In this document: piece after piece, positions 1 to 64,000 of the stretch | Position numbering within the stretch: position 1 is the first letter of the stretch | Layout of the letters: every line of letters starts with the position of its first letter | Source: a bacterium | GTDB lineage: Bacteria > Hinthialibacterota > Hinthialibacteria > Hinthialibacterales > Hinthialibacteraceae | DNA length: 64,000 nt | Direction of reading: 5' to 3' | NCBI GenBank assembly: GCA_041946805.1 | Contig: JBHGBC010000001.1 | Location: 96,001 to 160,000, forward strand | Notes under the pieces: generated by a model | Seen by the model: the letters and a program-made list of their open reading frames with translations, nothing else | What the model was told of the DNA's origin: nothing | Databases searched by the model: none | Translations under genes and position numbers: made by a program

Positions 1-814
1 GCACAACGTGCTTTTGGAAATGGGAGTGGAAGGAGGGATCGCAGGAGTATGGCTCTTCTTCTGGCTGCTCCTCGTTACCATCCATTGCCTGCGAGGGGCG
101 CAACGCCCAGCCAAGAACGATGCGCCCTATCCCTTCGCGGCACGGGGAGCGGTTCTGACATTTCTCCTGCTCTCCCTGGTCGATTTTCACAACAATTTAA
201 TGGAAATGTGGCTGGTCCCCGCGTTCCTGGCCGGTATCGCCACGGCGCGGCATATCCCCTCCGATGCTCCACCGCCCAATGAATGGCGCACTTTGGGACA
301 AGCCGCGAAAGGAGCGTCCGCCCTCTTCGCCGCCGGGCTGGTGGCTGTGTGGATCATCCTGGTCCTGCTCCGCTTCTGGAATGAAACCTACAAGGGCAAC
401 GCGTATTTTCTGGCCCTCGACGGACAGAAACCGGCCGCCCAGGCAGCGTATGAACGCGCTGTTTTTTTTGACCGGACCGATGCCGAATCGTGGAACCACC
501 TGGGCTACCTCTGGGCCGATACGCCCGGCCCCGCCGCGGTTTTCGAACGCCTCGCCTGCCTGAAACAATCGGTCCGCTGGTCGCCCCGCAGCGCCGCCTA
601 CCGCGCCGATTACGCCGACGCCCTCTTCGCCGCCGGCCACACCGGCCCAGCCCTGGAACAACTCCAAACCGCCCAACTTCTTTTTCCCTCCCGCCCCATT
701 TATCATGAAAGGCTGGCCCGGTATTACCGCCTGCTCGGCCGGGACGCCGAAGCCACCGAACTGGAACAAAAAGCCCAACACCTGAAAGAACTAATCGAGG
801 CACACCGCATATGA
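1..814 (+). CDS. Membrane protein with C-terminal TPR repeats, O-antigen-ligase-like; 5' end outside the window
   Basis: Frame is open from the window edge (HNVLLEMGVEGG resembles the Wzy_C 'HN..L....E.G' motif). Several hydrophobic helices are followed by TPR-like helices (AESWNHLGYLW, AYRADYADAL, YHERLARYY). Stop overlaps the ispG start (ATGA). Confidence 0.55.
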   Translation, partial: HNVLLEMGVEGGIAGVWLFFWLLLVTIHCLRGAQRPAKNDAPYPFAARGAVLTFLLLSLVDFHNNLMEMWLVPAFLAGIATARHIPSDAPPPNEWRTLGQAAKGASALFAAGLVAVWIILVLLRFWNETYKGNAYFLALDGQKPAAQAAYERAVFFDRTDAESWNHLGYLWADTPGPAAVFERLACLKQSVRWSPRSAAYRADYADALFAAGHTGPALEQLQTAQLLFPSRPIYHERLARYYRLLGRDAEATELEQKAQHLKELIEAHRI

Positions 815-1728
815 CCGCCGCCGCCCCCTTCCCCGCCCCCCGCGTGACGCGCGAACGCCGCAAAACCTCGCAGGTCACGGTCCGGAACATCCGCGTCGGG
901 GGAGACGCCCCCATCGCCGTCCAGACCATGGTCAAGGTCCCGACCACCGGCTACGACGCGGTGATGCGGGAAATCGAAGCGTCCATGACCATCTACCCCG
1001 AAGATCTGCCGGAAAGGGAACAAAACATCCTCAAGGAAATCCAATGCTGGGAAGATGCCTGTGCTCTGGCCCCCTTCCATTGCGACATCACCCGGGTCAG
1101 CGTGCCCGACGAGGATTCCGCCGGGACGTTTGCGCGCATCGTCCGGAATTCGCCGATTCCCATTGTTTCCGACATCCACTTCCGCCCTCCCATGGCCCTG
1201 GCGGCGCTCGAGGCGGGAACCGACAAGCTGCGCATCAATCCCGGTAACATCCGCGATCCCAAATTGCTGCGGCGCATCGCCCGCGAAGCCATGGACCGCA
1301 AGACTCCCATCCGCGTGGGTGTCAACGCCGGCTCGCTCGACAAGAACCTGCTGGACCGCTACGGTAACCACTCGGCCGAGGCGCTGGCCTTGAGCGCGGC
1401 CAACTCCGTGCGGCTGATGGAAGAGGAGGGCGTCACGGACATCGTGGTGTCGCTGAAGGCCAACGACGCCCGCTGGACGGTGGACGCCTACCGCATCTTC
1501 GCCGAAAAATCCACCTATCCCCTGCACCTGGGCGTCACCGAGGCGGGATGCGGCCGCGCGGCCGTCGTCAACTCCTGGGCCGGCCTGGGCACGCTGCTGC
1601 AGATGGGCATCGGCGACACCATCCGCATTTCGCTGACCGAGGATTCCCGCCTGGAAGTGGTGGTGGGGCACCTCTTGCTGCATTACCTGGGCCTGCCGCG
1701 CTACACCACCCCCGGCGGGGAGGCCTGA
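811..1728 (+). CDS. ispG: IspG/GcpE (HMBPP synthase) TIM-barrel domain only; C-terminal [4Fe-4S] domain absent
   Basis: Motifs VGGDAPIAVQTM, SDIHF, LRINPGNI, IRVGVNAGSL, YPLHLGVTEAG and GIGDTIRISLT are present. The protein ends at 305 aa with no CPxCGR motif. Confidence 0.85.
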   Translation: MTAAAPFPAPRVTRERRKTSQVTVRNIRVGGDAPIAVQTMVKVPTTGYDAVMREIEASMTIYPEDLPEREQNILKEIQCWEDACALAPFHCDITRVSVPDEDSAGTFARIVRNSPIPIVSDIHFRPPMALAALEAGTDKLRINPGNIRDPKLLRRIAREAMDRKTPIRVGVNAGSLDKNLLDRYGNHSAEALALSAANSVRLMEEEGVTDIVVSLKANDARWTVDAYRIFAEKSTYPLHLGVTEAGCGRAAVVNSWAGLGTLLQMGIGDTIRISLTEDSRLEVVVGHLLLHYLGLPRYTTPGGEA

Positions 1729-1797
1729 CATTCAGGTAACGAACGAAATCCTTTCCCCCTTGAGTAAACCTGTTTTAGTATGATTTCTCCCCGCGAT

Positions 1798-1824
1798 GCC
1801 ATCCTCGCGAAAGCGGGGATCCAG
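1798..1824. repeat. REP-like palindrome, family E (GYCATCCYCGCGnAAGCGGGGATCCAG), copy 1
   Basis: gccatcctcgcgaaagcggggatccag, nearly identical to 52230-52256; intergenic hairpin. Confidence 0.7.
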
Positions 1825-2004
1825 CTATTGTAGGGCAGGCGGTTCGCCCGCCCGGTTCTTTTTCTTTTCGTCCTGGTTTGATTCCTTCCCCGAGGACCGG
1901 GGGAGACGAGGAGGGGGATTGACGAGCCTCTTCCGGCCCGGCCAAGGACCAGATGATAGCCGCCTTGGATTTTTAACTCAGGAAAACAACAACCATCGCC
2001 CGCC

Positions 2005-2553
2005 TCATGCCTTCGCGGACACGGCGGTCTCTTCATCGGCGGTGATGTGTTCCAACGCCCGGGCGGCCAGCAGGGCGAAGCGGGATTTGCCGTTGGCGAT
2101 CTGCTGTAGAATGGGGATGGCGGGGGCCGCCCGCAGGTCTTCCAAGAGATAAATCAGGTTGGGATCGATCTTGCCGGTTTTCCGCTGATCATCCAGGATT
2201 TCGATGAGAGCCTGAATTTCCGGCTCTTGCGCGTGCTTGCGGAGATAGACGAACGCCAACCGGGATTCGGCGTGCACGGGGCTGCCCACCCGCTCCACCC
2301 GCTCCCGGGGTGACAGTCCCGCCGCCCAGGCTGCCGCCCGCTTTTCCAGGCGGCCGGCGTAAATCACGAAACCCGCCGCGGCGAGCAGCAACAGCACCGC
2401 GCTGCCCACCACCACGCCGAAAAAGAGCGGCGAATCGAACAACTTCGCGATGGGCATGTACGTATCGAAGAAGCCCTCTTCCTCGTTCACCTGGGCGAAC
2501 GCGGCCACGGAGGACAGGAGGAGCACGGCCAAGGCGCAAGCTCGGTTCATCAT
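2005..2553 (-). CDS. Hypothetical membrane protein with signal peptide, one TM helix and a HEAT-like C-terminus
   Basis: Start re-called at MMNRACAL, 10 nt after the nadE stop. Signal peptide (AAFA|Q), TM segment FFGVVVGSAVLLLLAAAGFVIY, and HEAT-like segments (AIPILQQIA...LAARALEHI). Confidence 0.6.
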   Translation of the reverse strand: MMNRACALAVLLLSSVAAFAQVNEEEGFFDTYMPIAKLFDSPLFFGVVVGSAVLLLLAAAGFVIYAGRLEKRAAAWAAGLSPRERVERVGSPVHAESRLAFVYLRKHAQEPEIQALIEILDDQRKTGKIDPNLIYLLEDLRAAPAIPILQQIANGKSRFALLAARALEHITADEETAVSAKA

Positions 2554-2563
2554 CGGTTTCCCA

Positions 2564-4342
2564 TTACGATCGGTATTTGTTGGTGACCGGCAGGCGGCGG
2601 TCGCTGCCAAACGCCTTCGAAGTCACCCGCAAGACAATGGCGGCCTGCCGGCGTTTGTATTCCGCCCGGTCCACCAGGTTGACCACCCGCTTGACCATCT
2701 CCACATCGTATCCCAGCTCCACGATTTCGGCAATGCTGCAATCCTGTTCGATGTAGGCATGCAGAATGCCGTCCAACCAATCGTATTCCGGCAAACTGTC
2801 CGTGTCGAACTGGTTCTCGCGCAGTTCGGCCGAGGGCGGCTTCACCAATATGTTCTCCGGAATGAGCGGCCGGCCCGCCGTCCGGTTGCGGTACCGGCTC
2901 ATGGCGTACACCCAGGTCTTGGGCACGTCGCCGATGACCGCCAGCCCCCCGCACATGTCGCCGTACAGCGTGGCGTATCCCACCGCCAGTTCCGACTTGT
3001 TGCCCGTCGCCAGCACCAGGTACCCGAATTTGTTGGACAACGCCATCAGGATATTGCCGCGGATGCGGGACTGCAGGTTCTCCTCGGTGATGTCGGGCGC
3101 GCGGCCCTGGAATTCCTCTTGCAACAGTTCGAGATACCGGGTGAAGAGCGGCTCGATGGCGAACCGCTTGAACCGGATGCCCAGATTGCGGGCCAACTGC
3201 TCGGCATCGGTCTGGCTGTGTGCCGAGGAAAAATGGCTGGGCATGGAGACTCCCACCACCGCGCCGCTCCCCAGGGCGTCGGCGGCGATGACGGCCACCA
3301 GGGCGGAATCGATGCCCCCGCTGAGGCCGACGACCACTTCGTGAAATCCGTTTTTCCGCACGTAATCCCGCACTCCGAGCACCAGCGCCTGGTAGGCTTC
3401 CGCGATGGGGTCGTGGGAGCGGACAACCGGTTGCGGCAGAAAGGGATTGCGGCTCAGGTCGAGGGCCGATGCGGTTTTGGCGACCGCCGCCGTGCGCCCC
3501 GGCGAATCGATCAGCCGCACCGGCTCGCGGCCGGGCATTTCGCTCGGCACGACATCCCGCTGGATGGGCACCGCCAGCCGCCCGCGGTTGATTTCCTCGA
3601 AGCGGATGTCCGCCACGATCAGATCTTCCTCGAAGGCCCGGGCCTGGGCCAGGATCTGCCCCTGCGGCGAGACGATCAGGCTGTTGCCGTCGAAGATCAG
3701 CTCATCCTGCCCCCCCACCTGGTTGCAAAACACCATGCCGATGGCATGGTCCTGGCACCGGCTCTTCACCAGGGTTTCGCGTTCCAGGCCGCGGTTGACG
3801 CTGAAGGGCGAGGCGGAGAGGCAGACGATCAGGTCCAGCCCGGCAGTGGCGATGTTGGCCACGGTTTCCGGATGCCACACGTCCTCGCAGATCAACACGC
3901 CCACGCGGGCGATGTCCGTCTCGAAAACCGAGAGGAACTCCCCGCGCCGGAAATAACGCTTCTCGTCGAAGACCCGGTAATTGGGCAGCCCCACCTTGCG
4001 GGCGAAATCCACCAGGCGGCCGTCATGGATCACGGCGGCGGCGTTGTAACTGTCGCCCGCGCGGATCACCAGGCCCGCCACCACCAGTAGGCCCTCCGTC
4101 TCGGGGATGATTTGTTCGAGATACTCCCGCTGGTCGGAGATGAACTGGGTCTTGAGCAGCAGGTCCTTGGGCGGATAGCCGCAGACGGCCAGCTCGGGAA
4201 ACGCGAGGATCTGGATCTCCCGCTCCCGCGCCCGGCGGATCCAATCCCGGATTTTTTGGGTGTTGCCCGGCAGATCGCCGACCGTGGTGTTGATCTGGGC
4301 GGCGCCCACGCGGATGAAGGAGGTGGATCGGTTCGCTGTCAT
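2564..4342 (-). CDS. nadE: Glutamine-dependent NAD+ synthetase
   Basis: N-terminal nitrilase domain with E-K-C triad (FPEL, RKVGLPNY, ICEDVW). Synthetase motifs GLSGGIDS, ENLQSRIRG, TGNKSE, PSAEL and EYKRRQ. Confidence 0.95.
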   Translation of the reverse strand: MTANRSTSFIRVGAAQINTTVGDLPGNTQKIRDWIRRAREREIQILAFPELAVCGYPPKDLLLKTQFISDQREYLEQIIPETEGLLVVAGLVIRAGDSYNAAAVIHDGRLVDFARKVGLPNYRVFDEKRYFRRGEFLSVFETDIARVGVLICEDVWHPETVANIATAGLDLIVCLSASPFSVNRGLERETLVKSRCQDHAIGMVFCNQVGGQDELIFDGNSLIVSPQGQILAQARAFEEDLIVADIRFEEINRGRLAVPIQRDVVPSEMPGREPVRLIDSPGRTAAVAKTASALDLSRNPFLPQPVVRSHDPIAEAYQALVLGVRDYVRKNGFHEVVVGLSGGIDSALVAVIAADALGSGAVVGVSMPSHFSSAHSQTDAEQLARNLGIRFKRFAIEPLFTRYLELLQEEFQGRAPDITEENLQSRIRGNILMALSNKFGYLVLATGNKSELAVGYATLYGDMCGGLAVIGDVPKTWVYAMSRYRNRTAGRPLIPENILVKPPSAELRENQFDTDSLPEYDWLDGILHAYIEQDCSIAEIVELGYDVEMVKRVVNLVDRAEYKRRQAAIVLRVTSKAFGSDRRLPVTNKYRS

Positions 4343-4454
4343 GATCGTCGGCGGGGACCTCGGCCCCTAGCGCCCGGGATAGTTGACCGGGACTCGCCCC
4401 GTTCGTCAAGCCTCTGCTCTGGCTCCATTCGGCATTCCAGAATGGTTTCCCTGC

Positions 4455-6296
4455 TCATGGCTTGATGATCCGCTGGGGCTTCTGGGGATCCCGAAAATCC
4501 AGGATCAGGGACCATTCCCGCCATTCGGCCTTGAACAACCCGCTGCCGTATTGCGATTGCGTGAAGGGACTGGAAAAGAGTTGAAAGGACGGATCCCGGG
4601 GCGGATCCATCACCCGGCCGTTGACCTGGAACTCGCCGCCGTCGAGGGGGAACAGAAACACATCCCCCCGGCGGGACACGTAGGTCACCGAATCCGTGTC
4701 GATTTCCAGCGGGGATTGCAGGACATCCTTCTTGAATTGCTCGAAGGAGGCGAAATGGGCGGCCTCCTCGACTTCCAATAACAAGCCGGCGTTCAAATCC
4801 TGGAAGGCCAGGATCGAGGCGTTGTCGATGAAACTCTGGCGGGATTCCGCGGTCCGCCACCAGTACCCGCGTCCGGTGATGGGCCGGAACGCCATGAAGA
4901 CATCCCCCAGGCGGGCAAACCACCACGCCTCTTCCTGCGACACGGCCACGAACGCATCCGGAATCCAGACCCGGGTGGGGAGCTGGACATGACGGAGGTC
5001 GGCCCGGTTCCCCGTTTTGCCGGCATCGGCCCGCTTCCGGTCGGACCGGTGATACTGGCAAAACAGCACGTTTTTGTATTGCAGGCAGGTGCTGTTCCAT
5101 AGGTAATACTCCCCATTCAGGGGGGGGCGGCTGCCACTGAACAACTGGTCTCCCGTGAAGGAGAAGAAATGATGCCCCATCCCTTCCGCGTCCGTCACCA
5201 AGAGGTCCCAGGGCCGGGATTGCCAGGGAACCGGTTCGTCCCGCAGGTAAAAGGAACCCAAAATGAAGGAAGGCGCCGCGTACTGATAGAGAAAGCCCGC
5301 ATCGGAATCCGTGGAACCGGCCAGGGCGCGGTGGTAGCGGTTCTTGATCTCATACGCGCCCCGCCCCGCCGGATCGCACGCCAGGCGGACCAGCACGGGC
5401 GGCGGGCGATACCCGGTGTGCCCCAGGATCAAGGTCAAGGCGTTGATCGCGCCGTCCGGACCCGGGGGCAGGGGATCGCCGAACCAAAGGGTGTGCAGCC
5501 GTTCGCCCGGCAACGGGCCGAGCGACTCGAACGACCGCAGCCGCGCGCCGCCCCAGTGACCGCGAATCGATTCCTGGGCCAGATCGGCGGTGATGTAATC
5601 GCACACCGCATCGGCCTTGGTGCGCAACAGGCCGTCGCCGGTGAAGTCCCGCAGATTGAGCAAGGCCGCCAGGATATAGCTGGTATAGACCGAACCGCGC
5701 TCTTCCAGGCCCTGGCGCAGGCGCCGGTCGAGCCATTGATGGGCGTCTTTTTGATATTGACTCAACAGGGCTTTGTTGGTCATCGTGTTCGGCCAGGCGA
5801 ATTCCGGAGTCGTGTCGGCCACGTGCTGCGCCCATAACAGCAGGAGCGACGTTTCCAGGATTTGGCGGCTTTCCGGCGAATAGGGATCGGCCATGGGCGA
5901 CAGCGAGGCGGTCTCCCGGTTCAGGATGAAGTCCGCCATTTGCCGTTCCAAGTGATTCCGCGCCGCCGCTTCCAGCCGGTTTTCCTGCTGGGCATACCCC
6001 CGCAGAATCCGGAGAATTACCGGATATTGCAGCAGGCTGGCTTCCCGGTCATCGAAGGTTTGGAGCAGCTGGTTGGCGCGGGGAAGGTCCCGGTTCAAAA
6101 ACAGCAGAGCGGCCCCCACTTCCATGGAGGCGCCGGACACCGTGGCGGCGATTTCCTCCAGGCATTGGATCTGCCGCTCCGGGAATTGGCGGATCCGGCT
6201 TTGCGCGTCCTCTTCCACGGCGGCCGCGCCCAGGCTGATCCCGGCGCAACCGGCCCCTACGAGACACGCCATATAGACAGGACGGAAAAATCTCAT
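4455..6296 (-). CDS. Secreted hypothetical protein (helical N-half, aromatic beta-rich C-half)
   Basis: 613-aa ORF with a signal peptide, co-oriented between gyrB and nadE; no catalytic motif recognised. Confidence 0.65.
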   Translation of the reverse strand: MRFFRPVYMACLVGAGCAGISLGAAAVEEDAQSRIRQFPERQIQCLEEIAATVSGASMEVGAALLFLNRDLPRANQLLQTFDDREASLLQYPVILRILRGYAQQENRLEAAARNHLERQMADFILNRETASLSPMADPYSPESRQILETSLLLLWAQHVADTTPEFAWPNTMTNKALLSQYQKDAHQWLDRRLRQGLEERGSVYTSYILAALLNLRDFTGDGLLRTKADAVCDYITADLAQESIRGHWGGARLRSFESLGPLPGERLHTLWFGDPLPPGPDGAINALTLILGHTGYRPPPVLVRLACDPAGRGAYEIKNRYHRALAGSTDSDAGFLYQYAAPSFILGSFYLRDEPVPWQSRPWDLLVTDAEGMGHHFFSFTGDQLFSGSRPPLNGEYYLWNSTCLQYKNVLFCQYHRSDRKRADAGKTGNRADLRHVQLPTRVWIPDAFVAVSQEEAWWFARLGDVFMAFRPITGRGYWWRTAESRQSFIDNASILAFQDLNAGLLLEVEEAAHFASFEQFKKDVLQSPLEIDTDSVTYVSRRGDVFLFPLDGGEFQVNGRVMDPPRDPSFQLFSSPFTQSQYGSGLFKAEWREWSLILDFRDPQKPQRIIKP

Positions 6297-6428
6297 GCCA
6301 TGCGTCTCTGCGGGAAGCGGGATCCTTCCGCCCGAAAGGACACCCCGGCGGAGGCATGGAGCCGGAATCTCTCCCCCGGCCCGCGGCCCGCGTTCACGGG
6401 AAATTCAAATGGTCTGGAGCCCCCGCCC

Positions 6429-8987
<2,559 letters not shown>

Positions 8988-9296
8988 TCATCAGGTCTAT
9001 CGCAGTCCGGTACGCCTCGAACCCGGGCATGAAATGATTCTGGATCGAGAATAGGAATGTCTAAACTACATAAGTATAATGGAATGAGTTATAAACGTCA
9101 AGATTCGCAAACTGGCCCCCTCCCCGCGAAATGCATTCTCTCCAAGTTACGTCCCTTATGGCAGTTAGGTATAATTGAGTAGAATGCCCGCGGGTTCCCC
9201 ACGGCGTCCGGCGGGATGCCGCCCGGGGATTTTTCCGCTCCCGGGATTTCGCCCGATTTCCCCGGCGGGTTTGTAGAAAAGGAAATCTTCACCGCC

Positions 9297-10466
9297 ATGA
9301 CCACCCGACTCCTCCTTCTGGGCTCCACGGGTTCCATCGGCCGCCAATGCCTGGAGGTGGTGCGCGCGCATTCCGGCCGCTTTGAGATCGCAGCGCTGGC
9401 CACCAACACCCGGCACGAAGCCCTGCTGGAACAATACCGCGAATTTGAACCCCGCTATCTCGCCATCGCCGACGAAACCGCGGCGCGCCAATTCCCCCGC
9501 CACCTCCTGCGGGACGGCACGGTGTTTCTGTCCGGCCCGGACGCGTTGACCGAACTGATCCGCGGCGCCGAGGCCGACGTGGCGGTCATCGCCACCGTGG
9601 GCGCCGCCGGATTCCGGCCCACTTTCGCGGCGGTCGAGGCGGGCCGGCGCGTCGCCCTGGCCAACAAGGAAGTGCTGGCCATGGCTGGCGGCCTCCTGAT
9701 GCAAAGCGCCCGTTCCCGGGGCGTGCCCATCATCCCCATCGACAGCGAACACAGCGCCGTCATGCAATGCCTCCAGTGCGGCGAAGCCGGCGAAGTCGAA
9801 CGGATCATCCTCACCGCCTCGGGCGGCCCCTTCCGGGGTAAAAAACCTTCCGAATTCGAAAACGTCTCCATCCAGGAAGCCTTGAAACATCCCACCTGGG
9901 CCATGGGAGCCAAGATCACCATCGATTCGGCCACCCTCTTCAACAAGGGCCTGGAAGTCATCGAGGCCCATCATTTGTTCAACATGCCCCTGGACCGCAT
10001 CGACGTCGTCGTGCATCCCCAATCCATCATCCATTCCATGGTCGAATTCCGCGACGGTTCGATCCTGGCCCAACTCGGCGACGCTGACATGCGTACTCCC
10101 ATCCAGTACGCCCTCTCCTATCCCCGCCGGATTTCCCGCTCCGGCCGCAAACTGAACCTCCTGGACATCGCCCAACTCACCTTTTTCCCGCCGGATCTCC
10201 AGAGCTTCCGCTGCCTCGCCATCGCCTACGAGGCCGCGCGCGTGGGCGGCACCATGCCGGCCTATATGTCGGTGGCCAACGAGGAACTGGTGGACGCCTA
10301 TCTGAAAGACAAAATCTGTTTCGGCGCCATCCCCCGCTTCTTGGAAGAAAGCCTGAGCCATCACGCCGTGATCCAGGACTACACGCTGGACGACATCCAC
10401 GCCGTGGACCGTGAATCCCGCCGGGTGACGCGCGAAATCATCGCCCGCGCCCGCGTCAAGCGGTAA
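9297..10466 (+). CDS. dxr: 1-deoxy-D-xylulose 5-phosphate reductoisomerase
   Basis: Motifs LGSTGSIG, ALANKE, PIDSEHSA, LTASGGPF, HPTWAMGAKITIDSAT, NKGLE and HPQSIIHS. Start re-called at MTTRLL. Confidence 0.97.
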   Translation: MTTRLLLLGSTGSIGRQCLEVVRAHSGRFEIAALATNTRHEALLEQYREFEPRYLAIADETAARQFPRHLLRDGTVFLSGPDALTELIRGAEADVAVIATVGAAGFRPTFAAVEAGRRVALANKEVLAMAGGLLMQSARSRGVPIIPIDSEHSAVMQCLQCGEAGEVERIILTASGGPFRGKKPSEFENVSIQEALKHPTWAMGAKITIDSATLFNKGLEVIEAHHLFNMPLDRIDVVVHPQSIIHSMVEFRDGSILAQLGDADMRTPIQYALSYPRRISRSGRKLNLLDIAQLTFFPPDLQSFRCLAIAYEAARVGGTMPAYMSVANEELVDAYLKDKICFGAIPRFLEESLSHHAVIQDYTLDDIHAVDRESRRVTREIIARARVKR

Positions 10467-10625
10467 ATCCCTCCGGCCATCCCCTGCCTCTGTCTCCATC
10501 CCCCCCATCCTGGGATCCCCTTGCCAAAATACCCAAACAAATATAAGAATGACTAGATTTATATAACAACTCATCTTTGATTCATCCCCCAGATACAATC
10601 CTTCGCGAAACAGGAAAGGCCGATC

Positions 10626-13600
10626 ATGAAAAAGAACTCTCCTCGTGTTTGGATCCTGGGTTTCTGCCTGACCGGAATCCTGGCTGGCATGGCGTGGCTC
10701 ACCGCCTCCTTCGCTCCCCCCACCCCGGCCCGGATCCTCTTCCAGATCTCCGCCGCGGAAAAAGCCCGGCTGCTTGCCGCGGCGAAACCGCCCCGTCCCG
10801 CGCCAGCGAACCAATTGCCTTCCAAATTTACAACCCCTCCGCAAAAGACACGTTCGGCTCAAGCCCCCGATCCGGCAACCGCCAAAGTATCCCTGGCCGG
10901 ACTCACGCCCAACCTTCCCCGGCCGCAAACCGTCCCGGCCATGCCGCCCGGCAATGCTCCGAACGCCGCTCCCCGGAAATTGCGGGGCCTGCCGCGCGGC
11001 AGCGGGCGAACGGTCCCCGATCCCTACCAGCAGCAAGCCATCGGCCGGCTGCTGGATCAATTGGGCCCGGAAGCGGATCTGCAAATGGACAATCTGAGCC
11101 GCACGCTGCGCTGCCTGCGCGGCGATCTCTCACGGGTGGTGGCCAATTCGGAAACCTACCGTCAGGCCCGTTCGCGGGGGGACTTCGGGGCGATGGCCCT
11201 GGCCCTGGCCGGCGAGCTGAACGTGGTGATGAACATCCGCGATCCCCGGGATGAATTTTCCACTGAAAAGGTGTCGCGCGACGAACTCGGCATGACCCAC
11301 GTTCTTTTGCAGCAGAAGTACAAAGACCTGCCCGTGTGGGGGGCGCAGGTGGGTGTTCATTTCAATCAAATGGACAATCCGATTCAAATTTCCGGCGTCT
11401 ACACGTCCACGCCGGTGTGGATGCCGGAACCGGCCCGCCGGATCGGTCCCCGGACCGCCATTCAAAAAGCCCAGGAAGAGTTACAGACTACCGGTCCCGG
11501 CCTGGTCCAACCCACGGCGGAACCGATGATCTACTGGGATCTCGACCGGGCGCCGGAAATGACGTACCGGGTTGATCTCACACCTTCCCTGGCCGCGCAT
11601 TGGCAGGTATTCGTCTCCATGGAATCGGGCCGGATCGTCCACAAACTCCAGGCCATCTGCTCCCAGGCCGCGACCGGCCAGTCGCCCGATCTCAACAACC
11701 AGCCCCGGACCGTGAACTGCTGGAACGATAACGGTGTCTATTACGCGATCGACACGTCGCGGCCGATTTACAATTCCCAGTCTCAGCCGCCGGTTTTCTC
11801 GAAAATACAGGGCGCTCTCATGGTTCTCGACGCACAGAACCAGGATGTAAGCACCTTGAATCAGATTCCCATCGCCCGGTCCTCGGACGTCAACCGATGG
11901 GATCCCACGGTGGTCAGCGTCTTGAGCAATTTTGCCACGGTGGAGGAATATTACCGCCAAACCTTCAATCGCAACTCGATCGACGGCAAGGGGATGAGCA
12001 TCGTGGGGATCGTCCATGCCCGATTCAAGGACGCCAATGGGAACCCGAACAGCGATAACGCGTTTTGGAGTTCCAGCCTCCAGATGATGATGTTCGGCGA
12101 CGGAGAACAAGATTTCAAAAATTTGCCGGAGGGTTTGGATGTCACCGGACATGAACTGACGCACGGTGTGATCAACCACTCGGCCAACTTGATCTACGAG
12201 AACCAATCCGGGGCTTTGAACGAGCACCTGGCCGATCTGTTTGGAACCATGGTGGATCCCGGTGACTGGCTGATCGGAGAAGATATCGTGGCGCGGGGCG
12301 AGGCCTTGCGGGATATGCAGGATCCCCACAACCCCAATGTGCAGTCACCTCAGCCCAAAATCATGGCGGAATATCAAAACCTGGCCAACACGCCGCAAAC
12401 CGACAACGGCGGCGTGCACGTCAATTCGGGCATCCCGAACTACATGTCCTACTTGCTGACGGATGGGCCCAACGGCGTCGGCCGCGACAAGTCCCAGCGG
12501 ATCCTCTATCGGGCCATGACGGAGTACCTGACCCAACGCTCGCAGTTCCTCGATTACCGGCGGGCCGTCCTGTCCGCCGCCAAGGACCTCTACGGAGACA
12601 ACAGCCCGGAAACCCAGGCAGTAAACAGCGCCTTCGACGCCGTGGGCATCGTGGATGGCGAAACGCCGGGACCCACCGAACCCACTCCCGCCCCCACCGG
12701 GCAGGAACAAGTGGTGTTTCTGGCCGCCGATCCCAATATCTTCCAGCAGAACGGCGAAATCCATTACCTGCTGGTCTTGTATGATAACGGCCAGTTCACG
12801 CTGGTTTCCCCCCGCTACGTGTCCAACACGCGCCCGGCGATCTCGGGTGATGGTTCGTTTGGGCTGTACGTGGATGAAACGCACAACCTCTACCTCACGG
12901 ATGGAATCAACGAACAGCTGATCCGGGGCCAGAACGACATCCGCACCATCGCCCTGTCCAAGGACCTCCGGTACGTGGCCTACACCACCACGCCGGAAGA
13001 CAACCTGATCCATGTGCGGAACATGAAAACCGGCGAGGAACGGACCGCCGAACTGAACATCCCCCGCGTGGACGGCAATCTCGAAGCGCTGGATTACGCC
13101 GACGTGCTGACCTTCAATCACCGCGGCGATTATCTGATCTTCGACGCCGTCCATAACGGCGTGTGGGGCCTCTACTCGCTGCGCGTGGTGGACCTGGCCG
13201 CGCAGCAGGTGGCGGCCAACACGCCCGGGGAACAGCTGGGCAATCCCATCTTCGCGAACTACAACGATTCGCTCCTCCTGGCCGATTATTTCGTGAGCCA
13301 GGGCGGCCAAACCGCGGTGGCCATGATCGCCCTGGATTTCGACACCAATCAAATGGGAATCCTGCAGGGAGGCTTGAACATCGCCGCCCATCCCACCTTC
13401 CGCGGCGATGACCAGCGCGTCGTCTTCCGGAGCGGCAACCCGGACCAGAACGCCTACTTTCTCTACGAAGCGGAACTGCAGGAGGGCGAGGTGGCGCTGA
13501 AACCCAATTCCCAGAAACAAATCGCCACATTCAATCTCCCCTTCTCCTACCCCATCGGCTTCCAGGTGGGAACCTACACGCCCGTGGAAGGCAAGATCGC

Positions 13601-14606
13601 CGTGCCCGATTCGATCACCTTCGCGGATACGCCGGTCCTTTCGGAAAGCCGGCAAGACTGCTCGATCCAAAACACGGGCAACGGCGACATTACGATCATT
13701 GGCATCGACGTGGAGGGCGATGACGCGGATTCGTTCCGTCACACGGGCATCAACCAGGTCATCGGCGCGGGAAAGGCGTTGACCTTCGAAGTGGTTTTCG
13801 CGCCACAACGCCCCGGGCTGCTCTCCGCCCGGCTGCGGGTGAAATCCACCGATTTCAACAATCCCGACGTCACCGTCCCGCTATCGGGAACCGGCGCGGC
13901 GGCGGCCATCACGCCCACGCCCACCCAAGTCCCACCCACGGCCACACCCACCAGCACGCCCACGGCTTCACCCACACTCCAGCCGCAGGCCACTCCCACG
14001 AAATCCCAGGAACCGGGGCCGACTCCGACACCCCAATCCGGGGGCGGCATCCTGGCCGTCTATGAATTCGATCAGGACACGCTCGAAGCGGACGGCTGGT
14101 TCGCGATTCCCGGGGGATTCAATACCGCCGATCCCGGGACCATCCAGCCGGCCCCGCTGATTTTCGGCCTTATCCCCTCCTCGCGGGACAAGAAGGGATT
14201 GGCGGTCACGGTCAGTCCGGGCCAGGTGGCGTTCCTGGCGGCCTCCTCGGCCCTGCCCACGGGCGGCAAACCCGTCCTATTGCGGATGACCGCGCAGGCC
14301 GACGCGCCCAACGCCTCGCTCTTCGTGGTCGCTCTCAAGGGCGGTTTGGCGGGCAACCAGGGCGTGGACGGCTCCCTGGCGTATCACAATCCGGTCAGCG
14401 CCGCGCAATACATGGAACGGGAACGAGTCTTCGTTTTGCTCTACGAACCGGATTCGGGCGACACCATCACGCCCATCATCCAGGTGGCGGGAACCGGACC
14501 GGGCGGCCCGGCGACGGTGTATATCGACAAGCTGGAAGTGTTGTCCCTCGATCCTGGGCAATCGTATCCGGGAGCATTGTTCCGTTCCGCGCCGGGAGCG
14601 GATTAA
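10626..14606 (+). CDS. Secreted modular thermolysin-family (M4) metalloprotease with propeptide, beta-propeller-like region, Ig-like domain, Pro/Thr linker and C-terminal domain
   Basis: FTP-like propeptide (DELGMTHVLLQQKYKDLPVWG). M4 motifs NAFW, HELTH, ALNEHLAD and DNGGVHVNSG. TolB-like repeats (PAISGDG, HPTFRGD), Ig-like IQNTGNGDITI...FAP, and a PTATPT linker. Confidence 0.88.
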   Translation: MKKNSPRVWILGFCLTGILAGMAWLTASFAPPTPARILFQISAAEKARLLAAAKPPRPAPANQLPSKFTTPPQKTRSAQAPDPATAKVSLAGLTPNLPRPQTVPAMPPGNAPNAAPRKLRGLPRGSGRTVPDPYQQQAIGRLLDQLGPEADLQMDNLSRTLRCLRGDLSRVVANSETYRQARSRGDFGAMALALAGELNVVMNIRDPRDEFSTEKVSRDELGMTHVLLQQKYKDLPVWGAQVGVHFNQMDNPIQISGVYTSTPVWMPEPARRIGPRTAIQKAQEELQTTGPGLVQPTAEPMIYWDLDRAPEMTYRVDLTPSLAAHWQVFVSMESGRIVHKLQAICSQAATGQSPDLNNQPRTVNCWNDNGVYYAIDTSRPIYNSQSQPPVFSKIQGALMVLDAQNQDVSTLNQIPIARSSDVNRWDPTVVSVLSNFATVEEYYRQTFNRNSIDGKGMSIVGIVHARFKDANGNPNSDNAFWSSSLQMMMFGDGEQDFKNLPEGLDVTGHELTHGVINHSANLIYENQSGALNEHLADLFGTMVDPGDWLIGEDIVARGEALRDMQDPHNPNVQSPQPKIMAEYQNLANTPQTDNGGVHVNSGIPNYMSYLLTDGPNGVGRDKSQRILYRAMTEYLTQRSQFLDYRRAVLSAAKDLYGDNSPETQAVNSAFDAVGIVDGETPGPTEPTPAPTGQEQVVFLAADPNIFQQNGEIHYLLVLYDNGQFTLVSPRYVSNTRPAISGDGSFGLYVDETHNLYLTDGINEQLIRGQNDIRTIALSKDLRYVAYTTTPEDNLIHVRNMKTGEERTAELNIPRVDGNLEALDYADVLTFNHRGDYLIFDAVHNGVWGLYSLRVVDLAAQQVAANTPGEQLGNPIFANYNDSLLLADYFVSQGGQTAVAMIALDFDTNQMGILQGGLNIAAHPTFRGDDQRVVFRSGNPDQNAYFLYEAELQEGEVALKPNSQKQIATFNLPFSYPIGFQVGTYTPVEGKIAVPDSITFADTPVLSESRQDCSIQNTGNGDITIIGIDVEGDDADSFRHTGINQVIGAGKALTFEVVFAPQRPGLLSARLRVKSTDFNNPDVTVPLSGTGAAAAITPTPTQVPPTATPTSTPTASPTLQPQATPTKSQEPGPTPTPQSGGGILAVYEFDQDTLEADGWFAIPGGFNTADPGTIQPAPLIFGLIPSSRDKKGLAVTVSPGQVAFLAASSALPTGGKPVLLRMTAQADAPNASLFVVALKGGLAGNQGVDGSLAYHNPVSAAQYMERERVFVLLYEPDSGDTITPIIQVAGTGPGGPATVYIDKLEVLSLDPGQSYPGALFRSAPGAD
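13909..14037 (+). repeat. Pro/Thr-rich low-complexity linker (TPTPT...) inside the M4 protease
   Basis: ITPTPTQVPPTATPTSTPTASPTLQPQATPTKSQEPGPTPTPQ. Confidence 0.8.
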
Positions 14607-14627
14607 GACCGGGAAACACCCGTTGGC

Positions 14628-14695
14628 TAGGGGCGGCCGCCGGCCGCCCCTACAGGCTTTCCCTCACCCCCGCCCTCTCCCATAAAGGGAGAGGG
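14628..14695. repeat. Composite REP cluster: family D palindrome (TAGGGGCGGCCG-C-CGGCCGCCCCTA) plus family B (CCCTCACCC...CCCTCTCCC...GGGAGAGGG); may terminate the convergent genes
   Basis: Perfect 12-bp inverted repeat at 14628-14652 and a family B hairpin at 14661-14695, between convergent stop codons. Confidence 0.8.
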
Positions 14696-14701
14696 ACCGC
14701 A

Positions 14702-17700
14702 TCAATCCCGCAGATGCTTCATCTCGGTGCGCAGTTTCCAGAGTTTGTAAATGGCCGGGTAGATGAGCAGTTCCAGGATGAACGAAGTCGCCAGGCCGCC
14801 GATCATGGGCGCGGCGATCCGTTTCATCACGTCCGCCCCGGCCGAGGTGGACCACATGATCGGCAAGAGGCCCATGAAGGCCGAACAAACGGTCATGATC
14901 TTGGGCCGGGCGCGCTTGACCGCCCCGTGAATGATGGCTTCGTCCAGCTCGGCCCGCGAACGCAACAAGCCCCGGCGCTGGGCGTCATCGTAGGAGAGAT
15001 CGAGGAACAGGAGCATGAAGACCCCGGTTTCGGCGTCCAGCCCCAGGAGGGCGATCATCCCCACCCAGGCGGCGATGGAGACGTTGTAATCGAGAAAATG
15101 GAACAGCCAGATCGCGCCGATGGCCGAGAACGGCACGGCGAGCATCACCACGATGGCCTTGAACGCCGACTTGGTGTTGGCGTAGAGCAGCACGAAAATC
15201 AGGGCCAGGGTGATGGGCACGATCAGTTTCAAATGCTCGCGCACGCGCAGCATGTTTTCGTATTGCCCGCTCCACTGCAGCACGTAGCCGGTAGGCAGGG
15301 AGAGGTTGTCGCGCACCCGCTGCTTCGCCTCTTCCACGTAGCCGCCGATATCCCGCCCGGTGATATCGACATACACATACCCGGCCAGGAAGCCGTTTTC
15401 GTTGCGGAGCATCGAAGGCCCCTGCACCAGCTCGATGTCCGCCAGCTGCGCCAGGGGGATCTGCGCGCCCGTCCGCGTGGGGACCAGCACGCGCCGCAGG
15501 CGGGTGATGTCGTCGCGCAACTCGCGGGGATAGCGCAGGTTCACGGGATAGCGCTCGCGGCCTTCGATGGTGGTGGTGATGTTCTCGCCCCCGATGGCGC
15601 TGACGATGATCATCTGCAGTTCCTCGATGGTCAGCCCGTAGCGGGCCAACTGGTCGCGGCGGGGCACGAAATCGACGAAATACCCGCCCGCCACCCGCTC
15701 GGCGTACACGCTGCGCGTGCCGGGGATCTCCCGCAGCAAGGTTTCCAGCTCCGAGCCGATGCGCTCGATCTCCTTCAAGTTGCCGCCGAAGATCTTGATG
15801 CCGATGGGTGTGCGCACGCCGGTGGTCAGCATGTCGATGCGCCCCTTGATGGGCATCGTCCAGGCGTTGGTGGATCCGGGGATGCGTAGCGCCTGGTCCA
15901 TCTCGCCGATGAGTTCCTCCCACGAGATCCGGTCGGGCCAGATGGGCCGTAAAAACGGCTTGAGCCACTCGGGGGCGCGGTGGGTGTGCCACTGTTCCTT
16001 GGGGCGCCATTGGTCCTCGGGCTTGAGGATCACCGTGGTCTCCATCATCGAGAAGGGGGCGGGATCGGTGGAGGTGTCGGCGCGGCCCGCCTTGCCGAAG
16101 ACGCGCTCCACCTCAGGGAACGCGCGCAGGATGCGGTCCTGGGTTTGCATCAGTTCCTGCGCTTGGGTTACGGAGATACCAGGCAGGGTGGTGGGCATGT
16201 AGAGGATGGTGCCCTCGTTGAGGGGCGGCATGAATTCGGATCCCAGTTCAAAATACCACGGCAGGCTGGCGGCCACGAGCAGCAACGCCGCGAGAATCGT
16301 CAGGCGGGGAAAACGGAGCACCAGGCGGCAGGCCGGTTCATAGAAAAAATGAATCACGCGGCTGATGGGATGGCGCTCTTCGGGGTAATACGTCCCCACC
16401 GCCGCCTTGGTGAACAGCCAGGCCAGCCAGCGGGGCCGGAAGGTGAAGGGATCCATGCGGGTGAAGAGCATGCGCAGGGCGGGATCGAGCGTCACCGCCA
16501 GCCCCGCGGCGATGGCCATGGCCAGGTTCTTGGAGATGGCCAGGGGCATGAAGAGGCGGCCCTCCTGCTCGACCAGGGCGAAGATGGGCAAAAAGGCCAC
16601 GGCGATGACCAGCAGCGAGAAGAACACCGAGGGCCCCACTTCCTTCAACGCTTCCAGGCGGACTTCGTGAAAGTCGCCTTTCCGTCCTTCGGCCTGCCAG
16701 TGATACAACTTGTTGTAGGCGTTCTCGACCTCCACGATCGCGCCGTCCACCAGCACGCCGATGGAGATGGCGATGCCCGCCAGCGACATGATGTTCACCG
16801 TCACGCCCAGGTAATACAGCGGGATGAACGACAGCAGCACCGCCACCGGGATGGTGACGATGGGCACGATGGCGGAGGGGATATGCCACAGGAAAATCAA
16901 GATGACGAGGGAGACGATGATCATCTCCAGCGTCAACTCGTGCTTGAGGGTGTCGATGGCGCGCTGGATCAGATCGGCGCGGTCGTAGGTGGTGACGATC
17001 TCCACGCCCGCGGGCAGTGACGTCTCCAGTTCGTGCAATTTCTGCTTGACCCTTCCGATCACGTTCAGGGCGTTCTCGCCGTGGCGCATGACCACGATCC
17101 CGCCCACGTGATCGCCCAGCCCGTCCAGGTCGGAGATGCCCCGGCGGATTTCCGGCCCCAGCTCAACGCGGGCGATGTCCCGCAACAGCACCGGCACGCC
17201 GCCCGGCGTGGCCTTCACCACGATCTGCTCGAAATCCTCGATGGAGCGGGCGTAGCCCCGGCCCCGCACCATGTATTCCTTGCCGCTGAACTCCAGCAGC
17301 CGCCCCCCCACCTCGTTGTTGGAGCGGCGGATGGCCTCGACCACCTCATCCAGGGGCAATTGGTAGCTGACCAGCCGGTTGGGATCCACGGTGATCTGGT
17401 ATTGCTTGATGAATCCTCCGATGGCGGCCACCTCGGCCACCCCCGGCACGGACTGCAGGGCGTAGCGGAGGGTCCAATCCTGGTACGAGCGCAATTGGTC
17501 CAGCGAATGGGTTCCCGAATGATCCACCAAGGCATACTGGAAGATCCAGCCCACGCCGGTGGCGTCCGGGCCGATTTCGGTCTGCACGCCCTCGGGCAGG
17601 CGGGGCGTGATCTTCGAAAGATATTCCAGCACGCGCGACCGCGCCCAGTACATGTCGGTCCCGTCCTGGAAGATGACGTAGACATACGAGAAGCCGAAAT

Positions 17701-17956
17701 CGGAGAAGCCGCGGATGGCCTTGACGTTCGGCGCGCCCAGCAACGCGGTGATGATGGGGTAGGTCACCTGGTCCTCGATGATGTCCGGCGAGCGGTCCCA
17801 GCGGGAATAGATGATGACCTGGGTATCGGACAGGTCGGGTAGCGCGTCGAGGCGGATCTCTTCCAGCAGATACACCGCCAGCACCGACAGGGCGATCCCC
17901 CCCAGCAGCACCAGGTACTTGTTATGGGCCGAATATTCGATGATGGATTTGATCAT
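14702..17956 (-). CDS. cusA: CusA/SilA-type heavy-metal efflux RND permease
   Basis: Motifs LDALPDLSDTQVI, GPDATGVGW, NIMSLAGIAISIGVLVDGAIV, GSEFMPPLNEG, TDPAPFSMMET and RARPKIMT; 1084 aa. Confidence 0.93.
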   Translation of the reverse strand: MIKSIIEYSAHNKYLVLLGGIALSVLAVYLLEEIRLDALPDLSDTQVIIYSRWDRSPDIIEDQVTYPIITALLGAPNVKAIRGFSDFGFSYVYVIFQDGTDMYWARSRVLEYLSKITPRLPEGVQTEIGPDATGVGWIFQYALVDHSGTHSLDQLRSYQDWTLRYALQSVPGVAEVAAIGGFIKQYQITVDPNRLVSYQLPLDEVVEAIRRSNNEVGGRLLEFSGKEYMVRGRGYARSIEDFEQIVVKATPGGVPVLLRDIARVELGPEIRRGISDLDGLGDHVGGIVVMRHGENALNVIGRVKQKLHELETSLPAGVEIVTTYDRADLIQRAIDTLKHELTLEMIIVSLVILIFLWHIPSAIVPIVTIPVAVLLSFIPLYYLGVTVNIMSLAGIAISIGVLVDGAIVEVENAYNKLYHWQAEGRKGDFHEVRLEALKEVGPSVFFSLLVIAVAFLPIFALVEQEGRLFMPLAISKNLAMAIAAGLAVTLDPALRMLFTRMDPFTFRPRWLAWLFTKAAVGTYYPEERHPISRVIHFFYEPACRLVLRFPRLTILAALLLVAASLPWYFELGSEFMPPLNEGTILYMPTTLPGISVTQAQELMQTQDRILRAFPEVERVFGKAGRADTSTDPAPFSMMETTVILKPEDQWRPKEQWHTHRAPEWLKPFLRPIWPDRISWEELIGEMDQALRIPGSTNAWTMPIKGRIDMLTTGVRTPIGIKIFGGNLKEIERIGSELETLLREIPGTRSVYAERVAGGYFVDFVPRRDQLARYGLTIEELQMIIVSAIGGENITTTIEGRERYPVNLRYPRELRDDITRLRRVLVPTRTGAQIPLAQLADIELVQGPSMLRNENGFLAGYVYVDITGRDIGGYVEEAKQRVRDNLSLPTGYVLQWSGQYENMLRVREHLKLIVPITLALIFVLLYANTKSAFKAIVVMLAVPFSAIGAIWLFHFLDYNVSIAAWVGMIALLGLDAETGVFMLLFLDLSYDDAQRRGLLRSRAELDEAIIHGAVKRARPKIMTVCSAFMGLLPIMWSTSAGADVMKRIAAPMIGGLATSFILELLIYPAIYKLWKLRTEMKHLRD

Positions 17957-18026
17957 GGGTTAATCCAATGCGATGAATTGCTGTATTACGCCATGGATGA
18001 CATGCGTTTCAGGCGCCTGGCTTCTA

Positions 18027-18054
18027 GTAGGGGCACGTTGCAACGTGCCCCTGC
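18027..18054. repeat. REP-like family D palindrome between cusB and cusA
   Basis: Perfect 24-bp palindrome AGGGGCACGTTG|CAACGTGCCCCT at 18029-18052, similar to 50868-50895 and 42121-42148. Confidence 0.8.
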
Positions 18055-18082
18055 TTACTTGACGGGATATTTTTTTATTCCC

Positions 18083-19783
18083 TCACATCCCACCACCCAT
18101 CCCCTGGATCGCGGCGCGCAGGCGGGATTCGGAATCGATCAGGAAATTCGCCTTGACCACCACGTTCTCACCGGGCTGGACACCGGACAGGATCTGCGCC
18201 TGGCCGCCGCCGCGGATGCCCACTTTCACGTCGCGCGGCTGCAACCGCCCATCATCCTGCCGCACGAAAACCACCTGGCGCAGGCCGGTGTCCATCACCG
18301 CCGAATCGGGGACCACGACCGACTCGGGCGTGTCGATCTGCAATGTGACATCCACGTACATGGACGGTTTGAGCGCCAGGGTGGGATTGGCGAAATCCAG
18401 GCGGACCTTCAAGGTCCGGCTTTCGGGATTCAGGTAGGGATAGATATAGGCCACGCGGCCTTTCAGCTCGACAGTGGGATCGTAAGGAAGCGTCAGCGTG
18501 GCCTCCTGTCCCACGCGGACCGCCCGGGCCTCGTACTCGTAGAAATCGGCCTCGATCCAGACGTGCGAAAGATCGGTGATGACGAACAGCTCCATGCCCG
18601 GCTCGACCTGGTGGCCCTCGTAGATGTCCTTGGAAGTGACGAAGCCGGAGACGGGGGCGTTGAGGACCACCGCGCGCTGGGGCTTGCCGGCGCGGGTGAG
18701 TTTCCCGATGAAATCCTGGGGCACGTCGAACAGTTCCAACCGCCGCCGCGAGGCCTCCAATAGATCTTCTCCCCCTTTCCGGACTTCGGTGATTCGCGAG
18801 TTCTGAAACCGCTTGTGGATTTCCAACGCGCGCAAAAATTCCTCCTGCGTGGCCAGCAACTCGGGCGAATAGATGGACAGGATCGGTTCTCCCTTCTTCA
18901 CGGCCTGCCCGGTGAAGTTGGCGTAGAGTTTCTCGACGAAGCCGGCGATCTTGGTGTGCACGTGCCGGACGCGGGTTTCATCGGCGAGCACCGCGCCCAC
19001 CGTGCGGGTGGTGAAACGCAGCTTTTCCGGCGTGGCGGCGACGATCTGCACGCCCGCCAGCCGGAGGGATTCCTCCGTCAGTTGAAGGGGGGCCAGGTCT
19101 TCAGGCGCGCCAGTGGCCGTCGCGGTCTGGGACGGTTCGTCCGCGTACACGGGGATGAAATCCATGCCCATGCTGTCCTGGGCCGGGACGGGGGACGTGA
19201 CCGCGGGATCCATCGGGCTGCGGTAATAAAGGATCTTGCGTTCCGAGGCGCGCGCCGCCGCGCCCGTGGATGGCGGCCCGGCGGCAGGTGTGGGTGTGGG
19301 ATGCTCAGGGCCTGAAGCGGGTAGGGCCGGTTCGGAGGCGGATGGAGTGGGGGTGGCCTTGACCTCGACCAGCTTCATGCCGCATTTGGGGCACCGGGCG
19401 TTGGGATCATGCAAGAGAACCTCGGGGTGCATGGGGCACGTGTAGAGCGGCTCGGGAAAGGGCTGGTTGGCCTGTTCAATCGGAACCAGCTTCATCCCGC
19501 ACAAGGAGCAGCGCTCGCCGGGCTTGTCCGAGGTGATTTCGGGATGCATCGGGCAGACGTACTTGGGCGCCACGGTGGGCGCGGTCTTGGTTTCGATGGG
19601 CACCAGGCGCATGCCGCAGATGGGGCAATCGCCGGGCCGGTCGGAAATGTAGGTCGGGTGCATGGGGCAATGATATTGCTTCCCCGCTTCTTCCTTGGAT
19701 CCGCAGCCGGTCAATCCGGCCAGCATCGATCCGATGAGCAGGAGAAATATAAGGAATGGAATTCTCTTTCTGCCTGTATTCAT
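18083..19783 (-). CDS. cusB: CusB-type RND periplasmic adaptor lipoprotein with three N-terminal YxCPMHP metal-binding repeats
   Basis: Start re-called at MNTGRK (ATGA overlap with the upstream TolC gene). Lipobox LTGC; YHCPMHP, YVCPMHP and YTCPMHP repeats; YYRSPMDP...DSMGMD; adaptor motifs IYSPEL, APVSG and NFLIDSES. Confidence 0.9.
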   Translation of the reverse strand: MNTGRKRIPFLIFLLLIGSMLAGLTGCGSKEEAGKQYHCPMHPTYISDRPGDCPICGMRLVPIETKTAPTVAPKYVCPMHPEITSDKPGERCSLCGMKLVPIEQANQPFPEPLYTCPMHPEVLLHDPNARCPKCGMKLVEVKATPTPSASEPALPASGPEHPTPTPAAGPPSTGAAARASERKILYYRSPMDPAVTSPVPAQDSMGMDFIPVYADEPSQTATATGAPEDLAPLQLTEESLRLAGVQIVAATPEKLRFTTRTVGAVLADETRVRHVHTKIAGFVEKLYANFTGQAVKKGEPILSIYSPELLATQEEFLRALEIHKRFQNSRITEVRKGGEDLLEASRRRLELFDVPQDFIGKLTRAGKPQRAVVLNAPVSGFVTSKDIYEGHQVEPGMELFVITDLSHVWIEADFYEYEARAVRVGQEATLTLPYDPTVELKGRVAYIYPYLNPESRTLKVRLDFANPTLALKPSMYVDVTLQIDTPESVVVPDSAVMDTGLRQVVFVRQDDGRLQPRDVKVGIRGGGQAQILSGVQPGENVVVKANFLIDSESRLRAAIQGMGGGM

Positions 19784-21150
19784 GGGCGCGTCTCTCCATT
19801 CAGGGAGCGAAGTTCCCCATCCCGGGCGGCGGGCGAGGGACGGATCAGGTATTCGATTTCCGCCCAGGTGATGAAGCGGTCGGCCTCGCGCCGCCCCAGT
19901 TCCACCCGGGCTTCGAGCCAGAGGTTGAAGTCCTCGATGACGGTCGAGAAATCGCCGCGGCCCACCAGGTACGACGACCGGGCGGCGTCCAGCGCCGCGC
20001 TGGTCTGCGGAATGATGCCCTCGGTGTAGAGTTGGATCTGTCGGCCCGCCTTGGCCCATTCGGCGGCCAAGCGTTCGATCTCCGACCGTGTGGCGATTTC
20101 CGCTTCCCGCAGTTCGTGCCGGGCCATGTCTCGTTCCTGTTCGGCGGCGCGCAGCAGAGGTTTTTGCTTGTAATTTTTCCACAACGGCAACTCGATTCCC
20201 ACTTGCAGGGTCACGATATGGTCGAAGCCGCCGCGTGAAAACACACCCGCGCCCACGGTGAAGCCGGGATTTAAATCGGCGCGCGCGGCGTCCACTTTGC
20301 GTTCGGCCACCGTGACTTCCTTTTCCTTGATCCGGATTTCGGCGGCATTCGCCAAGGCTTGGGATTCCCAAGCCGGTTCGGGCAATGCGCTTTCGGGCAG
20401 GGTGTCCACTTTTCCGAGAGTCACGGGATCGCCGCGGCCCAACAGGCGGTTCAGGGCGGCGTTCAGGACGCGGCGCTCGGATTCCAGGTCCGTCTGCCGT
20501 TCGCCCAGCCGCGAGAGCTGCAGCTGCGCCTTGATCAACGCTTCCTGCTCGGTCTCCCCCGCGCTGTAGCGCATGGAAACCGTGGCCGTGAGCATGTCCA
20601 GCAGTTCCCGGCCCAGTTCCAGGGCTTGCCGTTCCTGATCGATCGCGTACAGGCGGGCATATACCATCCGGACCTGCGACACGAGTCGGCGGCGGACCTC
20701 CTCGAGTTCCGCCGCGCGCACCGGCGCCACCGCGCGGGCCGCTTCCCGGCGCGCCTTCAATTTGCCGGGAAAGAGCAGCCCCTGCGAGATCCGCACCCCA
20801 GCCATCGACATTTCCTCATCCCCCACGGTGAGGCTGGGAAAATTCACGTCGGTCAGTTCGAACTCCACCATCGGGTCGGGCAGCGCGCCTTCGGGGGCGG
20901 TCATCTCCTCCGCGGCGTGTATGCGGCTGGTCATGACCGACACCGAGGGATTGTTGGCCAGAGCCTCCCGGACCAGGTCCTCCACCGGCGGCGCCTGGTC
21001 ATCCAGAAAAGGGGTAGCGGACACGGCCGGACCCGCGGGAACCGGCGCGAGCGGGAGTTCGGCCTCTGGGGCCCCGGCGGCCCCGGCGCGCCAAGACATC
21101 AGGACCAGGCACCCCAGCCCCACACACGCGGCGTATAGGAATCGGCGCAC
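19780..21150 (-). CDS. TolC/CusC-family outer-membrane efflux protein
   Basis: Signal peptide; motifs LVREALANNPS, ALPDPM, ISQGLLFPGKL and IELPLW; coiled-coil repeats; first gene of the RND triad. Confidence 0.88.
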   Translation of the reverse strand: MRRFLYAACVGLGCLVLMSWRAGAAGAPEAELPLAPVPAGPAVSATPFLDDQAPPVEDLVREALANNPSVSVMTSRIHAAEEMTAPEGALPDPMVEFELTDVNFPSLTVGDEEMSMAGVRISQGLLFPGKLKARREAARAVAPVRAAELEEVRRRLVSQVRMVYARLYAIDQERQALELGRELLDMLTATVSMRYSAGETEQEALIKAQLQLSRLGERQTDLESERRVLNAALNRLLGRGDPVTLGKVDTLPESALPEPAWESQALANAAEIRIKEKEVTVAERKVDAARADLNPGFTVGAGVFSRGGFDHIVTLQVGIELPLWKNYKQKPLLRAAEQERDMARHELREAEIATRSEIERLAAEWAKAGRQIQLYTEGIIPQTSAALDAARSSYLVGRGDFSTVIEDFNLWLEARVELGRREADRFITWAEIEYLIRPSPAARDGELRSLNGETRP

Positions 21151-21291
21151 GGCAGGAACCTCACAGGATTCGGTTTTTCTTAATGCAATGGTATTTTAAC
21201 CGGGATCTTCCTAGATTGTGTTGAGCTGGTTCAAAACAGCCTGAAATAACCATTGGCAAGAGTTGCCCGGTTGCTGGGATATTCTGTATGA

Positions 21292-21376
21292 CGCCCTTTC
21301 AGGGCTTCCCTCACCCTAATCCTCTCCCAGAGGGAAGTGATTCACTGGGTCCCCCCCAGGGCTGAAGCCCTGGGCT
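21292..21376. repeat. Composite REP element (family B plus family C CCCAGGGCTGAAGCCCTGGGCT)
   Basis: Same arrangement as 36997-37082: CTTCCCTCA..CCC...CCTCTCCC..GGGA...TTCA..TGGGTCCCC...CAGGGCTGAAGCCCTGGGCTAG. Confidence 0.8.
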
Positions 21377-21390
21377 AGTTTAAATGACGG

Positions 21391-21512
21391 AGCGGCAAAA
21401 AGTCACTTTATTGTGGTGCGGACATCTTGTCTGCGCAAAAATAGGGTTGCAGGCGGAACGCCTGCGCCACAATATATAGATCATCACCGTATTATTTTCA
21501 CTTTTTGCCGCT
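21391..21512. mobile_element. MITE-like 122-bp element with 13-bp terminal inverted repeats and an internal inverted pair
   Basis: AGCGGCAAAAAGT (21391-21403) pairs with ACTTTTTGCCGCT (21500-21512); internal ATTGTGGTGCGG...CTGCGCCACAAT. Single copy in the window. Confidence 0.45.
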
Positions 21513-21612
21513 TTGTCTTGAATGCGCTTTTGACACAGGACAAATCCGTGCCGCAGTCCTCCTATTTCATGCAGCACGAAAACTCACCCAAACCAGTACG
21601 GTCTATCTTGAG

Positions 21613-21628
21613 AGCAAGGTCCATGCCA
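21613..21628 (-). promoter_or_regulatory. Sigma-54 (-24/-12) promoter facing the tolC-cusB-cusA operon
   Basis: Minus strand reads TGGCATGGACCTTGCT (GG-N10-GC, close to consensus TGGCACnnnnnTTGCW); next to a sigma-54 activator gene. Confidence 0.75.
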
Positions 21629-21721
21629 CGCGGGGAGAATCCCACGATTCACGGAAACATGCGTTTTTCCAGGAATATCCGAGTATGAATCTTGGTAATG
21701 TGGTTTTGTCAGGCGCGGAGA

Positions 21722-21737
21722 TGATGCATTTGCATCA
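21722..21737. promoter_or_regulatory. Candidate enhancer (UAS) palindrome TGATGCA-TT-TGCATCA
   Basis: Perfect 7-bp arms about 95 bp upstream of the sigma-54 promoter; related sites at 24414-24429 and 24435-24450. Confidence 0.6.
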
Positions 21738-21812
21738 CCGGATTGTTGTAAATGAACAACCGGCCTGCTCTTCCAAGGGGAAAAAGGAACGCGCCTCGCC
21801 TGCCTTGCCCTT

Positions 21813-23165
21813 CTAGGGTAAGCCGTATTTTTTCATTCGGTAGATCAGGGTCTGGCGGGAGATGCCCAACAACTTGGCGGCCTGGTTCTGGTTCCCACCG
21901 GTTTTCTTCAGCGCCGCGGCGATCAACTCTTTTTCCACTTCTTCCAACACGATTCCCTGGGGAGGGATCTCGATTCCCAGCCGGCTGAACGTGGGCCGCG
22001 CGGCGCGGATGTGGTCCGGCAGGTCGCTCACCTGGATGCGGTCCTCCCGTTGCCGCAACACCACCGCCTGTTCGATCACATTCCGCAACTCACGGACATT
22101 CCCCGGCCAGTGGTAATTCTTCAGGACCTCATAGACTTCCGGATCGGCCGAGAGCCGCCCGCCTCCCCATTCCCGTAAAAAATACTGAATCAACAATGGG
22201 ATATCATCCAACCGTTCCCGCAAGGGGGGGACGCGGATGGGAACCACGCTCAACCGGTAATACAGGTCTTCACGGAACCGGCCTTTTTCCATTTGTTGTT
22301 TGAGAGTTTTGTTGGTGGCGGCGATCACCCGGACATCGGCGGGGATGGGGACGCGGCTGCCGACCTTGTCGATTTCCTTTTCTTGCAGCACGCGCAACAG
22401 TTTGCCTTGCAGGTCCAGCCGCATGTCCGCAATTTCGTCCAAAAAGATCGTCCCGCCCTGGGCCAGTTCGAATTTGCCGGTGCGGTCCTGGATCGCGCCG
22501 GTGAACGCGCCTTTGACATGGCCGAAGAATTCGCTTTCCATCAGGTGTTCGGGAATGGCGGCGCAATTCACGGCGATGAACGGCTTCTTTTGCCGGGGGC
22601 TGTTGTAGTGGATGGCCTGGGCGATCAATTCCTTGCCCGTGCCGCTTTCGCCCTCCAGGAGAACCGACGAATCCGTTTGGCTTACCCGCCGGACGATATG
22701 AAAAACCCTTTCCATCGCCTCCGAGCCGCCCACGATGTGGTCAAACTGGAAGCGTTGCAGAAGGGCTTCCTGCAAGTGCACGTTTTCCCGCATCAAACCC
22801 TGGTAAGTCAAGGCTTTTTCCACCGTGACCAGCAACTCGTCCTTCGCGAACGGCTTGCACAAATAATCGTGCGCGCCGGTTTTCAAGGCGGTGATGGCCG
22901 TATCGATCGATCCGTGGGCGGTGATCACGATCACCAGGGTGGGCAGCGACAGGCGCTTGATTTCCGCCAGCAAGGCCAGTCCGTCCATCCCCGGCATCTT
23001 GATGTCCGTGATCACCAGGCCGGGATTGTCCTCCTTGAAGCGCCGCAAGCCTTCCTCCCCGCTGGCCGCCGCGCTGACATGGTAGCCGGCCTCCTCCAGC
23101 TGGAACTGGATCACCCGCAACAAGCTGGGATCGTCGTCCACCAGTAAGATGTGATGCGCCGCCAT
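21813..23165 (-). CDS. NtrC-family sigma-54-dependent response regulator (REC-AAA+-HTH)
   Basis: Motifs LLVDDD, DIKMPGMDG, GESGTGKE, GAFTGA, FLDEI, RFREDLYYRL and WPGNVREL, plus a Fis-type HTH. Confidence 0.95.
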   Translation of the reverse strand: MAAHHILLVDDDPSLLRVIQFQLEEAGYHVSAAASGEEGLRRFKEDNPGLVITDIKMPGMDGLALLAEIKRLSLPTLVIVITAHGSIDTAITALKTGAHDYLCKPFAKDELLVTVEKALTYQGLMRENVHLQEALLQRFQFDHIVGGSEAMERVFHIVRRVSQTDSSVLLEGESGTGKELIAQAIHYNSPRQKKPFIAVNCAAIPEHLMESEFFGHVKGAFTGAIQDRTGKFELAQGGTIFLDEIADMRLDLQGKLLRVLQEKEIDKVGSRVPIPADVRVIAATNKTLKQQMEKGRFREDLYYRLSVVPIRVPPLRERLDDIPLLIQYFLREWGGGRLSADPEVYEVLKNYHWPGNVRELRNVIEQAVVLRQREDRIQVSDLPDHIRAARPTFSRLGIEIPPQGIVLEEVEKELIAAALKKTGGNQNQAAKLLGISRQTLIYRMKKYGLP

Positions 23166-24266
23166 CTACTCCGCCTCCGGATGCCGGGGGATTCTGACGG
23201 TAAACCGCGCGCCGCCTTCCGGACGGTTTTCCGCTTGAATCACGCCTCCGTGATGATGGGCGATTTTCTGCGCGATCGAAAGCCCCAGCCCGGTGCCGTT
23301 GGCCCGGGTTGTGAAGAAGGGATCGAAGATCCGGGGCCGGATGGCTTCGGGGATGCCCGGACCGCTGTCTTCCACGACGCCCAGGACGTCCGGCCCATCC
23401 CGGCGGGCGGTGAGGATCAGTTCCCCGCCCTGGGGCATGGCTTGCATGGCATTGGCGATGAGGTTGGCGGTGATTTGCTTCAACTGGGCCGGATCGAAAT
23501 GCACGGCCGGCAATCCGGGTTCGTACCGGCGGATCACCTGAATCCGGCGCGCTTTCCGTTGCTGCGCCGTCAAATCCAACACGGCGTCGATCGTTTCCTC
23601 CAGGCGGCAATCGGCGGGCTTTTGCGTCTTGGGGCGGGCGAAATCCAACACCCCGCCGACCACGTGAGTCAGATGCCGCGTTTCCCGCCGCAGGATATCC
23701 GAGAACTCCTGGCGCTGTTCCGGCGTCAAGGCGTCAGAGGTGAGGATTTCCGCCGCGCCCTGAATCGAGGCCAGGGGCGTGCGGATTTCGTGCGCGATCC
23801 CCGCCGACAGCTCGGCCAGCGCCTGCACGCGCTCCGTCCGCCGCAACTGCTCTTCCGCCTTCAGCACCTGCTCGGTCTTTTGCCGCAGCTCCGCGTACGA
23901 CTGCTCCAATTTTTCCGAGGCGCGGAGGAAGCGCTCGGACAAGATCCCCGTGACAAATCCCAAAAACAGATGAACGAACACCTCCAACGTCTGATGGAAA
24001 TTCTGGCTGAAAAAATTCCCCCCCCATTGAAACCAAATATGCGACAGGTGCATCAGGGCCATGAATGTTCCCGTGACCATGCCTCCCCAGAAGCCGAACC
24101 AATACGCCGCGACGATGATGGGAAAGTAGCAAAGCCGGTCAAACACCAAGTGCCAATGGTGATACGGCACCGGAGTCAGGAAATGAAGACACGAAATCAA
24201 GAGGGACGCTCCGGCGATCAATCCGGCGCGCGGGAGGAAATGAGGCGAGTGGGTGGTGGACTTCAT
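23166..24266 (-). CDS. Sensor histidine kinase with a His-rich intramembrane sensor domain
   Basis: About four TM helices containing HFLT..YHHWH and HLSH. H-box AHEIRTPL, N-box NLIANA, and DSGPGI, FDPFFTT, GTGLGL. Confidence 0.92.
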   Translation of the reverse strand: MKSTTHSPHFLPRAGLIAGASLLISCLHFLTPVPYHHWHLVFDRLCYFPIIVAAYWFGFWGGMVTGTFMALMHLSHIWFQWGGNFFSQNFHQTLEVFVHLFLGFVTGILSERFLRASEKLEQSYAELRQKTEQVLKAEEQLRRTERVQALAELSAGIAHEIRTPLASIQGAAEILTSDALTPEQRQEFSDILRRETRHLTHVVGGVLDFARPKTQKPADCRLEETIDAVLDLTAQQRKARRIQVIRRYEPGLPAVHFDPAQLKQITANLIANAMQAMPQGGELILTARRDGPDVLGVVEDSGPGIPEAIRPRIFDPFFTTRANGTGLGLSIAQKIAHHHGGVIQAENRPEGGARFTVRIPRHPEAE

Positions 24267-24413
24267 GGAATGGGCTTCAGTGCTTTCTCAGGATAAACGC
24301 ATCCCGGAAGATCCTATATTGTACCATCGATCACTCGGGGCCATCGGGCACGGAAACCCTCAATCCCCCAACGGCTGGTTTCCCCAAAATACCCAATGAG
24401 CATCGCGTTCTGA

Positions 24414-24450
24414 TGATGCGCTTGCCACACCCCCTGTTGGTTTTGCATCA
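24414..24450. promoter_or_regulatory. Tandem candidate UAS sites (TGATG-N6-CATCA-like), 21 bp apart
   Basis: TGATGCGCTTGCCACA (24414-24429) and TGTTGGTTTTGCATCA (24435-24450), about 100 bp upstream of the sigma-54 promoter at 24551. Confidence 0.5.
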
Positions 24451-24550
24451 TCCCCCACCATCCCCTGAAATCCCGGAGGCCAAGAGAGGGTGTTTCCGAA
24501 CTCTTTGAAACCGCGCCACTTATTCCGAAATCAGCCTCCAGTATGGGATT

Positions 24551-24566
24551 TGGCGTGATTCTTGCC
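24551..24566 (+). promoter_or_regulatory. Sigma-54 promoter for the YHS-repeat gene
   Basis: TGGCGTGATTCTTGCC (GG-N10-GC with TTGC), about 100 nt before the gene start. Confidence 0.7.
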
Positions 24567-24664
24567 CTATTGCCTAAACAACCGGTCACAAGATACACCC
24601 TGATTTGAAGGGCGCGAAGATTCAGATGACGGCCACATATCGAAACCGATGGAGGTGCAAGACG

Positions 24665-25453
24665 ATGAAGTATCAAGGATTCATGAACATACTATGGAGC
24701 TTTTTGGGGCTTGCGGGCGCATCCCTAGCTTTGATTTCAATGCCATTGCATGCCCAAACGGAACACAATCACGCCCAACATTCTTCCCAGGAGAGCCCAA
24801 CTGCATCGAAAACCATTCAGGAAATCCCGGGGGATCCCTACACCTTGTCCACCTGCCCGGTCTCCGGACAGACGTTGGGCTCGATGGGAGAATCCGTGAT
24901 CTATACTTACCAGGGAAGGGAAATTCGATTTTGCTGCGCGGCGTGTATCTCCAAGTTCGAAGCGGATCCCGGAAAGTTCATCCAGAAAATCGATCAATTA
25001 ATGATCCAGGATCAATTGCGAGTATATCCACTCGACACCTGCGTGGTATCGGGCGAGAAACTGGGCGGTTCCATGGGCAAGCCGGTCGATTTCATATACA
25101 AGAACCGCCTGGTCCGGTTTTGTTGTCCCTCCTGCGTCGACTCATTCAAAAAGGATCTGGACCGATTTTTGAAGAACCTGGATCAAGCGGTAATCGAGAA
25201 GCAAAGATCCTCATACCCGCTGACCACCTGCCCGGTTTCGGGCGAGAAATTGGGCGGATCCATGGGCAAGCCCGTGGACAAGTTGGTGGCGAACCGCTTG
25301 GTCCGGCTTTGCTGCCCGGCCTGTGAAACGGCCTTGGCCAAGAACCCGCAAAAAATCCTGGGAAAAGTGTACGGGACATCGGCTCCAAAACCTAACGTTC
25401 ACGGATCCCATAAACAAAAAGTGGGCCATAATCCTGCAGGCTACAGACACTAA
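24665..25453 (+). CDS. Exported protein with three YHS/TRASH-like metal-binding repeats
   Basis: GGAGGTG RBS and signal peptide. Three repeats of Y(P/T)LxTC(P/V)VSG..LG.SMG.....Y..R.(I/V)R(F/L)CC..C, with His-rich termini. Confidence 0.8.
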   Translation: MKYQGFMNILWSFLGLAGASLALISMPLHAQTEHNHAQHSSQESPTASKTIQEIPGDPYTLSTCPVSGQTLGSMGESVIYTYQGREIRFCCAACISKFEADPGKFIQKIDQLMIQDQLRVYPLDTCVVSGEKLGGSMGKPVDFIYKNRLVRFCCPSCVDSFKKDLDRFLKNLDQAVIEKQRSSYPLTTCPVSGEKLGGSMGKPVDKLVANRLVRLCCPACETALAKNPQKILGKVYGTSAPKPNVHGSHKQKVGHNPAGYRH

Positions 25454-25543
25454 AAAAGAATTTACAAGTGAAACAATTATGACATTTTCCATGGATTGTA
25501 GCGTGTACATCTCGTCCGAACCCACCTGCCTTCACCCGGAATT

Positions 25544-25615
25544 CCCTCTCCCTCGGGGAGAGGGTCAGGGTGAGGGTTTTTTGGTAGGGGCGGGCCTTGG
25601 TGTCCGTCCGCGTTA
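25544..25615. repeat. Composite REP element (family B reverse plus GTAGGGGCGGGCCTTGGTGTCCG)
   Basis: Same arrangement as 26963-27035. Confidence 0.75.
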
Positions 25616-25686
25616 CCGTGTGGATGGATTCCCTTTTCCCATCCGGTTCACGCTAGCCGGATCACTCCTTTCCCGTGCGGTCAAGG

Positions 25687-26832
25687 TCAAATCAGGACCA
25701 GGTTGTTGCGGTGCACGACGACCGCCGATTTGCGGGTGTTGAGGATCTCGCGGATCTCCTCGCTGGACCGGCCCTGGATCTTGCGCAATTCCGACGACGA
25801 AAAGTTCACGAGGCCCCGCGCGATTTCCTGGCCTCCCAGGCCGGTGATCTGCACCAGGTCCTTGACCTGGAAGTGGCCGATGGTTTCCCGGATTCCCGAA
25901 GCGAGAAGGCTTTTGCCGTATTCGCGCAGGGCCGCCGCCGCGCCGTCATCCACGACCACCTTGGCCCCGGTCGGGCTTTTGGCGAAAGCCAGGTAATATT
26001 TCCACGCCGCCATGCGTTTTTTGGAGGGCATGATCCACGTCGCCCGGGCGTTCCCCGAAAAGAGGTCCCCGATGATCCCGAGCTTGAGCCCATTGGCGAT
26101 CACCACGGGAATCCCCTTGGACGAGGCGATCTTCCCCGCCGTCAACTTGGACCGCATCCCCCCCATGGACAACGGATTCTGGCTGTCCTTGATCCAAGAC
26201 TGGACCTGGTCGATGTCGTTGTCGATCACCTCGATCAGGTCGTGGCCGGCCTGGCCTTTCTTGAAATCCCGGTACACCCCGTCCTCGGTGGTCAACAACA
26301 GCAGCAGCCCGGCGTTCATCTTGCCGGCGACCAGGGCGGCCAGCATGTCGTTGTCGCCGAATTTCAGCTCGTCGGTGGAGACGGTGTCGTTCTCGTTGAT
26401 GATGGGGATCACCCCGATGGTCAACAAGTGTTGCAGGGTTTCGTTCGCATTCAGGTACGATTGCCGCCGGTCGAGGTCCATGCGCGTGAGCAGCACCTGC
26501 GCGGGAATGATGCCGTAGCGGCCGAACAAATCCGCATACAGGTTCATCAGCCGCCCTTGCCCCACGGCGGCGAGGGCCTGGCGCAGATGGATGGACGCGG
26601 GCCGCCCTTTGAAGCCCAGCGCCCGGACCCCCGCGCCCACCGCCCCCGACGAGACGATCAACACTTCGATGCCCTTGGCCCGCAGCCCGGCGATTTCCGC
26701 GGCGAGCGATTCCATCACCGGCCGGTTGAAATGCGTCTGCTCGTTGTCGATAACCCGGGTGCCGATTTTGATCACCACCCGTTTGACGTCTTTGAGGAGA
26801 ATATCCAATTGGCGGCGGACCAGTTCATTCAT
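25687..26832 (-). CDS. proB: Glutamate 5-kinase (with PUA domain)
   Basis: Motifs VVIKIGT, VSSGAVGAG, AAVGQ, PIINENDTV, FGDNDMLAA and GGMRSKL; PUA domain DDGA...GKSLLASG. Start re-called at MNELVR. Confidence 0.95.
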   Translation of the reverse strand: MNELVRRQLDILLKDVKRVVIKIGTRVIDNEQTHFNRPVMESLAAEIAGLRAKGIEVLIVSSGAVGAGVRALGFKGRPASIHLRQALAAVGQGRLMNLYADLFGRYGIIPAQVLLTRMDLDRRQSYLNANETLQHLLTIGVIPIINENDTVSTDELKFGDNDMLAALVAGKMNAGLLLLLTTEDGVYRDFKKGQAGHDLIEVIDNDIDQVQSWIKDSQNPLSMGGMRSKLTAGKIASSKGIPVVIANGLKLGIIGDLFSGNARATWIMPSKKRMAAWKYYLAFAKSPTGAKVVVDDGAAAALREYGKSLLASGIRETIGHFQVKDLVQITGLGGQEIARGLVNFSSSELRKIQGRSSEEIREILNTRKSAVVVHRNNLVLI

Positions 26833-26962
26833 GGCGGTGCAATCCGAGGAAGAAACCTTTCCGGGAGTTGAAACACAGGGTTCATTCGTCCAATCCGTTC
26901 CCAGTGTAAAGGAGAAACGGCCGGGATCCCATTCCCGTGGTTCAGAAAAACCACCCCACATT

Positions 26963-27035
26963 CCCCTCTCCCTCAGGGAGAGGGCAGGGTGAGGGAATTT
27001 TTGCAGGGGTGGACCTTGGGTGTCCCCCCGCGTCA
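26963..27035. repeat. Composite REP element (family B reverse plus GCAGGGGTGGACCTTGGGTGTCCCCC)
   Basis: CCCCTCTCCCTCAGGGAGAGGGCAGGGTGAGGG followed by the same downstream unit as at 25544. Confidence 0.75.
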
Positions 27036-27142
27036 TGACGGGGGGGGAATATCCTCCACCCATCATGCGCGCAATGGCCGGATGAGCCTTATTGAGTAAC
27101 CGATAGAAGTGTAATCGGGATTGCCCCGTCCTTGAATCCTTC

Positions 27143-28192
27143 CTACGCCGCGGTTCCCCCGAATTCCTTCTGATAGAGCGCGACGATCCGGTCCCGCAGC
27201 GCGCCGGTCTGTTCCCGGGTCAGCGCCGAAATGACTAGAATGGACTCCGCCGGGATCTCCGGCTGCTCCTTGCGGAAACAATCGAGCACCACGCTCCTTT
27301 CTTCCTCGTCGGTGAGAAGATCGGCCTTGTTCAAAGTCACGAGATACGGACGCTCGAGGATGGACGGATCGTATTGGCGGATCTCATGCTGCAAGTCCCG
27401 GAACGCGCCGGGCGGCAGATCGGGATCGTGCGGCGAAATTTCGATGACGTAGACCAGCAGCCGGGTCCGTTCGATGTGCCGGAGAAAATCCAATCCCAAG
27501 CCCAATCCTTCATGCGCGCCCTGGATGATACCGGGGATGTCGGCGATGACGATGCCTCCGCCATCCGGCAGGGTGATCGTTCCCAAGACCGGGTGCAGGG
27601 TGGTGAACGGGTAATCCGCGATGCGCGGCCGCGCACCGGTGATGGCGGAAATCAAGGTCGACTTGCCCGCGTTGGGCAGGCCGATCAACCCCACATGCGC
27701 CACCATTTTCAGCTCCAGCAGAGCCGTGATCTCCTCGCCCGGCTTGCCCGGCGTGCATTGGCGGGGCGCCTGGTTGGTCGGGGTGGCGAAACGGGTGTTG
27801 CCCTTGCCTCCATGACCGCCGCGGGCCACCACCGCTTCAGTTCCTGGCTTATCCAGGTCCAGCAGGATCTCGCCGGTCTCGAGGTTTTTCACCACGGTCC
27901 CCGGCGGCACTTCGAGTGTCAGGTCTTCCCCGTTGGCCCCCGTGCGGTTGTTTTTCCCGCCGGGAGATCCGTTCCCCGCCCGGTAAAGGGGCTGGCTATG
28001 CAATTTTTCCAGAGTGTTCAGGCCGGGATGGACCCGGAGATAAATGGAACCGCCGTCTCCCCCGTCCCCGCCGTCGGGCCCGCCGAAGGGGACGTATTTC
28101 TCATGCCGGAACGAGACGATGCCATCGCCGCCATCCCCGGCTTTCAGGCGCAGTTTCACCCGGTCTATGAATTTCCCCTCCGGATACCCCAT
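27143..28192 (-). CDS. obgE: GTPase ObgE/CgtA
   Basis: Gly-rich Obg domain (FIDRV...AGDGGDG..SFRHEKYVPFGGPDGGDGG); G1 GLPNAGKST, YPFTT, DIPG and NKAD. Confidence 0.97.
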   Translation of the reverse strand: MGYPEGKFIDRVKLRLKAGDGGDGIVSFRHEKYVPFGGPDGGDGGDGGSIYLRVHPGLNTLEKLHSQPLYRAGNGSPGGKNNRTGANGEDLTLEVPPGTVVKNLETGEILLDLDKPGTEAVVARGGHGGKGNTRFATPTNQAPRQCTPGKPGEEITALLELKMVAHVGLIGLPNAGKSTLISAITGARPRIADYPFTTLHPVLGTITLPDGGGIVIADIPGIIQGAHEGLGLGLDFLRHIERTRLLVYVIEISPHDPDLPPGAFRDLQHEIRQYDPSILERPYLVTLNKADLLTDEEERSVVLDCFRKEQPEIPAESILVISALTREQTGALRDRIVALYQKEFGGTAA

Positions 28193-28289
28193 GTTTCAAT
28201 CCGTGTTTCCTTTTTCATTCATCCGTCCTGGCCGCCCTATACGGGATTGGTGGCCATGCATACGTTATTTAGGTGAATAATCTGAAATT

Positions 28290-28323
28290 CCCTCTCCCTC
28301 TGGAAGAGGATCACAGTGAGGGG
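28290..28323. repeat. Degenerate family B REP
   Basis: CCCTCTCCCTCTGGAAGAGGATCACAGTGAGGGG. Confidence 0.55.
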
Positions 28324-28625
28324 AATCCTCTTTTCCACGCGCCTGACCCCGGTTTTCACCTGAATGGCAAGGAAAAACCTATCCATTCTTCCGGACCGCG
28401 CGCCGATTGAACCGCTCTTTGATCTCCACGGAGCCGGACGGTAAGATCATACTCCCGAACGGCTAAGGAGGAAGGATGGAAATATTCCCTTTTTTCCAAA
28501 AAATCGAATCGATCTGTCTTGAAAGAATCTCCTAAAATTGTTAATGTTAAAGATTATGAGCTGATAATTAATTATTCATTATAGGCCAAATTGAATGAAT
28601 TTATCAATTTTATCGGGAGATATTG

Positions 28626-29738
28626 ATGAAGATCTTGGTCACCGGAGGCGCGGGATTTATCGGTTCCTATATAGTGGATGAAATGCTCCGCCTGGGACAC
28701 CAAGTACGGATTTTTGACGCGCTGGATCCCCAAGTGCACCCCGGGGGGCAAAAGCCGGCGTATCTCAATCCGGAGGCGGAATTCATCCAGGGAGACGTGC
28801 GCGACATCCAAGCGCTGCAAAACGCCCTCCAGGGACAGGAGATTGTCTTCCATAAGGCGGCGGCGGTGGGGGTGGGGCAATCCCAATACCGCGTCAAGCA
28901 TTACGTGGATGTCAACACCGGGGGAACCGCCAATCTGTTGGACCTGCTGGTCAACACCAAGCATTCGGTGCGCAAATTGATCATCGCCTCGTCTCAAACC
29001 TGCTACGGCGAGGGGAATTGCGAATGCCCGGCGCATGGCCTCATCAAGCCCGAATACCGGAGCGAGGAGCAATTGCGGGCGGGACGGTGGGAGCATGAAT
29101 GCCCCCGCTGCGGCGTGGTGATGCGGCCGGTTCCCACGGTGGAATCCACCCCGCTGACCTGCCGCGTCATTTACGCCCTGACCAAACGCGACCAGGAAGA
29201 AATGGCCCTCGGCATCGGCGCCACCTATGGCATCCCCACCGTGGCCTTGCGCTACTTCAATGTGTACGGGCCGCGGCAGTCGCAATCCAATCCCTATACG
29301 GGGGTGATCGCCATTTTCATGGCCCGCCTGGCGAATGGGCGGGAGCCGGTGATCTACGAGGACGGCTTGCAATCCCGCGACTTCATCTCGGTCCATGACA
29401 TCGTCCAGGCCAACCGCCTGGCCATGGAACAGGACGCCGCGGACTACCAGGTCTTCAACGTGGGAACCGGCGCCGCGGTTTCCATCAAGACCATCGCCGA
29501 GACGCTGGCCGGAATATACGGCGTGGACATCGCTCCCGGCGTCACCCGCCAATTCCGGAAAAACGATACCCGCCACTGCACGGCGGATATCACGAAAATA
29601 AGGGAAATCCTGGGATTTCAACCCCGCGTCTCCCTGCGCGAGGGGTTGGAGGAAGTGGTGGCGTGGTCGCGTACGATCCAGCCCGAGGACCGCTTCGAAC
29701 AAGCCGCCCTCGAGCTGGCGAAGCATGGATTGACCTGA
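28626..29738 (+). CDS. NAD-dependent nucleotide-sugar epimerase/dehydratase (extended SDR) with a Cys-rich insertion
   Basis: Motifs ILVTGGAGFIGS, YALTK, LRYFNVYGP and SRDFISV; insertion CECPAHG...HECPRCG. Confidence 0.9.
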   Translation: MKILVTGGAGFIGSYIVDEMLRLGHQVRIFDALDPQVHPGGQKPAYLNPEAEFIQGDVRDIQALQNALQGQEIVFHKAAAVGVGQSQYRVKHYVDVNTGGTANLLDLLVNTKHSVRKLIIASSQTCYGEGNCECPAHGLIKPEYRSEEQLRAGRWEHECPRCGVVMRPVPTVESTPLTCRVIYALTKRDQEEMALGIGATYGIPTVALRYFNVYGPRQSQSNPYTGVIAIFMARLANGREPVIYEDGLQSRDFISVHDIVQANRLAMEQDAADYQVFNVGTGAAVSIKTIAETLAGIYGVDIAPGVTRQFRKNDTRHCTADITKIREILGFQPRVSLREGLEEVVAWSRTIQPEDRFEQAALELAKHGLT

Positions 29739-29739
29739 C

Positions 29740-30363
29740 ATGACGCTGGTGGACATTCAACATTTTTTCGATCGGCTTCGGCCCCCCCTGGAAAGCACGC
29801 TTCTGGCCGGTTTCGTTTCCCTGGGTCCCGGAGACCGGGTGTTGGAAGTGGGATGCGGCACGGGATACATCTCCCTGGTCCTGGGGTGGAAGCATCCCTT
29901 CAGCCGTGAAATCGTCGGTGTGGACATCGATCCCGCCGCGGTGCAGGACGCGGAGAAAAACCGGCGGGAATTGGAGGAAATCTGGAAAGGCTATCTGCCG
30001 CCCATCCGGTTTCTCCGGGCTGACTTGGCGGAGATGGACACCAGCTGGCCGCGCTTCGACTTCCTGGTCAGCAATCCGCCCTTTTTCCCGGCGAAAGCCT
30101 CCCGCCCTTCCCCCTCGGCTTCCCGCCGCGCGGCCCGGCAGGACAAGCAGCTCACTCCGGAAATCCTGATGGCCGGCGCCGTCCGCCTTTTGAATCCGGG
30201 CGGCCTGCTGGCCTTGGTGTATCCCGCCCTGCGGGTGCATGAAATCTACACCCGCGCGCGGGAGAACGCCTTCGAAGTCATCAAGGAAGAAATCCACTCC
30301 GGCGTGCGGATGCGGAACGGCGGCATCCGCCTCCTGCTCATGAAACGTCTAGTACTTTCCTGA
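29740..30363 (+). CDS. SAM-dependent N-methyltransferase (YfiC/TrmN6-like)
   Basis: Motif [16 protein letters not shown], and motif IV SNPPF followed by ..RRAARQ. Confidence 0.75.
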
Positions 30364-31279
30364 AATAGGCGATGGTTTTCTGAAGCCCCTCGCGGAGCGC
30401 CACCTTCGGCTCCCATCCCAACTTCTGCCGCGCCTGGGTGATATCGGGCTGGCGCACTTTCGGATCATCCTCCGGCAGTTCGCGGCACACCACCGGGCTG
30501 GACGAACCGGTCAGTTCCAGCACCACCCGGCTGAGCTCCGCCACCGTCATCTCGGCCGGATTGCCGATGTTCACCGGCATCCGCTCGTCCGATTCCAGCA
30601 ACCGGATGATGCCCTCCACCTCGTCCGAAACATAGCAAAACGACCGGGTTTGATGCCCGTCGCCGAAAATGGTCAGCGGCTCGTTTTTCAACGCCTGGGT
30701 GATGAAGGTCGAGACCACACGCCCGTCATGCACCCGCATCCGGGGCCCGTAGGTGTTGAAGATGCGGACAATGCGGGTCTCGATGCCATGATACCGGTGA
30801 TAGGCCATGGTCATGGCTTCGGCGAAGCGCTTCGCCTCGTCGTACACGCCCCGGGGGCCGATGGGATTCACGTTGCCCCAATAGGATTCATGCTGGGGAT
30901 GGATCAACGGATCGCCGTACACCTCGGACGTGGACGCCAGCAGAAACCGGGCCTTTTTCTCCTTGGCCAGCCCCAGCGCCTTGTGAGTGCCCAAGGATCC
31001 CACTTTCAACGTCTGAATGGGCAGTTTGAGGTAATCGACCGGGCTGGCGGGCGAGGCGAAGTGGAGGATGTTGTCGATATTGCCGGGGACGTGGACGTAA
31101 TTGGTGACATCTTGGTATATGAAAAGACAATCCTTGCGGCCGATGAGGTGTTCGATGTTGCTGAGACTGCCGGTGATCAGGTTGTCCATGCAAATCACTT
31201 CGTGGCCGCGTTCCAACAAGGCGTCCGCCAGGTGGGATCCTAAAAATCCCGCCCCTCCCGTGATCAAGGTCCGTGGCAT
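30338..31279 (-). CDS. UDP-glucuronate decarboxylase (UDP-xylose synthase)-like SDR
   Basis: Motifs [59 protein letters not shown] and [10 protein letters not shown]. Confidence 0.92.
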
Positions 31280-31417
31280 ATTCAACTCCGAGTGTATGAA
31301 CGGTCTGGGATTGACAAAAAAACTGGATCTATCCTACAAGCGGGTTCCCCTCACGGCAAGAAGGCGGGATCGGCGGTCCCGCATGTCCAGCCGTTTTCAC
31401 GGCGCATCCCCGCCGGT

Positions 31418-32686
31418 TCAGGTCTTCTGGGGCTTTTTCTTGGCCGCCGGAAACAGCACGTTGTTCAGGATCAGGCGGTACCCCGGCGAGTTGGTATACT
31501 GGGACAGGTCCGTATCTCCCTCGCCGACCAGGTGTTGAGGATCTTCCGGATCGTGGCCGCCCAAGAACGTGAAGGTCCCCTTCTCCAGCACGCCGTGGAT
31601 GTACTTGGCGACGCCGAATCCCGGAAATTCGGCCAGCACAATCACGTTGGGCTTCAATCTGCTTTTCCGGAACGCGGTCGTCTGTCCCCAGAAATCCTTG
31701 ACTTTCCGGACATGATCCTGAGTGAGCATGGTGGGCACGGGATCGAACTTGGCGGAAAAATCGAAGAGATCGAAGGTGTCGCTCTGGTAGCGTTCTCCCG
31801 GCGTCAACGGGCTGGGATTGGTGTCGATATCGGAAAATTCATATATCAACGGATTGGGAATGATCGTGAAGTGAGCAAAGGCCAGGGTATTGGCGAAATC
31901 GAGTTTTTCCTGGTATCCGGGAGTCAGTCCGTCCCCGTCGATGGGAGCCTCGACGATATCGACGCCCAGGGCGGACAGGGCGATGTCCAGGGTGTCGGTG
32001 GCGGCGCACATGGCGAAGAGAAAGCCGCCGTTCTTGACGTAATTCCGGATTTCCGTGGCCACGGCCCCCTTGTGTTCCTGGACCTTGGAAAATCCGGCTT
32101 CGCGGGCGGCCGCCAAAAAGGTGCGCATCTGTTCCTGGTACCAGGCCGCGCTCCGGAAGCTGCCGTAGAACTTGCCGTACTGCCCGGTGAAGTCCTCGTG
32201 GTGCAGGTGCAGCCAGTCGTAGTCGTACAATTTGCCGCGCAGCACGTCCGGATCCCACAAGGGATCGAAAGGTATCTGGGCATAGGTGAGCGCCAGGGTG
32301 ACGGCGTCATCCCAGGGATTGCTGTTGGGGGGCGTGTAGACCGCCACCTTGGGGGCTTTCTCCAGGGGGATGACTTCCATGTTGTCCTGTTCGATCGCCT
32401 GATGGATGGACGCGATGTCGCCCTCCGTGACGGGCTGGACCGACACGCCCTGCAAGGCCGCGTAGTTCCGGGTGTTCTCGATCTCATGGATCAAAAACGA
32501 ACCGCCCCGGTAGTTGAGCAGCCATTCGGCCTTGTATTGCCGGGGCGCCTGCAAGGCCCAGTACGTGATCCCGTAGGCCCGCAGATGATCGGTCTGCGCG
32601 GCATCCATGGGGATGAGCAATCCATCGCACCAGGCCGGGATTCCCATGAGTAACCATAAAATAGAGACGGACAACCGCTTGCGCAT
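31418..32686 (-). CDS. Exported conserved protein with a class I glutamine-amidotransferase-like fold (family often mislabelled 'asparagine synthetase B')
   Basis: Signal peptide; motifs LIPMD..QTDHLRAYG, WLLNYRGGSF, YDWLHLHHEDFTGQYGKFY, GGFLFAMC and GGHDPED. Confidence 0.7.
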   Translation of the reverse strand: MRKRLSVSILWLLMGIPAWCDGLLIPMDAAQTDHLRAYGITYWALQAPRQYKAEWLLNYRGGSFLIHEIENTRNYAALQGVSVQPVTEGDIASIHQAIEQDNMEVIPLEKAPKVAVYTPPNSNPWDDAVTLALTYAQIPFDPLWDPDVLRGKLYDYDWLHLHHEDFTGQYGKFYGSFRSAAWYQEQMRTFLAAAREAGFSKVQEHKGAVATEIRNYVKNGGFLFAMCAATDTLDIALSALGVDIVEAPIDGDGLTPGYQEKLDFANTLAFAHFTIIPNPLIYEFSDIDTNPSPLTPGERYQSDTFDLFDFSAKFDPVPTMLTQDHVRKVKDFWGQTTAFRKSRLKPNVIVLAEFPGFGVAKYIHGVLEKGTFTFLGGHDPEDPQHLVGEGDTDLSQYTNSPGYRLILNNVLFPAAKKKPQKT

Positions 32687-33055
32687 GCTTAACCTGCCTG
32701 TTCTTATCCTTCGCTACGGACTGAGGGGGTATTGTACCACCTTTCCCATGGAACGAAAAACAGGGTGGATTCGTCACGCGCGGGAGGGTAATTCACCCGC
32801 AACCCGGGCCGCGTGGCCGCCCCTCATCGTGCCGGCGCACCGCCCGCTTCGCCCTTTTCGTCCTTTAGTTCCTTTGGGTCCTTTTGATACCTCCCCTCTT
32901 CCCGGGGCAGGAGGCAGCCCACCCGGCCGATCAAAAAATAACGGAATCTCCCGATAATCCTGAAGAAAGAATTGATGAAAAGAGGATCCCGCGGGTACAA
33001 TAAATCATTGGGATGATGATTTTGAGCGTGCGAGAATGGGATTATCCAATTCAGA

Positions 33056-34081
33056 ATGACCGCTACCCGCAAGCAAGTCGACAACACTCCCCGGCAATGG
33101 GCGATCCTCTCCCAGGATGAATCCTCGGTCATTTCCTCCGTGCTGCAAAAGATCACGGAATCGGACGCCCAGTTCACCGTGTACGGCGAACTCCAACTGT
33201 TCGAGCACGTGACCGCCTGCCCGGTTCCCCTCTCGGCGCTGGGGAGACTGCCCACGCTCGCCGAGGTCAAGAACAACCCGGAGCGGATCGAAGGCGTGGT
33301 CATCCGGCTGGATGAAAAAAAACGGATGATCATCCGGCTCGATTCCCACCCCATCCAACTCAAGGGGCCGGTGAAAAAGGTCCCGTTTCGTTTCGAGATG
33401 AAATCCTCCCCGGTTTTCTTGACCTTCGCGGCCTACGGCGAACCCCAAATCGGCGACTTCGTGAAATTCCATGACCTGATCAAGGAAAAGGCCCAGTCCA
33501 ACCTGCTGATTCTAGTGGATTTGGCCCAGGTTACCCGGCTTCCCTCCCTCACCGGCCCCATTCTAGGCGATCTGATCGAATACTTGACCCAGCGGAAACG
33601 GAAGGTGGCTATTCTCAACTCGCTGGCGCTGGGTCCGCACTTTCTGGGTACGTATTCCAACACCCGGTTTCTGCGGCATGTGAATCAAGAGCAGGAAGCC
33701 GTGGATTTTTTCCAGGACGAACCGCTTTCCATCCTGGTGGTGGAAGACGAGGAAACCACCCAGCTGCTGATCGCCACGTTCCTGACCCAACGGCATTTTC
33801 AACCCATCGTGGCCTCCACCGCCGAGGAAGGGATCGCCCTGGCCCGCGAAAAACGGCCGGACCTGGTCTTGATGGATCATTACCTGCCGGGCATGAGCGG
33901 CATCGAGGCGGTCCGGATCTTGCGGGACGATCCCCAAACCGGCTCAATCCCCATCCTCATGTTCACCGCGGATTCGGAGCAGGAAACCGTAATGGAAGCG
34001 ATGCAACTGCGGGTGGACGGCTACCTGCTGAAGCCCCTCAATCCCGACGTGTTCATCGAACGGATCGCCAAAACGTTGTGA
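33056..34081 (+). CDS. Response regulator: unknown N-domain, STAS-like domain, C-terminal receiver
   Basis: REC motifs ILVVEDE, PDLVLMDHYLPGMSG, PILMFTA and YLLKP; central LILVDLAQVTRLPS resembles STAS VxDLSxVxxxDS. Confidence 0.75.
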   Translation: MTATRKQVDNTPRQWAILSQDESSVISSVLQKITESDAQFTVYGELQLFEHVTACPVPLSALGRLPTLAEVKNNPERIEGVVIRLDEKKRMIIRLDSHPIQLKGPVKKVPFRFEMKSSPVFLTFAAYGEPQIGDFVKFHDLIKEKAQSNLLILVDLAQVTRLPSLTGPILGDLIEYLTQRKRKVAILNSLALGPHFLGTYSNTRFLRHVNQEQEAVDFFQDEPLSILVVEDEETTQLLIATFLTQRHFQPIVASTAEEGIALAREKRPDLVLMDHYLPGMSGIEAVRILRDDPQTGSIPILMFTADSEQETVMEAMQLRVDGYLLKPLNPDVFIERIAKTL

Positions 34082-34300
34082 TACGGCAGGGGACTTTGTA
34101 TATTGGAAACGCGCGTGCTCCAGGGACTATTCCATCCGGCCAGGCCCGGGATTGTAATCACGGGCTACAGGCAGGTGGTCTCCCGCAGGGGACTCGTAGG
34201 AAGGCACAATCATAGCAGGGACCCGTGGGCGCGCCGCAACGGGCTCCTTCTTCTCATTTCCTGTGCTTACCATTTCTCTCCAGGGTGGTTTTCCTCCACT

Positions 34301-35746
34301 TCACCCCCTGGGCACCCGGTCCGCGATGATCTCCCGCACCCGCTTGGGATCGGCTTTCCCCTGCGATGCGCGCATGGCTTGGCCGACCAGAAAGCCGATG
34401 GCCTGGGCCTTGCCCTTGCGGATGTTTTCAACCGCGTCCGGATGGGCCTCCAGCAGCCGGGCGACCAGCGATTCCAGTTCCGACGTATCGGTCATCTGGC
34501 GCAGCCCCCGCTGTTCCACGATCGCGGCGGGGCTTTCTTGCGATGCGAACATGAGATCGAAGACTTCCTTGGCGGCCGTGGCGTTGATTTCACCCTGCTC
34601 CACCAGCGCGAGCAGGGCGGCGAGGCGCAAGGGATCCACCGGATTGTCCGCGAGCGCCACCCGCCGTTCCTTCAAGGCGGGCAGGAGTTGTTCGGCGATC
34701 CAATGGGCGGCGGCGCGGGGATTGGGGCATGATTCGGCCACCGCTTCGAAATATTCGGCCACATCCCGCTCGGCGGTCATCCACTGCGCTTCTTCATCCG
34801 GCAGGCCGAAAGTCTCCCTGAACCGCCGGCGCTTTTCCGCGGGCAACTCCGGCAGCCGCGCGCGAAACGCGGCCAGTTGCTCATCATCGATCACGATGGG
34901 CGGCACGGTGGGATCGGGCACACAGGGGCCGGAAAACTTCGCCCGCATGGGGGTGGTGATCCCTTGCTCGGGATTCCACAACCGGGTGTGCAGCCGCACC
35001 GCTTCACCGGCCTGGACCTGCCCGATCTGCCGTTGAATTTCATAGGCAATCGCGTCGCCGACGTGGCGGATGGAGTTCATGTTCTTGACTTCCACCTTGG
35101 TGTTCAGTTCCTCGGAACCGGCGGGGCGGATGGAAATGTTCGCGTCGGCCCGCATGGTCCCGCGTTCCAGGCTGCACTCGGCCGCGTCCACGTAGCGGAT
35201 CTGCGTCCGCAGGGCGCGCAGGAATTCCATGGCATCGTGCGGGCCGCGCATGTCCGGTTCCGTGACGATCTCGATCAGCGGCGCGCCGGCCCGGTTGAAG
35301 TCCACCAGGCTGATAGGCTTCGAGCCTTCGGTGTCGTGCACCAGTTTCGCGACATCTTCCTCCATATGGATTTCGTGGATGCGCAACCGTTTCGGGCGGC
35401 CGTCCTCGCCTATGATTTCCAGCCAACCGTTACGCGCCAGGGGCTTGTGGAATTGCGACAGCTGATAACCCTTGGGCAGGTCCGGGTAGTAATATACCTT
35501 CTGGTCGAAGACGCTGCGCGGTTGAATCTCGCAATGGAGGGCCAGGCACGCCATCACGGCTTTTTCGACCGCCGCCCAACTCAGATGAGGAAACGCGCCC
35601 GGCAGCCACAGGCAGGTGGGGCACACGTATTGGTTGGGTTGTTCTCCCGGCTGGTTTGGGCAGTCGCAGAACAACTTGGTGGCGCAGTTCAGATGGATGT
35701 GGATTTCCAATCCGATCACCGCTTCGTATTGGTGGTTATTCGGCAT
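34301..35746 (-). CDS. gatB: Asp/Glu-tRNA amidotransferase subunit B (divergent)
   Basis: Motifs YEAVIGLEIH, TKLFC, YPDLPKGYQ, IHMEED, VDFNRAGAPLIEIVTEPD and EVKNMNS, plus Yqey tail GFLVGQAMR..GKADP. Lacks EEAxDYRYF. Confidence 0.92.
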   Translation of the reverse strand: MPNNHQYEAVIGLEIHIHLNCATKLFCDCPNQPGEQPNQYVCPTCLWLPGAFPHLSWAAVEKAVMACLALHCEIQPRSVFDQKVYYYPDLPKGYQLSQFHKPLARNGWLEIIGEDGRPKRLRIHEIHMEEDVAKLVHDTEGSKPISLVDFNRAGAPLIEIVTEPDMRGPHDAMEFLRALRTQIRYVDAAECSLERGTMRADANISIRPAGSEELNTKVEVKNMNSIRHVGDAIAYEIQRQIGQVQAGEAVRLHTRLWNPEQGITTPMRAKFSGPCVPDPTVPPIVIDDEQLAAFRARLPELPAEKRRRFRETFGLPDEEAQWMTAERDVAEYFEAVAESCPNPRAAAHWIAEQLLPALKERRVALADNPVDPLRLAALLALVEQGEINATAAKEVFDLMFASQESPAAIVEQRGLRQMTDTSELESLVARLLEAHPDAVENIRKGKAQAIGFLVGQAMRASQGKADPKRVREIIADRVPRG

Positions 35747-36962
35747 CGTTGGTTCCCTTCCCGGAGGCGGCGTTCACGAGATGACGGGCGGCCGCGAGCA
35801 GGCGGACATCGGCCAGCGGCGGCCCCATCCACTGCAATCCCAAACTCATATCCGGATCAAAAAGAGATCCCGGCACCGCCAGCGCGGGAAATCCCAACAG
35901 GTTGGCGGGCAACGCCGGTTCAAAACGGTCATACAATTTGTCCAGAGATGAATCCCCCGAGGCATCCGAAGCAGGGGAGCGTAATGGGGAGATCAGCACG
36001 TCCACGTTTTCGAAGAGAGCCTGGGCTTGTTGCAGCAAGCGGCCGCGGATCCGGCAGGCGTTATCGAACGCGGGATAATTCTGGAACTGGAAATACGCAC
36101 CCTGGAACAAGTAACTCTTGATCAGCAGGCCGAACGATTCCGCGCGCGACCGCAGATACATCTCATTCCAGTTCTCGGCGTTCGCGGTCCGGTGGCCATA
36201 ACGCACTCCGTCGTATTTCCCCGCGTGGGAGGATGCCTCCACGGATCCCACCGCCTGGTGCGCCACGCGGAAGAGTTCGTACTCCGGAAGGCCGATCGAT
36301 GTGACGTGAATATTCATCTTACCCAGCCATGTCAACGCCTGCTCAAAGCATTTGGCTTCATCCGGAGACAGACCACGCAAACTCTCCCGGATTACGCCTG
36401 CCTTGATCGGCTTATCGGGCTTTTTCTTGGCTTGGGTGAAATCGAGGGCGGCGTCACGGCGCATGGAGGGGTCTCGTTCATCGGGTCCCGCCAGGACGGC
36501 CAATATTGTGGTGATGGTATCGAGGGACCGGGCGGCCACGCCCAGGCATTCCATCGAGGGGATCAGGCCATTGAATCCGAACCGCGAAATCAGGCCATAG
36601 CTGGGCTTGAATCCATAACATTGGCTGGCCACGGCCGCGCACCGGGCTTCTCCCATCAAGTCGGTCATCACCGCCGCGTGGCCCAGACTTTGCGATAAGG
36701 CATCGGCCATCCGGTCTCCGTCCAGGCCGAGCCCCAGTTCCGCCATGCGGATGCTGCCCGCCAGTTTTGCGCCCGCGGCTTTCAGCTTTTCCACGGCGGC
36801 GGCGTCTTGCAGGGGAACGAACTTTTCGAGCGCCACGCTTCCCGCGCCGCATTCCCACCCCCGCGCCGCCAGGTTGGGTTGAATCAATATTTCCAACTCC
36901 GACAAGGGACCCCGCCCCGCCGCTTGGGAGGCATCGCGATAAGCAAAGATAAGATCTGGCAT
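35736..36962 (-). CDS. gatA: GatA-like amidase-signature protein lacking the catalytic triad
   Basis: Start behind a GAGGTG RBS. Retains GFKPSYGLISRFG, YDGVRYGHR, R.ESFG and ANLLG.PA..VP, but KDN reads QPN, GGSSGGS is absent and DTGGSIR reads DLMGEAR. Confidence 0.85.
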   Translation of the reverse strand: MPDLIFAYRDASQAAGRGPLSELEILIQPNLAARGWECGAGSVALEKFVPLQDAAAVEKLKAAGAKLAGSIRMAELGLGLDGDRMADALSQSLGHAAVMTDLMGEARCAAVASQCYGFKPSYGLISRFGFNGLIPSMECLGVAARSLDTITTILAVLAGPDERDPSMRRDAALDFTQAKKKPDKPIKAGVIRESLRGLSPDEAKCFEQALTWLGKMNIHVTSIGLPEYELFRVAHQAVGSVEASSHAGKYDGVRYGHRTANAENWNEMYLRSRAESFGLLIKSYLFQGAYFQFQNYPAFDNACRIRGRLLQQAQALFENVDVLISPLRSPASDASGDSSLDKLYDRFEPALPANLLGFPALAVPGSLFDPDMSLGLQWMGPPLADVRLLAAARHLVNAASGKGTNDAE

Positions 36963-36996
36963 TCCACACCTCGCTGAAGATTCGCTGGTGAAAAGG

Positions 36997-37082
36997 CTTC
37001 CCTCACACCCGGCCCTCTCCCGGAGGGAGAGGGAATTCATTGTTTGGGTCCCCATCGTCTCAGGGCTGAAGCCCTGGGCTAG
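36997..37082. repeat. Composite REP element (family B plus family C) between aspS-gatC and gatA
   Basis: CCCTCACACCCGGCCCTCTCCCGGAGGGAGAGGG...CAGGGCTGAAGCCCTGGGCTAG; matches 21305-21378. Confidence 0.8.
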
Positions 37083-37168
37083 GCTCATGCCGCGCCGTGG
37101 GCGCTGAAAAGACAAGCACGCATTCCAGTAAATCATTCAATACGAAAACTCAACAGAACCGATACGAT

Positions 37169-39283
37169 TTATTCCAAAATATTCGCGACCTTGAAATAAT
37201 CCCCCTTCAGGGCGGGAGCGTTTTTGAGCAATTCGCCGGATGGCACAAACGGGCTGATCCGGGCTTCGGTTCCCGGACGGGATTTTTGCGCGATCTCGAT
37301 GACCGAATACAACGGCTCGCCGTCGCCGGGGATAGATTGTATCTTTTCCGCCAAACGCTCCGCCTGCCGCACCGCTGCATGCACGGCGTTTCGCTCGTTA
37401 TCACTCACTCCGATGCGGGAAACCCAGGACAAGGTCTCCACGATATCCCCCTCGTGGTCCATCCCCGGCAACACCGCTTCTCCCCCCAGGTTCAACAGCC
37501 CCAGTTCCGCCAATTGCTGCCGGGCGACGGGCGAGGGCGCTTGCGTCAACGGGCAATACGCGCTCCGGTTTTTGGGGAACGCAATAACATCACGGATGGA
37601 GGCCGTCCCCAGGATCATGGCGGTCACGCGGTCCAGCCCCAGGGCGATGCCGCCGTGCGGCGGCGCGCCGTATTCCAACGCCTGCACGAAGAAGCCGAAC
37701 TTGTCGGCGATGTCTTCGGGAGTCAATCCCAGGGCTTCGAACACTTTTTGCTGGACTTTGGTGTCGTGGATGCGGATGCTGCCCCCGCCCAATTCCTCGC
37801 CGTTCATCACCAGGTCGTAAGCCCGGGAGCGCAACGACAGCAGTTCATCGCGGTCGCGGGGATCGAAATCCACCCGGTCCGGCGCGGTGAAGGGATGGTG
37901 GCAGGACGTGACCCAATCCTCCGTGGGTTCGAAAAGAGGGAACTCGGTCACCCATAGCGGGCAGTATGTGCCGGCGGGGATCAACCCCAGCCGGTCCGCC
38001 ACATGCAGCCGCAGTTTACCCAGCACCGCGGTCACCACCGCATAGGAGGCATCGGCGATCAGCATGAGCACGTCGCCCTCTTCCGCCTCAAAACGCCGGA
38101 GGATTTCCTGCCGCTCGCCCTCGCTGAAAAACTGCACGATGTTGGATTCCAGATTCCCGCCGGCCACCCGCATCCAGGTCATGCCCTTGCCGCCCAGCGA
38201 AGGGACGATTTGCTTGGCGTATTCGTTCTGCAACACGTTTTTGCTCAGGGCGTCCGATTGGCCCTTGACGTTGATGCCCTTGATGCGCCCGCCGGCCTGG
38301 ATGATCTTCTGGAAGATGGCGTAATTCGTGTTCCGGAAAATATCGGTGGCCTCGATGAACCGCAATCCGAAGCGCAGATCGGGGCGGTCGGAGCCGGTGG
38401 TGTCCATGGCTTCTTGGTAAGTCATGCGGGGAAAGGGGCGGGGCAGGTCGATGCCGCCCACGGCGAACATCCGGACGGTGAGTTCCTCCATCAATTCATA
38501 AATGAATTCCTCGTCGATGAAGGAGGCTTCCAGATCGATCTGGGTGAATTCGGGCTGGCGGTTGGGACGCAGATCTTCGTCGCGGAAACACCGGACGATT
38601 TGGAAGTAGCGTTCGAAGCCGCTGATCATCAGCAGCTGCTTGAACAGCTGGGGCGATTGCGGCAGCGCGTAAAAATGGCCTGGATGCACGCGGCTGGGGA
38701 CGAGGTAGTCGCGCGCCCCTTCGGGCGTGCTTTTGGTCAGTACCGGGGTTTCGATTTCCAGAAATCCGCGCTCGTCGAGAAAATCCCGCACGCGCTTGAC
38801 GATACGGTGGCGTTTGATGAAATGGTCCTGCATCGAGGGGCGCCGCAGATCCAGAAAGCGGTATTGCAGCCGCAGGTCTTCCGCCACCGCGCCCGGACCG
38901 GCCAGTTCCACCCCGGCGGTCATACCCTTCTCCGAGATCAGGAACGGCAAGGGCTTGGAGGGATTCAAGACCATCAGCTCCGTGGCGATGATCTCCACGT
39001 CTCCGGTTTCCAGCGACGGATTTTCCGTGCCCGGCATCCGCTCCGCCACGGTTCCCGTCACCGTCATGCAAAATTCTTCCTTGAGACCCCGTGTCAGTTC
39101 CCGCAAATGGGGCGCGCGGTTCCAATCGAAGACGACTTGCACAATGCCGCTGCGGTCCCGCAGATGCGCGAAGAGCACCTCGCCATGGTCCCGCAGGGCG
39201 TCCATCCATCCCGCGACTTGCACTTGGCGGCCGGCGTCCTTCGGACGCAACGAGCCACAGGGAATCCGGTCATGAAAATTCAT
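37169..39283 (-). CDS. aspS: Aspartyl-tRNA synthetase (non-discriminating type) with a C-terminal GatC fusion
   Basis: GAGGTG RBS. Motifs RDHG, LRDRSG, TPEGARDYLVP, LPQSPQLFKQ, CFRDEDLR.NRQPEFTQ and PPHGGIALGLDR. Extra ~95-aa tail ending LLKNAPALKGDYFKVANILE is GatC-like. Confidence 0.93.
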   Translation of the reverse strand: MNFHDRIPCGSLRPKDAGRQVQVAGWMDALRDHGEVLFAHLRDRSGIVQVVFDWNRAPHLRELTRGLKEEFCMTVTGTVAERMPGTENPSLETGDVEIIATELMVLNPSKPLPFLISEKGMTAGVELAGPGAVAEDLRLQYRFLDLRRPSMQDHFIKRHRIVKRVRDFLDERGFLEIETPVLTKSTPEGARDYLVPSRVHPGHFYALPQSPQLFKQLLMISGFERYFQIVRCFRDEDLRPNRQPEFTQIDLEASFIDEEFIYELMEELTVRMFAVGGIDLPRPFPRMTYQEAMDTTGSDRPDLRFGLRFIEATDIFRNTNYAIFQKIIQAGGRIKGINVKGQSDALSKNVLQNEYAKQIVPSLGGKGMTWMRVAGGNLESNIVQFFSEGERQEILRRFEAEEGDVLMLIADASYAVVTAVLGKLRLHVADRLGLIPAGTYCPLWVTEFPLFEPTEDWVTSCHHPFTAPDRVDFDPRDRDELLSLRSRAYDLVMNGEELGGGSIRIHDTKVQQKVFEALGLTPEDIADKFGFFVQALEYGAPPHGGIALGLDRVTAMILGTASIRDVIAFPKNRSAYCPLTQAPSPVARQQLAELGLLNLGGEAVLPGMDHEGDIVETLSWVSRIGVSDNERNAVHAAVRQAERLAEKIQSIPGDGEPLYSVIEIAQKSRPGTEARISPFVPSGELLKNAPALKGDYFKVANILE

Positions 39284-39555
39284 CGATGTGTCACCTCGGT
39301 TGTTTCCCTTGCGCGGCGGGAACCGGCGCCCGCATGCCTGGCTTTCGTCCCCCCCGGCGTGTTGCTGGTTTTTCACGTATCATGGGCCGTCCCCCTTTGT
39401 CAAGGCGGAGGCCCGGGCCGGGCCGGCAAGGAACATGCCGCAAAAAACAATCCGCTGCCCCTCTCAGTCGCCGGCCCAGTAAGAGTACAATAGACTTTTC
39501 CTGGTTTCCCGCGGGAGCGGGAGAGATCAATGAACCGATTCAGGAAAGGGAGACA

Positions 39556-40029
39556 ATGCGCGCGCTGCGGATCTTGATTCTATTGGCGATTATCGTGTTG
39601 GTGGGATTGGCCTTCTATGCCAAGGGGCCGGATGGTTTTTTCTCGAAAACCGGGACGGATTCCACGCCGGCCGAACCGGCCAACGCCCTCGACAAGATGC
39701 AGAAGATGGTGGAAGAGCGCCTGCCCCAGTTGCGTGGCAACGGCGAACGCCTGCTGGGCGACATTTCGAATTTTTTCAAGGACTTGAATACCCAAGCCAA
39801 GGATGTCATTCTTTCGGCGTCTCCTGCACTTTCGCAAGCGATTTCCGAACGCGTCTTTTCGGCGACCACGCCCCTGACCGAATCCGAAAAGGATGAGATC
39901 GGAAAAGAACTGAAAGCCCTGGGAGAAGAATTACGCCAAAAGGGGCAGGAGGAGCTCGCCCGCCGCGCGGACGAGATTTATCAACAGTTCAAGAAGAAAC
40001 TGGAAGAGGCCGGCAAGGTCCAGCCGTAG
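39556..40029 (+). CDS. Hypothetical protein with N-terminal membrane anchor/signal, helical
   Basis: AGGGAG RBS before MRALRILILLAIIVLVGLAF; Lys/Glu-rich helices. Confidence 0.7.
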   Translation: MRALRILILLAIIVLVGLAFYAKGPDGFFSKTGTDSTPAEPANALDKMQKMVEERLPQLRGNGERLLGDISNFFKDLNTQAKDVILSASPALSQAISERVFSATTPLTESEKDEIGKELKALGEELRQKGQEELARRADEIYQQFKKKLEEAGKVQP

Positions 40030-40064
40030 AAGCGGCGGGAGGATTTCCAACCGATCCATCTACC

Positions 40065-41201
40065 CTACTTTTTCAGAAAATATTCAAAAAAACGGTATAG
40101 AATCTCGTTGGATTCGGGTGTGGGGTCGTGGCCCGCGCGGTTCGTCATGGCCACCCGGTTCTCGAATCCCAGCAGCCGGTTGACGGCGACGGTGTGATTC
40201 AACGCCTTCCAGCGTTCTGGCTGGTCCTCGGAGCCGCCGGATACCAGAAACGGGCGGGGGGCCATGAGCGCGTGCAGTTCGTGCAAATCGAAGCCGCCCG
40301 CGATCATTTTCTTGTACGCCCCCGTGCGGGGATTGTCGTCCGTGGGAACGCCGGGCTTCCGCTCCACGCCCCGCTCGTAACCCAGGTACCAAGGCTCCCA
40401 GTAATTCACATTCGGGCGCGTCTCGTCGAACACGATACCCGGGTCGGAGACGGCGGCGCAGGCGAATTGGCCGTACAAGCAGGCCGCGAACATCGCCCAT
40501 TTCCCGCCGTACGAATGCCCGGTGATCCCCACGCGGGCCGGATCGACGCCGGGCACGGTCACCAGGGCGTTGTAACAATTGGCGGCCGCGTAGGCCAGGG
40601 CGGACAGCGGCTGCAGGTCGGCGTTGGCTTTGCCGGGATAGTACAACGAGGCGGGCATCCCCACCGACAGCGCGGCAAATCCGCGCCTGGCCAATTGATA
40701 CCCGAAATCCCGCCGCTCCTTCCCCATTCCCGCCCCGGTCTCGGGATCGTAATACACCACGATGACCGCGGGCCACGGCGGCTGGGCGTCGGGGATCATG
40801 AGATAGCCCGGAATCGTACCGCCGTGGGGTGTGATCTCCACGGTCACTTTTTTGCGCGTGAATCCCTCGATCTTCTCCTCGCCGTGGATGGTGATGGCCG
40901 GCTTCTCGATCAGGGGCGGCCATTTTCCCATCAGGCCGTGCCAGGCATCCAGGATTTCCTGGCGGCGTTTTTGCCATTCCGCCGCGGTTTTGACCGGACG
41001 GCCGTCATAAAACCGCAGGGGAGAGCGGTAGTTCCCCAGATCGTTCGCGAATTCGGGAGGCGGGCTGAAATACGCGGCCAGCCGCTCCCACCCGGCCGCG
41101 CTTTCCTCTCCCCCAACCGCCGGAAGGCCGGAGATCGCCATAATCCCCAGCAGCGTGATTGGATAAACGGCTCGATTTAGGACGAATGCTTTCATCTCCA
41201 T
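40065..41201 (-). CDS. Exported alpha/beta-hydrolase (esterase/dienelactone-hydrolase-like)
   Basis: Signal peptide, nucleophile elbow VGITGHSYGG, LMAPRPFL and C-terminal His (AGHD). Confidence 0.8.
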   Translation of the reverse strand: MEMKAFVLNRAVYPITLLGIMAISGLPAVGGEESAAGWERLAAYFSPPPEFANDLGNYRSPLRFYDGRPVKTAAEWQKRRQEILDAWHGLMGKWPPLIEKPAITIHGEEKIEGFTRKKVTVEITPHGGTIPGYLMIPDAQPPWPAVIVVYYDPETGAGMGKERRDFGYQLARRGFAALSVGMPASLYYPGKANADLQPLSALAYAAANCYNALVTVPGVDPARVGITGHSYGGKWAMFAACLYGQFACAAVSDPGIVFDETRPNVNYWEPWYLGYERGVERKPGVPTDDNPRTGAYKKMIAGGFDLHELHALMAPRPFLVSGGSEDQPERWKALNHTVAVNRLLGFENRVAMTNRAGHDPTPESNEILYRFFEYFLKK

Positions 41202-41388
41202 TCCCCCAGGGTGGCAGGATGTGTTTTTCTATCATGATGGGCAAATCGGCGTCCGGAGGGAAGGCTGGAGGGAAGGTTTGATCTGACGCCGCGGGAAGTT
41301 CTGAGGTTTTTAAATATCGAATATTTTCTAATACGGCCGGCCCGCCGGCCCTGTTTACGGATGGCTTGAATCCTTTGTCCCCCCCTGC

Positions 41389-41814
41389 TTACCGGCTGAT
41401 CTCCCTCTCCACCTCAACCAACGTTTGGGGGGCCTGGAGGACGGCGCGCGGCAGGAGGGCTTCGATCACGCCGATGCGGAACTTGTTGGTCTGCTTGAGC
41501 GCCAACAAAAAACTGAGCCCGAAAACCAGCGTGACCGTGATCATCACGAGGGTGAACATTTTGAGGAGATAATGCTTTTCCCGGTTTCGCATCGCCTCGG
41601 CGTGATCGAGCAACGGCTCCAGACGATAGTCTCCGGCGGCTTGCGCCTGTTGGGTGATCCGCAGCAGCTCGGGGGGCACTTCCCCGGGAACCAGGGGTGG
41701 AACATAGCCCGATTCCAGTATTTTCAGCCGCCAAAGCAGCCAGGGATTCCTCGACGCCAACAGATACGCTTCCCGGCGAATATCCAGATCTTTCAGCAAA
41801 GTTGGGTCTTCCAT
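41389..41814 (-). CDS. Small hypothetical membrane protein
   Basis: AGGTG RBS; one TM helix (MFTLVMITVTLVFGLSFLLAL). Confidence 0.5.
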   Translation of the reverse strand: MEDPTLLKDLDIRREAYLLASRNPWLLWRLKILESGYVPPLVPGEVPPELLRITQQAQAAGDYRLEPLLDHAEAMRNREKHYLLKMFTLVMITVTLVFGLSFLLALKQTNKFRIGVIEALLPRAVLQAPQTLVEVEREISR

Positions 41815-41989
41815 GATTCACCTAAACATGCCATGTCCCGTTGTTGTATTTTTCCCCCCATTGTCCCTCTACATGCCGGGGGAGAGAAAAGCAGAATACT
41901 TTTTAATTTCTGGATGGATTACTTTTTCAGGATGGATTCCGCTTCGTTGATCCATCCTCCATCGATGAAAAACAAACTCTATCTATCTG

Positions 41990-42148
41990 GGTGGTCACAT
42001 CGGCCCGCCCCTCCCATAATTCCCTTACTCTAATCCTCTCCCCGAGGGAGAGGGAATTTGGGATTGATCTCATTCTCCATCCCGGCCGGGCTTTTCCGGA
42101 TAAATCCAACGCCTGACCGTGCAAGGGCACGTGGCCCCGTGCCCTTAC
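41990..42148. repeat. REP cluster: family B (42022-42054) and family D (42121-42148)
   Basis: CCCTTACTCTAATCCTCTCCCCGAGGGAGAGGG and GCAAGGGCACGTGGCCCCGTGCCCTTAC. Confidence 0.7.
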
Positions 42149-42455
42149 GATGAAGGATTTGCCATAAACTTGAATTTCCTCATCCGCAAAAAATCACTTC
42201 CCGGCAATCCCGAGGGGATTTTTTTCATCCCTATCTTTTAATTCTGTCGGAGAAAACCTCCCTGTTTTCCCCGACAGCCGCTCGCCGGCGCAGACGCGGT
42301 ATTCTAGGCCAAAATCCGAAAACGCAACCGCTGTACCAATCCGCGGCCTTACGTTCCCAATCAGGTAACTTGTTTCATTTTATAGAGTTGCTAGGATTAA
42401 GCGGGCTTCTGTTCCAAAATCGCCCAAGAGACGCGAGGGCAAAAAATTCCCTTCC

Positions 42456-43703
42456 ATGGAGACTGCTGTACAAAATTTTCCTGCCTTGCGCCCTTACCAC
42501 GAATTGTCCCGCGGCCTGGCCGGGGGGCCGGCGGGGATTTACATCCACTTCCCGTTTTGCCGCGCCAAATGCAACTACTGCGCGTTCGTCTCAGGTCCGC
42601 CCGCCTCGGACGCGGAGATGGACCGCTATCTGGACGCCCTCGTGATCCATCTCCGGCTGGGGGCGGCGGCCGCCGCCGGGCGGACGTTTTCCACCCTCTT
42701 CTTGGGCGGTGGAACACCCAGCCTGCTGGGTCCCGCCCGCCTGGCCCGGCTCTTCGAGACCGTATTCGAACACTACGCGTTCACACCGGACGCGGAAATC
42801 ACCCTGGAGGCCAATCCCGAAAGCGCCACGCGGGAACTCTTCGAGACCCTGCGCCCGCTGGGCCTCAACCGGGTTAGCCTGGGGGCGCAGTCTTTCAATC
42901 CGGTTGAACTGGCGCGGATCGGGCGTGTTCATTCCGTGGATCAGATCCACCAGGCGGTGGACAACGCGCGCGCCGCCGGCATCGGCAACCTGTCGCTCGA
43001 TTTGATCTTCGCCTGGCCGGGACAATCCGTGGAGTCGTGGCGTTCCAACCTCCGTCAGGCTCTGGCGTGCGGCGTGGACCACCTGTCCGCCTACGCCCTG
43101 ACCTACGAGGAAGGAACCCTCCTGGACCGGCTGCGGCGGGAGGGGAAAATTACTCCAGTTCTGGATGAAACGTATATAACGATGTATGATGAGACACGGG
43201 ATATTTTGTCCGCGGCGGGCTGGATCCATTACGAGATCTCCAACTGGCGCCGCCCGGGCCGCGAATGCCGCCACAACCGGATCTACTGGAACCGGGACGA
43301 ATACCTCGCATTCGGGGCGTCCGCGCACGGGATGTTCCGCGGCCTCCGCTACGGCCTGATCCAGGACACGGGCCGGTACGTCCGGACCTTGGCATCGGGC
43401 GCGTTGGAGGCCTCCGCCGAACGGGAAAACGCGTTTCTCCACCCGGACCTGCTGGCGGAATGGGTGGCGGTGACCCCGGAGGAGATGGCGTCCGATGTGA
43501 TGATCTTCGGCTTGCGCCAGACGGAGGGGATTTCTCTGCTCCAATTCGAGGAGCGTTTCGGGTATACTGTATTGGAACGGTGGGGTGCGGCCGTGCGCCG
43601 CCTGCAAGAGCGGGATCTTTTAGAACAAAATGGAGACCGGATTCGACTAACGTCCAGGGCCTACATGCTCAGCAATGAGGTGTTCGTTCATTTCCTGGAT
43701 TAA
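42456..43703 (+). CDS. hemW: Radical SAM heme chaperone HemW (HemN-like)
   Basis: Motifs IYIHFPFCRAKCNYCAF, GGGTPS, EANP, RVSLGAQSF, YEISNW and the HemW-type HNRIYW. Confidence 0.88.
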   Translation: METAVQNFPALRPYHELSRGLAGGPAGIYIHFPFCRAKCNYCAFVSGPPASDAEMDRYLDALVIHLRLGAAAAAGRTFSTLFLGGGTPSLLGPARLARLFETVFEHYAFTPDAEITLEANPESATRELFETLRPLGLNRVSLGAQSFNPVELARIGRVHSVDQIHQAVDNARAAGIGNLSLDLIFAWPGQSVESWRSNLRQALACGVDHLSAYALTYEEGTLLDRLRREGKITPVLDETYITMYDETRDILSAAGWIHYEISNWRRPGRECRHNRIYWNRDEYLAFGASAHGMFRGLRYGLIQDTGRYVRTLASGALEASAERENAFLHPDLLAEWVAVTPEEMASDVMIFGLRQTEGISLLQFEERFGYTVLERWGAAVRRLQERDLLEQNGDRIRLTSRAYMLSNEVFVHFLD

Positions 43704-43730
43704 TCATACCAGACTCAGGTCGAAACAAGC

Positions 43731-44450
43731 ATGAGACGCTTATATTATTTGGTGGCGGATAAATTGCGGTATTTCACCTGGGGGCGGTCCGTGGTCTATC
43801 ATGTCGGCCGTCACCAGCGGTTTTACGAAAACTTCGAGGCCCTCTACACGGCGCTCATCCTGGCGTTGATCATCAAATCCTTCATCCTCGAGGCCTACAA
43901 AATCCCTTCCAGTTCCATGCTCGATACGCTGCAGATCGGCGACCGCATCTTCGTCAGCAAATTCATTTACAACATCCGGGATATCAAGGTCGGCGACATC
44001 ATCGTCTTCAAGACGGAAAACATCCCCGGCCTCGATTCCGACAACAAACCCTATTACATCAAGCGGGTGGTGGGCCTGCCGGGCGACCGCATCGACATCA
44101 GCAACGGCCATATCTACCGCAACGGGCAGATGGTCACCCAGCCGGAATTTTTCCTCGAAAACGAATATTACCCCCTGCGCCGCAACGACGAAACCCACTT
44201 CGTGGTTCCCAACGGCGAGGTGTTCGTGTTCGGCGACAACAGCCGCAACAGCTGGGACAGCCGGGCGTGGGGCGGCGTGCCCCTCGAGAACGTCATGGGC
44301 AAGGCCTTCTTCCGCTACTGGCCCTTGTCCCGCATCGGCGCGATTTACGACCTGCCCCCCGAGCCGGTCCGTGAAAAAATCGCCCGCGAACGGACCTCGA
44401 ACAACCCCTCCCGCTTTTCGCCCGGCAGTGCGCAAGCCTCCGAGCAGTGA
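43731..44450 (+). CDS. lepB: Signal peptidase I
   Basis: Motifs IPSSSMLDTL.IGDRIFV.K, YIKRVVGLPGD and GDNSRNSWDSR.WG.VP. Confidence 0.95.
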   Translation: MRRLYYLVADKLRYFTWGRSVVYHVGRHQRFYENFEALYTALILALIIKSFILEAYKIPSSSMLDTLQIGDRIFVSKFIYNIRDIKVGDIIVFKTENIPGLDSDNKPYYIKRVVGLPGDRIDISNGHIYRNGQMVTQPEFFLENEYYPLRRNDETHFVVPNGEVFVFGDNSRNSWDSRAWGGVPLENVMGKAFFRYWPLSRIGAIYDLPPEPVREKIARERTSNNPSRFSPGSAQASEQ

Positions 44451-44456
44451 CGCTCC

Positions 44457-45251
44457 ATGTCTTCCACCCGACTTTTAGCCGTCGACATCGGCAACACCTC
44501 GACCGATATCGCCCTTTTTGAAGATTCCCAGCTGCGCAAACATGTTTTTCTGCCTTCCACCCCCTCCACCTACGACCGCCTTGGGCCGGTGCTGGATCCC
44601 TGGCAGGCGGAAGGCCGGCTGGACCAGGCCATCCTCGCCTCCGTCGTCCCCCCGCTGACCCCGTTGATGGTGAACCAGATCGAAAACCGCCTGGGCCTCA
44701 CGCCCATCCGGGTGGAGGATTTCAAAACCCGGCTCCTGCCGTTGCGGGTGGATTATCCCGAATCCGTGGGCGTGGACCGGGTGGTGAACTGCTACGCCGC
44801 CATCCACCTGTACGATCTTCCGGCGATCGTCATCAGCCTGGGAACCGCCACCACCTTCGAGGCGCTCTCCGCCGCGGGCGAATACCTGGGCGGGGCCATC
44901 GCGCCGGGCGTGAAAATCTCCCTGGAGGCGCTCACCTCCCGCGCCGTCCTGCTGCCTGAAATTCACCTGGAAAAACCCGGCGCCCTGGTGGCCGCCAACT
45001 CCGTCGAGCAGATCCAATCCGGCGTCTATTTTGGGGCTCTCGCCATGATCGAGGGCATGGTTATGCGCATGCAGCCGCGGTTGGGCGGCCGCGCGCGGGT
45101 GATCGGCACGGGGGGCATCAGCAGCCTGTTCGCGGGCGAAAACCTCTTCGACCATCACGAGCCGATGCTGACCTTGAAAGGCCTCGAACTCATCCACCGC
45201 CGGCATTGCTCGAATCTGGATCATCCGGCGAAAATCTCGGCGGCGCCATAA
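44457..45251 (+). CDS. coaX: Type III pantothenate kinase
   Basis: Motifs LAVDIGNT, ASVVP, VGVDR, LGTATT, GGAIAPG and IGTGG. Confidence 0.93.
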   Translation: MSSTRLLAVDIGNTSTDIALFEDSQLRKHVFLPSTPSTYDRLGPVLDPWQAEGRLDQAILASVVPPLTPLMVNQIENRLGLTPIRVEDFKTRLLPLRVDYPESVGVDRVVNCYAAIHLYDLPAIVISLGTATTFEALSAAGEYLGGAIAPGVKISLEALTSRAVLLPEIHLEKPGALVAANSVEQIQSGVYFGALAMIEGMVMRMQPRLGGRARVIGTGGISSLFAGENLFDHHEPMLTLKGLELIHRRHCSNLDHPAKISAAP

Positions 45252-45342
45252 TGAATAACCTGCATGCGCCACATGAATTCAGTGCAACGGATTGGTATGT
45301 TTCCTTTTTCATGAAAAAATGACTACCCTCCATTCCGGTTGG

Positions 45343-45422
45343 CCCTCCCCCTCTGGGAGAGGGCCAGGGTGAGGGAAGCCCGGTAAGGGCGAAATAGGTT
45401 AGCCAGGGGCAACGCCCCTGGG
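45343..45422. repeat. Composite REP cluster (family B reverse plus family C-like AGCCAGGGGCAACGCCCCTGG)
   Basis: CCCTCCCCCTCTGGGAGAGGGCCAGGGTGAGGG...AGCCAGGGGCAACGCCCCTGGG. Confidence 0.75.
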
Positions 45423-45436
45423 GTGCTGAATGAACC

Positions 45437-46918
45437 ATGAAATCTCTCCGCCCCTGGATCCTCAACTTCCTCCTTGTCTGCATGACCGTCCTGGTCTGCC
45501 TGGGGGGGATTGAACTTGCCTTCCGCCTCCGTTCGCTCTTCACGCAACCTACCGTGGCCGACAAGCAGAGGGAATTCATCGAAACACTGACCATTCCCTA
45601 CTCGTATGGCGTGGTGCGTCCCCACGCGCGGATCGCGGATTTGCGGGATTATTTCCCCACCGGCAAGAACATTCCCGGCCCGGTCCCCATCGCAACCAAC
45701 TCGTTCGGTTTGCGGATGCGCGAAATCTCCCTCGACAAGCCATCGGACACAATCCGCGTGGCAGTGATGGGGGATTCATGCACCTTCGGCTGGATGGTGC
45801 GGGAAGAGGATGCCTATCCCCGCGTGCTGGAACGGCTGTTAAACGAAAATTCCACGCGCCGCTACGAGGTGCTGAATTTCGGGGTGCCCGGCTACACCTC
45901 GTATCACGGCTGGCAACAATACCGCCGGCTGGTCAAGCCCTTCGCGCCGGATATCCTGATCCTGGCCTATGGCTTCAACGACTCGTACGAAAGCCGCTTC
46001 CCGGAACACGAATTCCATGCTCTGCTGATGGAGAATCACCTGGCCGCGGGACTCTCCGGCGCGCCCTGGTTCGTGTTCGACCACAGCCGGTTCGGAGCGT
46101 GGCTCATCGGCCGCTTCCACTCCCGCTCCCAAAACGCGGTGGATGTGGTTTATCACCAGCGTGCAGCCGCCCATATCTGGCATCCCCGGGTGAGCCGCGA
46201 GGAATACCGGCAGAACCTCACGGCCATCACCCAGGACGCCGCCCAATCCGGGGCGCGGACGATCCTCGTCAACCTGGACCTGCCCAACTCGTGGGCGCGG
46301 GACGCGCTCCCCAGCCTCGCCCAGTCCCTGGATATCCCTTGGGTGGATATCCGGGAGCAGTTCGAGCAACTCAGCGGGCATGAGGAAGAACAAAAGCGGC
46401 AGGAACTGAAACTGAAGCCTCCCGGCCCCCGCCCGGCGGCCGATCCGAACCAGCCCGCGTGGCTTTTCCGGGTGTGGATTCCGGAGGACGCGCGGACCGA
46501 ACCGGGTGTGCACTTGGTGTTCCATCATCAGGACCCCGCGAACTGGCCCCGGTATATTCCCCTCTTTGATGATGCCACGCACGGCGACGAGCAGGCGGGC
46601 GACCGGGTCTGGTCCCGCGCGCTGACGGTTGATGAACTCGAGATAGGAGAAAATACGGCGTTGGATTACATGTTTCTCAACGGCCGCCTGCCCGGTGATC
46701 CGCCCGTGTATGAAAACACCCCCAAGGCGATCCGCTTCTATCACCGCCTGGACCTGCGGGACATCCCCCCTGGCTCGGATTGGACCTCCCCCGTGCATCT
46801 CCTCGATCACCTCCCCTTCGGCCAACTCCTGATCCCCGGCGATCCCATCCACCCCAACGGGGAAGGGCATCAAGTCATCGCGGAAATGTTGGCGGAGGTG
46901 GTGAGGGGGGAGAAATAA
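45437..46918 (+). CDS. Membrane-anchored SGNH/GDSL hydrolase with an inserted Asp/Gly-motif domain
   Basis: Blocks GDS (VMGDSCTFG), NFGVPGY, YGFND and DPIHPNGEGH; insertion containing LFDDATHGDEQAGDRVWS before block V. Confidence 0.8.
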   Translation: MKSLRPWILNFLLVCMTVLVCLGGIELAFRLRSLFTQPTVADKQREFIETLTIPYSYGVVRPHARIADLRDYFPTGKNIPGPVPIATNSFGLRMREISLDKPSDTIRVAVMGDSCTFGWMVREEDAYPRVLERLLNENSTRRYEVLNFGVPGYTSYHGWQQYRRLVKPFAPDILILAYGFNDSYESRFPEHEFHALLMENHLAAGLSGAPWFVFDHSRFGAWLIGRFHSRSQNAVDVVYHQRAAAHIWHPRVSREEYRQNLTAITQDAAQSGARTILVNLDLPNSWARDALPSLAQSLDIPWVDIREQFEQLSGHEEEQKRQELKLKPPGPRPAADPNQPAWLFRVWIPEDARTEPGVHLVFHHQDPANWPRYIPLFDDATHGDEQAGDRVWSRALTVDELEIGENTALDYMFLNGRLPGDPPVYENTPKAIRFYHRLDLRDIPPGSDWTSPVHLLDHLPFGQLLIPGDPIHPNGEGHQVIAEMLAEVVRGEK

Positions 46919-46998
46919 GGTTCATCCGGTCAGTGCGTACATTTTTCGGCAAACAGCGGGTGAGATCCAATCGCGGTAACCGGAGAAATCATCACCAG

Positions 46999-47143
46999 CC
47001 CCTCTCCCTCTGGGAGAGGGCCGGGGTGCGGGAAAGCCTTCCCGCCGCGCTATGACTCCCCGGATTGTGTTTCCCCATCCCGAAATCCATATGAGTCCCC
47101 TTCAGGGACGGCTTTGAAGCAGCCCAGCGGTTCATTCCTGGGC
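46999..47143. repeat. REP cluster (family B reverse plus family C-like) between convergent genes
   Basis: CCCCTCTCCCTCTGGGAGAGGGCCGGGGTGCGGG; GTCCCCTTCAGGGAC; GCCCAGCGGTTCATTCCTGGGC. Confidence 0.7.
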
Positions 47144-47191
47144 CCAATGACTCTAGTGTCCTCACATCCCGGATGATCCAAAAAAAAGACC

Positions 47192-48184
47192 TCACCCGCC
47201 GCTCTCCACACGGATCTTCTTCCGTTTCATCTGCGTCAGCCGGTGGTGCCGCAGGCTGTCCATCATCACCGCCAGGAAGATGATGGCGCTGGTGATGAGC
47301 GGGTAGAGGTACGGGTCCGCGTTCATGATCACCAGGCCGTTCTCGACCGTCTGGATCAGCACCGCTCCCAGCACCGTTCCGGGGAACACATGGCCGCGCC
47401 CGCCGAACAAACTGGTCCCCCCCAGCACCGCCGCGGAGATGGCCGCGAACTCGCGCTGCTCCCCGAACTTGGGCGAGACCGCGCCCAGCTGGGCGACCGA
47501 GACGATCCCGCTCAAGGCCGCCAGCGCGCCGCAGATCAAATACACGCTGAACAGGACCGCCCGGGTGTCGATGCCCGCCTTTTGCGCCACATCCAGATCA
47601 TAACCGGCCGCGTAAATCCTCCGCCCGAAAGGCGTCCGTTCCAAAACGATGTACGCTCCCGCCAGGACCAGCAGAAAGATCAACACCGGCACGGGCAACC
47701 CGGCGATCCGCGCCGTCCCCACGCGCACCAGGCCGCCGGGAAGGTTCATCGCCCGCGTTTGCGAAATCCAAAGTCCCAATCCCCTGCCGATATACTGCGC
47801 CGCCAGGGTCACGATGAAAGGTATCAGCCCCATCCGAGTGATCAACCACGCATTCACGCCCCCGCACGCCAGCCCCGTGATCAGGGCCGCCGCGAGCACC
47901 CAAGGCAACGCGTAGCCGCTCAGCACCATCTTGCCCGCGATGACCGCCGAGAGGAACATGATCGATCCGATCGAGAGATCGATGCCCGCCGTGAGCAGCA
48001 CGAAGGTCATCCCAATCGCAGCGATCGCCATCGACGACGATTGGATCAGGATATTCACGAAATTGCCGAACGTCAGGAACGCTGGAGATTGATACCCGAA
48101 AAACGCCACGCCCCCCCCGGCCAGGACGATCGGGACCAGGTTTTGACACAGGAACCTCCGGATCATTTGTGGAAAGCGTGTCAC
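47192..48184 (-). CDS. Sugar ABC transporter permease (RbsC family)
   Basis: Motifs GMTFVLLTAGIDLS, PFIVTL, TPFGRRIYAAG and AAVLGGTSLFGG.G. Confidence 0.92.
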   Translation of the reverse strand: MTRFPQMIRRFLCQNLVPIVLAGGGVAFFGYQSPAFLTFGNFVNILIQSSSMAIAAIGMTFVLLTAGIDLSIGSIMFLSAVIAGKMVLSGYALPWVLAAALITGLACGGVNAWLITRMGLIPFIVTLAAQYIGRGLGLWISQTRAMNLPGGLVRVGTARIAGLPVPVLIFLLVLAGAYIVLERTPFGRRIYAAGYDLDVAQKAGIDTRAVLFSVYLICGALAALSGIVSVAQLGAVSPKFGEQREFAAISAAVLGGTSLFGGRGHVFPGTVLGAVLIQTVENGLVIMNADPYLYPLITSAIIFLAVMMDSLRHHRLTQMKRKKIRVESGG

Positions 48185-49698
48185 GTCTGCCGGTTCTCCC
48201 CCAAGGCGGCGCGGAGAATCCGCTCCCGGTCGAATTCAGGGCGCTCCAGGCATTCCTTGATCTCCCCCCGGCTCATCACCAGGATCCGGTCGCACATTCC
48301 CATCAACTCCTCGATCTCCGAGGAAATGAACAAAATGCCCACGCCCCGCCGGGTCAGTTCGTTCATGATTTTGTAGACCTCGTATTTCGCCCCCACGTCG
48401 ATGCCCCGCGTTGGCTCGTCCAGGATCATCACCGACGGGCGGATCAACAGCCACTTCGCCAGCACCGCTTTCTGCTGGTTCCCGCCGCTGAGGGTCTTCA
48501 CCGCGCGCTCCAGAGACGCGTCCGTCAGCCGCACCCCGGCCGCGGATTCCTGGACACGCGGCTTCAGCGTGCCGCTGGACAAGGGATACCAGGGCGCCGC
48601 CGTAAAACCCGGCAAGGCCGCCAGGGCGATGTTGTCCAGAGTGCTCGCTTCCATGAGCAAGCCCTCTTCACGCCGGTTTTCCGTCAGAAAAGCCAGTCCT
48701 CGCCCTATGCTTTTCCGGGGTGTGCCTCGCGAGAGAACCCGTTCACCCACCTGAATGCTTCCTTCCTTGCCGGGATCCAATCCGAACAGGATGCGCGCCA
48801 GTTCGGAACGCCCGGAACCCATCAGGCCCGATATCCCCAAAATTTCCCTCCGGCGCAGCGTGAACGAAATATCGTGAACGATCCCCGGCCGGCTGAGATG
48901 GTTCACGGCCAGCAATGGTTCTGGAAAGGGCATCACATCGCGCGGTGGATAGAGTTGATCCATGCTCCGCCCGACCATGCGCGCGATCATTGTCTCCAGG
49001 TCGAACTTTGCCCTGGGACCCTGAGCCGCCACCGCGCCGTCCCGCAGGATCACAATGTCATCGCACAGTTTCAGCACGTCTCCCAAGGCGTGGGAGATGT
49101 AAATCATCGATATCCCCCGGGCGCGCCATTGCTCGATGCGTTCGAACAGATGCCCGGTTTCGCGCGCCGTCAATGAGGTAGTAGGTTCGTCCAGGATGAG
49201 GATCCGGGCGTCCAGGTTCAGCGCCTTGGCGATTTCCACCAGCTGCCGTTCCCCTTGTGATAAGTTCTCGATCAACGTATCCGGCGGATACTGGAGGCCG
49301 ACGGATTCCAGCCGATCCCGTGTTTTGCGGGCCATGGACTGGCGGTCCACCCATGGCATCCCCAGGATTCTCCGCGTGGGGAAATCGTGAATAAACAAAT
49401 TCTCCGCGATGCTGAGGTTGGCAAAGAGATTCAATTCCTGGTGGATGAACGCGATTCCCCGCCGGTACGCATCCGCGGGGCCGCGGGGATGGAAGGGTCC
49501 GTTATCCAGGACCAACCGGCCGCCATCTGGGGGGAAAACGCCTCCCAGGATGTTCATCAGGGTGGATTTCCCCGCCCCGTTCTCTCCCACCAGGCCCAGG
49601 ATGTGTCCTTCCACCAGCGGGAAGCTCGCGCCGTGCAGCACGGGCACGCCATGGAAGCGTTTTTCAATTTGATCGAACTCCAAAATCACCCGGCTCAT
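48181..49698 (-). CDS. Sugar ABC transporter ATP-binding protein (RbsA family, two NBDs)
   Basis: Motifs GENGAGKST, IHQEL, ILDEPT, LSGGNQQK and DEPTRGIDVGAK. Start re-called at MSRVIL. Confidence 0.95.
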   Translation of the reverse strand: MSRVILEFDQIEKRFHGVPVLHGASFPLVEGHILGLVGENGAGKSTLMNILGGVFPPDGGRLVLDNGPFHPRGPADAYRRGIAFIHQELNLFANLSIAENLFIHDFPTRRILGMPWVDRQSMARKTRDRLESVGLQYPPDTLIENLSQGERQLVEIAKALNLDARILILDEPTTSLTARETGHLFERIEQWRARGISMIYISHALGDVLKLCDDIVILRDGAVAAQGPRAKFDLETMIARMVGRSMDQLYPPRDVMPFPEPLLAVNHLSRPGIVHDISFTLRRREILGISGLMGSGRSELARILFGLDPGKEGSIQVGERVLSRGTPRKSIGRGLAFLTENRREEGLLMEASTLDNIALAALPGFTAAPWYPLSSGTLKPRVQESAAGVRLTDASLERAVKTLSGGNQQKAVLAKWLLIRPSVMILDEPTRGIDVGAKYEVYKIMNELTRRGVGILFISSEIEELMGMCDRILVMSRGEIKECLERPEFDRERILRAALGENRQT

Positions 49699-49720
49699 CG
49701 TGTCCCGTGTTCCCTTCCCC

Positions 49721-50752
49721 TTACCGCCCTTCCCGAATCCGGACCCGCACGGCGTCCAGCAGCGCCGCGAAGAGGATGACACCGCCCTTCACCATCATGA
49801 TGACAAAAAACGTCAGGCCCAGCATGGTCAGCGTATTATCGATCAGTGTGATGAACAACACGCCGTACACGGTCCAGGACACCTTGCCTTTCCCGCCGAA
49901 CAGGCTGGTCCCGCCGATCACCGCCGCCCCGATTACGTCCAGCAGAATCTTATCCCCCAGCGTGGGCGAGCCGGTCTCGATCCGCGCCGTGTACAAAACC
50001 GCCGCCGCCGCCCCGCAGAGGCCGCTGAACGTGTACGCGAACCAGATCGTCCCACTCACCGGCACGCCGGAGACACGCGCAGTCTTCGGATTGTGACCCA
50101 CCGCGTACAGCCACCGTCCCAACACCGTGCAGTGGAGGAGGTAATGCCCCACTCCCGCCACCCCGGCCGCGATCCATAAGGCGTACGGGATGCCCAATAT
50201 CCCGCCCGATCCCAGCGCGTTGAACGCGGGCGGCAGGTTGAAAATGTTGCGGGACTGGGTGAACCAGATGGCGGATCCCCGGAAGAACATCATGGTGGTC
50301 AAGGTCACGATGAAGGGAGGCATGCGGAACAATGTTATAGCCGCGCCGTTCACGAGACCCATCGCCAGGCCGGTGCATCCCATCACGGCCACGCCCAATC
50401 CGGCCGCCAGGGGAGTCCCCGGTGTGTAAAACGAATTCTCCCCGGTCATCACCGCCGCGCCCATCACGCTGGCCAGGGAAATTGTGGACGTGACCGACAA
50501 ATCGATCCCCGCCGTGATCAGCACGAAAGTCTGCCCCACCGCCACGATCAACAACGGCAAGAGGTTGGAAAACAGGTTGCGTAGATTACTAACCGTGGCC
50601 AGGCTGGGCTGGATCATGACCAAAAGCAGAAAATACGCCACGCTGACGTACAGGATGAAATATTCCGGCAGCAGGAACGATTTCCACCGCTCACGCAGAG
50701 CGGCTAAGAAAACCATCGCCGGGGAGGAAGAAGGAGGATGTTTTACGTCCAT
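49721..50752 (-). CDS. Sugar ABC transporter permease (RbsC family)
   Basis: Motifs GQTFVLITAGIDLSV, PPFIVTL, GRWLYAVG.N and AAVIGGTSLFGGKG. Confidence 0.92.
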   Translation of the reverse strand: MDVKHPPSSSPAMVFLAALRERWKSFLLPEYFILYVSVAYFLLLVMIQPSLATVSNLRNLFSNLLPLLIVAVGQTFVLITAGIDLSVTSTISLASVMGAAVMTGENSFYTPGTPLAAGLGVAVMGCTGLAMGLVNGAAITLFRMPPFIVTLTTMMFFRGSAIWFTQSRNIFNLPPAFNALGSGGILGIPYALWIAAGVAGVGHYLLHCTVLGRWLYAVGHNPKTARVSGVPVSGTIWFAYTFSGLCGAAAAVLYTARIETGSPTLGDKILLDVIGAAVIGGTSLFGGKGKVSWTVYGVLFITLIDNTLTMLGLTFFVIMMVKGGVILFAALLDAVRVRIREGR

Positions 50753-50780
50753 GCGGTTGGTCTGCGTGAATCCCCCAAGT

Positions 50781-50983
50781 CCCCTCTTCCTCTGGGAGAA
50801 GGTCAGGGTGAGGAAATATTTGCCGGGGCGGACCTGGCTTACTCAGCCAGGTTCGTCCTCCCATCCCGTAGGGGCACGATGCAATGTGCCTCTACTATAC
50901 ATTCGGCTCACCCGGAGGTTCGCCCTCCCGTTCCTCGCCACGGCCCTTGGCCTTTAAGGGAGGGCGAGGCTCCCGCCGGGCCG
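50781..50983. repeat. Dense REP mosaic: family B (50781-50813), family D (50868-50895) and an inverted family F pair (50904-50929 / 50958-50983)
   Basis: GTAGGGGCACGATGCAATGTGCCTCTAC; CGGCTCACCCGGAGGTTCGCCCTCCC paired with GGGAGGGCGAGGCTCCCGCCGGGCCG. Confidence 0.8.
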
Positions 50984-51015
50984 GCTGTTTTGGCATGGTT
51001 TATGAATGGGGCGCC

Positions 51016-52068
51016 TCACCGGGCCATATTCGCCCCCCACATGCGCGGCGCCATCTCCTGGAGGTTGTCCTGGTGAATGACGAAACCCGGATCCCGGATC
51101 ACGGTGGGGACTTCCTTCCCGGCCCGCAGATCGAGGATCGCCTGCACCGCCCGGGAACTCTCGAAAGCCATATCCTGCACTCCGTCCGCGTCCAGATAGC
51201 CGTCCACCAGCAACTGATACGCGGCCGCGTCTCCGTCGAATCCCCCCAGCATCACATGCCCTTCTTCCCTGAAGGTTTTGTATTTCCCCGCGGTCTTCAG
51301 GGCCGAGACGATCGCCGGCAGATGCAGATCGGACGAGGTGAAGATGAAATTGATGTCTGGATTGGCCTGCAGCGCGTTGGTCACTCCGGCCAGGGCTTTT
51401 TCGTTGTTCCATTCCGCCGGCACGCGCTGGGTGTCCTCGATCACGTCCGCGTATTGCTTGATGACCTCGTCATAGCCGTCCCGCCGTTGGATGGCGTTGA
51501 TGTCCCCCAGGTCGCCAATGAGGATCATGGCCTTGTATTTCCGCCCCGACGCTTTCGCCTGGTCGGCCATATAGGTCACCGTGGCCTTGGTGATCTCCTT
51601 GTTGTCGGCCACCACGGTCACCGATTTCGCGCTGCTCTCCGCCGGGGGACGGTTGTACAAGACGATGGGGATGCCGGCCCGGTTGGCCTCCTTGATCATC
51701 TTCACCACGCTCTGCGCGTCCTTCGGGGCAATGATGATGCCATCTACCCCCTGGGCGATGAAATTGTTAACCTGCTCGAACTGGCGGTTGGCGTCGTTGT
51801 CGGCGATGGCCTCCACCACCCGGATGTTCCGCTTCTTGAGTTCCGCCCGCATGGTCTCGATGCTCGCCACCCAATACTCTGTCTGCAGGGTGTCGAAGGC
51901 CACGCCAATGGTAAGATCCGTCCCGGGCGTCTCTCCACTATCCGGAGGATTGCCGCATCCCGCCAGCCACGCGCCGCCCGCCAGGGCCGCCGCGCCGAGG
52001 CTGTTGCGCAATAATCCCCGCCGGGATATCCCGTCCCCCCCGGCCTGGTGGCGCGTTGTGTGTTCCAT
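51016..52068 (-). CDS. Sugar ABC transporter substrate-binding protein, Tat-exported lipoprotein
   Basis: GAAGGGG RBS, SRRGLL twin-arginine motif and WLAGC lipobox; RbsB-type motifs FIAQGVDGIIIAP, AGIPIV, RRDG and GFDG. Confidence 0.88.
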   Translation of the reverse strand: MEHTTRHQAGGDGISRRGLLRNSLGAAALAGGAWLAGCGNPPDSGETPGTDLTIGVAFDTLQTEYWVASIETMRAELKKRNIRVVEAIADNDANRQFEQVNNFIAQGVDGIIIAPKDAQSVVKMIKEANRAGIPIVLYNRPPAESSAKSVTVVADNKEITKATVTYMADQAKASGRKYKAMILIGDLGDINAIQRRDGYDEVIKQYADVIEDTQRVPAEWNNEKALAGVTNALQANPDINFIFTSSDLHLPAIVSALKTAGKYKTFREEGHVMLGGFDGDAAAYQLLVDGYLDADGVQDMAFESSRAVQAILDLRAGKEVPTVIRDPGFVIHQDNLQEMAPRMWGANMAR

Positions 52069-52229
52069 GTCCCCTTCTCCCACACGAGGGAAAGCGGCTC
52101 CCTCTGAACATCCGTTCATGCTTGAACAGTCTCTCATACGGTACGGAGGATTGCCGGGTGTGTCAAGGTTCAATCCCGGGAATAGCGAACGAGGGGAGAG
52201 GATTGATTCTTTGCGGTTGTATTGCACGT

Positions 52230-52353
52230 GTCATCCCCGCGCAAGCGGGGATCCAGGTAATCGGCTCCTGGGGAAGAGCGACGCTCCCTCCGAGCCGTTG
52301 GCTTCCACAATGCGGCTGGCATAGTAGCGGCTCCCCTGGTGAATCGCCTTCCC
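52230..52353. repeat. REP mosaic: family E (52230-52256) plus an inverted family F pair (52271-52297 / 52328-52353)
   Basis: GTCATCCCCGCGCAAGCGGGGATCCAG; GGGAAGAGCGACGCTCCCTCCGAGCCG paired with CGGCTCCCCTGGTGAATCGCCTTCCC. Confidence 0.7.
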
Positions 52354-52578
52354 ATTCCGTGCAAGAAATGGCTAGCCAAGGATTTGAAATGAACGAAAAT
52401 TATTAGTACGTTGATCGGTGAGAAGCATGATCCTCTATAAAGAATGCGACGGACCTTGATCCAAGCCCATGGCCGCCGGAACGTATCAACCAAGGCTCTT
52501 CCGGCAAGCGCGTCACTTTTTTACCCGATGCCCGGTCCGCCTCTCATCGAGGTGATCGAGGTGAAACACCCCAAAATT

Positions 52579-52634
52579 CCCTCTCCCTCTGGGAGAAGGA
52601 GTCTATTCATCTCATACAAGGGTCAGGGGGAGGG
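52579..52634. repeat. Family B REP interrupted by a short insertion
   Basis: CCCTCTCCCTCTGGGAG-AAGG-agtctattcatctcatac-AAGG-GTCAGGGGGAGGG. Confidence 0.55.
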
Positions 52635-52794
52635 CGCTTTCGAATGGACCTTGGGATTATCCATCCTACATGGAAGTGGATTGAACCGCATTGTCAGTAA
52701 CATGTACACACTTTCCGGATGCGCCATAAAAAAGCGCCGGGACTGACACGAAACAGCCCCTCGATTCGTATTATAGAGTAGTATAGAGATTCCC

Positions 52795-54345
52795 ATGACG
52801 CCTGAGCTCGAGTGCTGTTACCGGGACTGTCTGAGTGAGAACCAAAAACTGGAGATCGATGCATCTGTCCGGGAAGGAGAAGTTTTTGTCTGTCCATGTG
52901 AAAGAAAACGAGTGGTGGTTTGGCGCGATACTGGAGAAAAGAAGGTTCTCTTCCCACTCGGCCAGCGCTATCATCCCCTGACAGGCCAAGTACTTACGAA
53001 TAAACCGCCGATCATCTCGCAATTCCGCGGCGAATCCCGGGGCGGCTTGGGATTTTGGGAATCCAGCGCGGACGATCTCCCCGATTTGACCTACGATCCT
53101 TTCCCCGTTCCACCCGCGGCCGGCAATATTGCCCCCTTGCACCACGATATCCTCCAAGTCCCTCCACCCGCTGTCGGGGGAAGTTACCTCGCCCACCGGG
53201 CCTTGGACGCGGCGCAGTGGTATTTCTGGTCCCTGGCCACGGGACGGGTGGCGCTCCAGGTATCCGGGGGGGAAGGCTTGGGTCTGGCCGCCGCGCCCAT
53301 CGGCGAAATCAGCGGCCTCGGACTCTTGGTCAAACCGGATGAGTTCCATCATTACGCCGTTCTCCCCGATCTGGATCCCAATCCCTTGATCATTAAGTTG
53401 TCATCGCCCGCCTGTCCCAACGCCGCCCCGTTGATGACCGCCCAGATCCGGACCGGAGAGGATGCTTTTGAAGCCCGGAAAGTGTTTGTCGCCGCCGCAA
53501 CCGGGCTGCACTGGTTCGATTTCAACGCGTGCCCGGTTCCGGGCCAAACCGTACGCTTCCAGGAATGCCAGAACTGGACGGGTGATCCCCGGTTGTTTTG
53601 GTCTCCCGTGTATTTTCCGGATGCGAATGAATACGGGACCGGGGCGGTGGTGACCTTCCACGCGAACGGCTGGGCGTATGTGACCTGGCTGGACCGCCGG
53701 GGCGTTCCCGCGGGGGCGGACTCCATTCGCATCGCGGAAGGCGACGGTCATGTCCTGTTGCCGCCCGTGGTGACGCGCGACGGCCTGTGGTGCCTCACGG
53801 TCTCACCCCGGTCCGCCCGGATCGGACTGATCGGCAGTCCCGGCCTTTTGCGCAATCCTCCGGACTGGCGCAACGCCGGCTGGTTTCCCTGGATCATGGA
53901 ACCGGAAGACCCCATTCCGGCCGATGCCTGGGCCTGGACTCCGCTGGTGGCCGACAGCCGAAGGATGCATGGCGCCGGAATCAGCCGTGTGGTCTTTTTG
54001 CATAACCGGGAACTGGTGTTCCTGGACCGCAACCGCTTGAATCTCGACCGGGGCAGCCGGTTTTCCACCATCCATCCCAATCCGCTTCCGATAGGATTCA
54101 AGGCCGGCGCGGCGTTCGCCCGGGCGCGGAAGGAACATATTTTCCTGTTCGATCTCCTCACGGGCCGCGTCTGCCTTTTCGACGCGCGGAACCGGACCTG
54201 GACCGAACACGCGGCTTTGAATCCGGCGGTATTGTCGAATCTCCTGGGCGGGCCGGTCTGGTGCGGAGATAGTGTGATCTGGCCGACACGCACGGGATTG
54301 CATAAAATCAAGATTCATACAAATCATGGGGTGGCCGCGGGATGA
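52795..54345 (+). CDS. Hypothetical protein with a Cys-rich N-terminus and a probable beta-propeller (PQQ-like) body
   Basis: N-terminus CCYRDC...CPC...YHPLTG. Recurring blade-like segments (WSPVYF, LPPVVTRDGLW, WTPLVA, GGPVWCGDSVIW, SLATGRV, DLLTGRV). ATGA overlap with the next gene. Confidence 0.6.
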   Translation: MTPELECCYRDCLSENQKLEIDASVREGEVFVCPCERKRVVVWRDTGEKKVLFPLGQRYHPLTGQVLTNKPPIISQFRGESRGGLGFWESSADDLPDLTYDPFPVPPAAGNIAPLHHDILQVPPPAVGGSYLAHRALDAAQWYFWSLATGRVALQVSGGEGLGLAAAPIGEISGLGLLVKPDEFHHYAVLPDLDPNPLIIKLSSPACPNAAPLMTAQIRTGEDAFEARKVFVAAATGLHWFDFNACPVPGQTVRFQECQNWTGDPRLFWSPVYFPDANEYGTGAVVTFHANGWAYVTWLDRRGVPAGADSIRIAEGDGHVLLPPVVTRDGLWCLTVSPRSARIGLIGSPGLLRNPPDWRNAGWFPWIMEPEDPIPADAWAWTPLVADSRRMHGAGISRVVFLHNRELVFLDRNRLNLDRGSRFSTIHPNPLPIGFKAGAAFARARKEHIFLFDLLTGRVCLFDARNRTWTEHAALNPAVLSNLLGGPVWCGDSVIWPTRTGLHKIKIHTNHGVAAG

Positions 54346-56108
54346 GCCGATCGAAATCCGAAACACGCGTGTATTGCACAACATTGCTCCTGACTGTCCT
54401 GCTGGGAGGAGCGCTCCTGGCGGCGCCCGCGGCCCGGCCGGGTGCCGAACCGTTCGCCCGCCGGGTCATTCTGCTGTGGGACGGTTCGCAAAGCATGGTG
54501 AAACGCCTGGACCGGGAGAAAATCCCGCCGGCGACCGTTTGGATGGCGCGCGACACCGACCTGGAACGCCTGGAACGGTACGTTTATGAGCTGCTGTTCC
54601 ACGATTCTCTCCCGCCCGTCACGGACCGGGACATGATCGATACGCATACGAAGGCCCCCACGCCTCCCCTTCCCCTCGCGGATGAAAACACCCTCCTGAC
54701 CGCCTACCTCTTCAACAGCGAGCGCGCTCCGAAGTTTTCCATGCGGCGGGAGATCCTGCCTCCCGGTCCGGACCGGGAAGAGCGGCTGCGGCAATTTCTC
54801 CCCCGCCCGAACCAGGCGGATCCGCGATACATGGGCCTCGAAACCAACTTGGTGCGGCCCCTGCTGGAGGCGGTTTATGATCCGGAAATCACCGGCCGGA
54901 TCGTCCCCCATACGGACCAAACCTACCTGGTGATGGTCACCGATGATGTTCAGGAATCATTGGAACCCTACACGGATCAATCCGTCGTGCAAAAGCATCT
55001 TGAACTGGATCACCGCCGTCAAAAATTGCTGACGTACGTGGTGAGCTGTCAACCCAGCCTTCTGGAAAAAAGCCATCAGATTCTGATCAGTCTCTACCAA
55101 ATTTTTGACAAACCGATCGCGGCCACCCCCACGCCATTGGTCACCGCCGCCGCGGCCACGCCCACTCCCGAATCCACCCCCACACCCGTACCGGATGCCG
55201 GCCCTCCCCCTCCGGCGGTGATCAAGGCCGTCATCCCGCCCGATGGCCTCGCGGTCCTGCTGGAGGACGGCCGCCTGATTTCTTCCCCCTTCCGCGTGGA
55301 GGTGGATGGGAATCCCAGCCGCTCCGCCCCTCTGCCATCCCTCGACGCGAGCCTGCTGGATCAAGGAAATAATGTGATTGCCACCGGCCGCCTCGAGTTT
55401 CCGAACGCGACGGCCTTGCCCGCGGAAGGCCGCCTGGTCTTCGCCACGTTTTCCGAAAAGGGGTGGCCCGCCGCGGGACGACTAGCCTTGCCGGCCCCCG
55501 CCGCGGACAACCAGTGGATTCAAGGCGTGAATCCCCTCCAGTTCCCCGCGCGCTTCCAGTCGCATGAATTGCTATGGCTGATGGCGGGACTCCTGGGATT
55601 GGCCGCGGCCGGCTCCGGCGGTTTGGCCTACGCCCGCTGGCGGTTGGCGCCGCCCCGGAGCGTGCGGATTCAATTCACGTTGAATCCCAACAGCGCCGCC
55701 GCGCGCAAGCTGAAGCCCCTGGTCCTCCAGGCGGACGAGCCGGTGACCTTGGGAGAAGACGAACGCGCGGATGGCCCCGCTTTTCCCGTGAATTGCGAAC
55801 CGTTGACCTTGGTCTACGAACGGGGGTGGTTCTCGGGGAAGGTGCGTATCTACAATGAGGGAGTCTCGGCGCTGGATTCCACCGGTCCGGACGAGGAATG
55901 GGCCGGGGAATCCATCGGCGCGCCCCCCCGCGAGTGGACGATTCCCTTGAAGCAAGACGAGGGGGGCAGCCGCCTGATCGTTCTCCGGGAAGCCGATTCC
56001 GGTTCCCGGACATGGGAGGTCCGCGTGGAGGCCCGGCCGGGCGAGACCATGGCCGGCGCGGAGGGTTCCGGAAAAAACTGGGAATACGAAGGGCCGGCAG
56101 GAGGTTGA
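54342..56108 (+). CDS. Membrane-anchored vWA-domain protein
   Basis: Signal peptide; MIDAS residues VILLWDGSQS, ETNL and LVMVTDD; Pro/Thr linker; beta domain; TM helix LLWLMAGLLGLAAAGSGGLAYA; cytoplasmic beta-rich tail. Confidence 0.72.
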   Translation: MSRSKSETRVYCTTLLLTVLLGGALLAAPAARPGAEPFARRVILLWDGSQSMVKRLDREKIPPATVWMARDTDLERLERYVYELLFHDSLPPVTDRDMIDTHTKAPTPPLPLADENTLLTAYLFNSERAPKFSMRREILPPGPDREERLRQFLPRPNQADPRYMGLETNLVRPLLEAVYDPEITGRIVPHTDQTYLVMVTDDVQESLEPYTDQSVVQKHLELDHRRQKLLTYVVSCQPSLLEKSHQILISLYQIFDKPIAATPTPLVTAAAATPTPESTPTPVPDAGPPPPAVIKAVIPPDGLAVLLEDGRLISSPFRVEVDGNPSRSAPLPSLDASLLDQGNNVIATGRLEFPNATALPAEGRLVFATFSEKGWPAAGRLALPAPAADNQWIQGVNPLQFPARFQSHELLWLMAGLLGLAAAGSGGLAYARWRLAPPRSVRIQFTLNPNSAAARKLKPLVLQADEPVTLGEDERADGPAFPVNCEPLTLVYERGWFSGKVRIYNEGVSALDSTGPDEEWAGESIGAPPREWTIPLKQDEGGSRLIVLREADSGSRTWEVRVEARPGETMAGAEGSGKNWEYEGPAGG

Positions 56109-56114
56109 AAAACG

Positions 56115-56510
56115 ATGCAAGCGATTCTCAATCAGATCCACCCGTTTGGGGTGGCCTTGTGGATGATCGGAGGCTTGGCGGGAGGCCTGTTTATCCTCCA
56201 ACTCGCCCTTCCCCGGGGCCGGGCGGGGATCCGGGGCACGCCCGAATCGCGGGTGTATCTCTGGACGATCAACTTCCTCCGGCTGCATCTGGCGGCGGGC
56301 ATCGTGCTCGGGGTGTATGAATATATCCAGTGGTTCACTAAACTGGGCATGACGGACCATTTTTACGACTGGTGGCCCATGTTGCTGATTTACCTGGCGT
56401 GCCTGGCCGTGGATTTCGCCCTGCTCCGGCTGTTGTTCACGTCCAAATACCGGCGGTATCTCCAATCCGCGGACCGCCTGGGGAAAACGGGAGGCCAAGA
56501 ATCATGGTGA
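56115..56510 (+). CDS. Small integral membrane protein (3 TM)
   Basis: GGAGG RBS, three hydrophobic segments; overlaps the start of the tubulin-like gene. Confidence 0.75.
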   Translation: MQAILNQIHPFGVALWMIGGLAGGLFILQLALPRGRAGIRGTPESRVYLWTINFLRLHLAAGIVLGVYEYIQWFTKLGMTDHFYDWWPMLLIYLACLAVDFALLRLLFTSKYRRYLQSADRLGKTGGQESW

Positions 56511-59500
56511 CGCCCTCGGTTTACATCGGCTTGGGCACTTCGGGGACGGAAATCATCCAGGGCGTCCGGCGTTTGTTGTACGATGAATACGGCGTGCCCG
56601 GCCTGCCCTGTATCCGTTTTCTCAGCCTGGAAACCCATACCAATCTCCCCTCCACGGACCAGGATGTCTACGTGCGCGACGAAAACCAGGCCTGGCAGCA
56701 ACTGCAGGTCATTTCCCTCGCCCTGACGCGCATCCAACTGCAACAATTGCGATCCCGGATCGATCCCTCCGGCCAGGAGTATCACCCCGGCTGGGCCGAG
56801 TGGCTCGATCCCCAGGTGCTCATGGGGACCGCCTTCACCACCGGTGCGCGGGGCTGGCGCATGGCCGGCCGCCTCTGCCTGTGGGCCAATTGGCGAAACG
56901 TGTACGAGGGATTGATCCAAACCATCCAAAGCGTCATCCAAGGCCGGGACGAAACGATCTCCTTGCTGGAGAGGCATTACGCCACGAAAGGCATCAACCG
57001 GCCCGACGGCGACCTGGTGGAACCGGCCCTCCGTGTTTACATCTGCGGATCGCTGTGCGGCGGCACGGGTTCCGGCATCTTCTGGGAGACCGGCTTCCTC
57101 GCGCACGAAGCGGTCGCCGACGCCGCCGTGGGGCACGATCCCGACATCCATGGCGTTTTCACCGTGGTGGACCGCAAAACCGCCAACAGCCTGCGCCAAT
57201 CCGATATCGTCTGCTCCATGAACTGCTGGGCGGCGCTGCTGGAATACGACTACTGGGCCAGCGGCCAAAACGCCTATCAGGTCCTGCATCCCCTGGATCC
57301 CAACAGCCGGTTCCCGGGCATCCCCAACGATTTCGGCCCCTACCAGGTCTTCAACATCATCTCCCCCTCCAACGACAGCGGCTACCGTTCCGTCAGCTGG
57401 AACGGACAGGACTACGACCTGACTCCGCTGCACGTCTCCATCTCCACCTCGCTCTACTTGGACCAGGTGCGTGAAGTGAAAGCCCGCAAGGACGGCGACC
57501 GCGCGCAATACGCCATCACCAACCAGATCAACAAAAAATCCCCCAACGGCCTCTACCGCCAGCGCATCCAGACCTATGGCTTGTCCGGATTCTACTATCC
57601 CAAGTTCATGATCGCCTCGGCGGCCGCCTGCCAACTGGGTAAGGAACTCGTGGAACACTGGTGCGGGGAGGGCAACCGGAACAACGCCATGCGCGCCGCC
57701 CACCGGGATTGGGAAGAGATCTACCTCCTCATCCGTTCCCAACTGCTGCGCGTCGGAAACCTGGATTTCATCGAACACATGCGCAATCACCTGCAGGACG
57801 CGTTCGACAGCATCGGACCGAAGAACCTGCAGGCCTTGATCAACTACCTGAAAACGCAGGTCCACGTCCCGGTGCTGCCCGGCGCCCCGCTCCTCCTCGA
57901 GGCCTTGCAGCCCAACGGCGCGCTCCACCGCCATTTCGACCAGGAAGCCAACAGCCTGATCACCCTCCTGGTGACGGAAATCACCAAAAAAGTGGAGCAC
58001 CATATCAACGCCATCCAATCCGGGGGAACCACCAGCCTGGACGAAGTCGTGCAATACCTGGAGGAATTGCCCCAGCGGATGCGGGAGACGATCAACGGCC
58101 TTCCCGGCCCCGCCGGCTTGCGGGCGTTCCATATTCCCTGGCCTTCCCTCCGGGGGATGGCCCTGCGGTTCGGCGAGATCAGCAAGGACTGGTGGCTGAA
58201 GGCCACGTTCTCGCGGAAGGCGATCCAGAAATACTACCTCGCCAAGGCCCTCGAGGAGGTGCAGGAAAAGGTCAAGGAGCAGATCAACCAACTGGCCGAC
58301 CGGGTGACACGGATGATTTGCGAAAAAGCGCTGCCCCGCGTCATCGGCGACTCCGGTCTGGGCGGGTTCCAATCCTCGACGCTGTACGACGACAACCGCG
58401 AGCGGTTGAACCGCCTCCGCAACCGGATCGCGCCCGCCCTGCAAAACCGCTGGCAGGACATCACCCGCGAGCGCACCTTCGGCAGCCTGCGCATGGTCAC
58501 CAGCCGCGATACCATCGCCCAGGACGCGGAACTCCTGGCCAACGCCGTGCGCGCCCGCCTGCGCCCCGCCGAAGTCTACCGCGAACTGCTCACGGACGGG
58601 ACGCAATCCGTGAGTTTCTATCATTTCCTTTGCCAGGAAGCCGGACAGATCGAACAAAAACTGATTCAGTACTACCAGCCGGAATGCTGGCGGGCGGCGC
58701 AATCGGTCAATATCCTCAATCAATTGGCCACGGACCGCTATTCCCTGCAAACCTTGCTGGAAACCGCCCGCGGTTCCCATCCCTGGCTGCAGTTCACCGG
58801 CGGCCAGGTCCCCGACAAGGGCTGCGACGAACCGGATATGATCATCGGGCCGCGGGGATCGGAAGCCCGGCTGAACCAAATCGTCAACCAAGTGCGGACC
58901 CAGGATGACAACCTGCCCGCATTTCAGCCGGTGGAGGGCATCCTCGACAACATGGTGGTGTTCTACCACGAGGCGGCCGCGCTCTCGCTCCAGGATTGGC
59001 AACTCGAATCCACGCTGGACAACCTCCTGCAGCACGGGGGACGGACGGAAACCGACGACCCCGTCATGACCCCGTTCAATAACCATTACACCCACAAGCT
59101 GGGTACTCTCCGCTATCATCCCAAGCTGCGGCGGATCATCGCGGATTTGAATTTCTGGATCGAGGCCGCCACCCTCTTCCGGGAACCGATGCTTACCCAG
59201 GATTTTCTCTACCTCGATCCCCAAAACGGGCATCTCACCTACGTCTATACCTCCAAGATGGGCCTGCGGGACACCGTGGACCTGACCGTGGAGGGCGAGA
59301 TCTCCGAATTCGCCCGGGCCGATGACGGCGAGGCGGCGCGCGGATTCATCGAACGCGTGCGGGAAGTGCTCAATGACCTGGGGCGGGACAACGTGGAAGA
59401 CCTGGGTAACGCCTTGTGGGAGGCCCAGGCCGATGACCGGAATCAACAACGGAAGATCAAGGAAACCACCGAACGGGTAATCCACCAATTATTTCCCGGG

Positions 59501-59563
59501 GAATCGCGGAGGCGGACGGAAAAAACGCCCCCGCCGGCCCTCCCCCCCCGCAACGAACCATGA
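56504..59563 (+). CDS. Tubulin/FtsZ-like GTPase (Tubulin_2/FtsZl1-type) with a long helical C-terminal extension
   Basis: GGAGG RBS before MVTPSVYIGLGTSG; GARGWRMAGR; tubulin signature GSLCGGTGSG (57047-57076); 1019 aa. Confidence 0.85.
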   Translation: MVTPSVYIGLGTSGTEIIQGVRRLLYDEYGVPGLPCIRFLSLETHTNLPSTDQDVYVRDENQAWQQLQVISLALTRIQLQQLRSRIDPSGQEYHPGWAEWLDPQVLMGTAFTTGARGWRMAGRLCLWANWRNVYEGLIQTIQSVIQGRDETISLLERHYATKGINRPDGDLVEPALRVYICGSLCGGTGSGIFWETGFLAHEAVADAAVGHDPDIHGVFTVVDRKTANSLRQSDIVCSMNCWAALLEYDYWASGQNAYQVLHPLDPNSRFPGIPNDFGPYQVFNIISPSNDSGYRSVSWNGQDYDLTPLHVSISTSLYLDQVREVKARKDGDRAQYAITNQINKKSPNGLYRQRIQTYGLSGFYYPKFMIASAAACQLGKELVEHWCGEGNRNNAMRAAHRDWEEIYLLIRSQLLRVGNLDFIEHMRNHLQDAFDSIGPKNLQALINYLKTQVHVPVLPGAPLLLEALQPNGALHRHFDQEANSLITLLVTEITKKVEHHINAIQSGGTTSLDEVVQYLEELPQRMRETINGLPGPAGLRAFHIPWPSLRGMALRFGEISKDWWLKATFSRKAIQKYYLAKALEEVQEKVKEQINQLADRVTRMICEKALPRVIGDSGLGGFQSSTLYDDNRERLNRLRNRIAPALQNRWQDITRERTFGSLRMVTSRDTIAQDAELLANAVRARLRPAEVYRELLTDGTQSVSFYHFLCQEAGQIEQKLIQYYQPECWRAAQSVNILNQLATDRYSLQTLLETARGSHPWLQFTGGQVPDKGCDEPDMIIGPRGSEARLNQIVNQVRTQDDNLPAFQPVEGILDNMVVFYHEAAALSLQDWQLESTLDNLLQHGGRTETDDPVMTPFNNHYTHKLGTLRYHPKLRRIIADLNFWIEAATLFREPMLTQDFLYLDPQNGHLTYVYTSKMGLRDTVDLTVEGEISEFARADDGEAARGFIERVREVLNDLGRDNVEDLGNALWEAQADDRNQQRKIKETTERVIHQLFPGESRRRTEKTPPPALPPRNEP

Positions 59564-62500
59564 GCGAGAACCGCGTGGAACGCTGTCCCTGCGCCTTGCG
59601 CTGGCCCGTCAATCCGGCCACGGACTTCTATTGCGGCTTTTGCGGGCGGCGGATGCGCGCCTTGGAGGCGGTTCCCCTTCCCAAGGTCCAAGCTCCCTGG
59701 ATCATGGGAGGTGAATTCCTGCAAGTCGATCTCGAGATCCGCAACACGGGCCTCGTGCCGCTGACCGTCACCGGCCTGGAGTGGGTCTCGCCCCGGCCGC
59801 CGGAGCCCGGGATTCTGGCCGCCGCGCTGCCCAATCCCCTGGCTTTGCCGCCCCAAACGGAGAGCCATGTCTCTCTGCGGGTGGCCATGATCCCCGAGGC
59901 CAAATCCCGGACGAAAATCGTCCTACAACTCCGCCTCGGGCCCGCTGACACCGGCCCGGGCCGCGTCCAGCTGAATCCCATCGAAATCCCCCTCGCGCCG
60001 CCGCCCCGCGTCGAAGTGTCCGGACTGCAAGAGGGGCGGATTCTCCCCGTGGAACGCCTGGAGGAAAGTTTCACCCTCTCCCTGACGGCCGCCGATCAGG
60101 ACATCATGCTGGCGGAGGAAAACCAGGTCGTCCTCAAGACGCGGGATGGGAAGGAAGAAGTCCCTCTCGATCCGGCGGTCCCGGTCTCCCTCCGCCTGCT
60201 GCGCTCCCGCCAGCCGGTGGAGTTCCAATTCTCCTCCCCGGCCGCGCTTTTCCCGGGCCAGACACGGGACCGGGACGTTTTCGTGGCGTTGCGGATCCAG
60301 GGTATGGCAACCCCCGTCCGGACGGATATCTTCACCCTGCGCAAACAGATCCCCGCCGAATTCACCCTGCAGTTGGAACTGCCCGACGGCATGACGCCGC
60401 GGGTGCTCAAGGGGTATCAGCGTTCGTTCGGCCTCCTCCTGCTCAACCGGAGCCCGCGGATTTTCTCTCTGCAAAAGATCACCGTCGACCTTCCGGCGTA
60501 TCTGCGCGAACAAGGTCTCCTGGCCCATGTGCTACCTGCACGGACACCGCCTTTCTTCGTCGAGAAAGTCAAACGGATCGAACTGGGAACCCTGGTGTTG
60601 AACACCGAACGTTGGTCGGGCGGCAGCACGCGCAGTGAGATCCGGATTACCGCCGAAGTGGAAAACGGCCCGGCGGTCCACACACCCTTGCCCATCCACA
60701 TCGTGGTCTCCCGGCCGGACTACAACCGCCCCCTGGGTATCGACTTCGGCAACACCAACACCTCGGCGGCGCATTTCGACGACCGCAATCTGCCCCTGGT
60801 GATTCCCCTCACCCCGCTGGTTCATTGGCCCAGTTTGCGCAATCAATCCATCAACCCCCACGTGGTGGCCACTCTCGTGCAATACGCGCCGGCCGGAGAC
60901 AGCGATAGCGATTGGACCGCCCAAAGCGTCCGGGTGGCCGATGTGGGCGAACCGGTCCGCGCCCGGATGAAGCAAAACCCCATCCACGGGCGGCGCGTGG
61001 TCAGCTTTTTCAAGCCGCGGATCGGCTTCGGCGAGGCGTACCGCTTCCCCTTGATGCCCGATGTCCGGAACAAAACCTTCGATTCCGTCACCGCCGACTA
61101 CCTCCAGCGTGTGTTGTTGGCCGTCGAGGAAGAAACCGGGCTGACCCACCGCCGCCTGGTGCTCACCCACCCCGTCCGCTTCTGGACCCGCCAGCGCGAA
61201 GCCTTGCGGGCGGCCCTGTTCCACGCCATCCGGGAGCGGAAGGAGGATCCGGAAGAGTGGACGGTCTCGTTTCTCGACGAGGCCACCGCCGTCATCCTGT
61301 ACCATACCATCGGCCGCTACGTGCTGGGCCATGCCGTCCCGGAGGAAGGACCGGCGGAACAGGAAACCGTCCTGGTTTTCGATTTCGGGGGCGGAACCAT
61401 CGACATGACGCTCTGCGAAGTCTCCCGCGATCTCGAAACCGGCCATTGTTTGATTCGCCATCTGGATTTCGACGGCACGGGGGAATTCGGCGGAGAACGG
61501 ATTACCGAATTGATCGCCCAGCGGCTCTACGAACGGGCCTGCGAGGCCGCCAACGGCCTTGAAAGCCCACGTCCAGGCGAATCTCCGGGCGCGGCCGTGG
61601 CTCTGCGGGAAAGTGGGGAAGAAATCTTCGGCGGGAAGAAAAAAAGCGGGAAATCCTCCGCGCCCGCCAAGTTTCACCATGCCGTGAACACCAAATCCGG
61701 CGCGGTGGTGATCCCCTACGGCCGCTGGGACGTGTATCCCACGGTATGGGACCAGCACACCAAAACCGCGATCGACAATTACGTCAAATTGTATTATGGA
61801 GCCGAGGATCTGAAAATCGACAGCCTCGATCCCAGCGAAAACGAAGCCGGCGATCCCGCGGTCTTCGATCAAATCGACCGGCAGTTTGAGGTCACCACCG
61901 TGCCGGCCAACGACAACCACGCGCCCCCGGTCCGGTTCTCGTTCCCGTACCGGTTCAAGAACGACCGGGACGGCTTGAAACAAGCCGTGCTGACCGGCCT
62001 GGAAGGGGCGCTGGAGATGGTCCGCAAAATGATCGGCCGCTTCCGCGAACGCGCGCGCCTCGAGGGAAATCCCCTTCCCCGCCTCTCCCGCGTGCTGATG
62101 AGCGGCCAATCGAGCCGCCTGCCCTTTATTCAGGAGGCCCTGCGGCAGGCGGTGCAAGAAGCCAACGAGGGGGAACCGGTCGAAGTGGAACTGCTGAATC
62201 CCCTGAAAGAAGCGGTGGCGCTGGGGGCCGCCATCTACGGCGCACTGGATGACCTGGCGCAGGTGGAGATGAACCGGTGCGGCCGGGTGCATATTTTTCT
62301 GCAAAAGCCTGGGGGCGCGATCGGGGCCGGCGCGTTTGTCCCGGTTTTCCGCCGCTTGTCTCCCCTGCCCGCCACCGTGATCTGTTCCTCGATAAACCAG
62401 GAAGGCGCCATTCATTATCCGTTGTATTACGGCATGCGGATCCGGGTGATCGAATCGTTTGTGGATCTCTCGGACCGGCGGGAACTCAATCAGGCGGTCC

Positions 62501-62712
62501 TCGATCAAGATTACCGGGTGTTGGCGGAGATCCCCGTGACTCCCCCCGGCTGGAATCACGGAGACATCCGCGGTGCGGCGTTGAAAATCACCTTCTCCGA
62601 GGATGAGCAAATCACCGTGACGCTTGTCCCCGGCGCTTCCACGGCATCCCGCGTCGAATCCGTCCGGATCTGGCCCCGCCCGGCTTCGGAGCCGCGCGGC
62701 CGGGCGGAATGA
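59560..62712 (+). CDS. Atypical Hsp70-family ATPase with an N-terminal Zn-ribbon and Ig-like domains
   Basis: CPC...CGFCG and LEIRNTG..PLTV (Ig-like). Hsp70 motifs LGIDFGNTNT, FKPRIG, LTHP, LDEATA, VFDFGGGTID, FGGERI, LMSGQSSRLP and EAVALGAA. Confidence 0.85.
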   Translation: MSENRVERCPCALRWPVNPATDFYCGFCGRRMRALEAVPLPKVQAPWIMGGEFLQVDLEIRNTGLVPLTVTGLEWVSPRPPEPGILAAALPNPLALPPQTESHVSLRVAMIPEAKSRTKIVLQLRLGPADTGPGRVQLNPIEIPLAPPPRVEVSGLQEGRILPVERLEESFTLSLTAADQDIMLAEENQVVLKTRDGKEEVPLDPAVPVSLRLLRSRQPVEFQFSSPAALFPGQTRDRDVFVALRIQGMATPVRTDIFTLRKQIPAEFTLQLELPDGMTPRVLKGYQRSFGLLLLNRSPRIFSLQKITVDLPAYLREQGLLAHVLPARTPPFFVEKVKRIELGTLVLNTERWSGGSTRSEIRITAEVENGPAVHTPLPIHIVVSRPDYNRPLGIDFGNTNTSAAHFDDRNLPLVIPLTPLVHWPSLRNQSINPHVVATLVQYAPAGDSDSDWTAQSVRVADVGEPVRARMKQNPIHGRRVVSFFKPRIGFGEAYRFPLMPDVRNKTFDSVTADYLQRVLLAVEEETGLTHRRLVLTHPVRFWTRQREALRAALFHAIRERKEDPEEWTVSFLDEATAVILYHTIGRYVLGHAVPEEGPAEQETVLVFDFGGGTIDMTLCEVSRDLETGHCLIRHLDFDGTGEFGGERITELIAQRLYERACEAANGLESPRPGESPGAAVALRESGEEIFGGKKKSGKSSAPAKFHHAVNTKSGAVVIPYGRWDVYPTVWDQHTKTAIDNYVKLYYGAEDLKIDSLDPSENEAGDPAVFDQIDRQFEVTTVPANDNHAPPVRFSFPYRFKNDRDGLKQAVLTGLEGALEMVRKMIGRFRERARLEGNPLPRLSRVLMSGQSSRLPFIQEALRQAVQEANEGEPVEVELLNPLKEAVALGAAIYGALDDLAQVEMNRCGRVHIFLQKPGGAIGAGAFVPVFRRLSPLPATVICSSINQEGAIHYPLYYGMRIRVIESFVDLSDRRELNQAVLDQDYRVLAEIPVTPPGWNHGDIRGAALKITFSEDEQITVTLVPGASTASRVESVRIWPRPASEPRGRAE

Positions 62713-62727
62713 AGGAGGAGCCCGCCG

Positions 62728-63762
62728 ATGGGCGTTTTGGCTGTCGATTTCTGCCAGGTTCCTCCCCAATGGGCGGACCACGAAGGCCGAACCGGCCAGG
62801 CGCAGGATGGCTGGTGGGGTATCCCGCGGAACGGCGGTATCGCCTGGGACCAGGACGTGGACTCAAAAAGAGATACCGAATCCAGCGGAGAGAAATCCTT
62901 CATCGCCCACCCGGCCCAGGCGGTGGATTCCATGCCTCCCGCGAGCGCCGGGACGGCCCTCTACCCCCTGTTCCGCCGTGTGTTCGCGGCCCGGCCGGGG
63001 AGTGGGGACGAGTGGCTGGTTTTATTGCTCCCGGCGGGCGCGTCTCCCGCCAGCGGAGCTTCCTTGCGGAACTCGGCGCGGCGGGCGGGATGGCCGGGCC
63101 CGGTTTTTCTCACGGACGGCGCGGTGGCGCTGGCCCTGGCCCACGCCTGGAAGAAATCCCGCGCGGCGGCCGTCTTCACCGTGCTGCGGGACCGGATCTT
63201 GGCCGTGGAAGGCTCCTTGATGACCGTCCACGCGAGTGGAAACACGTTGGCGGCGGAGTTGGTGTGCCAATGCCGCCGGGAGGATAAAAACGAAACGGTC
63301 CGCGTGATCCGGGAGACAGGATGGGATCCCGGCACGGTAATGGATGGCTCTTGCTTGGATCCTTCCCGCGGTTCTCTGGAGAACGTGGCCCGGATGATGA
63401 ACGAAACTCGCGGGGGGAAAGTGATATTGGAAATAAAAAGGATGGGTGTCTTGGGAACGCGCGCCCGGCAATGGGACTTGTGCCCCCTGATCGGCGAGGA
63501 CGCGCCCGTCACCGCCGCCCGGGAATACGAGCTCCAAGCCGGAAAAGACGCTCTGGCGGCCTTGGAATTTTGGTTTGGCTACAATGCGTCGGCCTTGCAC
63601 CCGCTCGCCGGAATCCGCTTGACCCGCGGCCGCCTGGATCCGGCCCCGGCCAAAGCGCGGTGCCGCGTGGTCCGGCGATTGAACGGCGATGTCCAGGTCA
63701 CGGCCGAATGGAACACCGGAAGCGAAAGCCGGGACCTTTCGTTTCCGATACTCTGGCTCTAA
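62728..63762 (+). CDS. Degenerate Hsp70/actin-fold-like protein
   Basis: AAGGAGG RBS. VLAVDF (phosphate-1 remnant) and LLLPAG...LRNSARRAGW...FLTDGAVALALA echo Hsp70 ITVPA...AGL...INEPTAAALA; C-terminal RLNGDVQVTA. Confidence 0.5.
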   Translation: MGVLAVDFCQVPPQWADHEGRTGQAQDGWWGIPRNGGIAWDQDVDSKRDTESSGEKSFIAHPAQAVDSMPPASAGTALYPLFRRVFAARPGSGDEWLVLLLPAGASPASGASLRNSARRAGWPGPVFLTDGAVALALAHAWKKSRAAAVFTVLRDRILAVEGSLMTVHASGNTLAAELVCQCRREDKNETVRVIRETGWDPGTVMDGSCLDPSRGSLENVARMMNETRGGKVILEIKRMGVLGTRARQWDLCPLIGEDAPVTAAREYELQAGKDALAALEFWFGYNASALHPLAGIRLTRGRLDPAPAKARCRVVRRLNGDVQVTAEWNTGSESRDLSFPILWL

Positions 63763-63774
63763 GGAGGGGGGATC

Positions 63775-64000
63775 TTGCGAGGCGATAATTCATACAGTTC
63801 GTTTTCCGGCGGTTCGCCATCTTATTCCAAACAGATGACCGACAAGCAATTTATTTTGGAGTACAGCGTCACTCCCAAGTCGTCCAAGTATCCCAACCTG
63901 TTATGGAAAGGATTTCAGGTCCTGACCGAGGAACGAGAAGACCATACGATCGAGTGCGCGCTTTCGGTGCCCCGGTTCATCAACAACCTCAAGGTCATCA
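63775..64000 (+). CDS. Next gene of the operon, 3' end outside the window (hypothetical)
   Basis: AAGGAGGGGG RBS, then TTG start (alternative ATG at 63835). Frame is open to the window end: ...MTDKQFILEYSVTPKSSKYPNLLWKGFQVL... Confidence 0.6.
   Translation, partial: MRGDNSYSSFSGGSPSYSKQMTDKQFILEYSVTPKSSKYPNLLWKGFQVLTEEREDHTIECALSVPRFINNLKVI

Follow-up and report, generated by a model that had tools for sequence, protein, structure and literature searches.

An operon joining an AspRS–GatC fusion to a triad-less GatA and a remodelled GatB, a candidate glutamine-independent Asn-tRNA(Asn) transamidosome

Indirect synthesis of Asn-tRNA(Asn) is textbook glutamine-dependent chemistry, and amidotransferase-family enzymes such as carbamoyl-phosphate synthetase I and NH3-dependent NAD synthetase are familiar cases in which free ammonia is used and the glutaminase part is inactive or missing. 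In the bacterial Asn-transamidosome (T. thermophilus 3KFU, P. aeruginosa 4WJ3), ND-AspRS and GatCAB are combined with tRNA(Asn). The operon described here encodes the same four protein parts, and its GatA- and GatB-like products (GatA' and GatB2) find their closest counterparts, by sequence and by fold, in chains of these two assemblies; the presumed order of events—aspartylation, phosphorylation, amidation—is likewise shared. Unlike the described complexes, however, GatC is covalently fused to the AspRS (association with GatA' and GatB2 is predicted), GatA' is without the Ser-cisSer-Lys triad or the Gln-binding Asp, GatB2 is without DYRYFPEPD and EEDAGK, and the whole module supplements a canonical set that the genome also has. 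The ammonia-using synthetases named above follow the logic proposed for the module, in that a synthetase/kinase domain goes on working with NH3 after the glutaminase part has been lost or has become an inactive domain; their folds are unrelated and their reactions not tRNA-dependent. Yeast mitochondrial GatFAB (4N0H/4N0I), according to passages of PMC4027206, is a variant AdT with an elaborated GatC-like subunit that differs from the module in having an active glutaminase triad and no aaRS fusion, and in acting on Glu-tRNA(Gln). AtzE–AtzG (6C62/6C6G), a ‘vestigial’ GatA/GatC-like complex of s-triazine catabolism, is in its summary descriptions a GatA fold with a GatC-like peptide serving outside canonical transamidation, and its entries rank 20 and 22 among the fold matches of GatA'; those descriptions give AtzE no GatB or aaRS partner, and its NCBIfam name, AtzE family amidohydrolase, marks it as a hydrolase and thus implies an active site, another difference from GatA'. 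Finally, the NCBIfam model NF009460 (PRK12820), ‘bifunctional aspartyl-tRNA synthetase/aspartyl/glutamyl-tRNA amidotransferase subunit C’, has an architecture identical to that of AspRS2-GatC. It is an annotation name, silent on a dead GatA and an altered GatB; we found no paper for the phrase, and literature searches returned no published study of the AspRS-GatC/GatA'/GatB2 module. The fusion is already named; a module with a dead glutaminase that is most likely glutamine-independent appears to be undescribed in the literature.

The operon lies in the window (the whole stretch of DNA analysed, 64,000 nucleotides) and consists of three intact genes in the same orientation, without disruption (Table 1). 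This bears out the original prediction of three co-oriented genes with ribosome-binding sites before aspS and gatA, GAGGTG being present upstream of both. The ATG of gatB2 overlaps the stop of gatA' by 11 nt, and the window GatA' is identical to database protein P0001.

Table 1. Features of the operon, in window positions
Feature	Position	Strand	Description
aspS2-gatC	37169-39283	-	ATG at 39283, GAGGTG upstream; 704 aa
aspS2 core, residues 1-596	37496..39283	-	Bacterial-type AspRS: OB anticodon-binding domain, class II catalytic core, GAD insertion
Linker (residues 597-614), full-length GatC homologue (residues 615-704) and stop codon	37169..37495	-	In-frame fusion to AspRS
Spacer aspS2-gatC/gatA', 206 nt	36963..37168	-	Hairpins and gatA' ribosome-binding site GAGGTG
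gatA'	35736..36962	-	Predicted 408-aa pseudo-glutaminase, GatA fold; ATG preceded by GAGGTG
gatB2	34301..35746	-	481-aa GatB; kinase/Mg/ATP residues intact, 4-Cys motif, helical domain, YqeY tail

By its sequence features, the aspS2 product is an entire bacterial AspRS whose C-terminus continues into an entire GatC homologue. The synthetase carries the OB (PF01336), class II core (PF00152) and GAD (PF02938) domains, passes the cut-offs for bacterial AspRS (TIGR00459, 689 bits against 374; NF001750, 746 against 443) and, in alignment with canonical AspRS, keeps QSPQ, FRDED...QPEFTQ and GGGSIR...GLDR. Compared with 14 canonical AspRS, 190 conserved columns are held in common and 57 are family-specific. 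The family has its own 11-aa hinge insertion (SEKxM..., with SEK.M in 51 of 53 metagenome ORFs), and its motif-2 loop reads RPNRQPEF where canonical enzymes have RADRQPEF (50 of 53). The tail is matched weakly by Pfam GatC (PF02686; residues 627-699, E 0.0045, 17.6 bits, below the cut-off of 23) and by TIGR00135 (positions 6-93 of 93, 19.4 bits, under the cut-off of 47.1). Aligned with hhalign, however, the tail profile matched the genome's own GatC at positions 6-93 of 93 (probability 91%, E 9.7e-7, 87 columns), and the homology extends over all of the ~95-aa GatC, with the KNAP...F.V motif at the C-terminus included. PF02686 was matched at E<=0.01 by 17 of 34 fusion-family members, and NF009460 aligns end to end (residues 1-704 on model positions 18-723), at 1195 bits against a cut-off of 1379. 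A GatC homologue is fused to AspRS in all full-length relatives examined, in support of the hard-wired AspRS-amidotransferase module put forward in the original prediction.

The second gene product, GatA', is matched by Pfam Amidase but scores only 207 bits with TIGR00132 (GatA), below the cut-off of 481, whereas the genome's canonical GatA reaches 591. Its AF2 model (pLDDT 80) has GatA chain 3kfu_E as the best PDB match (TM 0.85), and its N-terminus is ~60 aa shorter than that of canonical GatA. In PDB alignments, Q28 of the window protein stands in place of the catalytic Lys and E105 in place of the nucleophile Ser, and a 22-residue deletion takes out the cis-Ser loop. These replacements recur with little variation among 120 homologues, where Lys is replaced by Gln in 113, the cis-Ser loop (GGSSGGS) is deleted in all, and Ser is replaced by Glu in 119; the GGSSGG signature occurred in none of 79 GatA' metagenome ORFs. 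The homologues form a single clade (support 100). With the Ser-cisSer-Lys triad gone, hydrolysis of Gln or Asn by the usual mechanism would be impossible for GatA', in support of the original prediction of a triad-less GatA with neither amide as a usable donor. The equivalents of D174, G177, R180 and R358 are nevertheless kept in 120/120, and that of D211 is Glu in 117/120, the pattern of a site that has been rebuilt rather than eroded. Of the Gln-binding residues, which we take to be R358 and D425 in S. aureus GatA and which we located through motifs in the canonical GatA of this genome, the Arg is retained by all 120 homologues and the Asp position is occupied by Phe in 111; the equivalent of T175, presumably an ammonia-tunnel residue, is Leu in the window protein and in 6/120. 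The corresponding Gln-binding Arg and Asp of yeast GatA are given as R334 and D418 in the passages of PMC4027206. GatA' is, on these grounds, a conserved glutaminase subunit predicted to be catalytically dead.

GatB2, on the other hand, scores above the GatB cut-offs (TIGR00133, 513 bits against 315; NF004012, 583 against 338) and carries both the GatB_N cradle (PF02934) and the YqeY tail (PF02637). The Mg/ATP ligands E10, H12, E124, E150, T153, N194 and S196 (S. aureus numbering, with roles as assigned in passages of PMC4027206) are all kept in PDB alignments and are invariant in 16 module sequences, with matching motifs in 57-60 of 60 metagenome ORFs. Elsewhere the protein is remodelled, as had been predicted: seven motif changes set 18 module GatB apart from 16 canonical GatB, and the same changes appear in 57-60 of 60 independent metagenome ORFs. 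The altered motifs include CLWxPG (W47), FDQKVY (Q82, V84), EEDVAK (V132, A133), QLSQ and LHTRLW (H253), together with PC(V/I)PDP (C275), which with a 2-3 aa deletion replaces canonical DYRYFP(E/D)PD. EEDVAK and FDQKVY stand in place of EEDAGK and F(D/A)RKNY, the forms present in all 16 canonical GatB aligned, and neither canonical DYRYFP nor EEDAGK was found among the 60 module GatB metagenome ORFs. Trp47, His253 and Cys275 are new invariant residues. The 3_10 turn, which in GatB reads U1-A72 of the tRNA (PMC2811023), is of unchanged length relative to canonical GatB. Judged by these motifs, the GatB2 pocket seems altered further than a switch of donor requires.

The order aspS2-gatC/gatA'/gatB2 is kept in 8/8 genome loci. 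In the set of 80 metagenome loci, an upstream GatC tail is present in 69/69 with room for it, an upstream AspRS core in 62/62 and a downstream GatB2 in 71/72. One relative (L023) has gatB2 broken into two frames. The module is under purifying selection: against a same-genus relative, dN/dS was 0.10 for AspRS2-GatC, 0.24 for GatA' and 0.12 for GatB2, compared with 0.10 and 0.07 for canonical GatB and AspRS, a result at odds with the relaxed selection or decay that would have spoken against the original prediction. It is also autonomous—no other gene family was found in more than 7 of the 80 metagenome loci, and no flanking gene is common to the 9 genome loci—and mobile, having undergone horizontal transfer between phyla; relatives in syntrophic Deltaproteobacteria-type lineages, which the original prediction had mentioned, are present among the homologues. 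In two related carriers, gatB2 is directly followed by a full-length amidase of the triad type (Pfam Amidase, 337 bits). The suspected status as a second copy is borne out, in that this genome has canonical gatA, gatB, aspS and gatC on contigs different from that of the operon, canonical aspS and gatB accompany the module in 16/16 carrier genomes, and canonical gatA does so in 5/5 carriers tested. AsnRS exceeded its cut-off in 2/16 carriers, with 1 further partial match. One complete carrier genome encodes 52 ordinary tRNAs, including tRNA-Asn(GUU) with U1-A72/G73 and one tRNA-Asp, and no dedicated, extra or odd tRNA was found in it. In the draft assembly of the window we did not find tRNA-Asn, but tRNA-Ile(GAT) and tRNA-Ala(TGC) were absent as well, so the gap probably reflects unassembled regions.

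Taking these observations together, we give roughly even chances to the reading that the operon encodes a self-contained second transamidosome for Asn-tRNA(Asn), one that is hard-wired, needs no glutamine and runs on free ammonia. With its glutaminase subunit apparently dead, the module is most likely glutamine-independent; beyond this, we infer that the complex physically assembles, that it acts on tRNA(Asn), that ammonia is the donor and that Asn-tRNA(Asn) is the product. AspRS2, presumably dimeric like other AspRS, would charge tRNA(Asn), and probably tRNA(Asp) too, with aspartate, while its GatC tail would keep the GatA'-GatB2 pair permanently tethered. GatB2 would then phosphorylate the beta-carboxyl of Asp-tRNA(Asn) and amidate it to Asn-tRNA(Asn). 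As GatA' lacks the Ser-cisSer-Lys triad, the nitrogen should not come from hydrolysis of Gln or Asn, and the most likely donor is free NH3/NH4+. Passages of PMC4027206 report that tRNA-dependent amidotransferases amidate with 20 mM NH4Cl once the glutaminase is bypassed, and that the NH4Cl-dependent activity of yeast GatFAB rises after the GatA active site is loosened. GatA' may have been retained as a folding and assembly partner of GatB2, because GatA, GatC and GatB are described as mutually required for folding and assembly (in parts of PMC2330236 and PMC4027206), and it may double as an ammonium entry site, given the invariant Glu in the old active site and the several surrounding residues kept. 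Three points stand against this reading. A donor switch alone leaves unexplained the loss of DYRYFPEPD/EEDAGK and the gain of Trp47/His253/Cys275 in GatB2; the module is redundant with the canonical set, and in 2/16 carriers with AsnRS too, its selective benefit being unaccounted for; and the window GatA' has Leu at the tunnel position T175.

The first of these points is where an alternative with new chemistry gains its footing, in which GatB2 phosphorylates Asp-tRNA but the acyl phosphate passes to a non-ammonia nucleophile—for example an amine, a thiol or sulfide, or a Cys of the enzyme itself, with which it would form a thioester—and the outcome is a tRNA-dependent metabolite or an aminoacyl-tRNA outside the standard set, with Cys275, His253, Trp47 and the loss of DYRYFPEPD implicated. 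The GatB2 changes hit motifs invariant in the 16 canonical GatB and are family-wide (57-60/60 metagenome ORFs), an invariant Cys, His and Trp are gained, the motif-2 loop and hinge of AspRS2 are altered as well, and the module is always extra to a working canonical system. We nonetheless consider this unlikely. No partner gene, for instance one for a transferase, reductase, sulfur carrier or transporter, is conserved in the 80 metagenome and 9 genome loci, the 3_10 turn and YqeY tail of GatB2 look canonical, and, with no dedicated tRNA in the complete carrier genome, an unusual product carried by tRNA(Asn) or tRNA(Asp) would reach translation. The earlier suggestion of a different amine or a non-standard tRNA product is accordingly left without positive support, there being no accessory genes (80 loci) and no odd tRNA (one genome). 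Existing kinds of tRNA-dependent amino-acid conversion are amidation, Sep->Cys and Sep/Ser->Sec; that GatB2 is no longer ammonia-dependent and captures beta-phosphoryl-Asp-tRNA for a different nucleophile, at a site formed by Cys275, His253 and Trp47 with DYRYFPEPD gone, as a fourth such conversion, is in our estimate slightly more doubtful again.

Alternatively, nitrogen might be supplied in trans, with GatA' a mere scaffold and ammonia delivered by a docking glutaminase or amidase or by an exchanging canonical GatA. Canonical GatA is at hand in the 5/5 carriers tested, and the amidase directly downstream of gatB2 in two related carriers is of the triad type; but among the 18 module loci that were classified such an adjoining gene occurs in just 2, which are closely related, no amidase family is common to the 80 metagenome loci, and the strongly conserved old-pocket residues of GatA' would be superfluous for a mere spacer. 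We therefore hold this reading to be improbable. A little less probable still is a role without amidation, in which AspRS2 would rely on GatA'-GatB2 as a chaperone or as a cofactor that binds tRNA—for example boosting charging, shielding Asp-tRNA or sequestering tRNA(Asn) under stress—while GatB2 catalysis lies idle. A dead glutaminase would fit such a role, and fusions of aaRS to AdT-derived tRNA-binding parts have precedent, the GlnRS of D. radiodurans bearing a YqeY domain (PMC1865053). A pure binding role is disfavoured, however, by the Mg/ATP ligands and kinase motifs of GatB2, which are invariant and found in 57-60/60 metagenome ORFs, and by its dN/dS of 0.12, on par with canonical GatB. 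Decay of a functionless duplicate of aspS-gatCAB, for which the lost glutaminase residues and the split gatB2 of L023 might speak, is contradicted by dN/dS of 0.10-0.24, uniform replacement residues in 113-120 of 120 GatA' homologues, intact frames and fixed gene order across phyla, and the single GatA' clade (support 100), and is scarcely credible.

If the ammonia-driven transamidosome is real, it would constitute a second glutamine-independent route to Asn-tRNA, because the synthetase is fused to the amidotransferase and the glutaminase discarded; the sole known glutamine-independent formation of Asn-tRNA in passages of a 2008 review is AsnA with AsnRS (PMC2330236). It would also be a natural case of a transamidosome under permanent tether, with a pseudoenzyme kept as an assembly or ammonia-entry subunit, and a test case for re-engineering the GatCAB ammonia tunnel and the GatB pocket. 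Should the chemistry of GatB2 instead differ, a new tRNA-dependent conversion would reside in a mobile three-gene module of many anaerobic phyla. For annotation, GatA' proteins now labelled ‘amidase family protein’ or ‘GatA’ ought to be kept out of glutaminase counts, and where an anaerobe shows a ‘second aspS/gatB’, simple redundancy should not be assumed.

Two minor observations concern the DNA around the coding regions. Immediately upstream of aspS2, a tRNA-Asn gene is present in 1/80 metagenome loci, a hint at the substrate. The spacer between aspS2-gatC and gatA' is 206 nt in the window compared with a median of 26 nt in other loci and, relative to the same-genus relative, its conservation is confined to the part proximal to the ribosome-binding site.

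Together, aspS2-gatC, gatA' and gatB2 make up a genuine variant, conserved and unusual, of a well-known system. All three are intact minus-strand genes arranged head to tail, with no frameshifts or internal stops, exactly where the original prediction had placed three co-oriented intact genes (34301-39283), and its description of them—an AspRS-GatC fusion, a triad-less GatA and a remodelled GatB—was confirmed by alignments and profile matches. The aspS2-gatC frame is open back to 39376; 8 nt before the ATG at 39283 stands a ribosome-binding site, GAGGTG, and a start at this ATG yields 704 aa, as in nearly all relatives. For gatA', the MPDLIF start is that of the database copy (P0001) and of all relatives, and GAGGTG again precedes the ATG. 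The gatB2 ATG and the gatA' stop fall within an 11-nt overlap, which suggests translational coupling.

Positions of the operon, of minor features and of flanking genes in the window
Feature	Position	Strand	Remarks
Flanking 422-aa protein	31418-32686	-	no Pfam family
Flanking protein	33056-34081	+	C-terminal response-regulator receiver domain
gatB2	34301-35746	-	481 aa
gatA'	35736-36962	-	408 aa from MPDLIF start; open frame 466 aa
Strong hairpin (one of two in spacer)	37013-37033		
Acido-Lenti-1 match	37059-37105	+	sub-threshold
aspS2-gatC	37169-39283	-	704 aa; ATG at 39283
TTGACA	39398-39403		upstream of aspS2
Flanking 164-aa protein	39535-40029	+	no Pfam family
Flanking protein	40065-41201	-	esterase/dienelactone-hydrolase-like

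An Rfam scan of window positions 33000-41000 found no riboswitch, T-box or leader; its sole match was Acido-Lenti-1 (32.2 bits against a gathering score of 37, E 2.3e-4), inside the aspS2/gatA' spacer on the strand opposite the operon. This 206-nt spacer also contains two strong hairpins, and conservation with a same-genus relative is confined to its RBS-proximal part. A promoter and terminator scan gave no signal above shuffled expectation on the operon strand; the TTGACA was spotted by eye. The flanking genes, unrelated to the module, are not conserved in relatives.

AspRS2 carries the OB anticodon-binding domain, class II core and GAD insertion recognized by Pfam, and scores far above the cut-offs of bacterial AspRS models. 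Aligned with 14 canonical AspRS drawn from the same 16 genomes, the family shares 190 conserved columns with them (QSPQ and motifs 2 and 3 are among these) and has 57 family-specific columns—among its peculiarities are an 11-residue hinge insertion (SEKxM...), a motif-2 loop reading RPNRQPEF rather than RADRQPEF, and EASF in place of EMSF. Beyond the normal AspRS end runs a C-terminal tail of ~107 residues, whose matches to Pfam GatC and TIGR00135 are weak and span the whole model length (17 of 34 family members reach E<=0.01 with Pfam GatC). A profile of nine tails aligned by hhalign with the genome's own GatC gave a probability of 91% and an E of 9.7e-7 over 87 columns, positions 6-93 of 93, taking in the terminal KNAP...YFKV...E motif. 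The architecture is already named in NCBIfam (NF009460/PRK12820); AspRS2 aligns with that model end to end, at 1195 bits, under the cut-off of 1379.

GatA' has the amidase-signature fold, its top sequence and fold matches being the GatA chains of solved transamidosomes; its AF2 model (pLDDT 80) matches 3kfu_E at TM 0.85, and it scores 207 bits on TIGR00132, below the cut-off of 481. The N-terminus is ~60 residues shorter than in canonical GatA. Positions were located by motif in an alignment of 120 homologues, with the genome's canonical GatA (VAVKDN, GGSSGGS, DTGGSIR) as reference. The glutaminase triad is dismantled throughout: the catalytic Lys is Gln in 113 of 120 (motif IQPN), the cis-Ser loop is deleted as a 22-residue block in every homologue, and the nucleophile Ser is Glu in 119 (TDTMGEAR). 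Of 79 full-length GatA' ORFs taken from metagenome loci that two other GatA' motifs had picked out, none has GGSSGG or KDN. The equivalents of what we take to be D174, G177 and R180 in S. aureus numbering, together with the Gln-binding Arg, are unchanged in 120/120, and the Asp of SSLDQ is Glu in 117/120; with these residues retained and this one replaced, the active site has been rebuilt, not eroded. The Gln-binding Asp, which corresponds to yeast D418 in a passage of PMC4027206, has become Phe in 111 of the 120.

GatB2 passes GatB models comfortably (513-583 bits), and its nearest solved structures are the Aquifex and Thermotoga GatB. In 18 module GatB, set against 16 canonical ones of the same genomes, we found a concerted set of motif changes: CLGxPG to CLWxPG, F(D/A)RKNY to FDQKVY, EEDAGK to EEDVAK, YQISQ to YQLSQ, QETRLW to LHTRLW, and KE.A.DYRYFP(E/D)PD to KF.G--PC(V/I)PDP with a deletion of 2-3 residues. 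Newly invariant are W47, Q82, V84, V132, A133, H253 and C275. The new motifs recur in 57-60 of 60 further full-length ORFs from metagenome loci, none of which has the canonical DYRYFP or EEDAGK. Several of the changes, polar to hydrophobic, adjoin E124/E125 or fall in the FDRKNY strand; our conjecture that they line the ammonia path assumes a tunnel position taken from strand geometry and general knowledge. All seven Mg and ATP ligands—E10, H12, E124, E150, T153, N194 and S196 in S. aureus numbering, as listed in a passage of PMC4027206—are present. The 3_10 turn through which GatB reads the U1-A72 pair (K183-E186; PMC2811023) keeps its canonical length, with S(L/M)E(R/Q) in place of the sequence KMEE. 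GatB2 also has the YqeY tail, and its Cys-x-Cys...Cys-x-x-Cys cluster, common to many canonical GatB, is no novelty.

The gene order is kept in all eight genome loci, two of them cut by contig ends. At one of the eight, in a Desulfobacteraceae MAG (L023:2561-4214), gatB2 is split over two overlapping frames, which reflects an assembly error or else decay of this copy. In 80 metagenome loci, gatA' is preceded by the GatC tail wherever there are 400 nt or more of sequence (69 of 69) and by the AspRS core wherever there are 1000 nt or more (62 of 62), and it is followed by GatB2 in 71 of the 72 with 500 nt or more. The 80 loci have no further conserved neighbours (the next gene family is common to 7), nor was a flanking gene common to 9 loci found. 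In two closely related carriers (G355, L044:7785-9230; G272, L045 at ~7776-9230), and only there, a full-length amidase-signature protein of 482 aa (Pfam Amidase 337 bits, ~29% identical to canonical GatA) sits downstream of gatB2; it may be a trans source of ammonia or a coincidence. Relaxed selection or decay of the paralogues, a possibility raised from the start, is not seen, the module's dN/dS against a same-genus relative spanning 0.10-0.24 (AspRS2-GatC 0.10, GatA' 0.24, GatB2 0.12), with 0.10 for canonical GatB and 0.07 for canonical AspRS.

The module is widespread and patchy. From 792 candidates, a GatC-tail search recovered 285 fused proteins (E<=1e-5), nearly all 704-706 aa long, under source names that include Kiritimatiellia, Dehalococcoidia, Thermoleophilia/Gaiellales, Desulfuromonadaceae, Auribacterota and Deltaproteobacteria MAGs; those of GatA' homologues include Desulfobacterales, Syntrophales, Syntrophorhabdaceae, Omnitrophota and Auribacterota. 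It is found in 6 of 35 genomes (5 of 27 genera) of the window's GTDB phylum, and in 9 of 401 sampled genomes from the phylum of a Smithellaceae carrier. Across phyla, AspRS2 sequences are 65-70% identical (canonical AspRS 47-55%) and GatB2 sequences 58-65% (canonical GatB 48-52%). In the GatB tree, 17 module sequences occupy one side of a branch with SH-aLRT 100. For G039, which belongs to the window's phylum, the module GatB pairs as sister with that of a Smithellaceae genome (support 100), whereas the canonical GatB falls among those of its own phylum, a discordance that points to horizontal transfer.

The set is a second copy, as had been supposed: elsewhere in the window's assembly (6.7 Mb, 315 contigs, 96.8% complete) are canonical gatA (C48, 591 bits), gatB (C112), aspS (C266) and gatC (C250), along with GlnRS; AsnRS was not found in this draft. 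In each of 16 carrier genomes, selected for having GatA', gatB and aspS are both matched exactly twice, by a canonical copy and by the module's own, and canonical gatA exceeds the cut-off in all five carriers tested. AsnRS exceeds the cut-off in 2 of the 16 and gives a partial match at the end of a contig in 1; in the other 13 it was not found. The module thus neither replaces AsnRS nor is excluded by it, and replacement of a missing AsnRS is rejected as a general rule on account of the three carriers with a full or partial match. Nor is the module this genome's only route to Asn, since four homologues of AsnB-type asparagine synthetases pass the TIGR01536 cut-off (on C259, C157, C24 and C299), some of which probably serve other amidations.

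No tRNA gene lies in the window, and the 80 metagenome loci hold three in all, one of them a tRNA-Asn(GUU) directly upstream of aspS2 (L185:4199-4274). The one complete carrier, G303, a single 4.46-Mb contig, encodes 52 ordinary tRNAs: no suppressor or odd tRNA is among them, and it has a single tRNA-Asp and a single tRNA-Asn(GUU) with U1-A72 and G73 just downstream of canonical aspS (C1:1137609-1137681, L117). ARAGORN found no tRNA-Asn in the window's own 96.8%-complete draft, where tRNA-Sec is present; since tRNA-Ile(GAT) and tRNA-Ala(TGC) are missing too, these gaps likely stem from unassembled rRNA/tRNA regions rather than true absence. With no dedicated tRNA found, the module presumably uses the cell's normal tRNA(Asn), which argues for a product tolerable to translation, namely Asn. 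That the remodelled GatB2 instead employs a different nucleophile or makes a different product we consider unlikely.

The simplest model that fits, to which we give an even chance, is a permanently tethered Asn-transamidosome in which the ammonia for amidation would come from a source other than GatA, and GatA' would be kept as a folding and assembly partner. The original reading is borne out in part: a tethered, glutaminase-dead second copy stands, and its donor other than Gln or Asn and possible non-standard product are proposals. According to passages of PMC4027206, amidotransferases amidate with NH4Cl once the glutaminase is bypassed, and a yeast GatFAB truncation that destabilizes the GatA active site lowers Gln-dependent and raises NH4Cl-dependent activity, which makes the ammonia model chemically plausible. 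Passages there and in PMC2330236 describe GatA, GatC and GatB as mutually dependent for folding and assembly. With its invariant Glu where the nucleophile stood, a retained Asp/Arg/Glu network around it and the lid-like loop deleted, the former active site of GatA' may serve as an ammonium-binding entry. If the ammonia model is true, the module would be a second glutamine-independent route to Asn-tRNA, the 2008 review describing, in the relevant passage, AsnA plus AsnRS as the only one known (PMC2330236).

The literature searched, which covers few subscription journals, yielded no study of a naturally occurring AspRS-GatC fusion or of a GatA lacking its triad, and no instance of the phrase 'bifunctional aspartyl-tRNA synthetase'. 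The 'aspS-gatC' in a passage of PMC4206432 is an artificial operon, and the same 2014 survey, in the part concerned, calls a second AspRS rare in bacteria and lists the archaeal type alone. New here are the family-wide GatB2 and AspRS2 signatures, the dN/dS values, the evidence for transfer, the finding of canonical genes beside the module in 16/16 carriers, the counts of AsnRS, the census of tRNAs and the apparently recurrent triad loss in GatA-like proteins beyond the GatA' clade.

This last pattern emerged from a GatA' profile search of 1.84 billion representatives, which showed a sharp score gap: ~24 representatives, fragments included, at 277-534 bits, and the next at 255 bits or lower, with lengths turning canonical. 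Full-length GatA' representatives form a clade of 13 (support 100). In a quick alignment of the 150 representatives best matching the profile, K/S/S is kept in 94, and ~25 outside the Q-x-E clade also have degenerate triads, some with the same loop deletion. Errors or pseudogenes may account for some of these. On a FastTree phylogeny whose starred branches force at least nine changes, they are interspersed with normal GatA, so that loss of the GatA glutaminase seems recurrent. Profile-matched representatives noted here are P0264 (K-x-S), P0265, P0271, P0276, P0281 (K/loop deleted/E), P0283, P0289, P0304 (E-x-E), P0307, P0312, P0325, P0332, P0354, P0361 and P0372.

Follow-up and report, generated by a model that had tools for sequence, protein, structure and literature searches.

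The locus described here is a real and rare operon of ten genes (g1 to g10), all encoded in the same orientation on the forward strand, which runs over about 16.5 kb from position 52795 of the window (the whole stretch of 64,000 nucleotides that was analysed) to the equivalent of position 69273. At the level of protein domains it is made of a module A (g1-g6), composed of a Zn-ribbon protein (g1), a surface vWA protein, a small membrane protein, a tubulin-like GTPase and a pair of Hsp70-like proteins, and a module B (g7-g10), composed of a GrpE-like protein, an orphan and a ZorAB-like stator pair. We read this two-module accessory operon as an envelope-sensing, nucleotide-driven machine, most likely a conflict or defence system, with a confidence that falls a little short of even. 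Its parts correspond to those of two predicted systems: the FtsZl1-vWA operons described in 2010, and the DO-GTPase systems of 2020 with their tubulin and HSP70-GrpE themes. The operon is a variant of such gene sets, for which there are as yet only computer predictions; it lacks the defining GTPase and has a Zorya-type stator in addition.

Operon organization and genomic surroundings

All the junctions reported in the first-pass annotation were re-found in the sequence (Table 1). Genes g1/g2 and g4/g5 share ATGA overlaps at 54342 and 59560, g3 and g4 overlap by 7 nt at 56504, and the remaining junctions in the window are short gaps provided with ribosome-binding sites: 6 nt with GGAGG ahead of g3, 15 nt with AAGGAGG ahead of g6, and 12 nt between g6 and g7 where GGAGG is followed by the TTG start of g7 at 63775. 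The genes named in that annotation are all on the forward strand and have a coding-type GC3 of 0.71-0.83. The operon had been expected to continue past the window edge, and the downstream sequence (L002) indeed adds the rest of g7, then g8, g9 and g10. A spacer of 221 nt containing a dispersed repeat separates g7 from g8; g8 and g9 overlap by 7 nt, the true start of g9 being the ATG at L002:4845, and g9 and g10 are joined by an ATGA overlap. The statement that no grpE gene is nearby was wrong, since the GrpE-like g7 belongs to the operon and sits immediately past the window edge.

Table 1. Features of the ten-gene operon; positions are those of the window unless prefixed by L002 (downstream sequence)
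Feature	Position	Strand	Basis
Divergent intergenic region 5' of g1	52228..52794	.	gene calls
g1, 516-aa cytoplasmic protein, Cys-rich N-terminus	52795..54345	+	conserved in G016, G019, G013
g2, 588-aa membrane protein with periplasmic vWA	54342..56108	+	Atlas, DxSxS motif, transmembrane scan
g3, 131-aa small membrane protein	56115..56510	+	hydropathy scan
g4, 1019-aa FtsZl1/Tubulin_2 GTPase, long C-terminal extension	56504..59563	+	PF13809
g5, 1050-aa Zn-ribbon Hsp70-like ATPase	59560..62712	+	PF00012, NCBIfam DnaK, motifs
g6, 344-aa degenerate Hsp70	62728..63762	+	AF2, Foldseek, VIA
g7, 511-aa GrpE-like protein	63775..64000, continues to L002:3310 (window-equivalent 65310); L002:1775-3310	+	Pfam GrpE sub-threshold, motif
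g8, 439-aa orphan	L002:3532-4851	+	no assignable fold
g9, ZorA-like MotA/ExbB protein	L002:4845-6575	+	PADLOC ZorA3, Pfam MotA_ExbB, PDB 8vvi_F
g10, ZorB/MotB-like protein	L002:6572-7273	+	PADLOC ZorB3, Pfam OmpA, PDB

On the 5' side lies a divergent operon on the minus strand (47192-52227) with a sugar-type ABC transporter, and on the 3' side g10 faces a convergent TPR/FG-GAP gene. The intergenic region ahead of g1 contains, at about 52497-52600, a dispersed repeat of ~100 nt with 137 other copies in the genome (G000), and the single sigma-70-like promoter match found in this region is oriented the opposite way. The genes flanking the operon are metabolic, and neither a defence island nor mobility genes were found among its neighbours. 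G000 encodes a canonical FtsZ elsewhere and a canonical DnaK-GrpE pair on contig C265, which indicates that the operon is not the housekeeping set.

Surface vWA protein and tubulin-like GTPase

The protein encoded by g1 displays a conserved cysteine pattern (CC..C..C.C) at its N-terminus. It had been described as propeller-like, a reading which found no support: g1 has no sequence match in Pfam, NCBIfam, PADLOC or PDB, and the Atlas gave leads only, all below 0.9. The exported vWA protein proposed for g2 was confirmed. From its N-terminus, g2 comprises a hydrophobic segment, a periplasmic vWA domain (~38-256), a Pro/Thr linker, a beta-rich region, a transmembrane segment (410-428) and a cytoplasmic tail of ~160 aa. 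All ten Atlas structure rows are VWA clusters (TM 0.52-0.59), the feature matches are likewise VWA, and the DxSxS motif of the MIDAS (D47xS49xS51), T168 and D201 are invariant in the three sequences compared; the Pfam search of g2 returned no match, VWA included. The product of g3, 81% identical to the congener copy and 50% to the copy of G019, is a membrane protein as previously proposed, but a simple hydropathy scan gives two clear transmembrane segments and only possibly the third one that had been counted.

The identification of g4 as a giant tubulin-like GTPase is firm, with a match to Tubulin_2 (PF13809) over residues 6-383 at 4.6e-31 (108.8 bits for a cut-off of 27). Its signature GSLCGGTxSG, which we take to be the T4 loop (the glycine-rich, GGGTGSG-type signature of tubulin and FtsZ), is invariant in all four aligned sequences. 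Both its length, which fits the ~1000 aa of FtsZl1 proteins, and the position of the vWA gene two genes 5' of it recall the FtsZl1 family.

Hsp70-like pair and GrpE-like protein

The reading of g5 as a Zn-ribbon Hsp70 was also upheld. Its front part is a Zn ribbon and a beta-rich, Ig-like region; the Hsp70 nucleotide-binding domain (NBD, ~390-900) and a C-terminal beta domain of ~145 aa follow. It matches PF00012 at 24.6 bits (cut-off 20.6) and the NCBIfam DnaK profile at 5.9e-8, and the beta-rich region (residues ~40-385) has no match in Pfam. The motifs GIDFGNTN, FDFGGGT, GQSS and EAVAxG are invariant in four of four sequences; the phosphate-1, phosphate-2 and adenosine motifs are thus all kept and g5 is putatively ATP-competent. 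With just ~145 residues after the NBD, a long helical lid is not apparent.

Because sequence profiles fail to link g6 to Hsp70, its assignment as a degenerate Hsp70, made in the first-pass annotation, holds at the fold level only. An AF2 model computed from a 9-row alignment (pLDDT 87.1, pTM 0.86) shows a shrunken NBD (~1-235) followed by an SBD-beta-like domain (~236-340). Nearly all the Foldseek matches listed for this model are chains of the Hsp70/Hsp110 family (best E 7.2e-13), and VIA aligns 301-306 residues with DnaK (model 1-340 to DnaK 2-504, Z 15.2). Where Hsp70 has its GIDLGTT and DLGGGT loops, g6 reads VLAVDFCQVPP and VFTVLRDRIL: both phosphate-binding loops are lost while the fold is kept, and g6 is read as a catalytically dead mini-Hsp70. 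Only 8 representatives of g6 were found among 1.84 billion proteins.

The third component, g7, has a C-terminal domain resembling GrpE, preceded by a coiled-coil-like stretch and, at the N-terminus, by a region without assignment. Its match to Pfam GrpE (PF01025) reaches 18.3 bits where the cut-off is 25.8; three of its paralogues, at 20.4-20.5 bits, are likewise sub-threshold, and in the PDB g7 matches the GrpE chain 8gb3_E at E 0.15. All seven sequences compared share the motif PLG.EL..V..GD.FDP..H ... RG in their C-terminal part. No DnaJ family match was found in g1-g10 by the Pfam search.

ZorAB-like stator pair

PADLOC, against which the earlier suspicion of a conflict system was checked, recognised the pair formed by g9 and g10 and nothing else in the operon; for g1-g8 it gave no match at E <=0.1 except one chance-level PDC-S37 row, and neither Pfam nor PADLOC revealed a nuclease, a toxin or any other effector of the classical kind among the operon proteins. 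The ZorA-like g9 matches two PADLOC ZorA3 profiles (1.3e-14 and 5.8e-11, the second covering residues 188-516) and Pfam MotA_ExbB (7.3e-5); its sole PDB sequence match is the type II ZorA chain 8vvi_F (6.5e-4). It has three transmembrane segments and a long cytoplasmic tail of ~370 residues after the last of them. Its partner g10 is made of one transmembrane segment and an OmpA-type peptidoglycan-binding domain (PADLOC ZorB3 5.8e-19, Pfam OmpA 1.9e-12), with an Asp at the beginning of the transmembrane segment that is invariant in 7/7 sequences. In sequence, this peptidoglycan-binding domain resembles MotB (3.6e-14) more than ZorB (8vvn_B, 5.3e-6).

Distribution and conservation

Among the 35 genomes of the phylum, g5 is present in four, and all four also have the g7-g10 module. 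A word-limited search among 5.8 billion proteins gave only 5 protein clusters. The complete set of ten genes is conserved in the congener G016 and in G013, and a metagenome contig (L106) carries the congener set with g1-g10 contiguous. As gene order and content are kept in related genomes, the arrangement is not due to chance. The operon site of the congener differs, the G000 orthologues of its flanking genes being on other contigs (C68 and C235), and the operon proteins of the two congeners are 60-90% identical versus 82-93% for eight flanking ORFs. In G019, modules A and B are on separate contigs (C104 and C179) and may therefore work apart. In the G013 copy, g1, g2, g6 and g8 are disrupted by frameshifts or a stop, which points to decay or else to assembly error. 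Stand-alone g7-like genes occur in G013 (C88) and G011 (C58). The rarity, the changed site and the fast divergence suggest an accessory element.

Comparison with known systems

The link drawn in the first-pass annotation with the FtsZl operons of Makarova and Koonin and with GTPase-centred conflict systems proved apt, as shared parts were found with both. With the FtsZl1-vWA operons the present one shares a FtsZl1 protein of ~1000 aa encoded behind a vWA membrane protein, as well as the presence of OmpA-type proteins. Supplement 5 of PMC2875224 lists MotA/TolQ/ExbB and OmpA next to FtsZl1 in Deinococcus, sets of the vWA-FtsZl1-B7-MotB type in cyanobacteria, and neighbours that are DnaK-like (1626 aa, Magnetospirillum) or annotated as GrpE (1083 aa, Chloroflexus); in its main text, Hsp70, DnaK and MotA have no occurrence. 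The stator and chaperone partners appear singly in separate lineages there, whereas they are all combined here, with neither kinase nor P-loop GTPase.

With the ZorA-ZorB core of Zorya (PDB 8VVI, 8VVN; PMC11890865, PMC11946911), the operon shares a MotA/ExbB-type subunit and a single-transmembrane partner. According to PMC11890865, ZorAB function needs the proton-relay Asp, peptidoglycan binding and the tail, and an Asp, a peptidoglycan-binding domain and a long tail are all present in g9/g10. In contrast to Zorya, none of ZorC, ZorD, ZorE, ZorF and ZorG was detected by PADLOC in g1-g8, and the stator is encoded with a tubulin-like GTPase and with proteins of the Hsp70 type. The likeness to the DnaK-GrpE cycle lies in g5, with all the Hsp70 nucleotide-binding motifs, and in g7, which ends in a GrpE-like beta-domain motif; however, the operon has no J-protein, g5 has an extra Zn-ribbon/Ig-like front and no apparent helical lid, and the dead mini-Hsp70 g6 stands alongside.

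Proposed role and alternative explanations

In the conflict or defence machine that we tentatively favour, a disturbance of the envelope (phage entry, damage to the wall or a ligand, for example) would be sensed by the vWA head together with the stator-like pair. The ZorA-like tail would be turned by ion flow through the peptidoglycan-anchored, proton-driven stator and the signal would pass to g8 and g7. The GrpE-like domain of g7 would reset the Hsp70-like g5, with g6 as a non-catalytic partner, and g5 would govern how the tubulin-like g4 assembles with GTP at the membrane, g2 and g3, and perhaps g1, serving as its anchors. The output would be a local remodelling of the membrane or envelope, or growth arrest. 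A more precise version, which we regard as doubtful, is a new class of Zorya-like immunity in which the ZorAB-type motor, the GrpE-like adaptor and the Hsp70/pseudo-Hsp70 pair drive a tubulin-like polymer under the membrane, with no nuclease. If this were true, the polymer would physically block or wall off the phage, or arrest the cell, and bacterial defence would possess a cytoskeletal effector arm.

The PADLOC gap, the absent effector and the metabolic neighbours count against this machine, as do the separated modules of G019, the disrupted genes of G013, the sub-threshold GrpE match of g7 and the lack of an assignable fold for g1 and g8. The most serious alternative, somewhat unlikely in our view, is a physiological envelope or cytoskeletal machine without conflict role, in which a filament placed by the stator and the vWA adhesin would shape membranes, vesicles, appendages or attachment. 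Membrane remodelling was the 2010 proposal for the vWA-FtsZl1-OmpA operons (PMC2875224), no recognisable toxic effector was found in the operon, its neighbours are ordinary metabolic genes, and in a second phylum Tubulin_2 is widespread (107 of 301 genomes). The gene set is nevertheless rare in its own phylum (4/35 genomes), its site is not the same in the two congeners, its divergence exceeds that of the flanking genes, and one copy (G013) looks broken. Accessory or conflict genes show such patterns more typically than core physiological genes do, although the patchy distribution and fast divergence may also fit a niche-specific envelope function. Membership of the GAP1-N2 DO-GTPase conflict systems (Kaur, Burroughs, Iyer and Aravind 2020; PMC7159879) is far less probable and largely refuted. 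Those systems are defined by one or two TRAFAC-clade DO-GTPases and also include a GAP1 protein and an FNIII-repeat protein. Shared with them are a tubulin homologue with a C-terminal extension (helical in those systems), a vWA membrane protein whose head is extracellular, an HSP70 accompanied by GrpE, a further, reduced HSP70, and the prediction of an NTP-driven conflict machine near the membrane. The three accessory themes are, however, called non-overlapping in PMC7159879, and two of them, tubulin with vWA and HSP70 with GrpE, alternatives there, co-occur here. A ZorAB-like stator is added, MotA, MotB, TolQ and ExbB being absent from the main text of that paper, and neither a DnaJ nor a TPR fusion was detected. 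Above all, there is no DO-GTPase among the ten proteins: none has a conserved Walker A (GxxxxGK[ST]), the lone match lying in a low-complexity linker of g5 that is not conserved, or a GTPase family match in Pfam or NCBIfam.

Also improbable, if less so than membership of the DO-GTPase systems, is the explanation by two independent neighbours, a vWA-FtsZl1-Hsp70 module (g1-g6) and a GrpE-like/orphan/ZorAB-like module (g7-g10). The separate contigs of G019, the repeat-bearing gap of 221 nt between g7 and g8 and the stand-alone g7-like genes of G013 and G011 are in its favour. Yet module B is found in four of the four genomes with module A, and in G019 it is the g6-g7 junction that is broken and not the g7-g8 gap, which leaves the GrpE-like gene with the stator even though g5 is the partner expected for it. 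The cluster L159 of the second phylum again brings together, in the same orientation, an Hsp70-like gene, Tubulin_2, MotA_ExbB and OmpA, and the Hsp70-like proteins of this phylum match g5 by profile comparison with a probability of 99.2% (E 3.2e-19).

Organization and boundaries of the operon

The locus is real and larger than first reported. The window covers 96001-160000 of contig C1 in the source genome. Seven same-strand ORFs, with a coding-type third-position GC of 0.71-0.83, run from position 52795 to the end of the window. The tight junctions reported in the first-pass annotation, namely ATGA overlaps at 54342 and 59560 and a 7-nt overlap at 56504, are exact when checked against the sequence, and the other in-window junctions are spaced by 6, 15 and 12 nt, a GGAGG-type site lying ahead of every one. 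Its proposal that the operon continues beyond the window edge was borne out by the downstream stretch (L002, of which position 1775 is window position 63775), which carries g7 to g10. Given the divergent operon upstream and the convergent gene downstream, the unit comprises ten genes over about 16.5 kb, referred to here as module A (g1-g6) and module B (g7-g10).

A dispersed repeat of about 100 nt with an internal inverted repeat occurs three times in and around the unit. It has 137 further copies in the source genome (G000) and dozens in its congener G016 and in G019, another operon carrier of the phylum, and it looks REP- or MITE-like. The short ORF overlying its first copy is probably not a gene.

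Coordinates of the operon genes, their surroundings and related loci (positions without prefix are those of the window; L002, downstream stretch)
Feature	Position	Strand	Remark
Sugar-type ABC transporter operon	47192-52227	minus	divergent, upstream of g1
100-aa ORF	52444-52746		overlies the repeat
Repeat, upstream copy	52497-52600
g7	63775 to L002:3310		TTG start; followed by a 221-nt gap holding the repeat
Repeat, g7-g8 gap	L002 ~3470-3510
g8	L002:3532-4851		orphan
g9	L002:4845 (start)		ATG start; 7-nt overlap with g8
g10	L002:6572-7273		ATGA overlap with g9
Repeat, after g10	L002 ~7393-7441
TPR/FG-GAP/ASPIC gene			convergent, downstream of g10
VWA_2-Tubulin_2 locus	L103 (G001:C46) 8223-14517
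Stand-alone g7-like gene	L108 (G013:C88) 9260-10747
Stand-alone g7-like gene	L109 (G011:C58) 76-957

Predicted proteins of the two modules

The majority of the domain calls of the first-pass annotation hold. The g1 protein, then called propeller-like, has a Cys-rich N-terminus and no assignable fold, its PDB sequence search returning chance rows only. The same search was equally uninformative for g2, which has no Pfam match; for residues 38-256, nevertheless, both the feature and the structure comparison with the ESM Atlas point to VWA clusters only (structure: TM 0.52-0.59, 10 of 10 rows), and the MIDAS DxSxS motif is invariant. Its two hydrophobic segments predict an extracytoplasmic vWA head and a cytoplasmic tail of 160 residues. 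Two clear TM segments are present in g3. The g4 protein matches Pfam Tubulin_2 (4.6e-31) and its tubulin signature GSLCGGTxSG is kept in all four relatives. The Pfam HSP70 cut-off is narrowly cleared by g5 (24.6 vs 20.6 bits), whose nucleotide-binding motifs are all invariant in the four relatives and are preceded by a zinc ribbon (CxC...CxxC) and a beta-rich stretch of about 350 residues.

The assignment of g6 as a degenerate Hsp70 is right at the level of the modelled fold, while sequence methods give no tie to Hsp70: hhalign probability was 0.1% against g5 and 0.2% against 29 DnaK sequences, a PDB sequence search gave chance rows only, and Hsp70 is absent from the eight relatives recovered by exhaustive HMMER among 1.84 billion representatives. 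An AF2 model from a 3-row alignment (pLDDT 42) was discarded; adding these eight relatives raised the pLDDT to 87. The resulting model matches Hsp70 structures (Foldseek E 7e-13; VIA Z 15.2), in which the nucleotide-binding domain (NBD) is covered by residues 1-235 and the beta substrate-binding domain by residues 236-340. Both phosphate loops are lost. A conserved P-loop of the P-loop GTPase kind was found in none of the ten operon proteins.

In module B, the C-terminal domain of g7 is GrpE-like, scoring under the Pfam cut-off in all four paralogues tested, and its GrpE-like motif is conserved in 7/7 sequences. Pfam and PADLOC profiles give no family for g8. PADLOC matched g9 to the ZorA profile (1.3e-14) and g10 to the ZorB profile (5.8e-19), and the sole PDB sequence match of g9 is a type II ZorA (8vvi_F). 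An Asp at the start of the single TM is found in all seven g10 sequences, together with a MotB/OmpA-type peptidoglycan-binding domain. The predicted complex between the g5 NBD and the GrpE-like end of g7 scored 0.00, a "no answer" that is evidence neither way.

Relatives in a second phylum

Proteins of the FtsZl1/Tubulin_2 type are widespread, being encoded by 8 of the 35 genomes of this phylum and by 107/301 genomes of a second one (that of genome G440). Twenty Tubulin_2 loci of the latter were chosen non-randomly, on long contigs and across the score range: an Hsp70-like gene lies within 9 kb in four of these chosen loci and a MotA- and/or OmpA-like gene is present in three, and in one of the twenty (L159) Hsp70-like, Tubulin_2, MotA_ExbB and OmpA genes form a single same-strand cluster, the last two coming after Tubulin_2. 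The Hsp70-like proteins of this phylum are homologous to g5 (hhalign 99.2%, E 3.2e-19, 556 columns). Hhalign gave no significant match of g1 to the Zn-ribbon proteins (0.1%), of g2 to the protein encoded ahead of the small protein (0.6%) or of g7 to the coiled-coil proteins (8%, E 0.0043), and the g7 alignment had one match at 1e-8 in the 301 genomes. At four loci (L155, L157, L158 and L159) Tubulin_2 is preceded by five genes in a recurring order: the first product is Hsp70-like (~800-860 aa), the next two carry a coiled coil and a double zinc ribbon, and the last two are a protein of ~405-475 aa and a small protein. In a further phylum (that of genome G035), the g4 alignment had no match at 1e-10 among 401 genomes, which are small and in which such a long query may miss relatives.

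Relation to known systems and possible role

FtsZl1 and its vWA/OmpA operons were defined by Makarova and Koonin 2010 (PMC2875224), whose neighbour table lists, next to FtsZl1, single cases of MotA/TolQ/ExbB with OmpA, of a DnaK-like and of a GrpE-annotated protein, neighbours which go undiscussed in the parts of the text available. The DO-GTPase systems of Kaur et al. 2020 (PMC7159879) display either a tubulin and vWA theme or an HSP70 and GrpE theme, sometimes with a second HSP70; the accessible sections are silent on MotA/MotB-type proteins. The operon does not qualify as one of these systems, whose defining GTPase was not detected among its ten proteins, nor as Zorya, whose soluble partners were not detected either. 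Zorya defence, according to the available part of PMC11890865, depends on the Asp, on binding to peptidoglycan and on the tail of ZorA; tubulin, FtsZ, vWA and Hsp70 are unmentioned in the portions at hand of this paper and of PMC12505986 on Zorya/MotAB. In the literature searched, nothing relevant combined ZorA, ZorB and tubulin, and no experimental test of any FtsZl1/Tubulin_2 operon was found. The operon is a variant of computationally predicted systems and not categorically new.

Its genes are coupled and co-conserved in a single bacterial family, with an accessory-like distribution and a partial recurrence in another phylum. Our tentative reading is a role in conflict or defence. In such a machine, the stator-like pair (g9, g10) and the vWA head of g2 would sense the envelope, the GrpE-like protein would connect this motor to the Hsp70-like ATPase, and the latter would govern how the tubulin-like protein assembles at the membrane. 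Rather unlikely, in our opinion, is a physiological role in the envelope or cytoskeleton, to which the commonness of Tubulin_2 in the second phylum would lend itself. That two unrelated systems merely lie side by side seems improbable: the modules are on separate contigs in G019, but both are found together in 4/4 genomes (G000, G016, G013 and G019), so that they co-occur, yet can be unlinked.

One co-transcribable unit would bring together four kinds of parts: a polymerising GTPase, an Hsp70 set, a surface vWA head and a Zorya-type motor. The Hsp70 set would itself consist of a putatively ATP-competent Hsp70, an exchange-factor-like protein and a dead paralogue. The operon offers a concrete candidate wiring diagram from an ion-driven envelope sensor to cytoskeletal and chaperone-type machines. 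With a defence role, Zorya-type sensing would reach to an effector other than a nuclease, and a physiological role would make the operon a new bacterial membrane-cytoskeleton system.

Distribution and mobility within the phylum

The g5 gene was found in 4/35 genomes of the phylum, all of one family. G016 carries g1-g10 across two contigs, and the operon is found again, in one piece, on a metagenome contig (L106). In G013 (L011/L105, G013:C140), g1-g10 are accompanied by a tandem second GrpE-like gene; g1, g2 and g6 are fragmented and g8 holds a TGA, reflecting either decay of sensor-like genes or assembly errors, and g4, g5, g7, g9 and g10 are intact. Word-limited protein searches returned five clusters for g5 among 5.8 billion proteins, and four close and about nine distant relatives for g4. 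A metagenome scan with the g4 alignment gave one locus, from a congener; the contig scan with g5, based on motifs generic to Hsp70, gave 80 loci, none with another operon gene, and is therefore uninformative on distribution.

The orthologues of the congener operon flanks lie on contigs C68 and C235 of G000, away from its operon, the regions flanking the G000 operon are found on two separate contigs of G016, and DNA similarity between L106 and G000 is confined to the operon. Between congeners, the operon proteins share 60-90% identity (g7 60, g2 63, g6 65, g10 90) and eight flanking ORFs 82-93%.

Away from the operon, G000 also has canonical genes for FtsZ and for a DnaK-GrpE pair, the latter on C265. 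Three more adjacent Hsp70-GrpE pairs are located on contigs C260, C21 and C36, while C179 and C252 carry additional Hsp70-like ORFs (830-890 aa). The stand-alone g7-like genes of G013 and G011 are outside tubulin operons, beside unrelated genes. At L103, in a different genome of this phylum, the VWA_2 and Tubulin_2 genes are directly followed by HTH_17 and phage-integrase genes, suggesting that this FtsZl1-vWA pair may ride an integrative element.

Follow-up and report, generated by a model that had tools for sequence, protein, structure and literature searches.

An FtsZl1-family tubulin/FtsZ paralogue encoded in a ten-gene operon with a Zorya-like stator pair

The tubulin-like protein P0001 is an accessory paralogue and not the division FtsZ. 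It is encoded by gene 4 in a tightly coupled series of ten, which also specifies an Hsp70-like protein, a protein with a GrpE-like C-terminus and a Zorya-like stator pair. We give a probability of roughly 0.5 to the reading that P0001 acts as an accessory FtsZl1 paralogue in this ten-gene stator operon, within a proposed envelope-to-cytoplasm signalling assembly. The window, by which we mean the whole stretch of 64,000 nucleotides that was analysed, closes within gene 7, and the operon extends past its end (Table 1).

The open reading frame that had been proposed for P0001 is real and translates end to end into 1019 residues followed by a stop. Its ATG overlaps the stop of gene 3 by 7 nt, and the evidence for the gene is far above chance. 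P0001 matched the Pfam Tubulin_2 profile (PF13809) with an E-value of 4.6e-31 (108.8 bits, cut-off 27) over profile positions 1–355 of 356. This match, which the earlier note had suggested as a check, bears out its assignment of the protein to the tubulin/FtsZ superfamily, and on the strength of it we place P0001 in the FtsZl1 family. The same profile was present in all 11 word-search homologues and matched in 38 of 38 aligned relatives. At E ≤ 1e-3, the relatives of P0001 comprised 807 representatives; the best 150 of these were mostly about 900–1200 residues long. P0001 aligned over its full length with relatives of ~950–1150 residues. The size of P0001, which had been viewed as unusual, is thus ordinary among the 150 best of the 807.

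Table 1. Positions of the operon genes and of the sequence features of P0001. Coordinates refer to the window, except those prefixed C1, which lie beyond it.
Feature	Position	Strand	Remarks
Gene 1, P0013, 516 aa, Cys-rich N-terminus	52795..54345	+	stop overlaps gene 2 start by 4 nt
Gene 2, P0014, 588 aa, membrane protein	54342..56108	+	N-terminal hydrophobic segment, exported domain, segment 410–428, cytoplasmic tail
Gene 3, P0015, 131 aa, small membrane protein	56115..56510	+	two hydrophobic segments
Shine-Dalgarno-like GGGAGG	56489..56494	+	9 nt ahead of the tubulin-like ATG, read off the sequence
Gene 4, P0001, FtsZl1-family tubulin/FtsZ-like protein, 1019 aa	56504..59563	+	
Tubulin_2 (PF13809) domain	56519..57652	+	residues 6–383
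T1-like glycine loop IGLGTSG	56525..56545	+	residues 8–14; G9, G11 and G14 each in 105/107 family members
GARGWRMAGR	56843..56872	+	residues 114–123; G114, R119, G122 in 107/107; R123 in 106/107
T4 tubulin signature GSLCGGTGSG	57047..57076	+	residues 182–191; G187 in 107/107, G186 in 106/107
Segment SMNCWAALLEYDYW	57215..57256	+	residues 238–251; E247 in 107/107, N240 in 103/107
Conserved C-terminal blocks	58955..59098	+	VVFYHEAAALSL, residues 818–829; NNHYTHK, residues 859–865
Gene 5, P0016, 1050 aa, Hsp70-like	59560..62712	+	start overlaps gene 4 stop by 4 nt
Gene 6, P0017, 344 aa	62728..63762	+	syntenic homologues in L002 and G008
Gene 7, P0164, 511 aa, GrpE-like C-terminus	63775..64000 (start)	+	leaves the window
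Gene 8, P0165	C1:161532-162851		beyond the window
Gene 9, P0166, ZorA-like channel	C1:162845-164575		beyond the window
Gene 10, P0167, MotB/ZorB-like wall anchor	C1:164572-165273		beyond the window

Matches to PF00091 were found in 14 of the 38 relatives, all under the 33-bit cut-off (best 23 bits, E 1.1e-4), and they spanned profile positions ~104–175, with one case at 3–89. P0001 itself gave no PF00091 match at E ≤ 0.5. When it was compared with an FtsZ profile using hhalign, the T4 region alone was aligned (probability 6.3%), with the stretch DLVFITAGLGGGTGTG paired with FtsZ GGGTGTG. PDB sequence and profile searches with P0001 were empty. The published link between FtsZl1 and FtsZ is an HHpred match with an E-value of 1.4e-5 (Makarova and Koonin, 2010; PMC2875224).

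The three N-terminal motifs picked out in the earlier note were located at the residues given in Table 1, and its WWLKATFSRK at residues 563–572. GARGWRMAGR is a motif that we take to resemble the tubulin T3 loop (GAGNNWAKG), and GGTGSG within the T4 signature occupies residues 186–191. The T1, T3-like and T4 glycines are kept in 105–107 of 107 sequences, with a range of 104–107 for the glycines of IGLGTSG and GGTGSG, and all three predicted nucleotide-binding loops are intact. Segment SMNCWAALLEYDYW, whose invariant E247 is only 60 residues past T4, by its position probably fits helix H5 better than T7. Between residues 250 and 400, no acidic residue was kept at ≥75% in the 107 sequences; therefore, a canonical catalytic T7 is unrecognisable in P0001. 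At the sequence level, the likeness to canonical tubulin/FtsZ starts at T1 and goes no further than roughly helix H5, and P0001 may bind GTP without hydrolysing it in the manner of tubulin. A literature search found no experimentally tested member of the FtsZl1/Tubulin_2 family.

Past the Pfam domain, P0001 continues for a further 636 residues. By composition, residues 351–750 are rich in helix formers, and they are poor in Pro and Gly in all but one of eight 50-residue bins. The last ~270 residues carry conserved strand-like blocks, suggesting that the end of the protein is probably a globular domain and not a plain stalk. The mostly helical character that the earlier note gave to the extension is putative. 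Within VVFYHEAAALSL, Y821 is present in 99 and E823 in 94 of 107 sequences, and T863 and H864 of NNHYTHK are invariant in the 10 closest homologues. The family paper predicts a coiled coil and a helical domain after the FtsZl1 N-domain (PMC2875224). Relative to an 86%-identical orthologue, dN/dS was 0.109 overall, with values of 0.081 for residues 1–390, 0.132 for 391–750 and 0.112 for 751–945; by this measure, the 636-residue extension is under purifying selection. Membrane-segment prediction on P0001 found none, and P0001 is a cytoplasmic protein.

Nine of the ten genes follow one another with overlapping start and stop codons or with spacers no longer than 15 nt, and the ten make up a translationally coupled operon. 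Pfam matches among the ten proteins were limited to Tubulin_2, HSP70, MotA_ExbB, OmpA and a weak GrpE, and membrane segments were predicted in four of them. P0013 had no Pfam, NCBIfam or PADLOC match, and its Atlas leads were all below 0.9. It has syntenic homologues in the relatives L001 (69%), L002 and G008 (39%), where homologues of P0015 also occupy the matching position. All 16 homologues of P0014 examined keep D47-x-S49-x-S51 without change, and D201 is conserved in ≥90% of them. Neither a Pfam VWA match nor a PDB profile match was obtained for P0014 and its homologues (16 members), so the term vWA applies to P0014 at the level of motifs; the exported domain is MIDAS-like and possibly a vWA domain.

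P0016 is composed of a zinc ribbon, a ~350-aa beta-rich region, an Hsp70-type nucleotide-binding domain (about 390–900) and a short C-terminal beta region. It scored 24.6 bits against Pfam HSP70 (cut-off 20.6) and was matched by BLASTP to the genome's own DnaK (E 1e-7) in an alignment that includes the GIDFGNTNT and FDFGGGTIDM motifs. In 11 aligned sequences D395 and K485 are invariant, and E574, D608, T613 and D615 are conserved at ≥90%. By sequence, P0016 shows the phosphate-1, phosphate-2 and adenosine motifs and the catalytic Lys and Glu of an actin-fold Hsp70 nucleotide-binding domain, and it is an Hsp70-like ATPase with its catalytic residues retained; its NCBIfam DnaK scores are far under the cut-offs, indicating that it is not a DnaK orthologue. 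The product of gene 6, P0017, showed no family match and no similarity to P0016, and P0164 matched Pfam GrpE at an E-value of 0.002, below the cut-off.

The stator pair accounted for the only PADLOC matches among the ten proteins. P0166 matched PADLOC ZorA3 (E 1.3e-14) and Pfam MotA_ExbB (E 7.3e-5, 23.0 bits, cut-off 22.9), and its sole PDB match was 8vvi_F, a MotA/TolQ/ExbB-domain chain (E 6.5e-4). It has three membrane segments and a 375-aa tail past the last of these (median 437 aa in 26 relatives). P0167 contains an OmpA domain (E 1.9e-12), matched PADLOC ZorB3 (E 5.8e-19) and has a membrane-edge Asp (proton relay) that is invariant in 11 of 11 sequences. In a PDB sequence search, it was nearer to flagellar MotB (4.4e-14) than to 8vvn_B (6.8e-6), which was the only stator B chain of a Zorya structure to be matched and which its depositors named as MotB-related. 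No recognisable nuclease, pore or other effector was found in the operon with Pfam, NCBIfam and PADLOC profiles. The ten proteins contain no genuine Walker A motif, the one regex match being a Lys/Ser-rich run in P0016.

Of 41 related genomes, the same 4 contain homologues of P0001, of P0016 and of P0166; in one of these, G008, the tubulin half is separated from the ZorA-like and GrpE-like genes, which are on another contig. Across 33 related loci flanked on each side by 7 kb or more, an Hsp70-like gene was present in 18, a ZorA-like gene in 21, a ZorB-like gene in 17 and Hsp70-like together with Zor-like genes in 16; these counts are neither unbiased nor independent, since the loci were drawn with motifs of the P0001 subfamily and at least 14 are from Poribacteria. 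Of the 31 loci that have both genes, 19 place the Hsp70-like gene immediately after the tubulin-like one. The neighbours recur in records from Poribacteria, Verrucomicrobiota, Armatimonadota, Abditibacteriota, Myxococcota, Bacteroidota and Cyanobacteriota, and distant relatives sit on megaplasmids of Deinococcus, Thermus and Nostoc. The patchy spread (4 of 41) and the megaplasmid relatives speak for an accessory character. The operon itself sits among housekeeping genes, and the window around it is ordinary chromosome in which no integrase, transposase or defence gene was found.

In the mechanism that we propose, the cell envelope would be sensed or acted upon by the stator together with the MIDAS-like domain outside the membrane, and the ZorA-like tail would relay the envelope signal into the cytoplasm. 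There, the N-terminal domain of P0001 could undergo GTP-dependent assembly into an oligomer or polymer, with its C-terminal region serving as a docking site for partners, and the dedicated Hsp70/GrpE pair would load, remodel or dismantle the assembly. Recruitment of cytoplasmic partners by the Zorya tail provides a precedent (PMC11946911). The partner-binding scaffold envisaged in the earlier note fits the context of a ten-gene operon. As its role, we consider an accessory response, either defence-like or to envelope stress, the likeliest, ahead of a housekeeping cytoskeleton.

Makarova and Koonin proposed a membrane-remodelling or vesicle-forming role for FtsZl1 operons, drawing on their vWA, OmpA and membrane-protein neighbours (PMC2875224). 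Applied to the present operon, P0001 polymers lying beneath the membrane would change its shape in concert with the membrane proteins and the wall-anchored stator, for a physiological function such as envelope maintenance or compartment formation and not for phage conflict. We consider this account possible but rather unlikely. The four proteins with membrane segments, the housekeeping genes surrounding the locus and the failure to find an effector-type domain in the operon are consistent with it, whereas P0001 itself has no membrane segment and the presence of the system in only 4 of 41 relatives fits an optional module over a core envelope function. In addition, the long stator tail has so far been tied to Zorya defence (PMC11946911).

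It is very improbable that P0001 is a dynamin-like GTPase whose helical stalk alone binds and tubulates membranes: it is a large GTPase-type protein with a long helix-former-rich extension and adjoining membrane-protein genes, but its nucleotide-binding domain is tubulin-type and not a P-loop dynamin domain, a predicted membrane segment is absent, any paddle or amphipathic membrane-binding element is putative, and the context favours partner proteins over direct membrane work.

The view that P0001 is not the division protein was confirmed, since a canonical FtsZ with an FtsZ_C domain is located elsewhere in the genome (contig C112). This gene has a 448-codon open frame; from the first ATG, its product is 441 aa long and bears the GGGTG[ST]G signature. 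The genome contains only one Tubulin_2 match. Of 26 genomes sampled from the phylum, 25 have FtsZ_C, as against 4 of 41 relatives for the tubulin-like gene. A second division or cell-shape paralogue (like CetZ or FtsZ2) working with the divisome would share the superfamily and the intact T1 and T4 loops, but this disparity in distribution, the lack of an FtsZ_C domain in P0001, the position of the locus outside any dcw cluster and the confinement of FtsZ likeness to the T4 region make such a role hard to credit.

DO-GTPase/GAP1-N2 conflict systems were described by Kaur, Burroughs, Iyer and Aravind (2020, eLife 9:e52696; PMC7159879). That paper reports systems in which GTPases are combined with homologues of tubulin and with an HSP70 protein, and includes tubulins fused to C-terminal helical domains and a theme of HSP70 with GrpE. 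The present operon likewise combines a tubulin homologue bearing a putatively helical C-terminal domain with HSP70, GrpE, zinc ribbons and membrane-proximal parts, in a patchy accessory distribution (PMC7159879). Membership of these systems, with tubulin and HSP70/GrpE as effector themes under paired TRAFAC GTPases and GAP1, nevertheless seems highly unlikely. The defining DO-GTPase and GAP1 proteins and the FNIII-repeat component were not found: the ten proteins gave no GTPase family match, no genuine Walker A and no Pfam match outside those listed above, and no FNIII-repeat protein was recognised. P0013, P0017 and P0165 had no Pfam match to GAP1, FNIII or GASH in a profile library that may omit such models. 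Its authors describe the tubulin theme and the HSP70 theme as 'non-overlapping' and limit the former to Firmicutes and Actinobacteria, whereas here both occur together, with a stator pair, and in other phyla; MotA and Zorya are absent from its text (PMC7159879).

FtsZ, TubZ, PhuZ and tubulin share with P0001 a glycine-rich T1 loop and a GGTGSG-type T4 signature, and 14 of 38 relatives give sub-threshold PF00091 matches. In contrast to these canonical polymerising members, P0001 has no FtsZ_C or Tubulin_C domain and no recognisable T7 catalytic loop, carries large inserts between T1 and T4 as well as the long extension, and is only a putative polymer former.

Zorya is an anti-phage system with a ZorA5B2 motor (Hu et al., 2024, PMC11946911; Mariano et al., 2025, PMC11890865). 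Like its ZorA, P0166 is MotA-type, spans the membrane with three segments and continues into a long helical cytoplasmic tail (375 aa, compared with residues 223–729 in E. coli ZorA; PMC11946911), and like ZorB, P0167 is MotB-type with a membrane-edge Asp and a peptidoglycan-binding domain (PMC11946911; PMC11890865). Soluble partner genes lie within the operon in both cases. Unlike in Zorya, the other eight proteins gave no PADLOC match to ZorC, ZorD, ZorE, ZorF or ZorG; here the partner genes specify the tubulin-like P0001 and the Hsp70/GrpE set but no nuclease, and defence activity is putative.

The FtsZl1 family was defined computationally in 2010 (Makarova and Koonin, Biol Direct 5:33; PMC2875224), as proteins of about 1000 residues in which an FtsZ-like N-domain is followed by an extended coiled coil and then by a largely helical C-terminal domain. 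P0001 has in common with it the T1 and T4 loops, the length of ~1000 residues, a long non-tubulin C-terminal part, unrecognisable T6-H7 and T7 regions and a canonical FtsZ in the same genome. Among the neighbours in FtsZl1 operons, as in the present one, are an exported protein with a DxSxS motif and a member of the OmpA family, and the published vWA partner carries an intact MIDAS motif (PMC2875224). Additional file 5 of that paper already records MotA/TolQ/ExbB and OmpA beside FtsZl1 in Deinococcus, and for two further genomes it gives neighbours that are DnaK-like and GrpE-like; the main text makes no mention of MotA, Hsp70 or GrpE and takes OmpA as a beta-barrel membrane protein, not a stator B subunit. 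The present operon differs from FtsZl1 operons in having no GTPase or protein kinase gene (PMC2875224). Overall, we infer that it is a variant of FtsZl1 systems whose function is possibly defence-like, and the combination of a giant FtsZl1 protein, an Hsp70-type chaperone set and a Zorya-like ion-driven motor hints at an undescribed envelope-to-cytoplasm machine.

A GGGAGG lies 9 nt ahead of the ATG of the tubulin-like gene, whose start and the preceding gene's stop overlap by 7 nt. All four motifs listed in the earlier note were located in the translated protein, and the Pfam Tubulin_2 model (PF13809), which that note had named as a check, matches residues 6-383 with E 4.6e-31. Among 1.84 billion representatives searched, 807 were relatives at E<=1e-3; tightening the threshold to E<=1e-10 left 227, and to E<=1e-30 left 79. 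Comparison with the 86%-identical orthologue at the related locus L001 gave a dN/dS of 0.109 overall, with values of 0.081 for residues 1-390, 0.132 for residues 391-750 and 0.112 for residues 751-945, indicating that the extension is under as much constraint as the GTPase-like domain. The Pfam match, the 807 relatives and the low dN/dS establish that the gene is real, and we take the long antisense frame opposite it to be a chance by-product of the high G+C content (62%). No membrane segment was predicted in the protein, no NCBIfam or PADLOC profile matched it, and an Atlas search with its extension returned Tubulin_2 clusters only (scores <=0.81). Longer fusions, such as tubulin-Hsp70, were sought and not found, although this search is weak evidence.

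Positions and assignments of the features discussed (genes and frames in window coordinates, motifs in residues of the tubulin-like protein P0001, related loci on the plasmid or contig named)
Feature	Position	Assignment
Gene 1, P0013		Cys-rich, otherwise unassigned
Gene 2, P0014		membrane protein with predicted exported domain
Gene 3, P0015		small membrane protein
Gene 4, P0001	56504-59563 (+)	tubulin-like protein, 1019 open codons
IGLGTSG	8-14	motif in P0001
GARGWRMAGR	114-123	motif in P0001
GSLCGGTGSG	182-191	motif in P0001
WWLKATFSRK	563-572	motif in P0001
Antisense open frame	56390-59488 (-)	1032 codons, opposite gene 4
Gene 5, P0016		zinc ribbon, beta-rich region, Hsp70-type nucleotide-binding domain
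Gene 6, P0017		no assigned family
Gene 7, P0164		C-terminus weakly GrpE-like (E 0.002, under cut-off)
Gene 8, P0165		no assigned family
Gene 9, P0166		MotA/ExbB-type channel (Pfam E 7.3e-5; PADLOC ZorA3 E 1.3e-14)
Gene 10, P0167		MotB-type subunit (OmpA domain E 1.9e-12; PADLOC ZorB3 E 5.8e-19)
Metallopeptidase	10626-14603 (+)	thermolysin-type (M4), 1326 residues
Pump and membrane-fusion protein	14702-20368 (-) and 24605-25450 (+)	AcrB/CusA-type pump; membrane-fusion protein (761 residues, three heavy-metal-binding repeats)
L113, Nostoc punctiforme plasmid pNPUN01	10985-15303	vWA and tubulin-like genes
L061, uncultured-bacterium contig	10001-19097	three tandem tubulin-like genes

According to the available part of PMC9871819, Tubulin_2 is the Pfam model of Makarova and Koonin's 'FtsZ-like' sequences. 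The protein appears to fit the FtsZl1 definition as accessible in PMC2875224, in which the T1 and T4 loops are kept and the region from T6-H7 onward is not alignable. The same accessible portion describes FtsZl1 as occurring alongside normal FtsZ and names vWA proteins, divergent GTPases, kinases and OmpA-family proteins as its operon partners. Our genome carries a single Tubulin_2 gene and a separate canonical FtsZ, which bears out the earlier note's statement that this is not the division protein. Its view that the protein is unusually large did not hold, since length and extension are typical for FtsZl1 (~900-1200 residues in most of the best 150 of the 807 relatives), and its analogy with dynamin found no support. 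In an alignment of 107 family members, W100, G114, R119, G122, G187 and E247 are invariant; near-invariant positions include the glycines of the intact T1 (G9, G11, G14) and T4 (G182, G186, G191) loops, R123, D195, G217, N240, P279, G359 and P366, as well as Y821 and E823 far downstream. With 807 representative clusters at 50% identity matched, FtsZl1 ranks among the largest branches of the tubulin/FtsZ superfamily, and we found no purification, imaging or deletion of any FtsZl1 protein in the literature searched. The tubulin-like protein is an ordinary member of this known, experimentally untouched family.

Support for a link to canonical tubulin/FtsZ is weaker in our own tests than support for the family assignment. 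Tubulin_2 matched all 38 aligned N-domains, whereas the canonical model PF00091 matched 14 of them, always under the cut-off (best 23 bits versus 33, E 1.1e-4). These matches span roughly positions 104-175 of the 190-position profile (T4 to H5), and 3-89 in one case; any other family matched was limited to a single one of the 38 members. For the window protein itself, PF00091 gave no match at E<=0.5, a phmmer search of the PDB gave chance-level matches only, and a PDB search with the profile of the 38 N-domains returned nothing relevant. Alignment with hhalign to an FtsZ profile built from 16 rather similar sequences (Template_Neff 2.5) paired only LRVYICGSLCGGTGSG with DLVFITAGLGGGTGTG, the T4 stretch, at a probability of 6.3%; the alignments from a run forced at low threshold could not be trusted and were discarded. 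Between residues 250 and 400, no acidic residue reaches >=75% conservation in the 107 members, and a catalytic loop of the T7 type can therefore not be recognised. The conserved pair N240/E247 lies only 60 residues after T4 and probably occupies the H5 position.

Neither a search of phage records for tubulin-like homologues nor a search of viral contigs with one motif pattern gave a match. On the conjugative megaplasmid pNPUN01, the vWA gene and the tubulin-like gene, a distant FtsZl1 member, lie in conflict-type surroundings, amid CHAT-domain, caspase-family and S8 peptidase genes. The three tandem genes of L061 have an Hsp70-like gene upstream, and a 2019-residue relative, P0150, contains two tandem FtsZl1 modules. 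The N-terminal region of P0150, ahead of both modules, resembles what we take to be a TIR domain and a Ser/Thr kinase; if this assignment holds, the family would be linked to immune-type signalling domains.

The ten genes form a tightly coupled operon on the + strand, joined by overlaps of 4-7 nt or gaps of 6-15 nt with one gap of 221 nt. A divergent sugar ABC-transporter cluster precedes its start, and it continues 5.3 kb beyond the window end, where its last gene is followed by a convergent TPR/FG-GAP gene. Promoter and terminator scans showed no excess over controls (2 versus a shuffled mean of 2.7, and 14 versus 12.1). Elsewhere in the window, the M4 metallopeptidase carries a propeptide motif and a C-terminal extension of ~650 residues. 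The AcrB/CusA-type pump and its membrane-fusion protein, together with a nearby TRASH/YHS metal-binding protein and sigma-54 response regulator, look like a metal-efflux island.

The last two operon genes encode a predicted stator. P0166 has three membrane segments followed by a 375-residue tail, and 11/11 homologues of P0167 retain its candidate proton-relay Asp at the membrane-helix edge; in a PDB sequence search, P0167 scored 4.4e-14 against MotB versus 6.8e-6 against the stator B chain 8vvn_B, called 'MotB-related' by its depositors. P0016 exceeds the Pfam HSP70 cut-off (24.6 bits versus 20.6), matches the DnaK of its own genome (BLASTP E 1e-7) and conserves counterparts of the catalytic Asp, Lys and Glu and the DxGGGT motif, pointing to an Hsp70-type ATPase that retains its catalytic residues. 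In the exported domain of P0014, D47-x-S49-x-S51 is kept in 16/16 homologues; VWA models matched none of these 16 members, and a PDB profile search was also empty. An Atlas search with P0013 gave leads under 0.9 only, and no genuine P-loop was found in any of the ten proteins. The idea that P0017 is a degenerate Hsp70 gained no support from comparison and was dropped. Elsewhere in the genome there are nine PF00012 matches, several in long atypical frames (890, 830, 617 and 579 residues on contigs C179, C252, C21 and C36), and a 654-residue open frame on C60 with a second MotA-like match; additional chaperone or stator modules of non-canonical type may be encoded there.

The strongest single result for the parts belonging together is their shared phyletic profile. 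Of 41 related genomes, our own included, four hold homologues of all three proteins (tubulin-like, Hsp70-like and ZorA-like), and none of the three was found with these queries in the remaining 37; all four genomes come from one family, so the profile reflects few independent events. The related genome G008 has the first six genes syntenic on one contig and the GrpE-like and ZorA-like genes together on another, and the two operon halves therefore co-occur even when unlinked. The full gene order is repeated at locus L002, whose tubulin-like protein is 50% identical and whose contig ends within the ZorA-like gene; L001 repeats the first four genes.

The ten proteins were also compared by iterated profile search with ORFs of 78 related loci, 33 of which have >=7 kb on both sides. 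Hsp70-like neighbours were found at 31 of the 78 loci (18 of the 33 well-flanked ones), ZorA-like at 28 (21), ZorB-like at 24 (17), P0014-like at 18 (13) and GrpE-like at 17 (13), counts that are biased and not independent because the loci were drawn with motifs of our own subfamily and at least 14 are Poribacteria. Hsp70-like and Zor-like genes occur together in 16 of the well-flanked loci. Ten have none of the Hsp70-like, ZorA-like and ZorB-like genes; apart from one Synergistia-labelled locus and one from Fervidibacter, these are mostly from Caldilineaceae or related Chloroflexota. The neighbours recur, in differing gene orders, in records from Poribacteria, Verrucomicrobiota, Armatimonadota, Abditibacteriota, Myxococcota, Bacteroidota and Cyanobacteriota. 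Where both are present, the Hsp70-like gene lies directly downstream of the tubulin-like gene in 19 of 31 loci and upstream in 11. The 26 ZorA-like tails measured at these loci, some shortened by contig ends, are 239-574 residues long, with a median of 437. In a quick maximum-likelihood tree of 77 N-domains (two loci of the 78 had an ORF of <350 residues and were omitted), one group of 52 rows holds 38 with such neighbours (SH-aLRT 92, under the 95 mark), and the other 25 rows include only one.

In the mechanism that we consider most likely, the wall-anchored stator and the exported MIDAS-like domain would report the state of the envelope, and the long ZorA-like tail would carry the signal inward. 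There the tubulin-like protein would assemble with GTP, docking partners through its C-terminal region, and the Hsp70/GrpE set would load or dismantle the assembly. A bolder version, at a probability of roughly 0.3, is that the operon encodes an undescribed Zorya-like system: its proton-driven ZorAB-type motor and the exported MIDAS-like domain would sense envelope damage, such as that caused by phage, the giant tubulin homologue would be the cytoplasmic output, and the dedicated Hsp70/GrpE set would build or reset its assembly. If so, a tubulin-family polymer coupled to an ion-driven rotary sensor would serve bacteria as an effector in immunity or stress. The accessory, defence-like role that we infer agrees with the patchy spread (4/41 genomes), the presence of distant relatives on megaplasmids and the CHAT/caspase surroundings of the Nostoc copy. 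However, the locus itself lies among housekeeping genes, its operon has no recognisable effector domain, and PADLOC matches are limited to the stator pair. Membrane remodelling, the 2010 reading of FtsZl1 operons, is a serious rival, and any function read from these sequences is unproven. The locus offers a concrete setting, a compact operon that ties a tubulin homologue genetically to an Hsp70/GrpE set and a stator of the Zorya-defence kind. Were the coupling physical, it would provide a new use of ion-driven 5:2 motors, a client-specific Hsp70 system, the first for any bacterial cytoskeletal protein, and a function for a 15-year-old orphan family; were it not, the tubulin-like protein would be merely one more FtsZl1 member.

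Elements of this arrangement have precedents. Additional file 5 of the 2010 paper (PMC2875224) places MotA/TolQ/ExbB and OmpA genes next to FtsZl1 in two Deinococcus genomes. It also gives FtsZl1 a DnaK-like neighbour of 1626 residues in Magnetospirillum and, in Chloroflexus, one annotated as GrpE; the main text is silent on MotA, Hsp70 and GrpE. On a Deinococcus radiophilus plasmid, the tubulin-like gene is followed by an IS630 transposase and a hypothetical gene, then by a 'methyl-accepting chemotaxis protein' and an 'OmpA family protein', which we take as a putative stator pair of the same kind. We found no paper joining stators or Zorya with tubulin-like proteins, although similar neighbourhoods may be listed in the source data that accompany Kaur et al. 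2020, and no experimental work on FtsZl1 or DO-GTPase systems in the literature searched. Kaur et al. 2020 (PMC7159879) describe DO-GTPase/GAP1-N2 conflict systems whose effector 'themes' include tubulin homologues and HSP70/GrpE, and call the two themes non-overlapping; unlike those systems, this operon was not found to contain the defining GTPase and GAP1. ZorA5B2, as described in PMC11946911 and PMC11890865, is a motor that is driven by protons, anchored in the wall and dependent on its long tail to recruit soluble effectors, and Zorya types I-III are defined there by ZorC/D, ZorE and ZorF/G, all of which are absent here. The less ordinary part is the surrounding system, an FtsZl1 operon that has no GTPase or kinase and instead carries a dedicated Hsp70/GrpE set and a Zorya-type stator.
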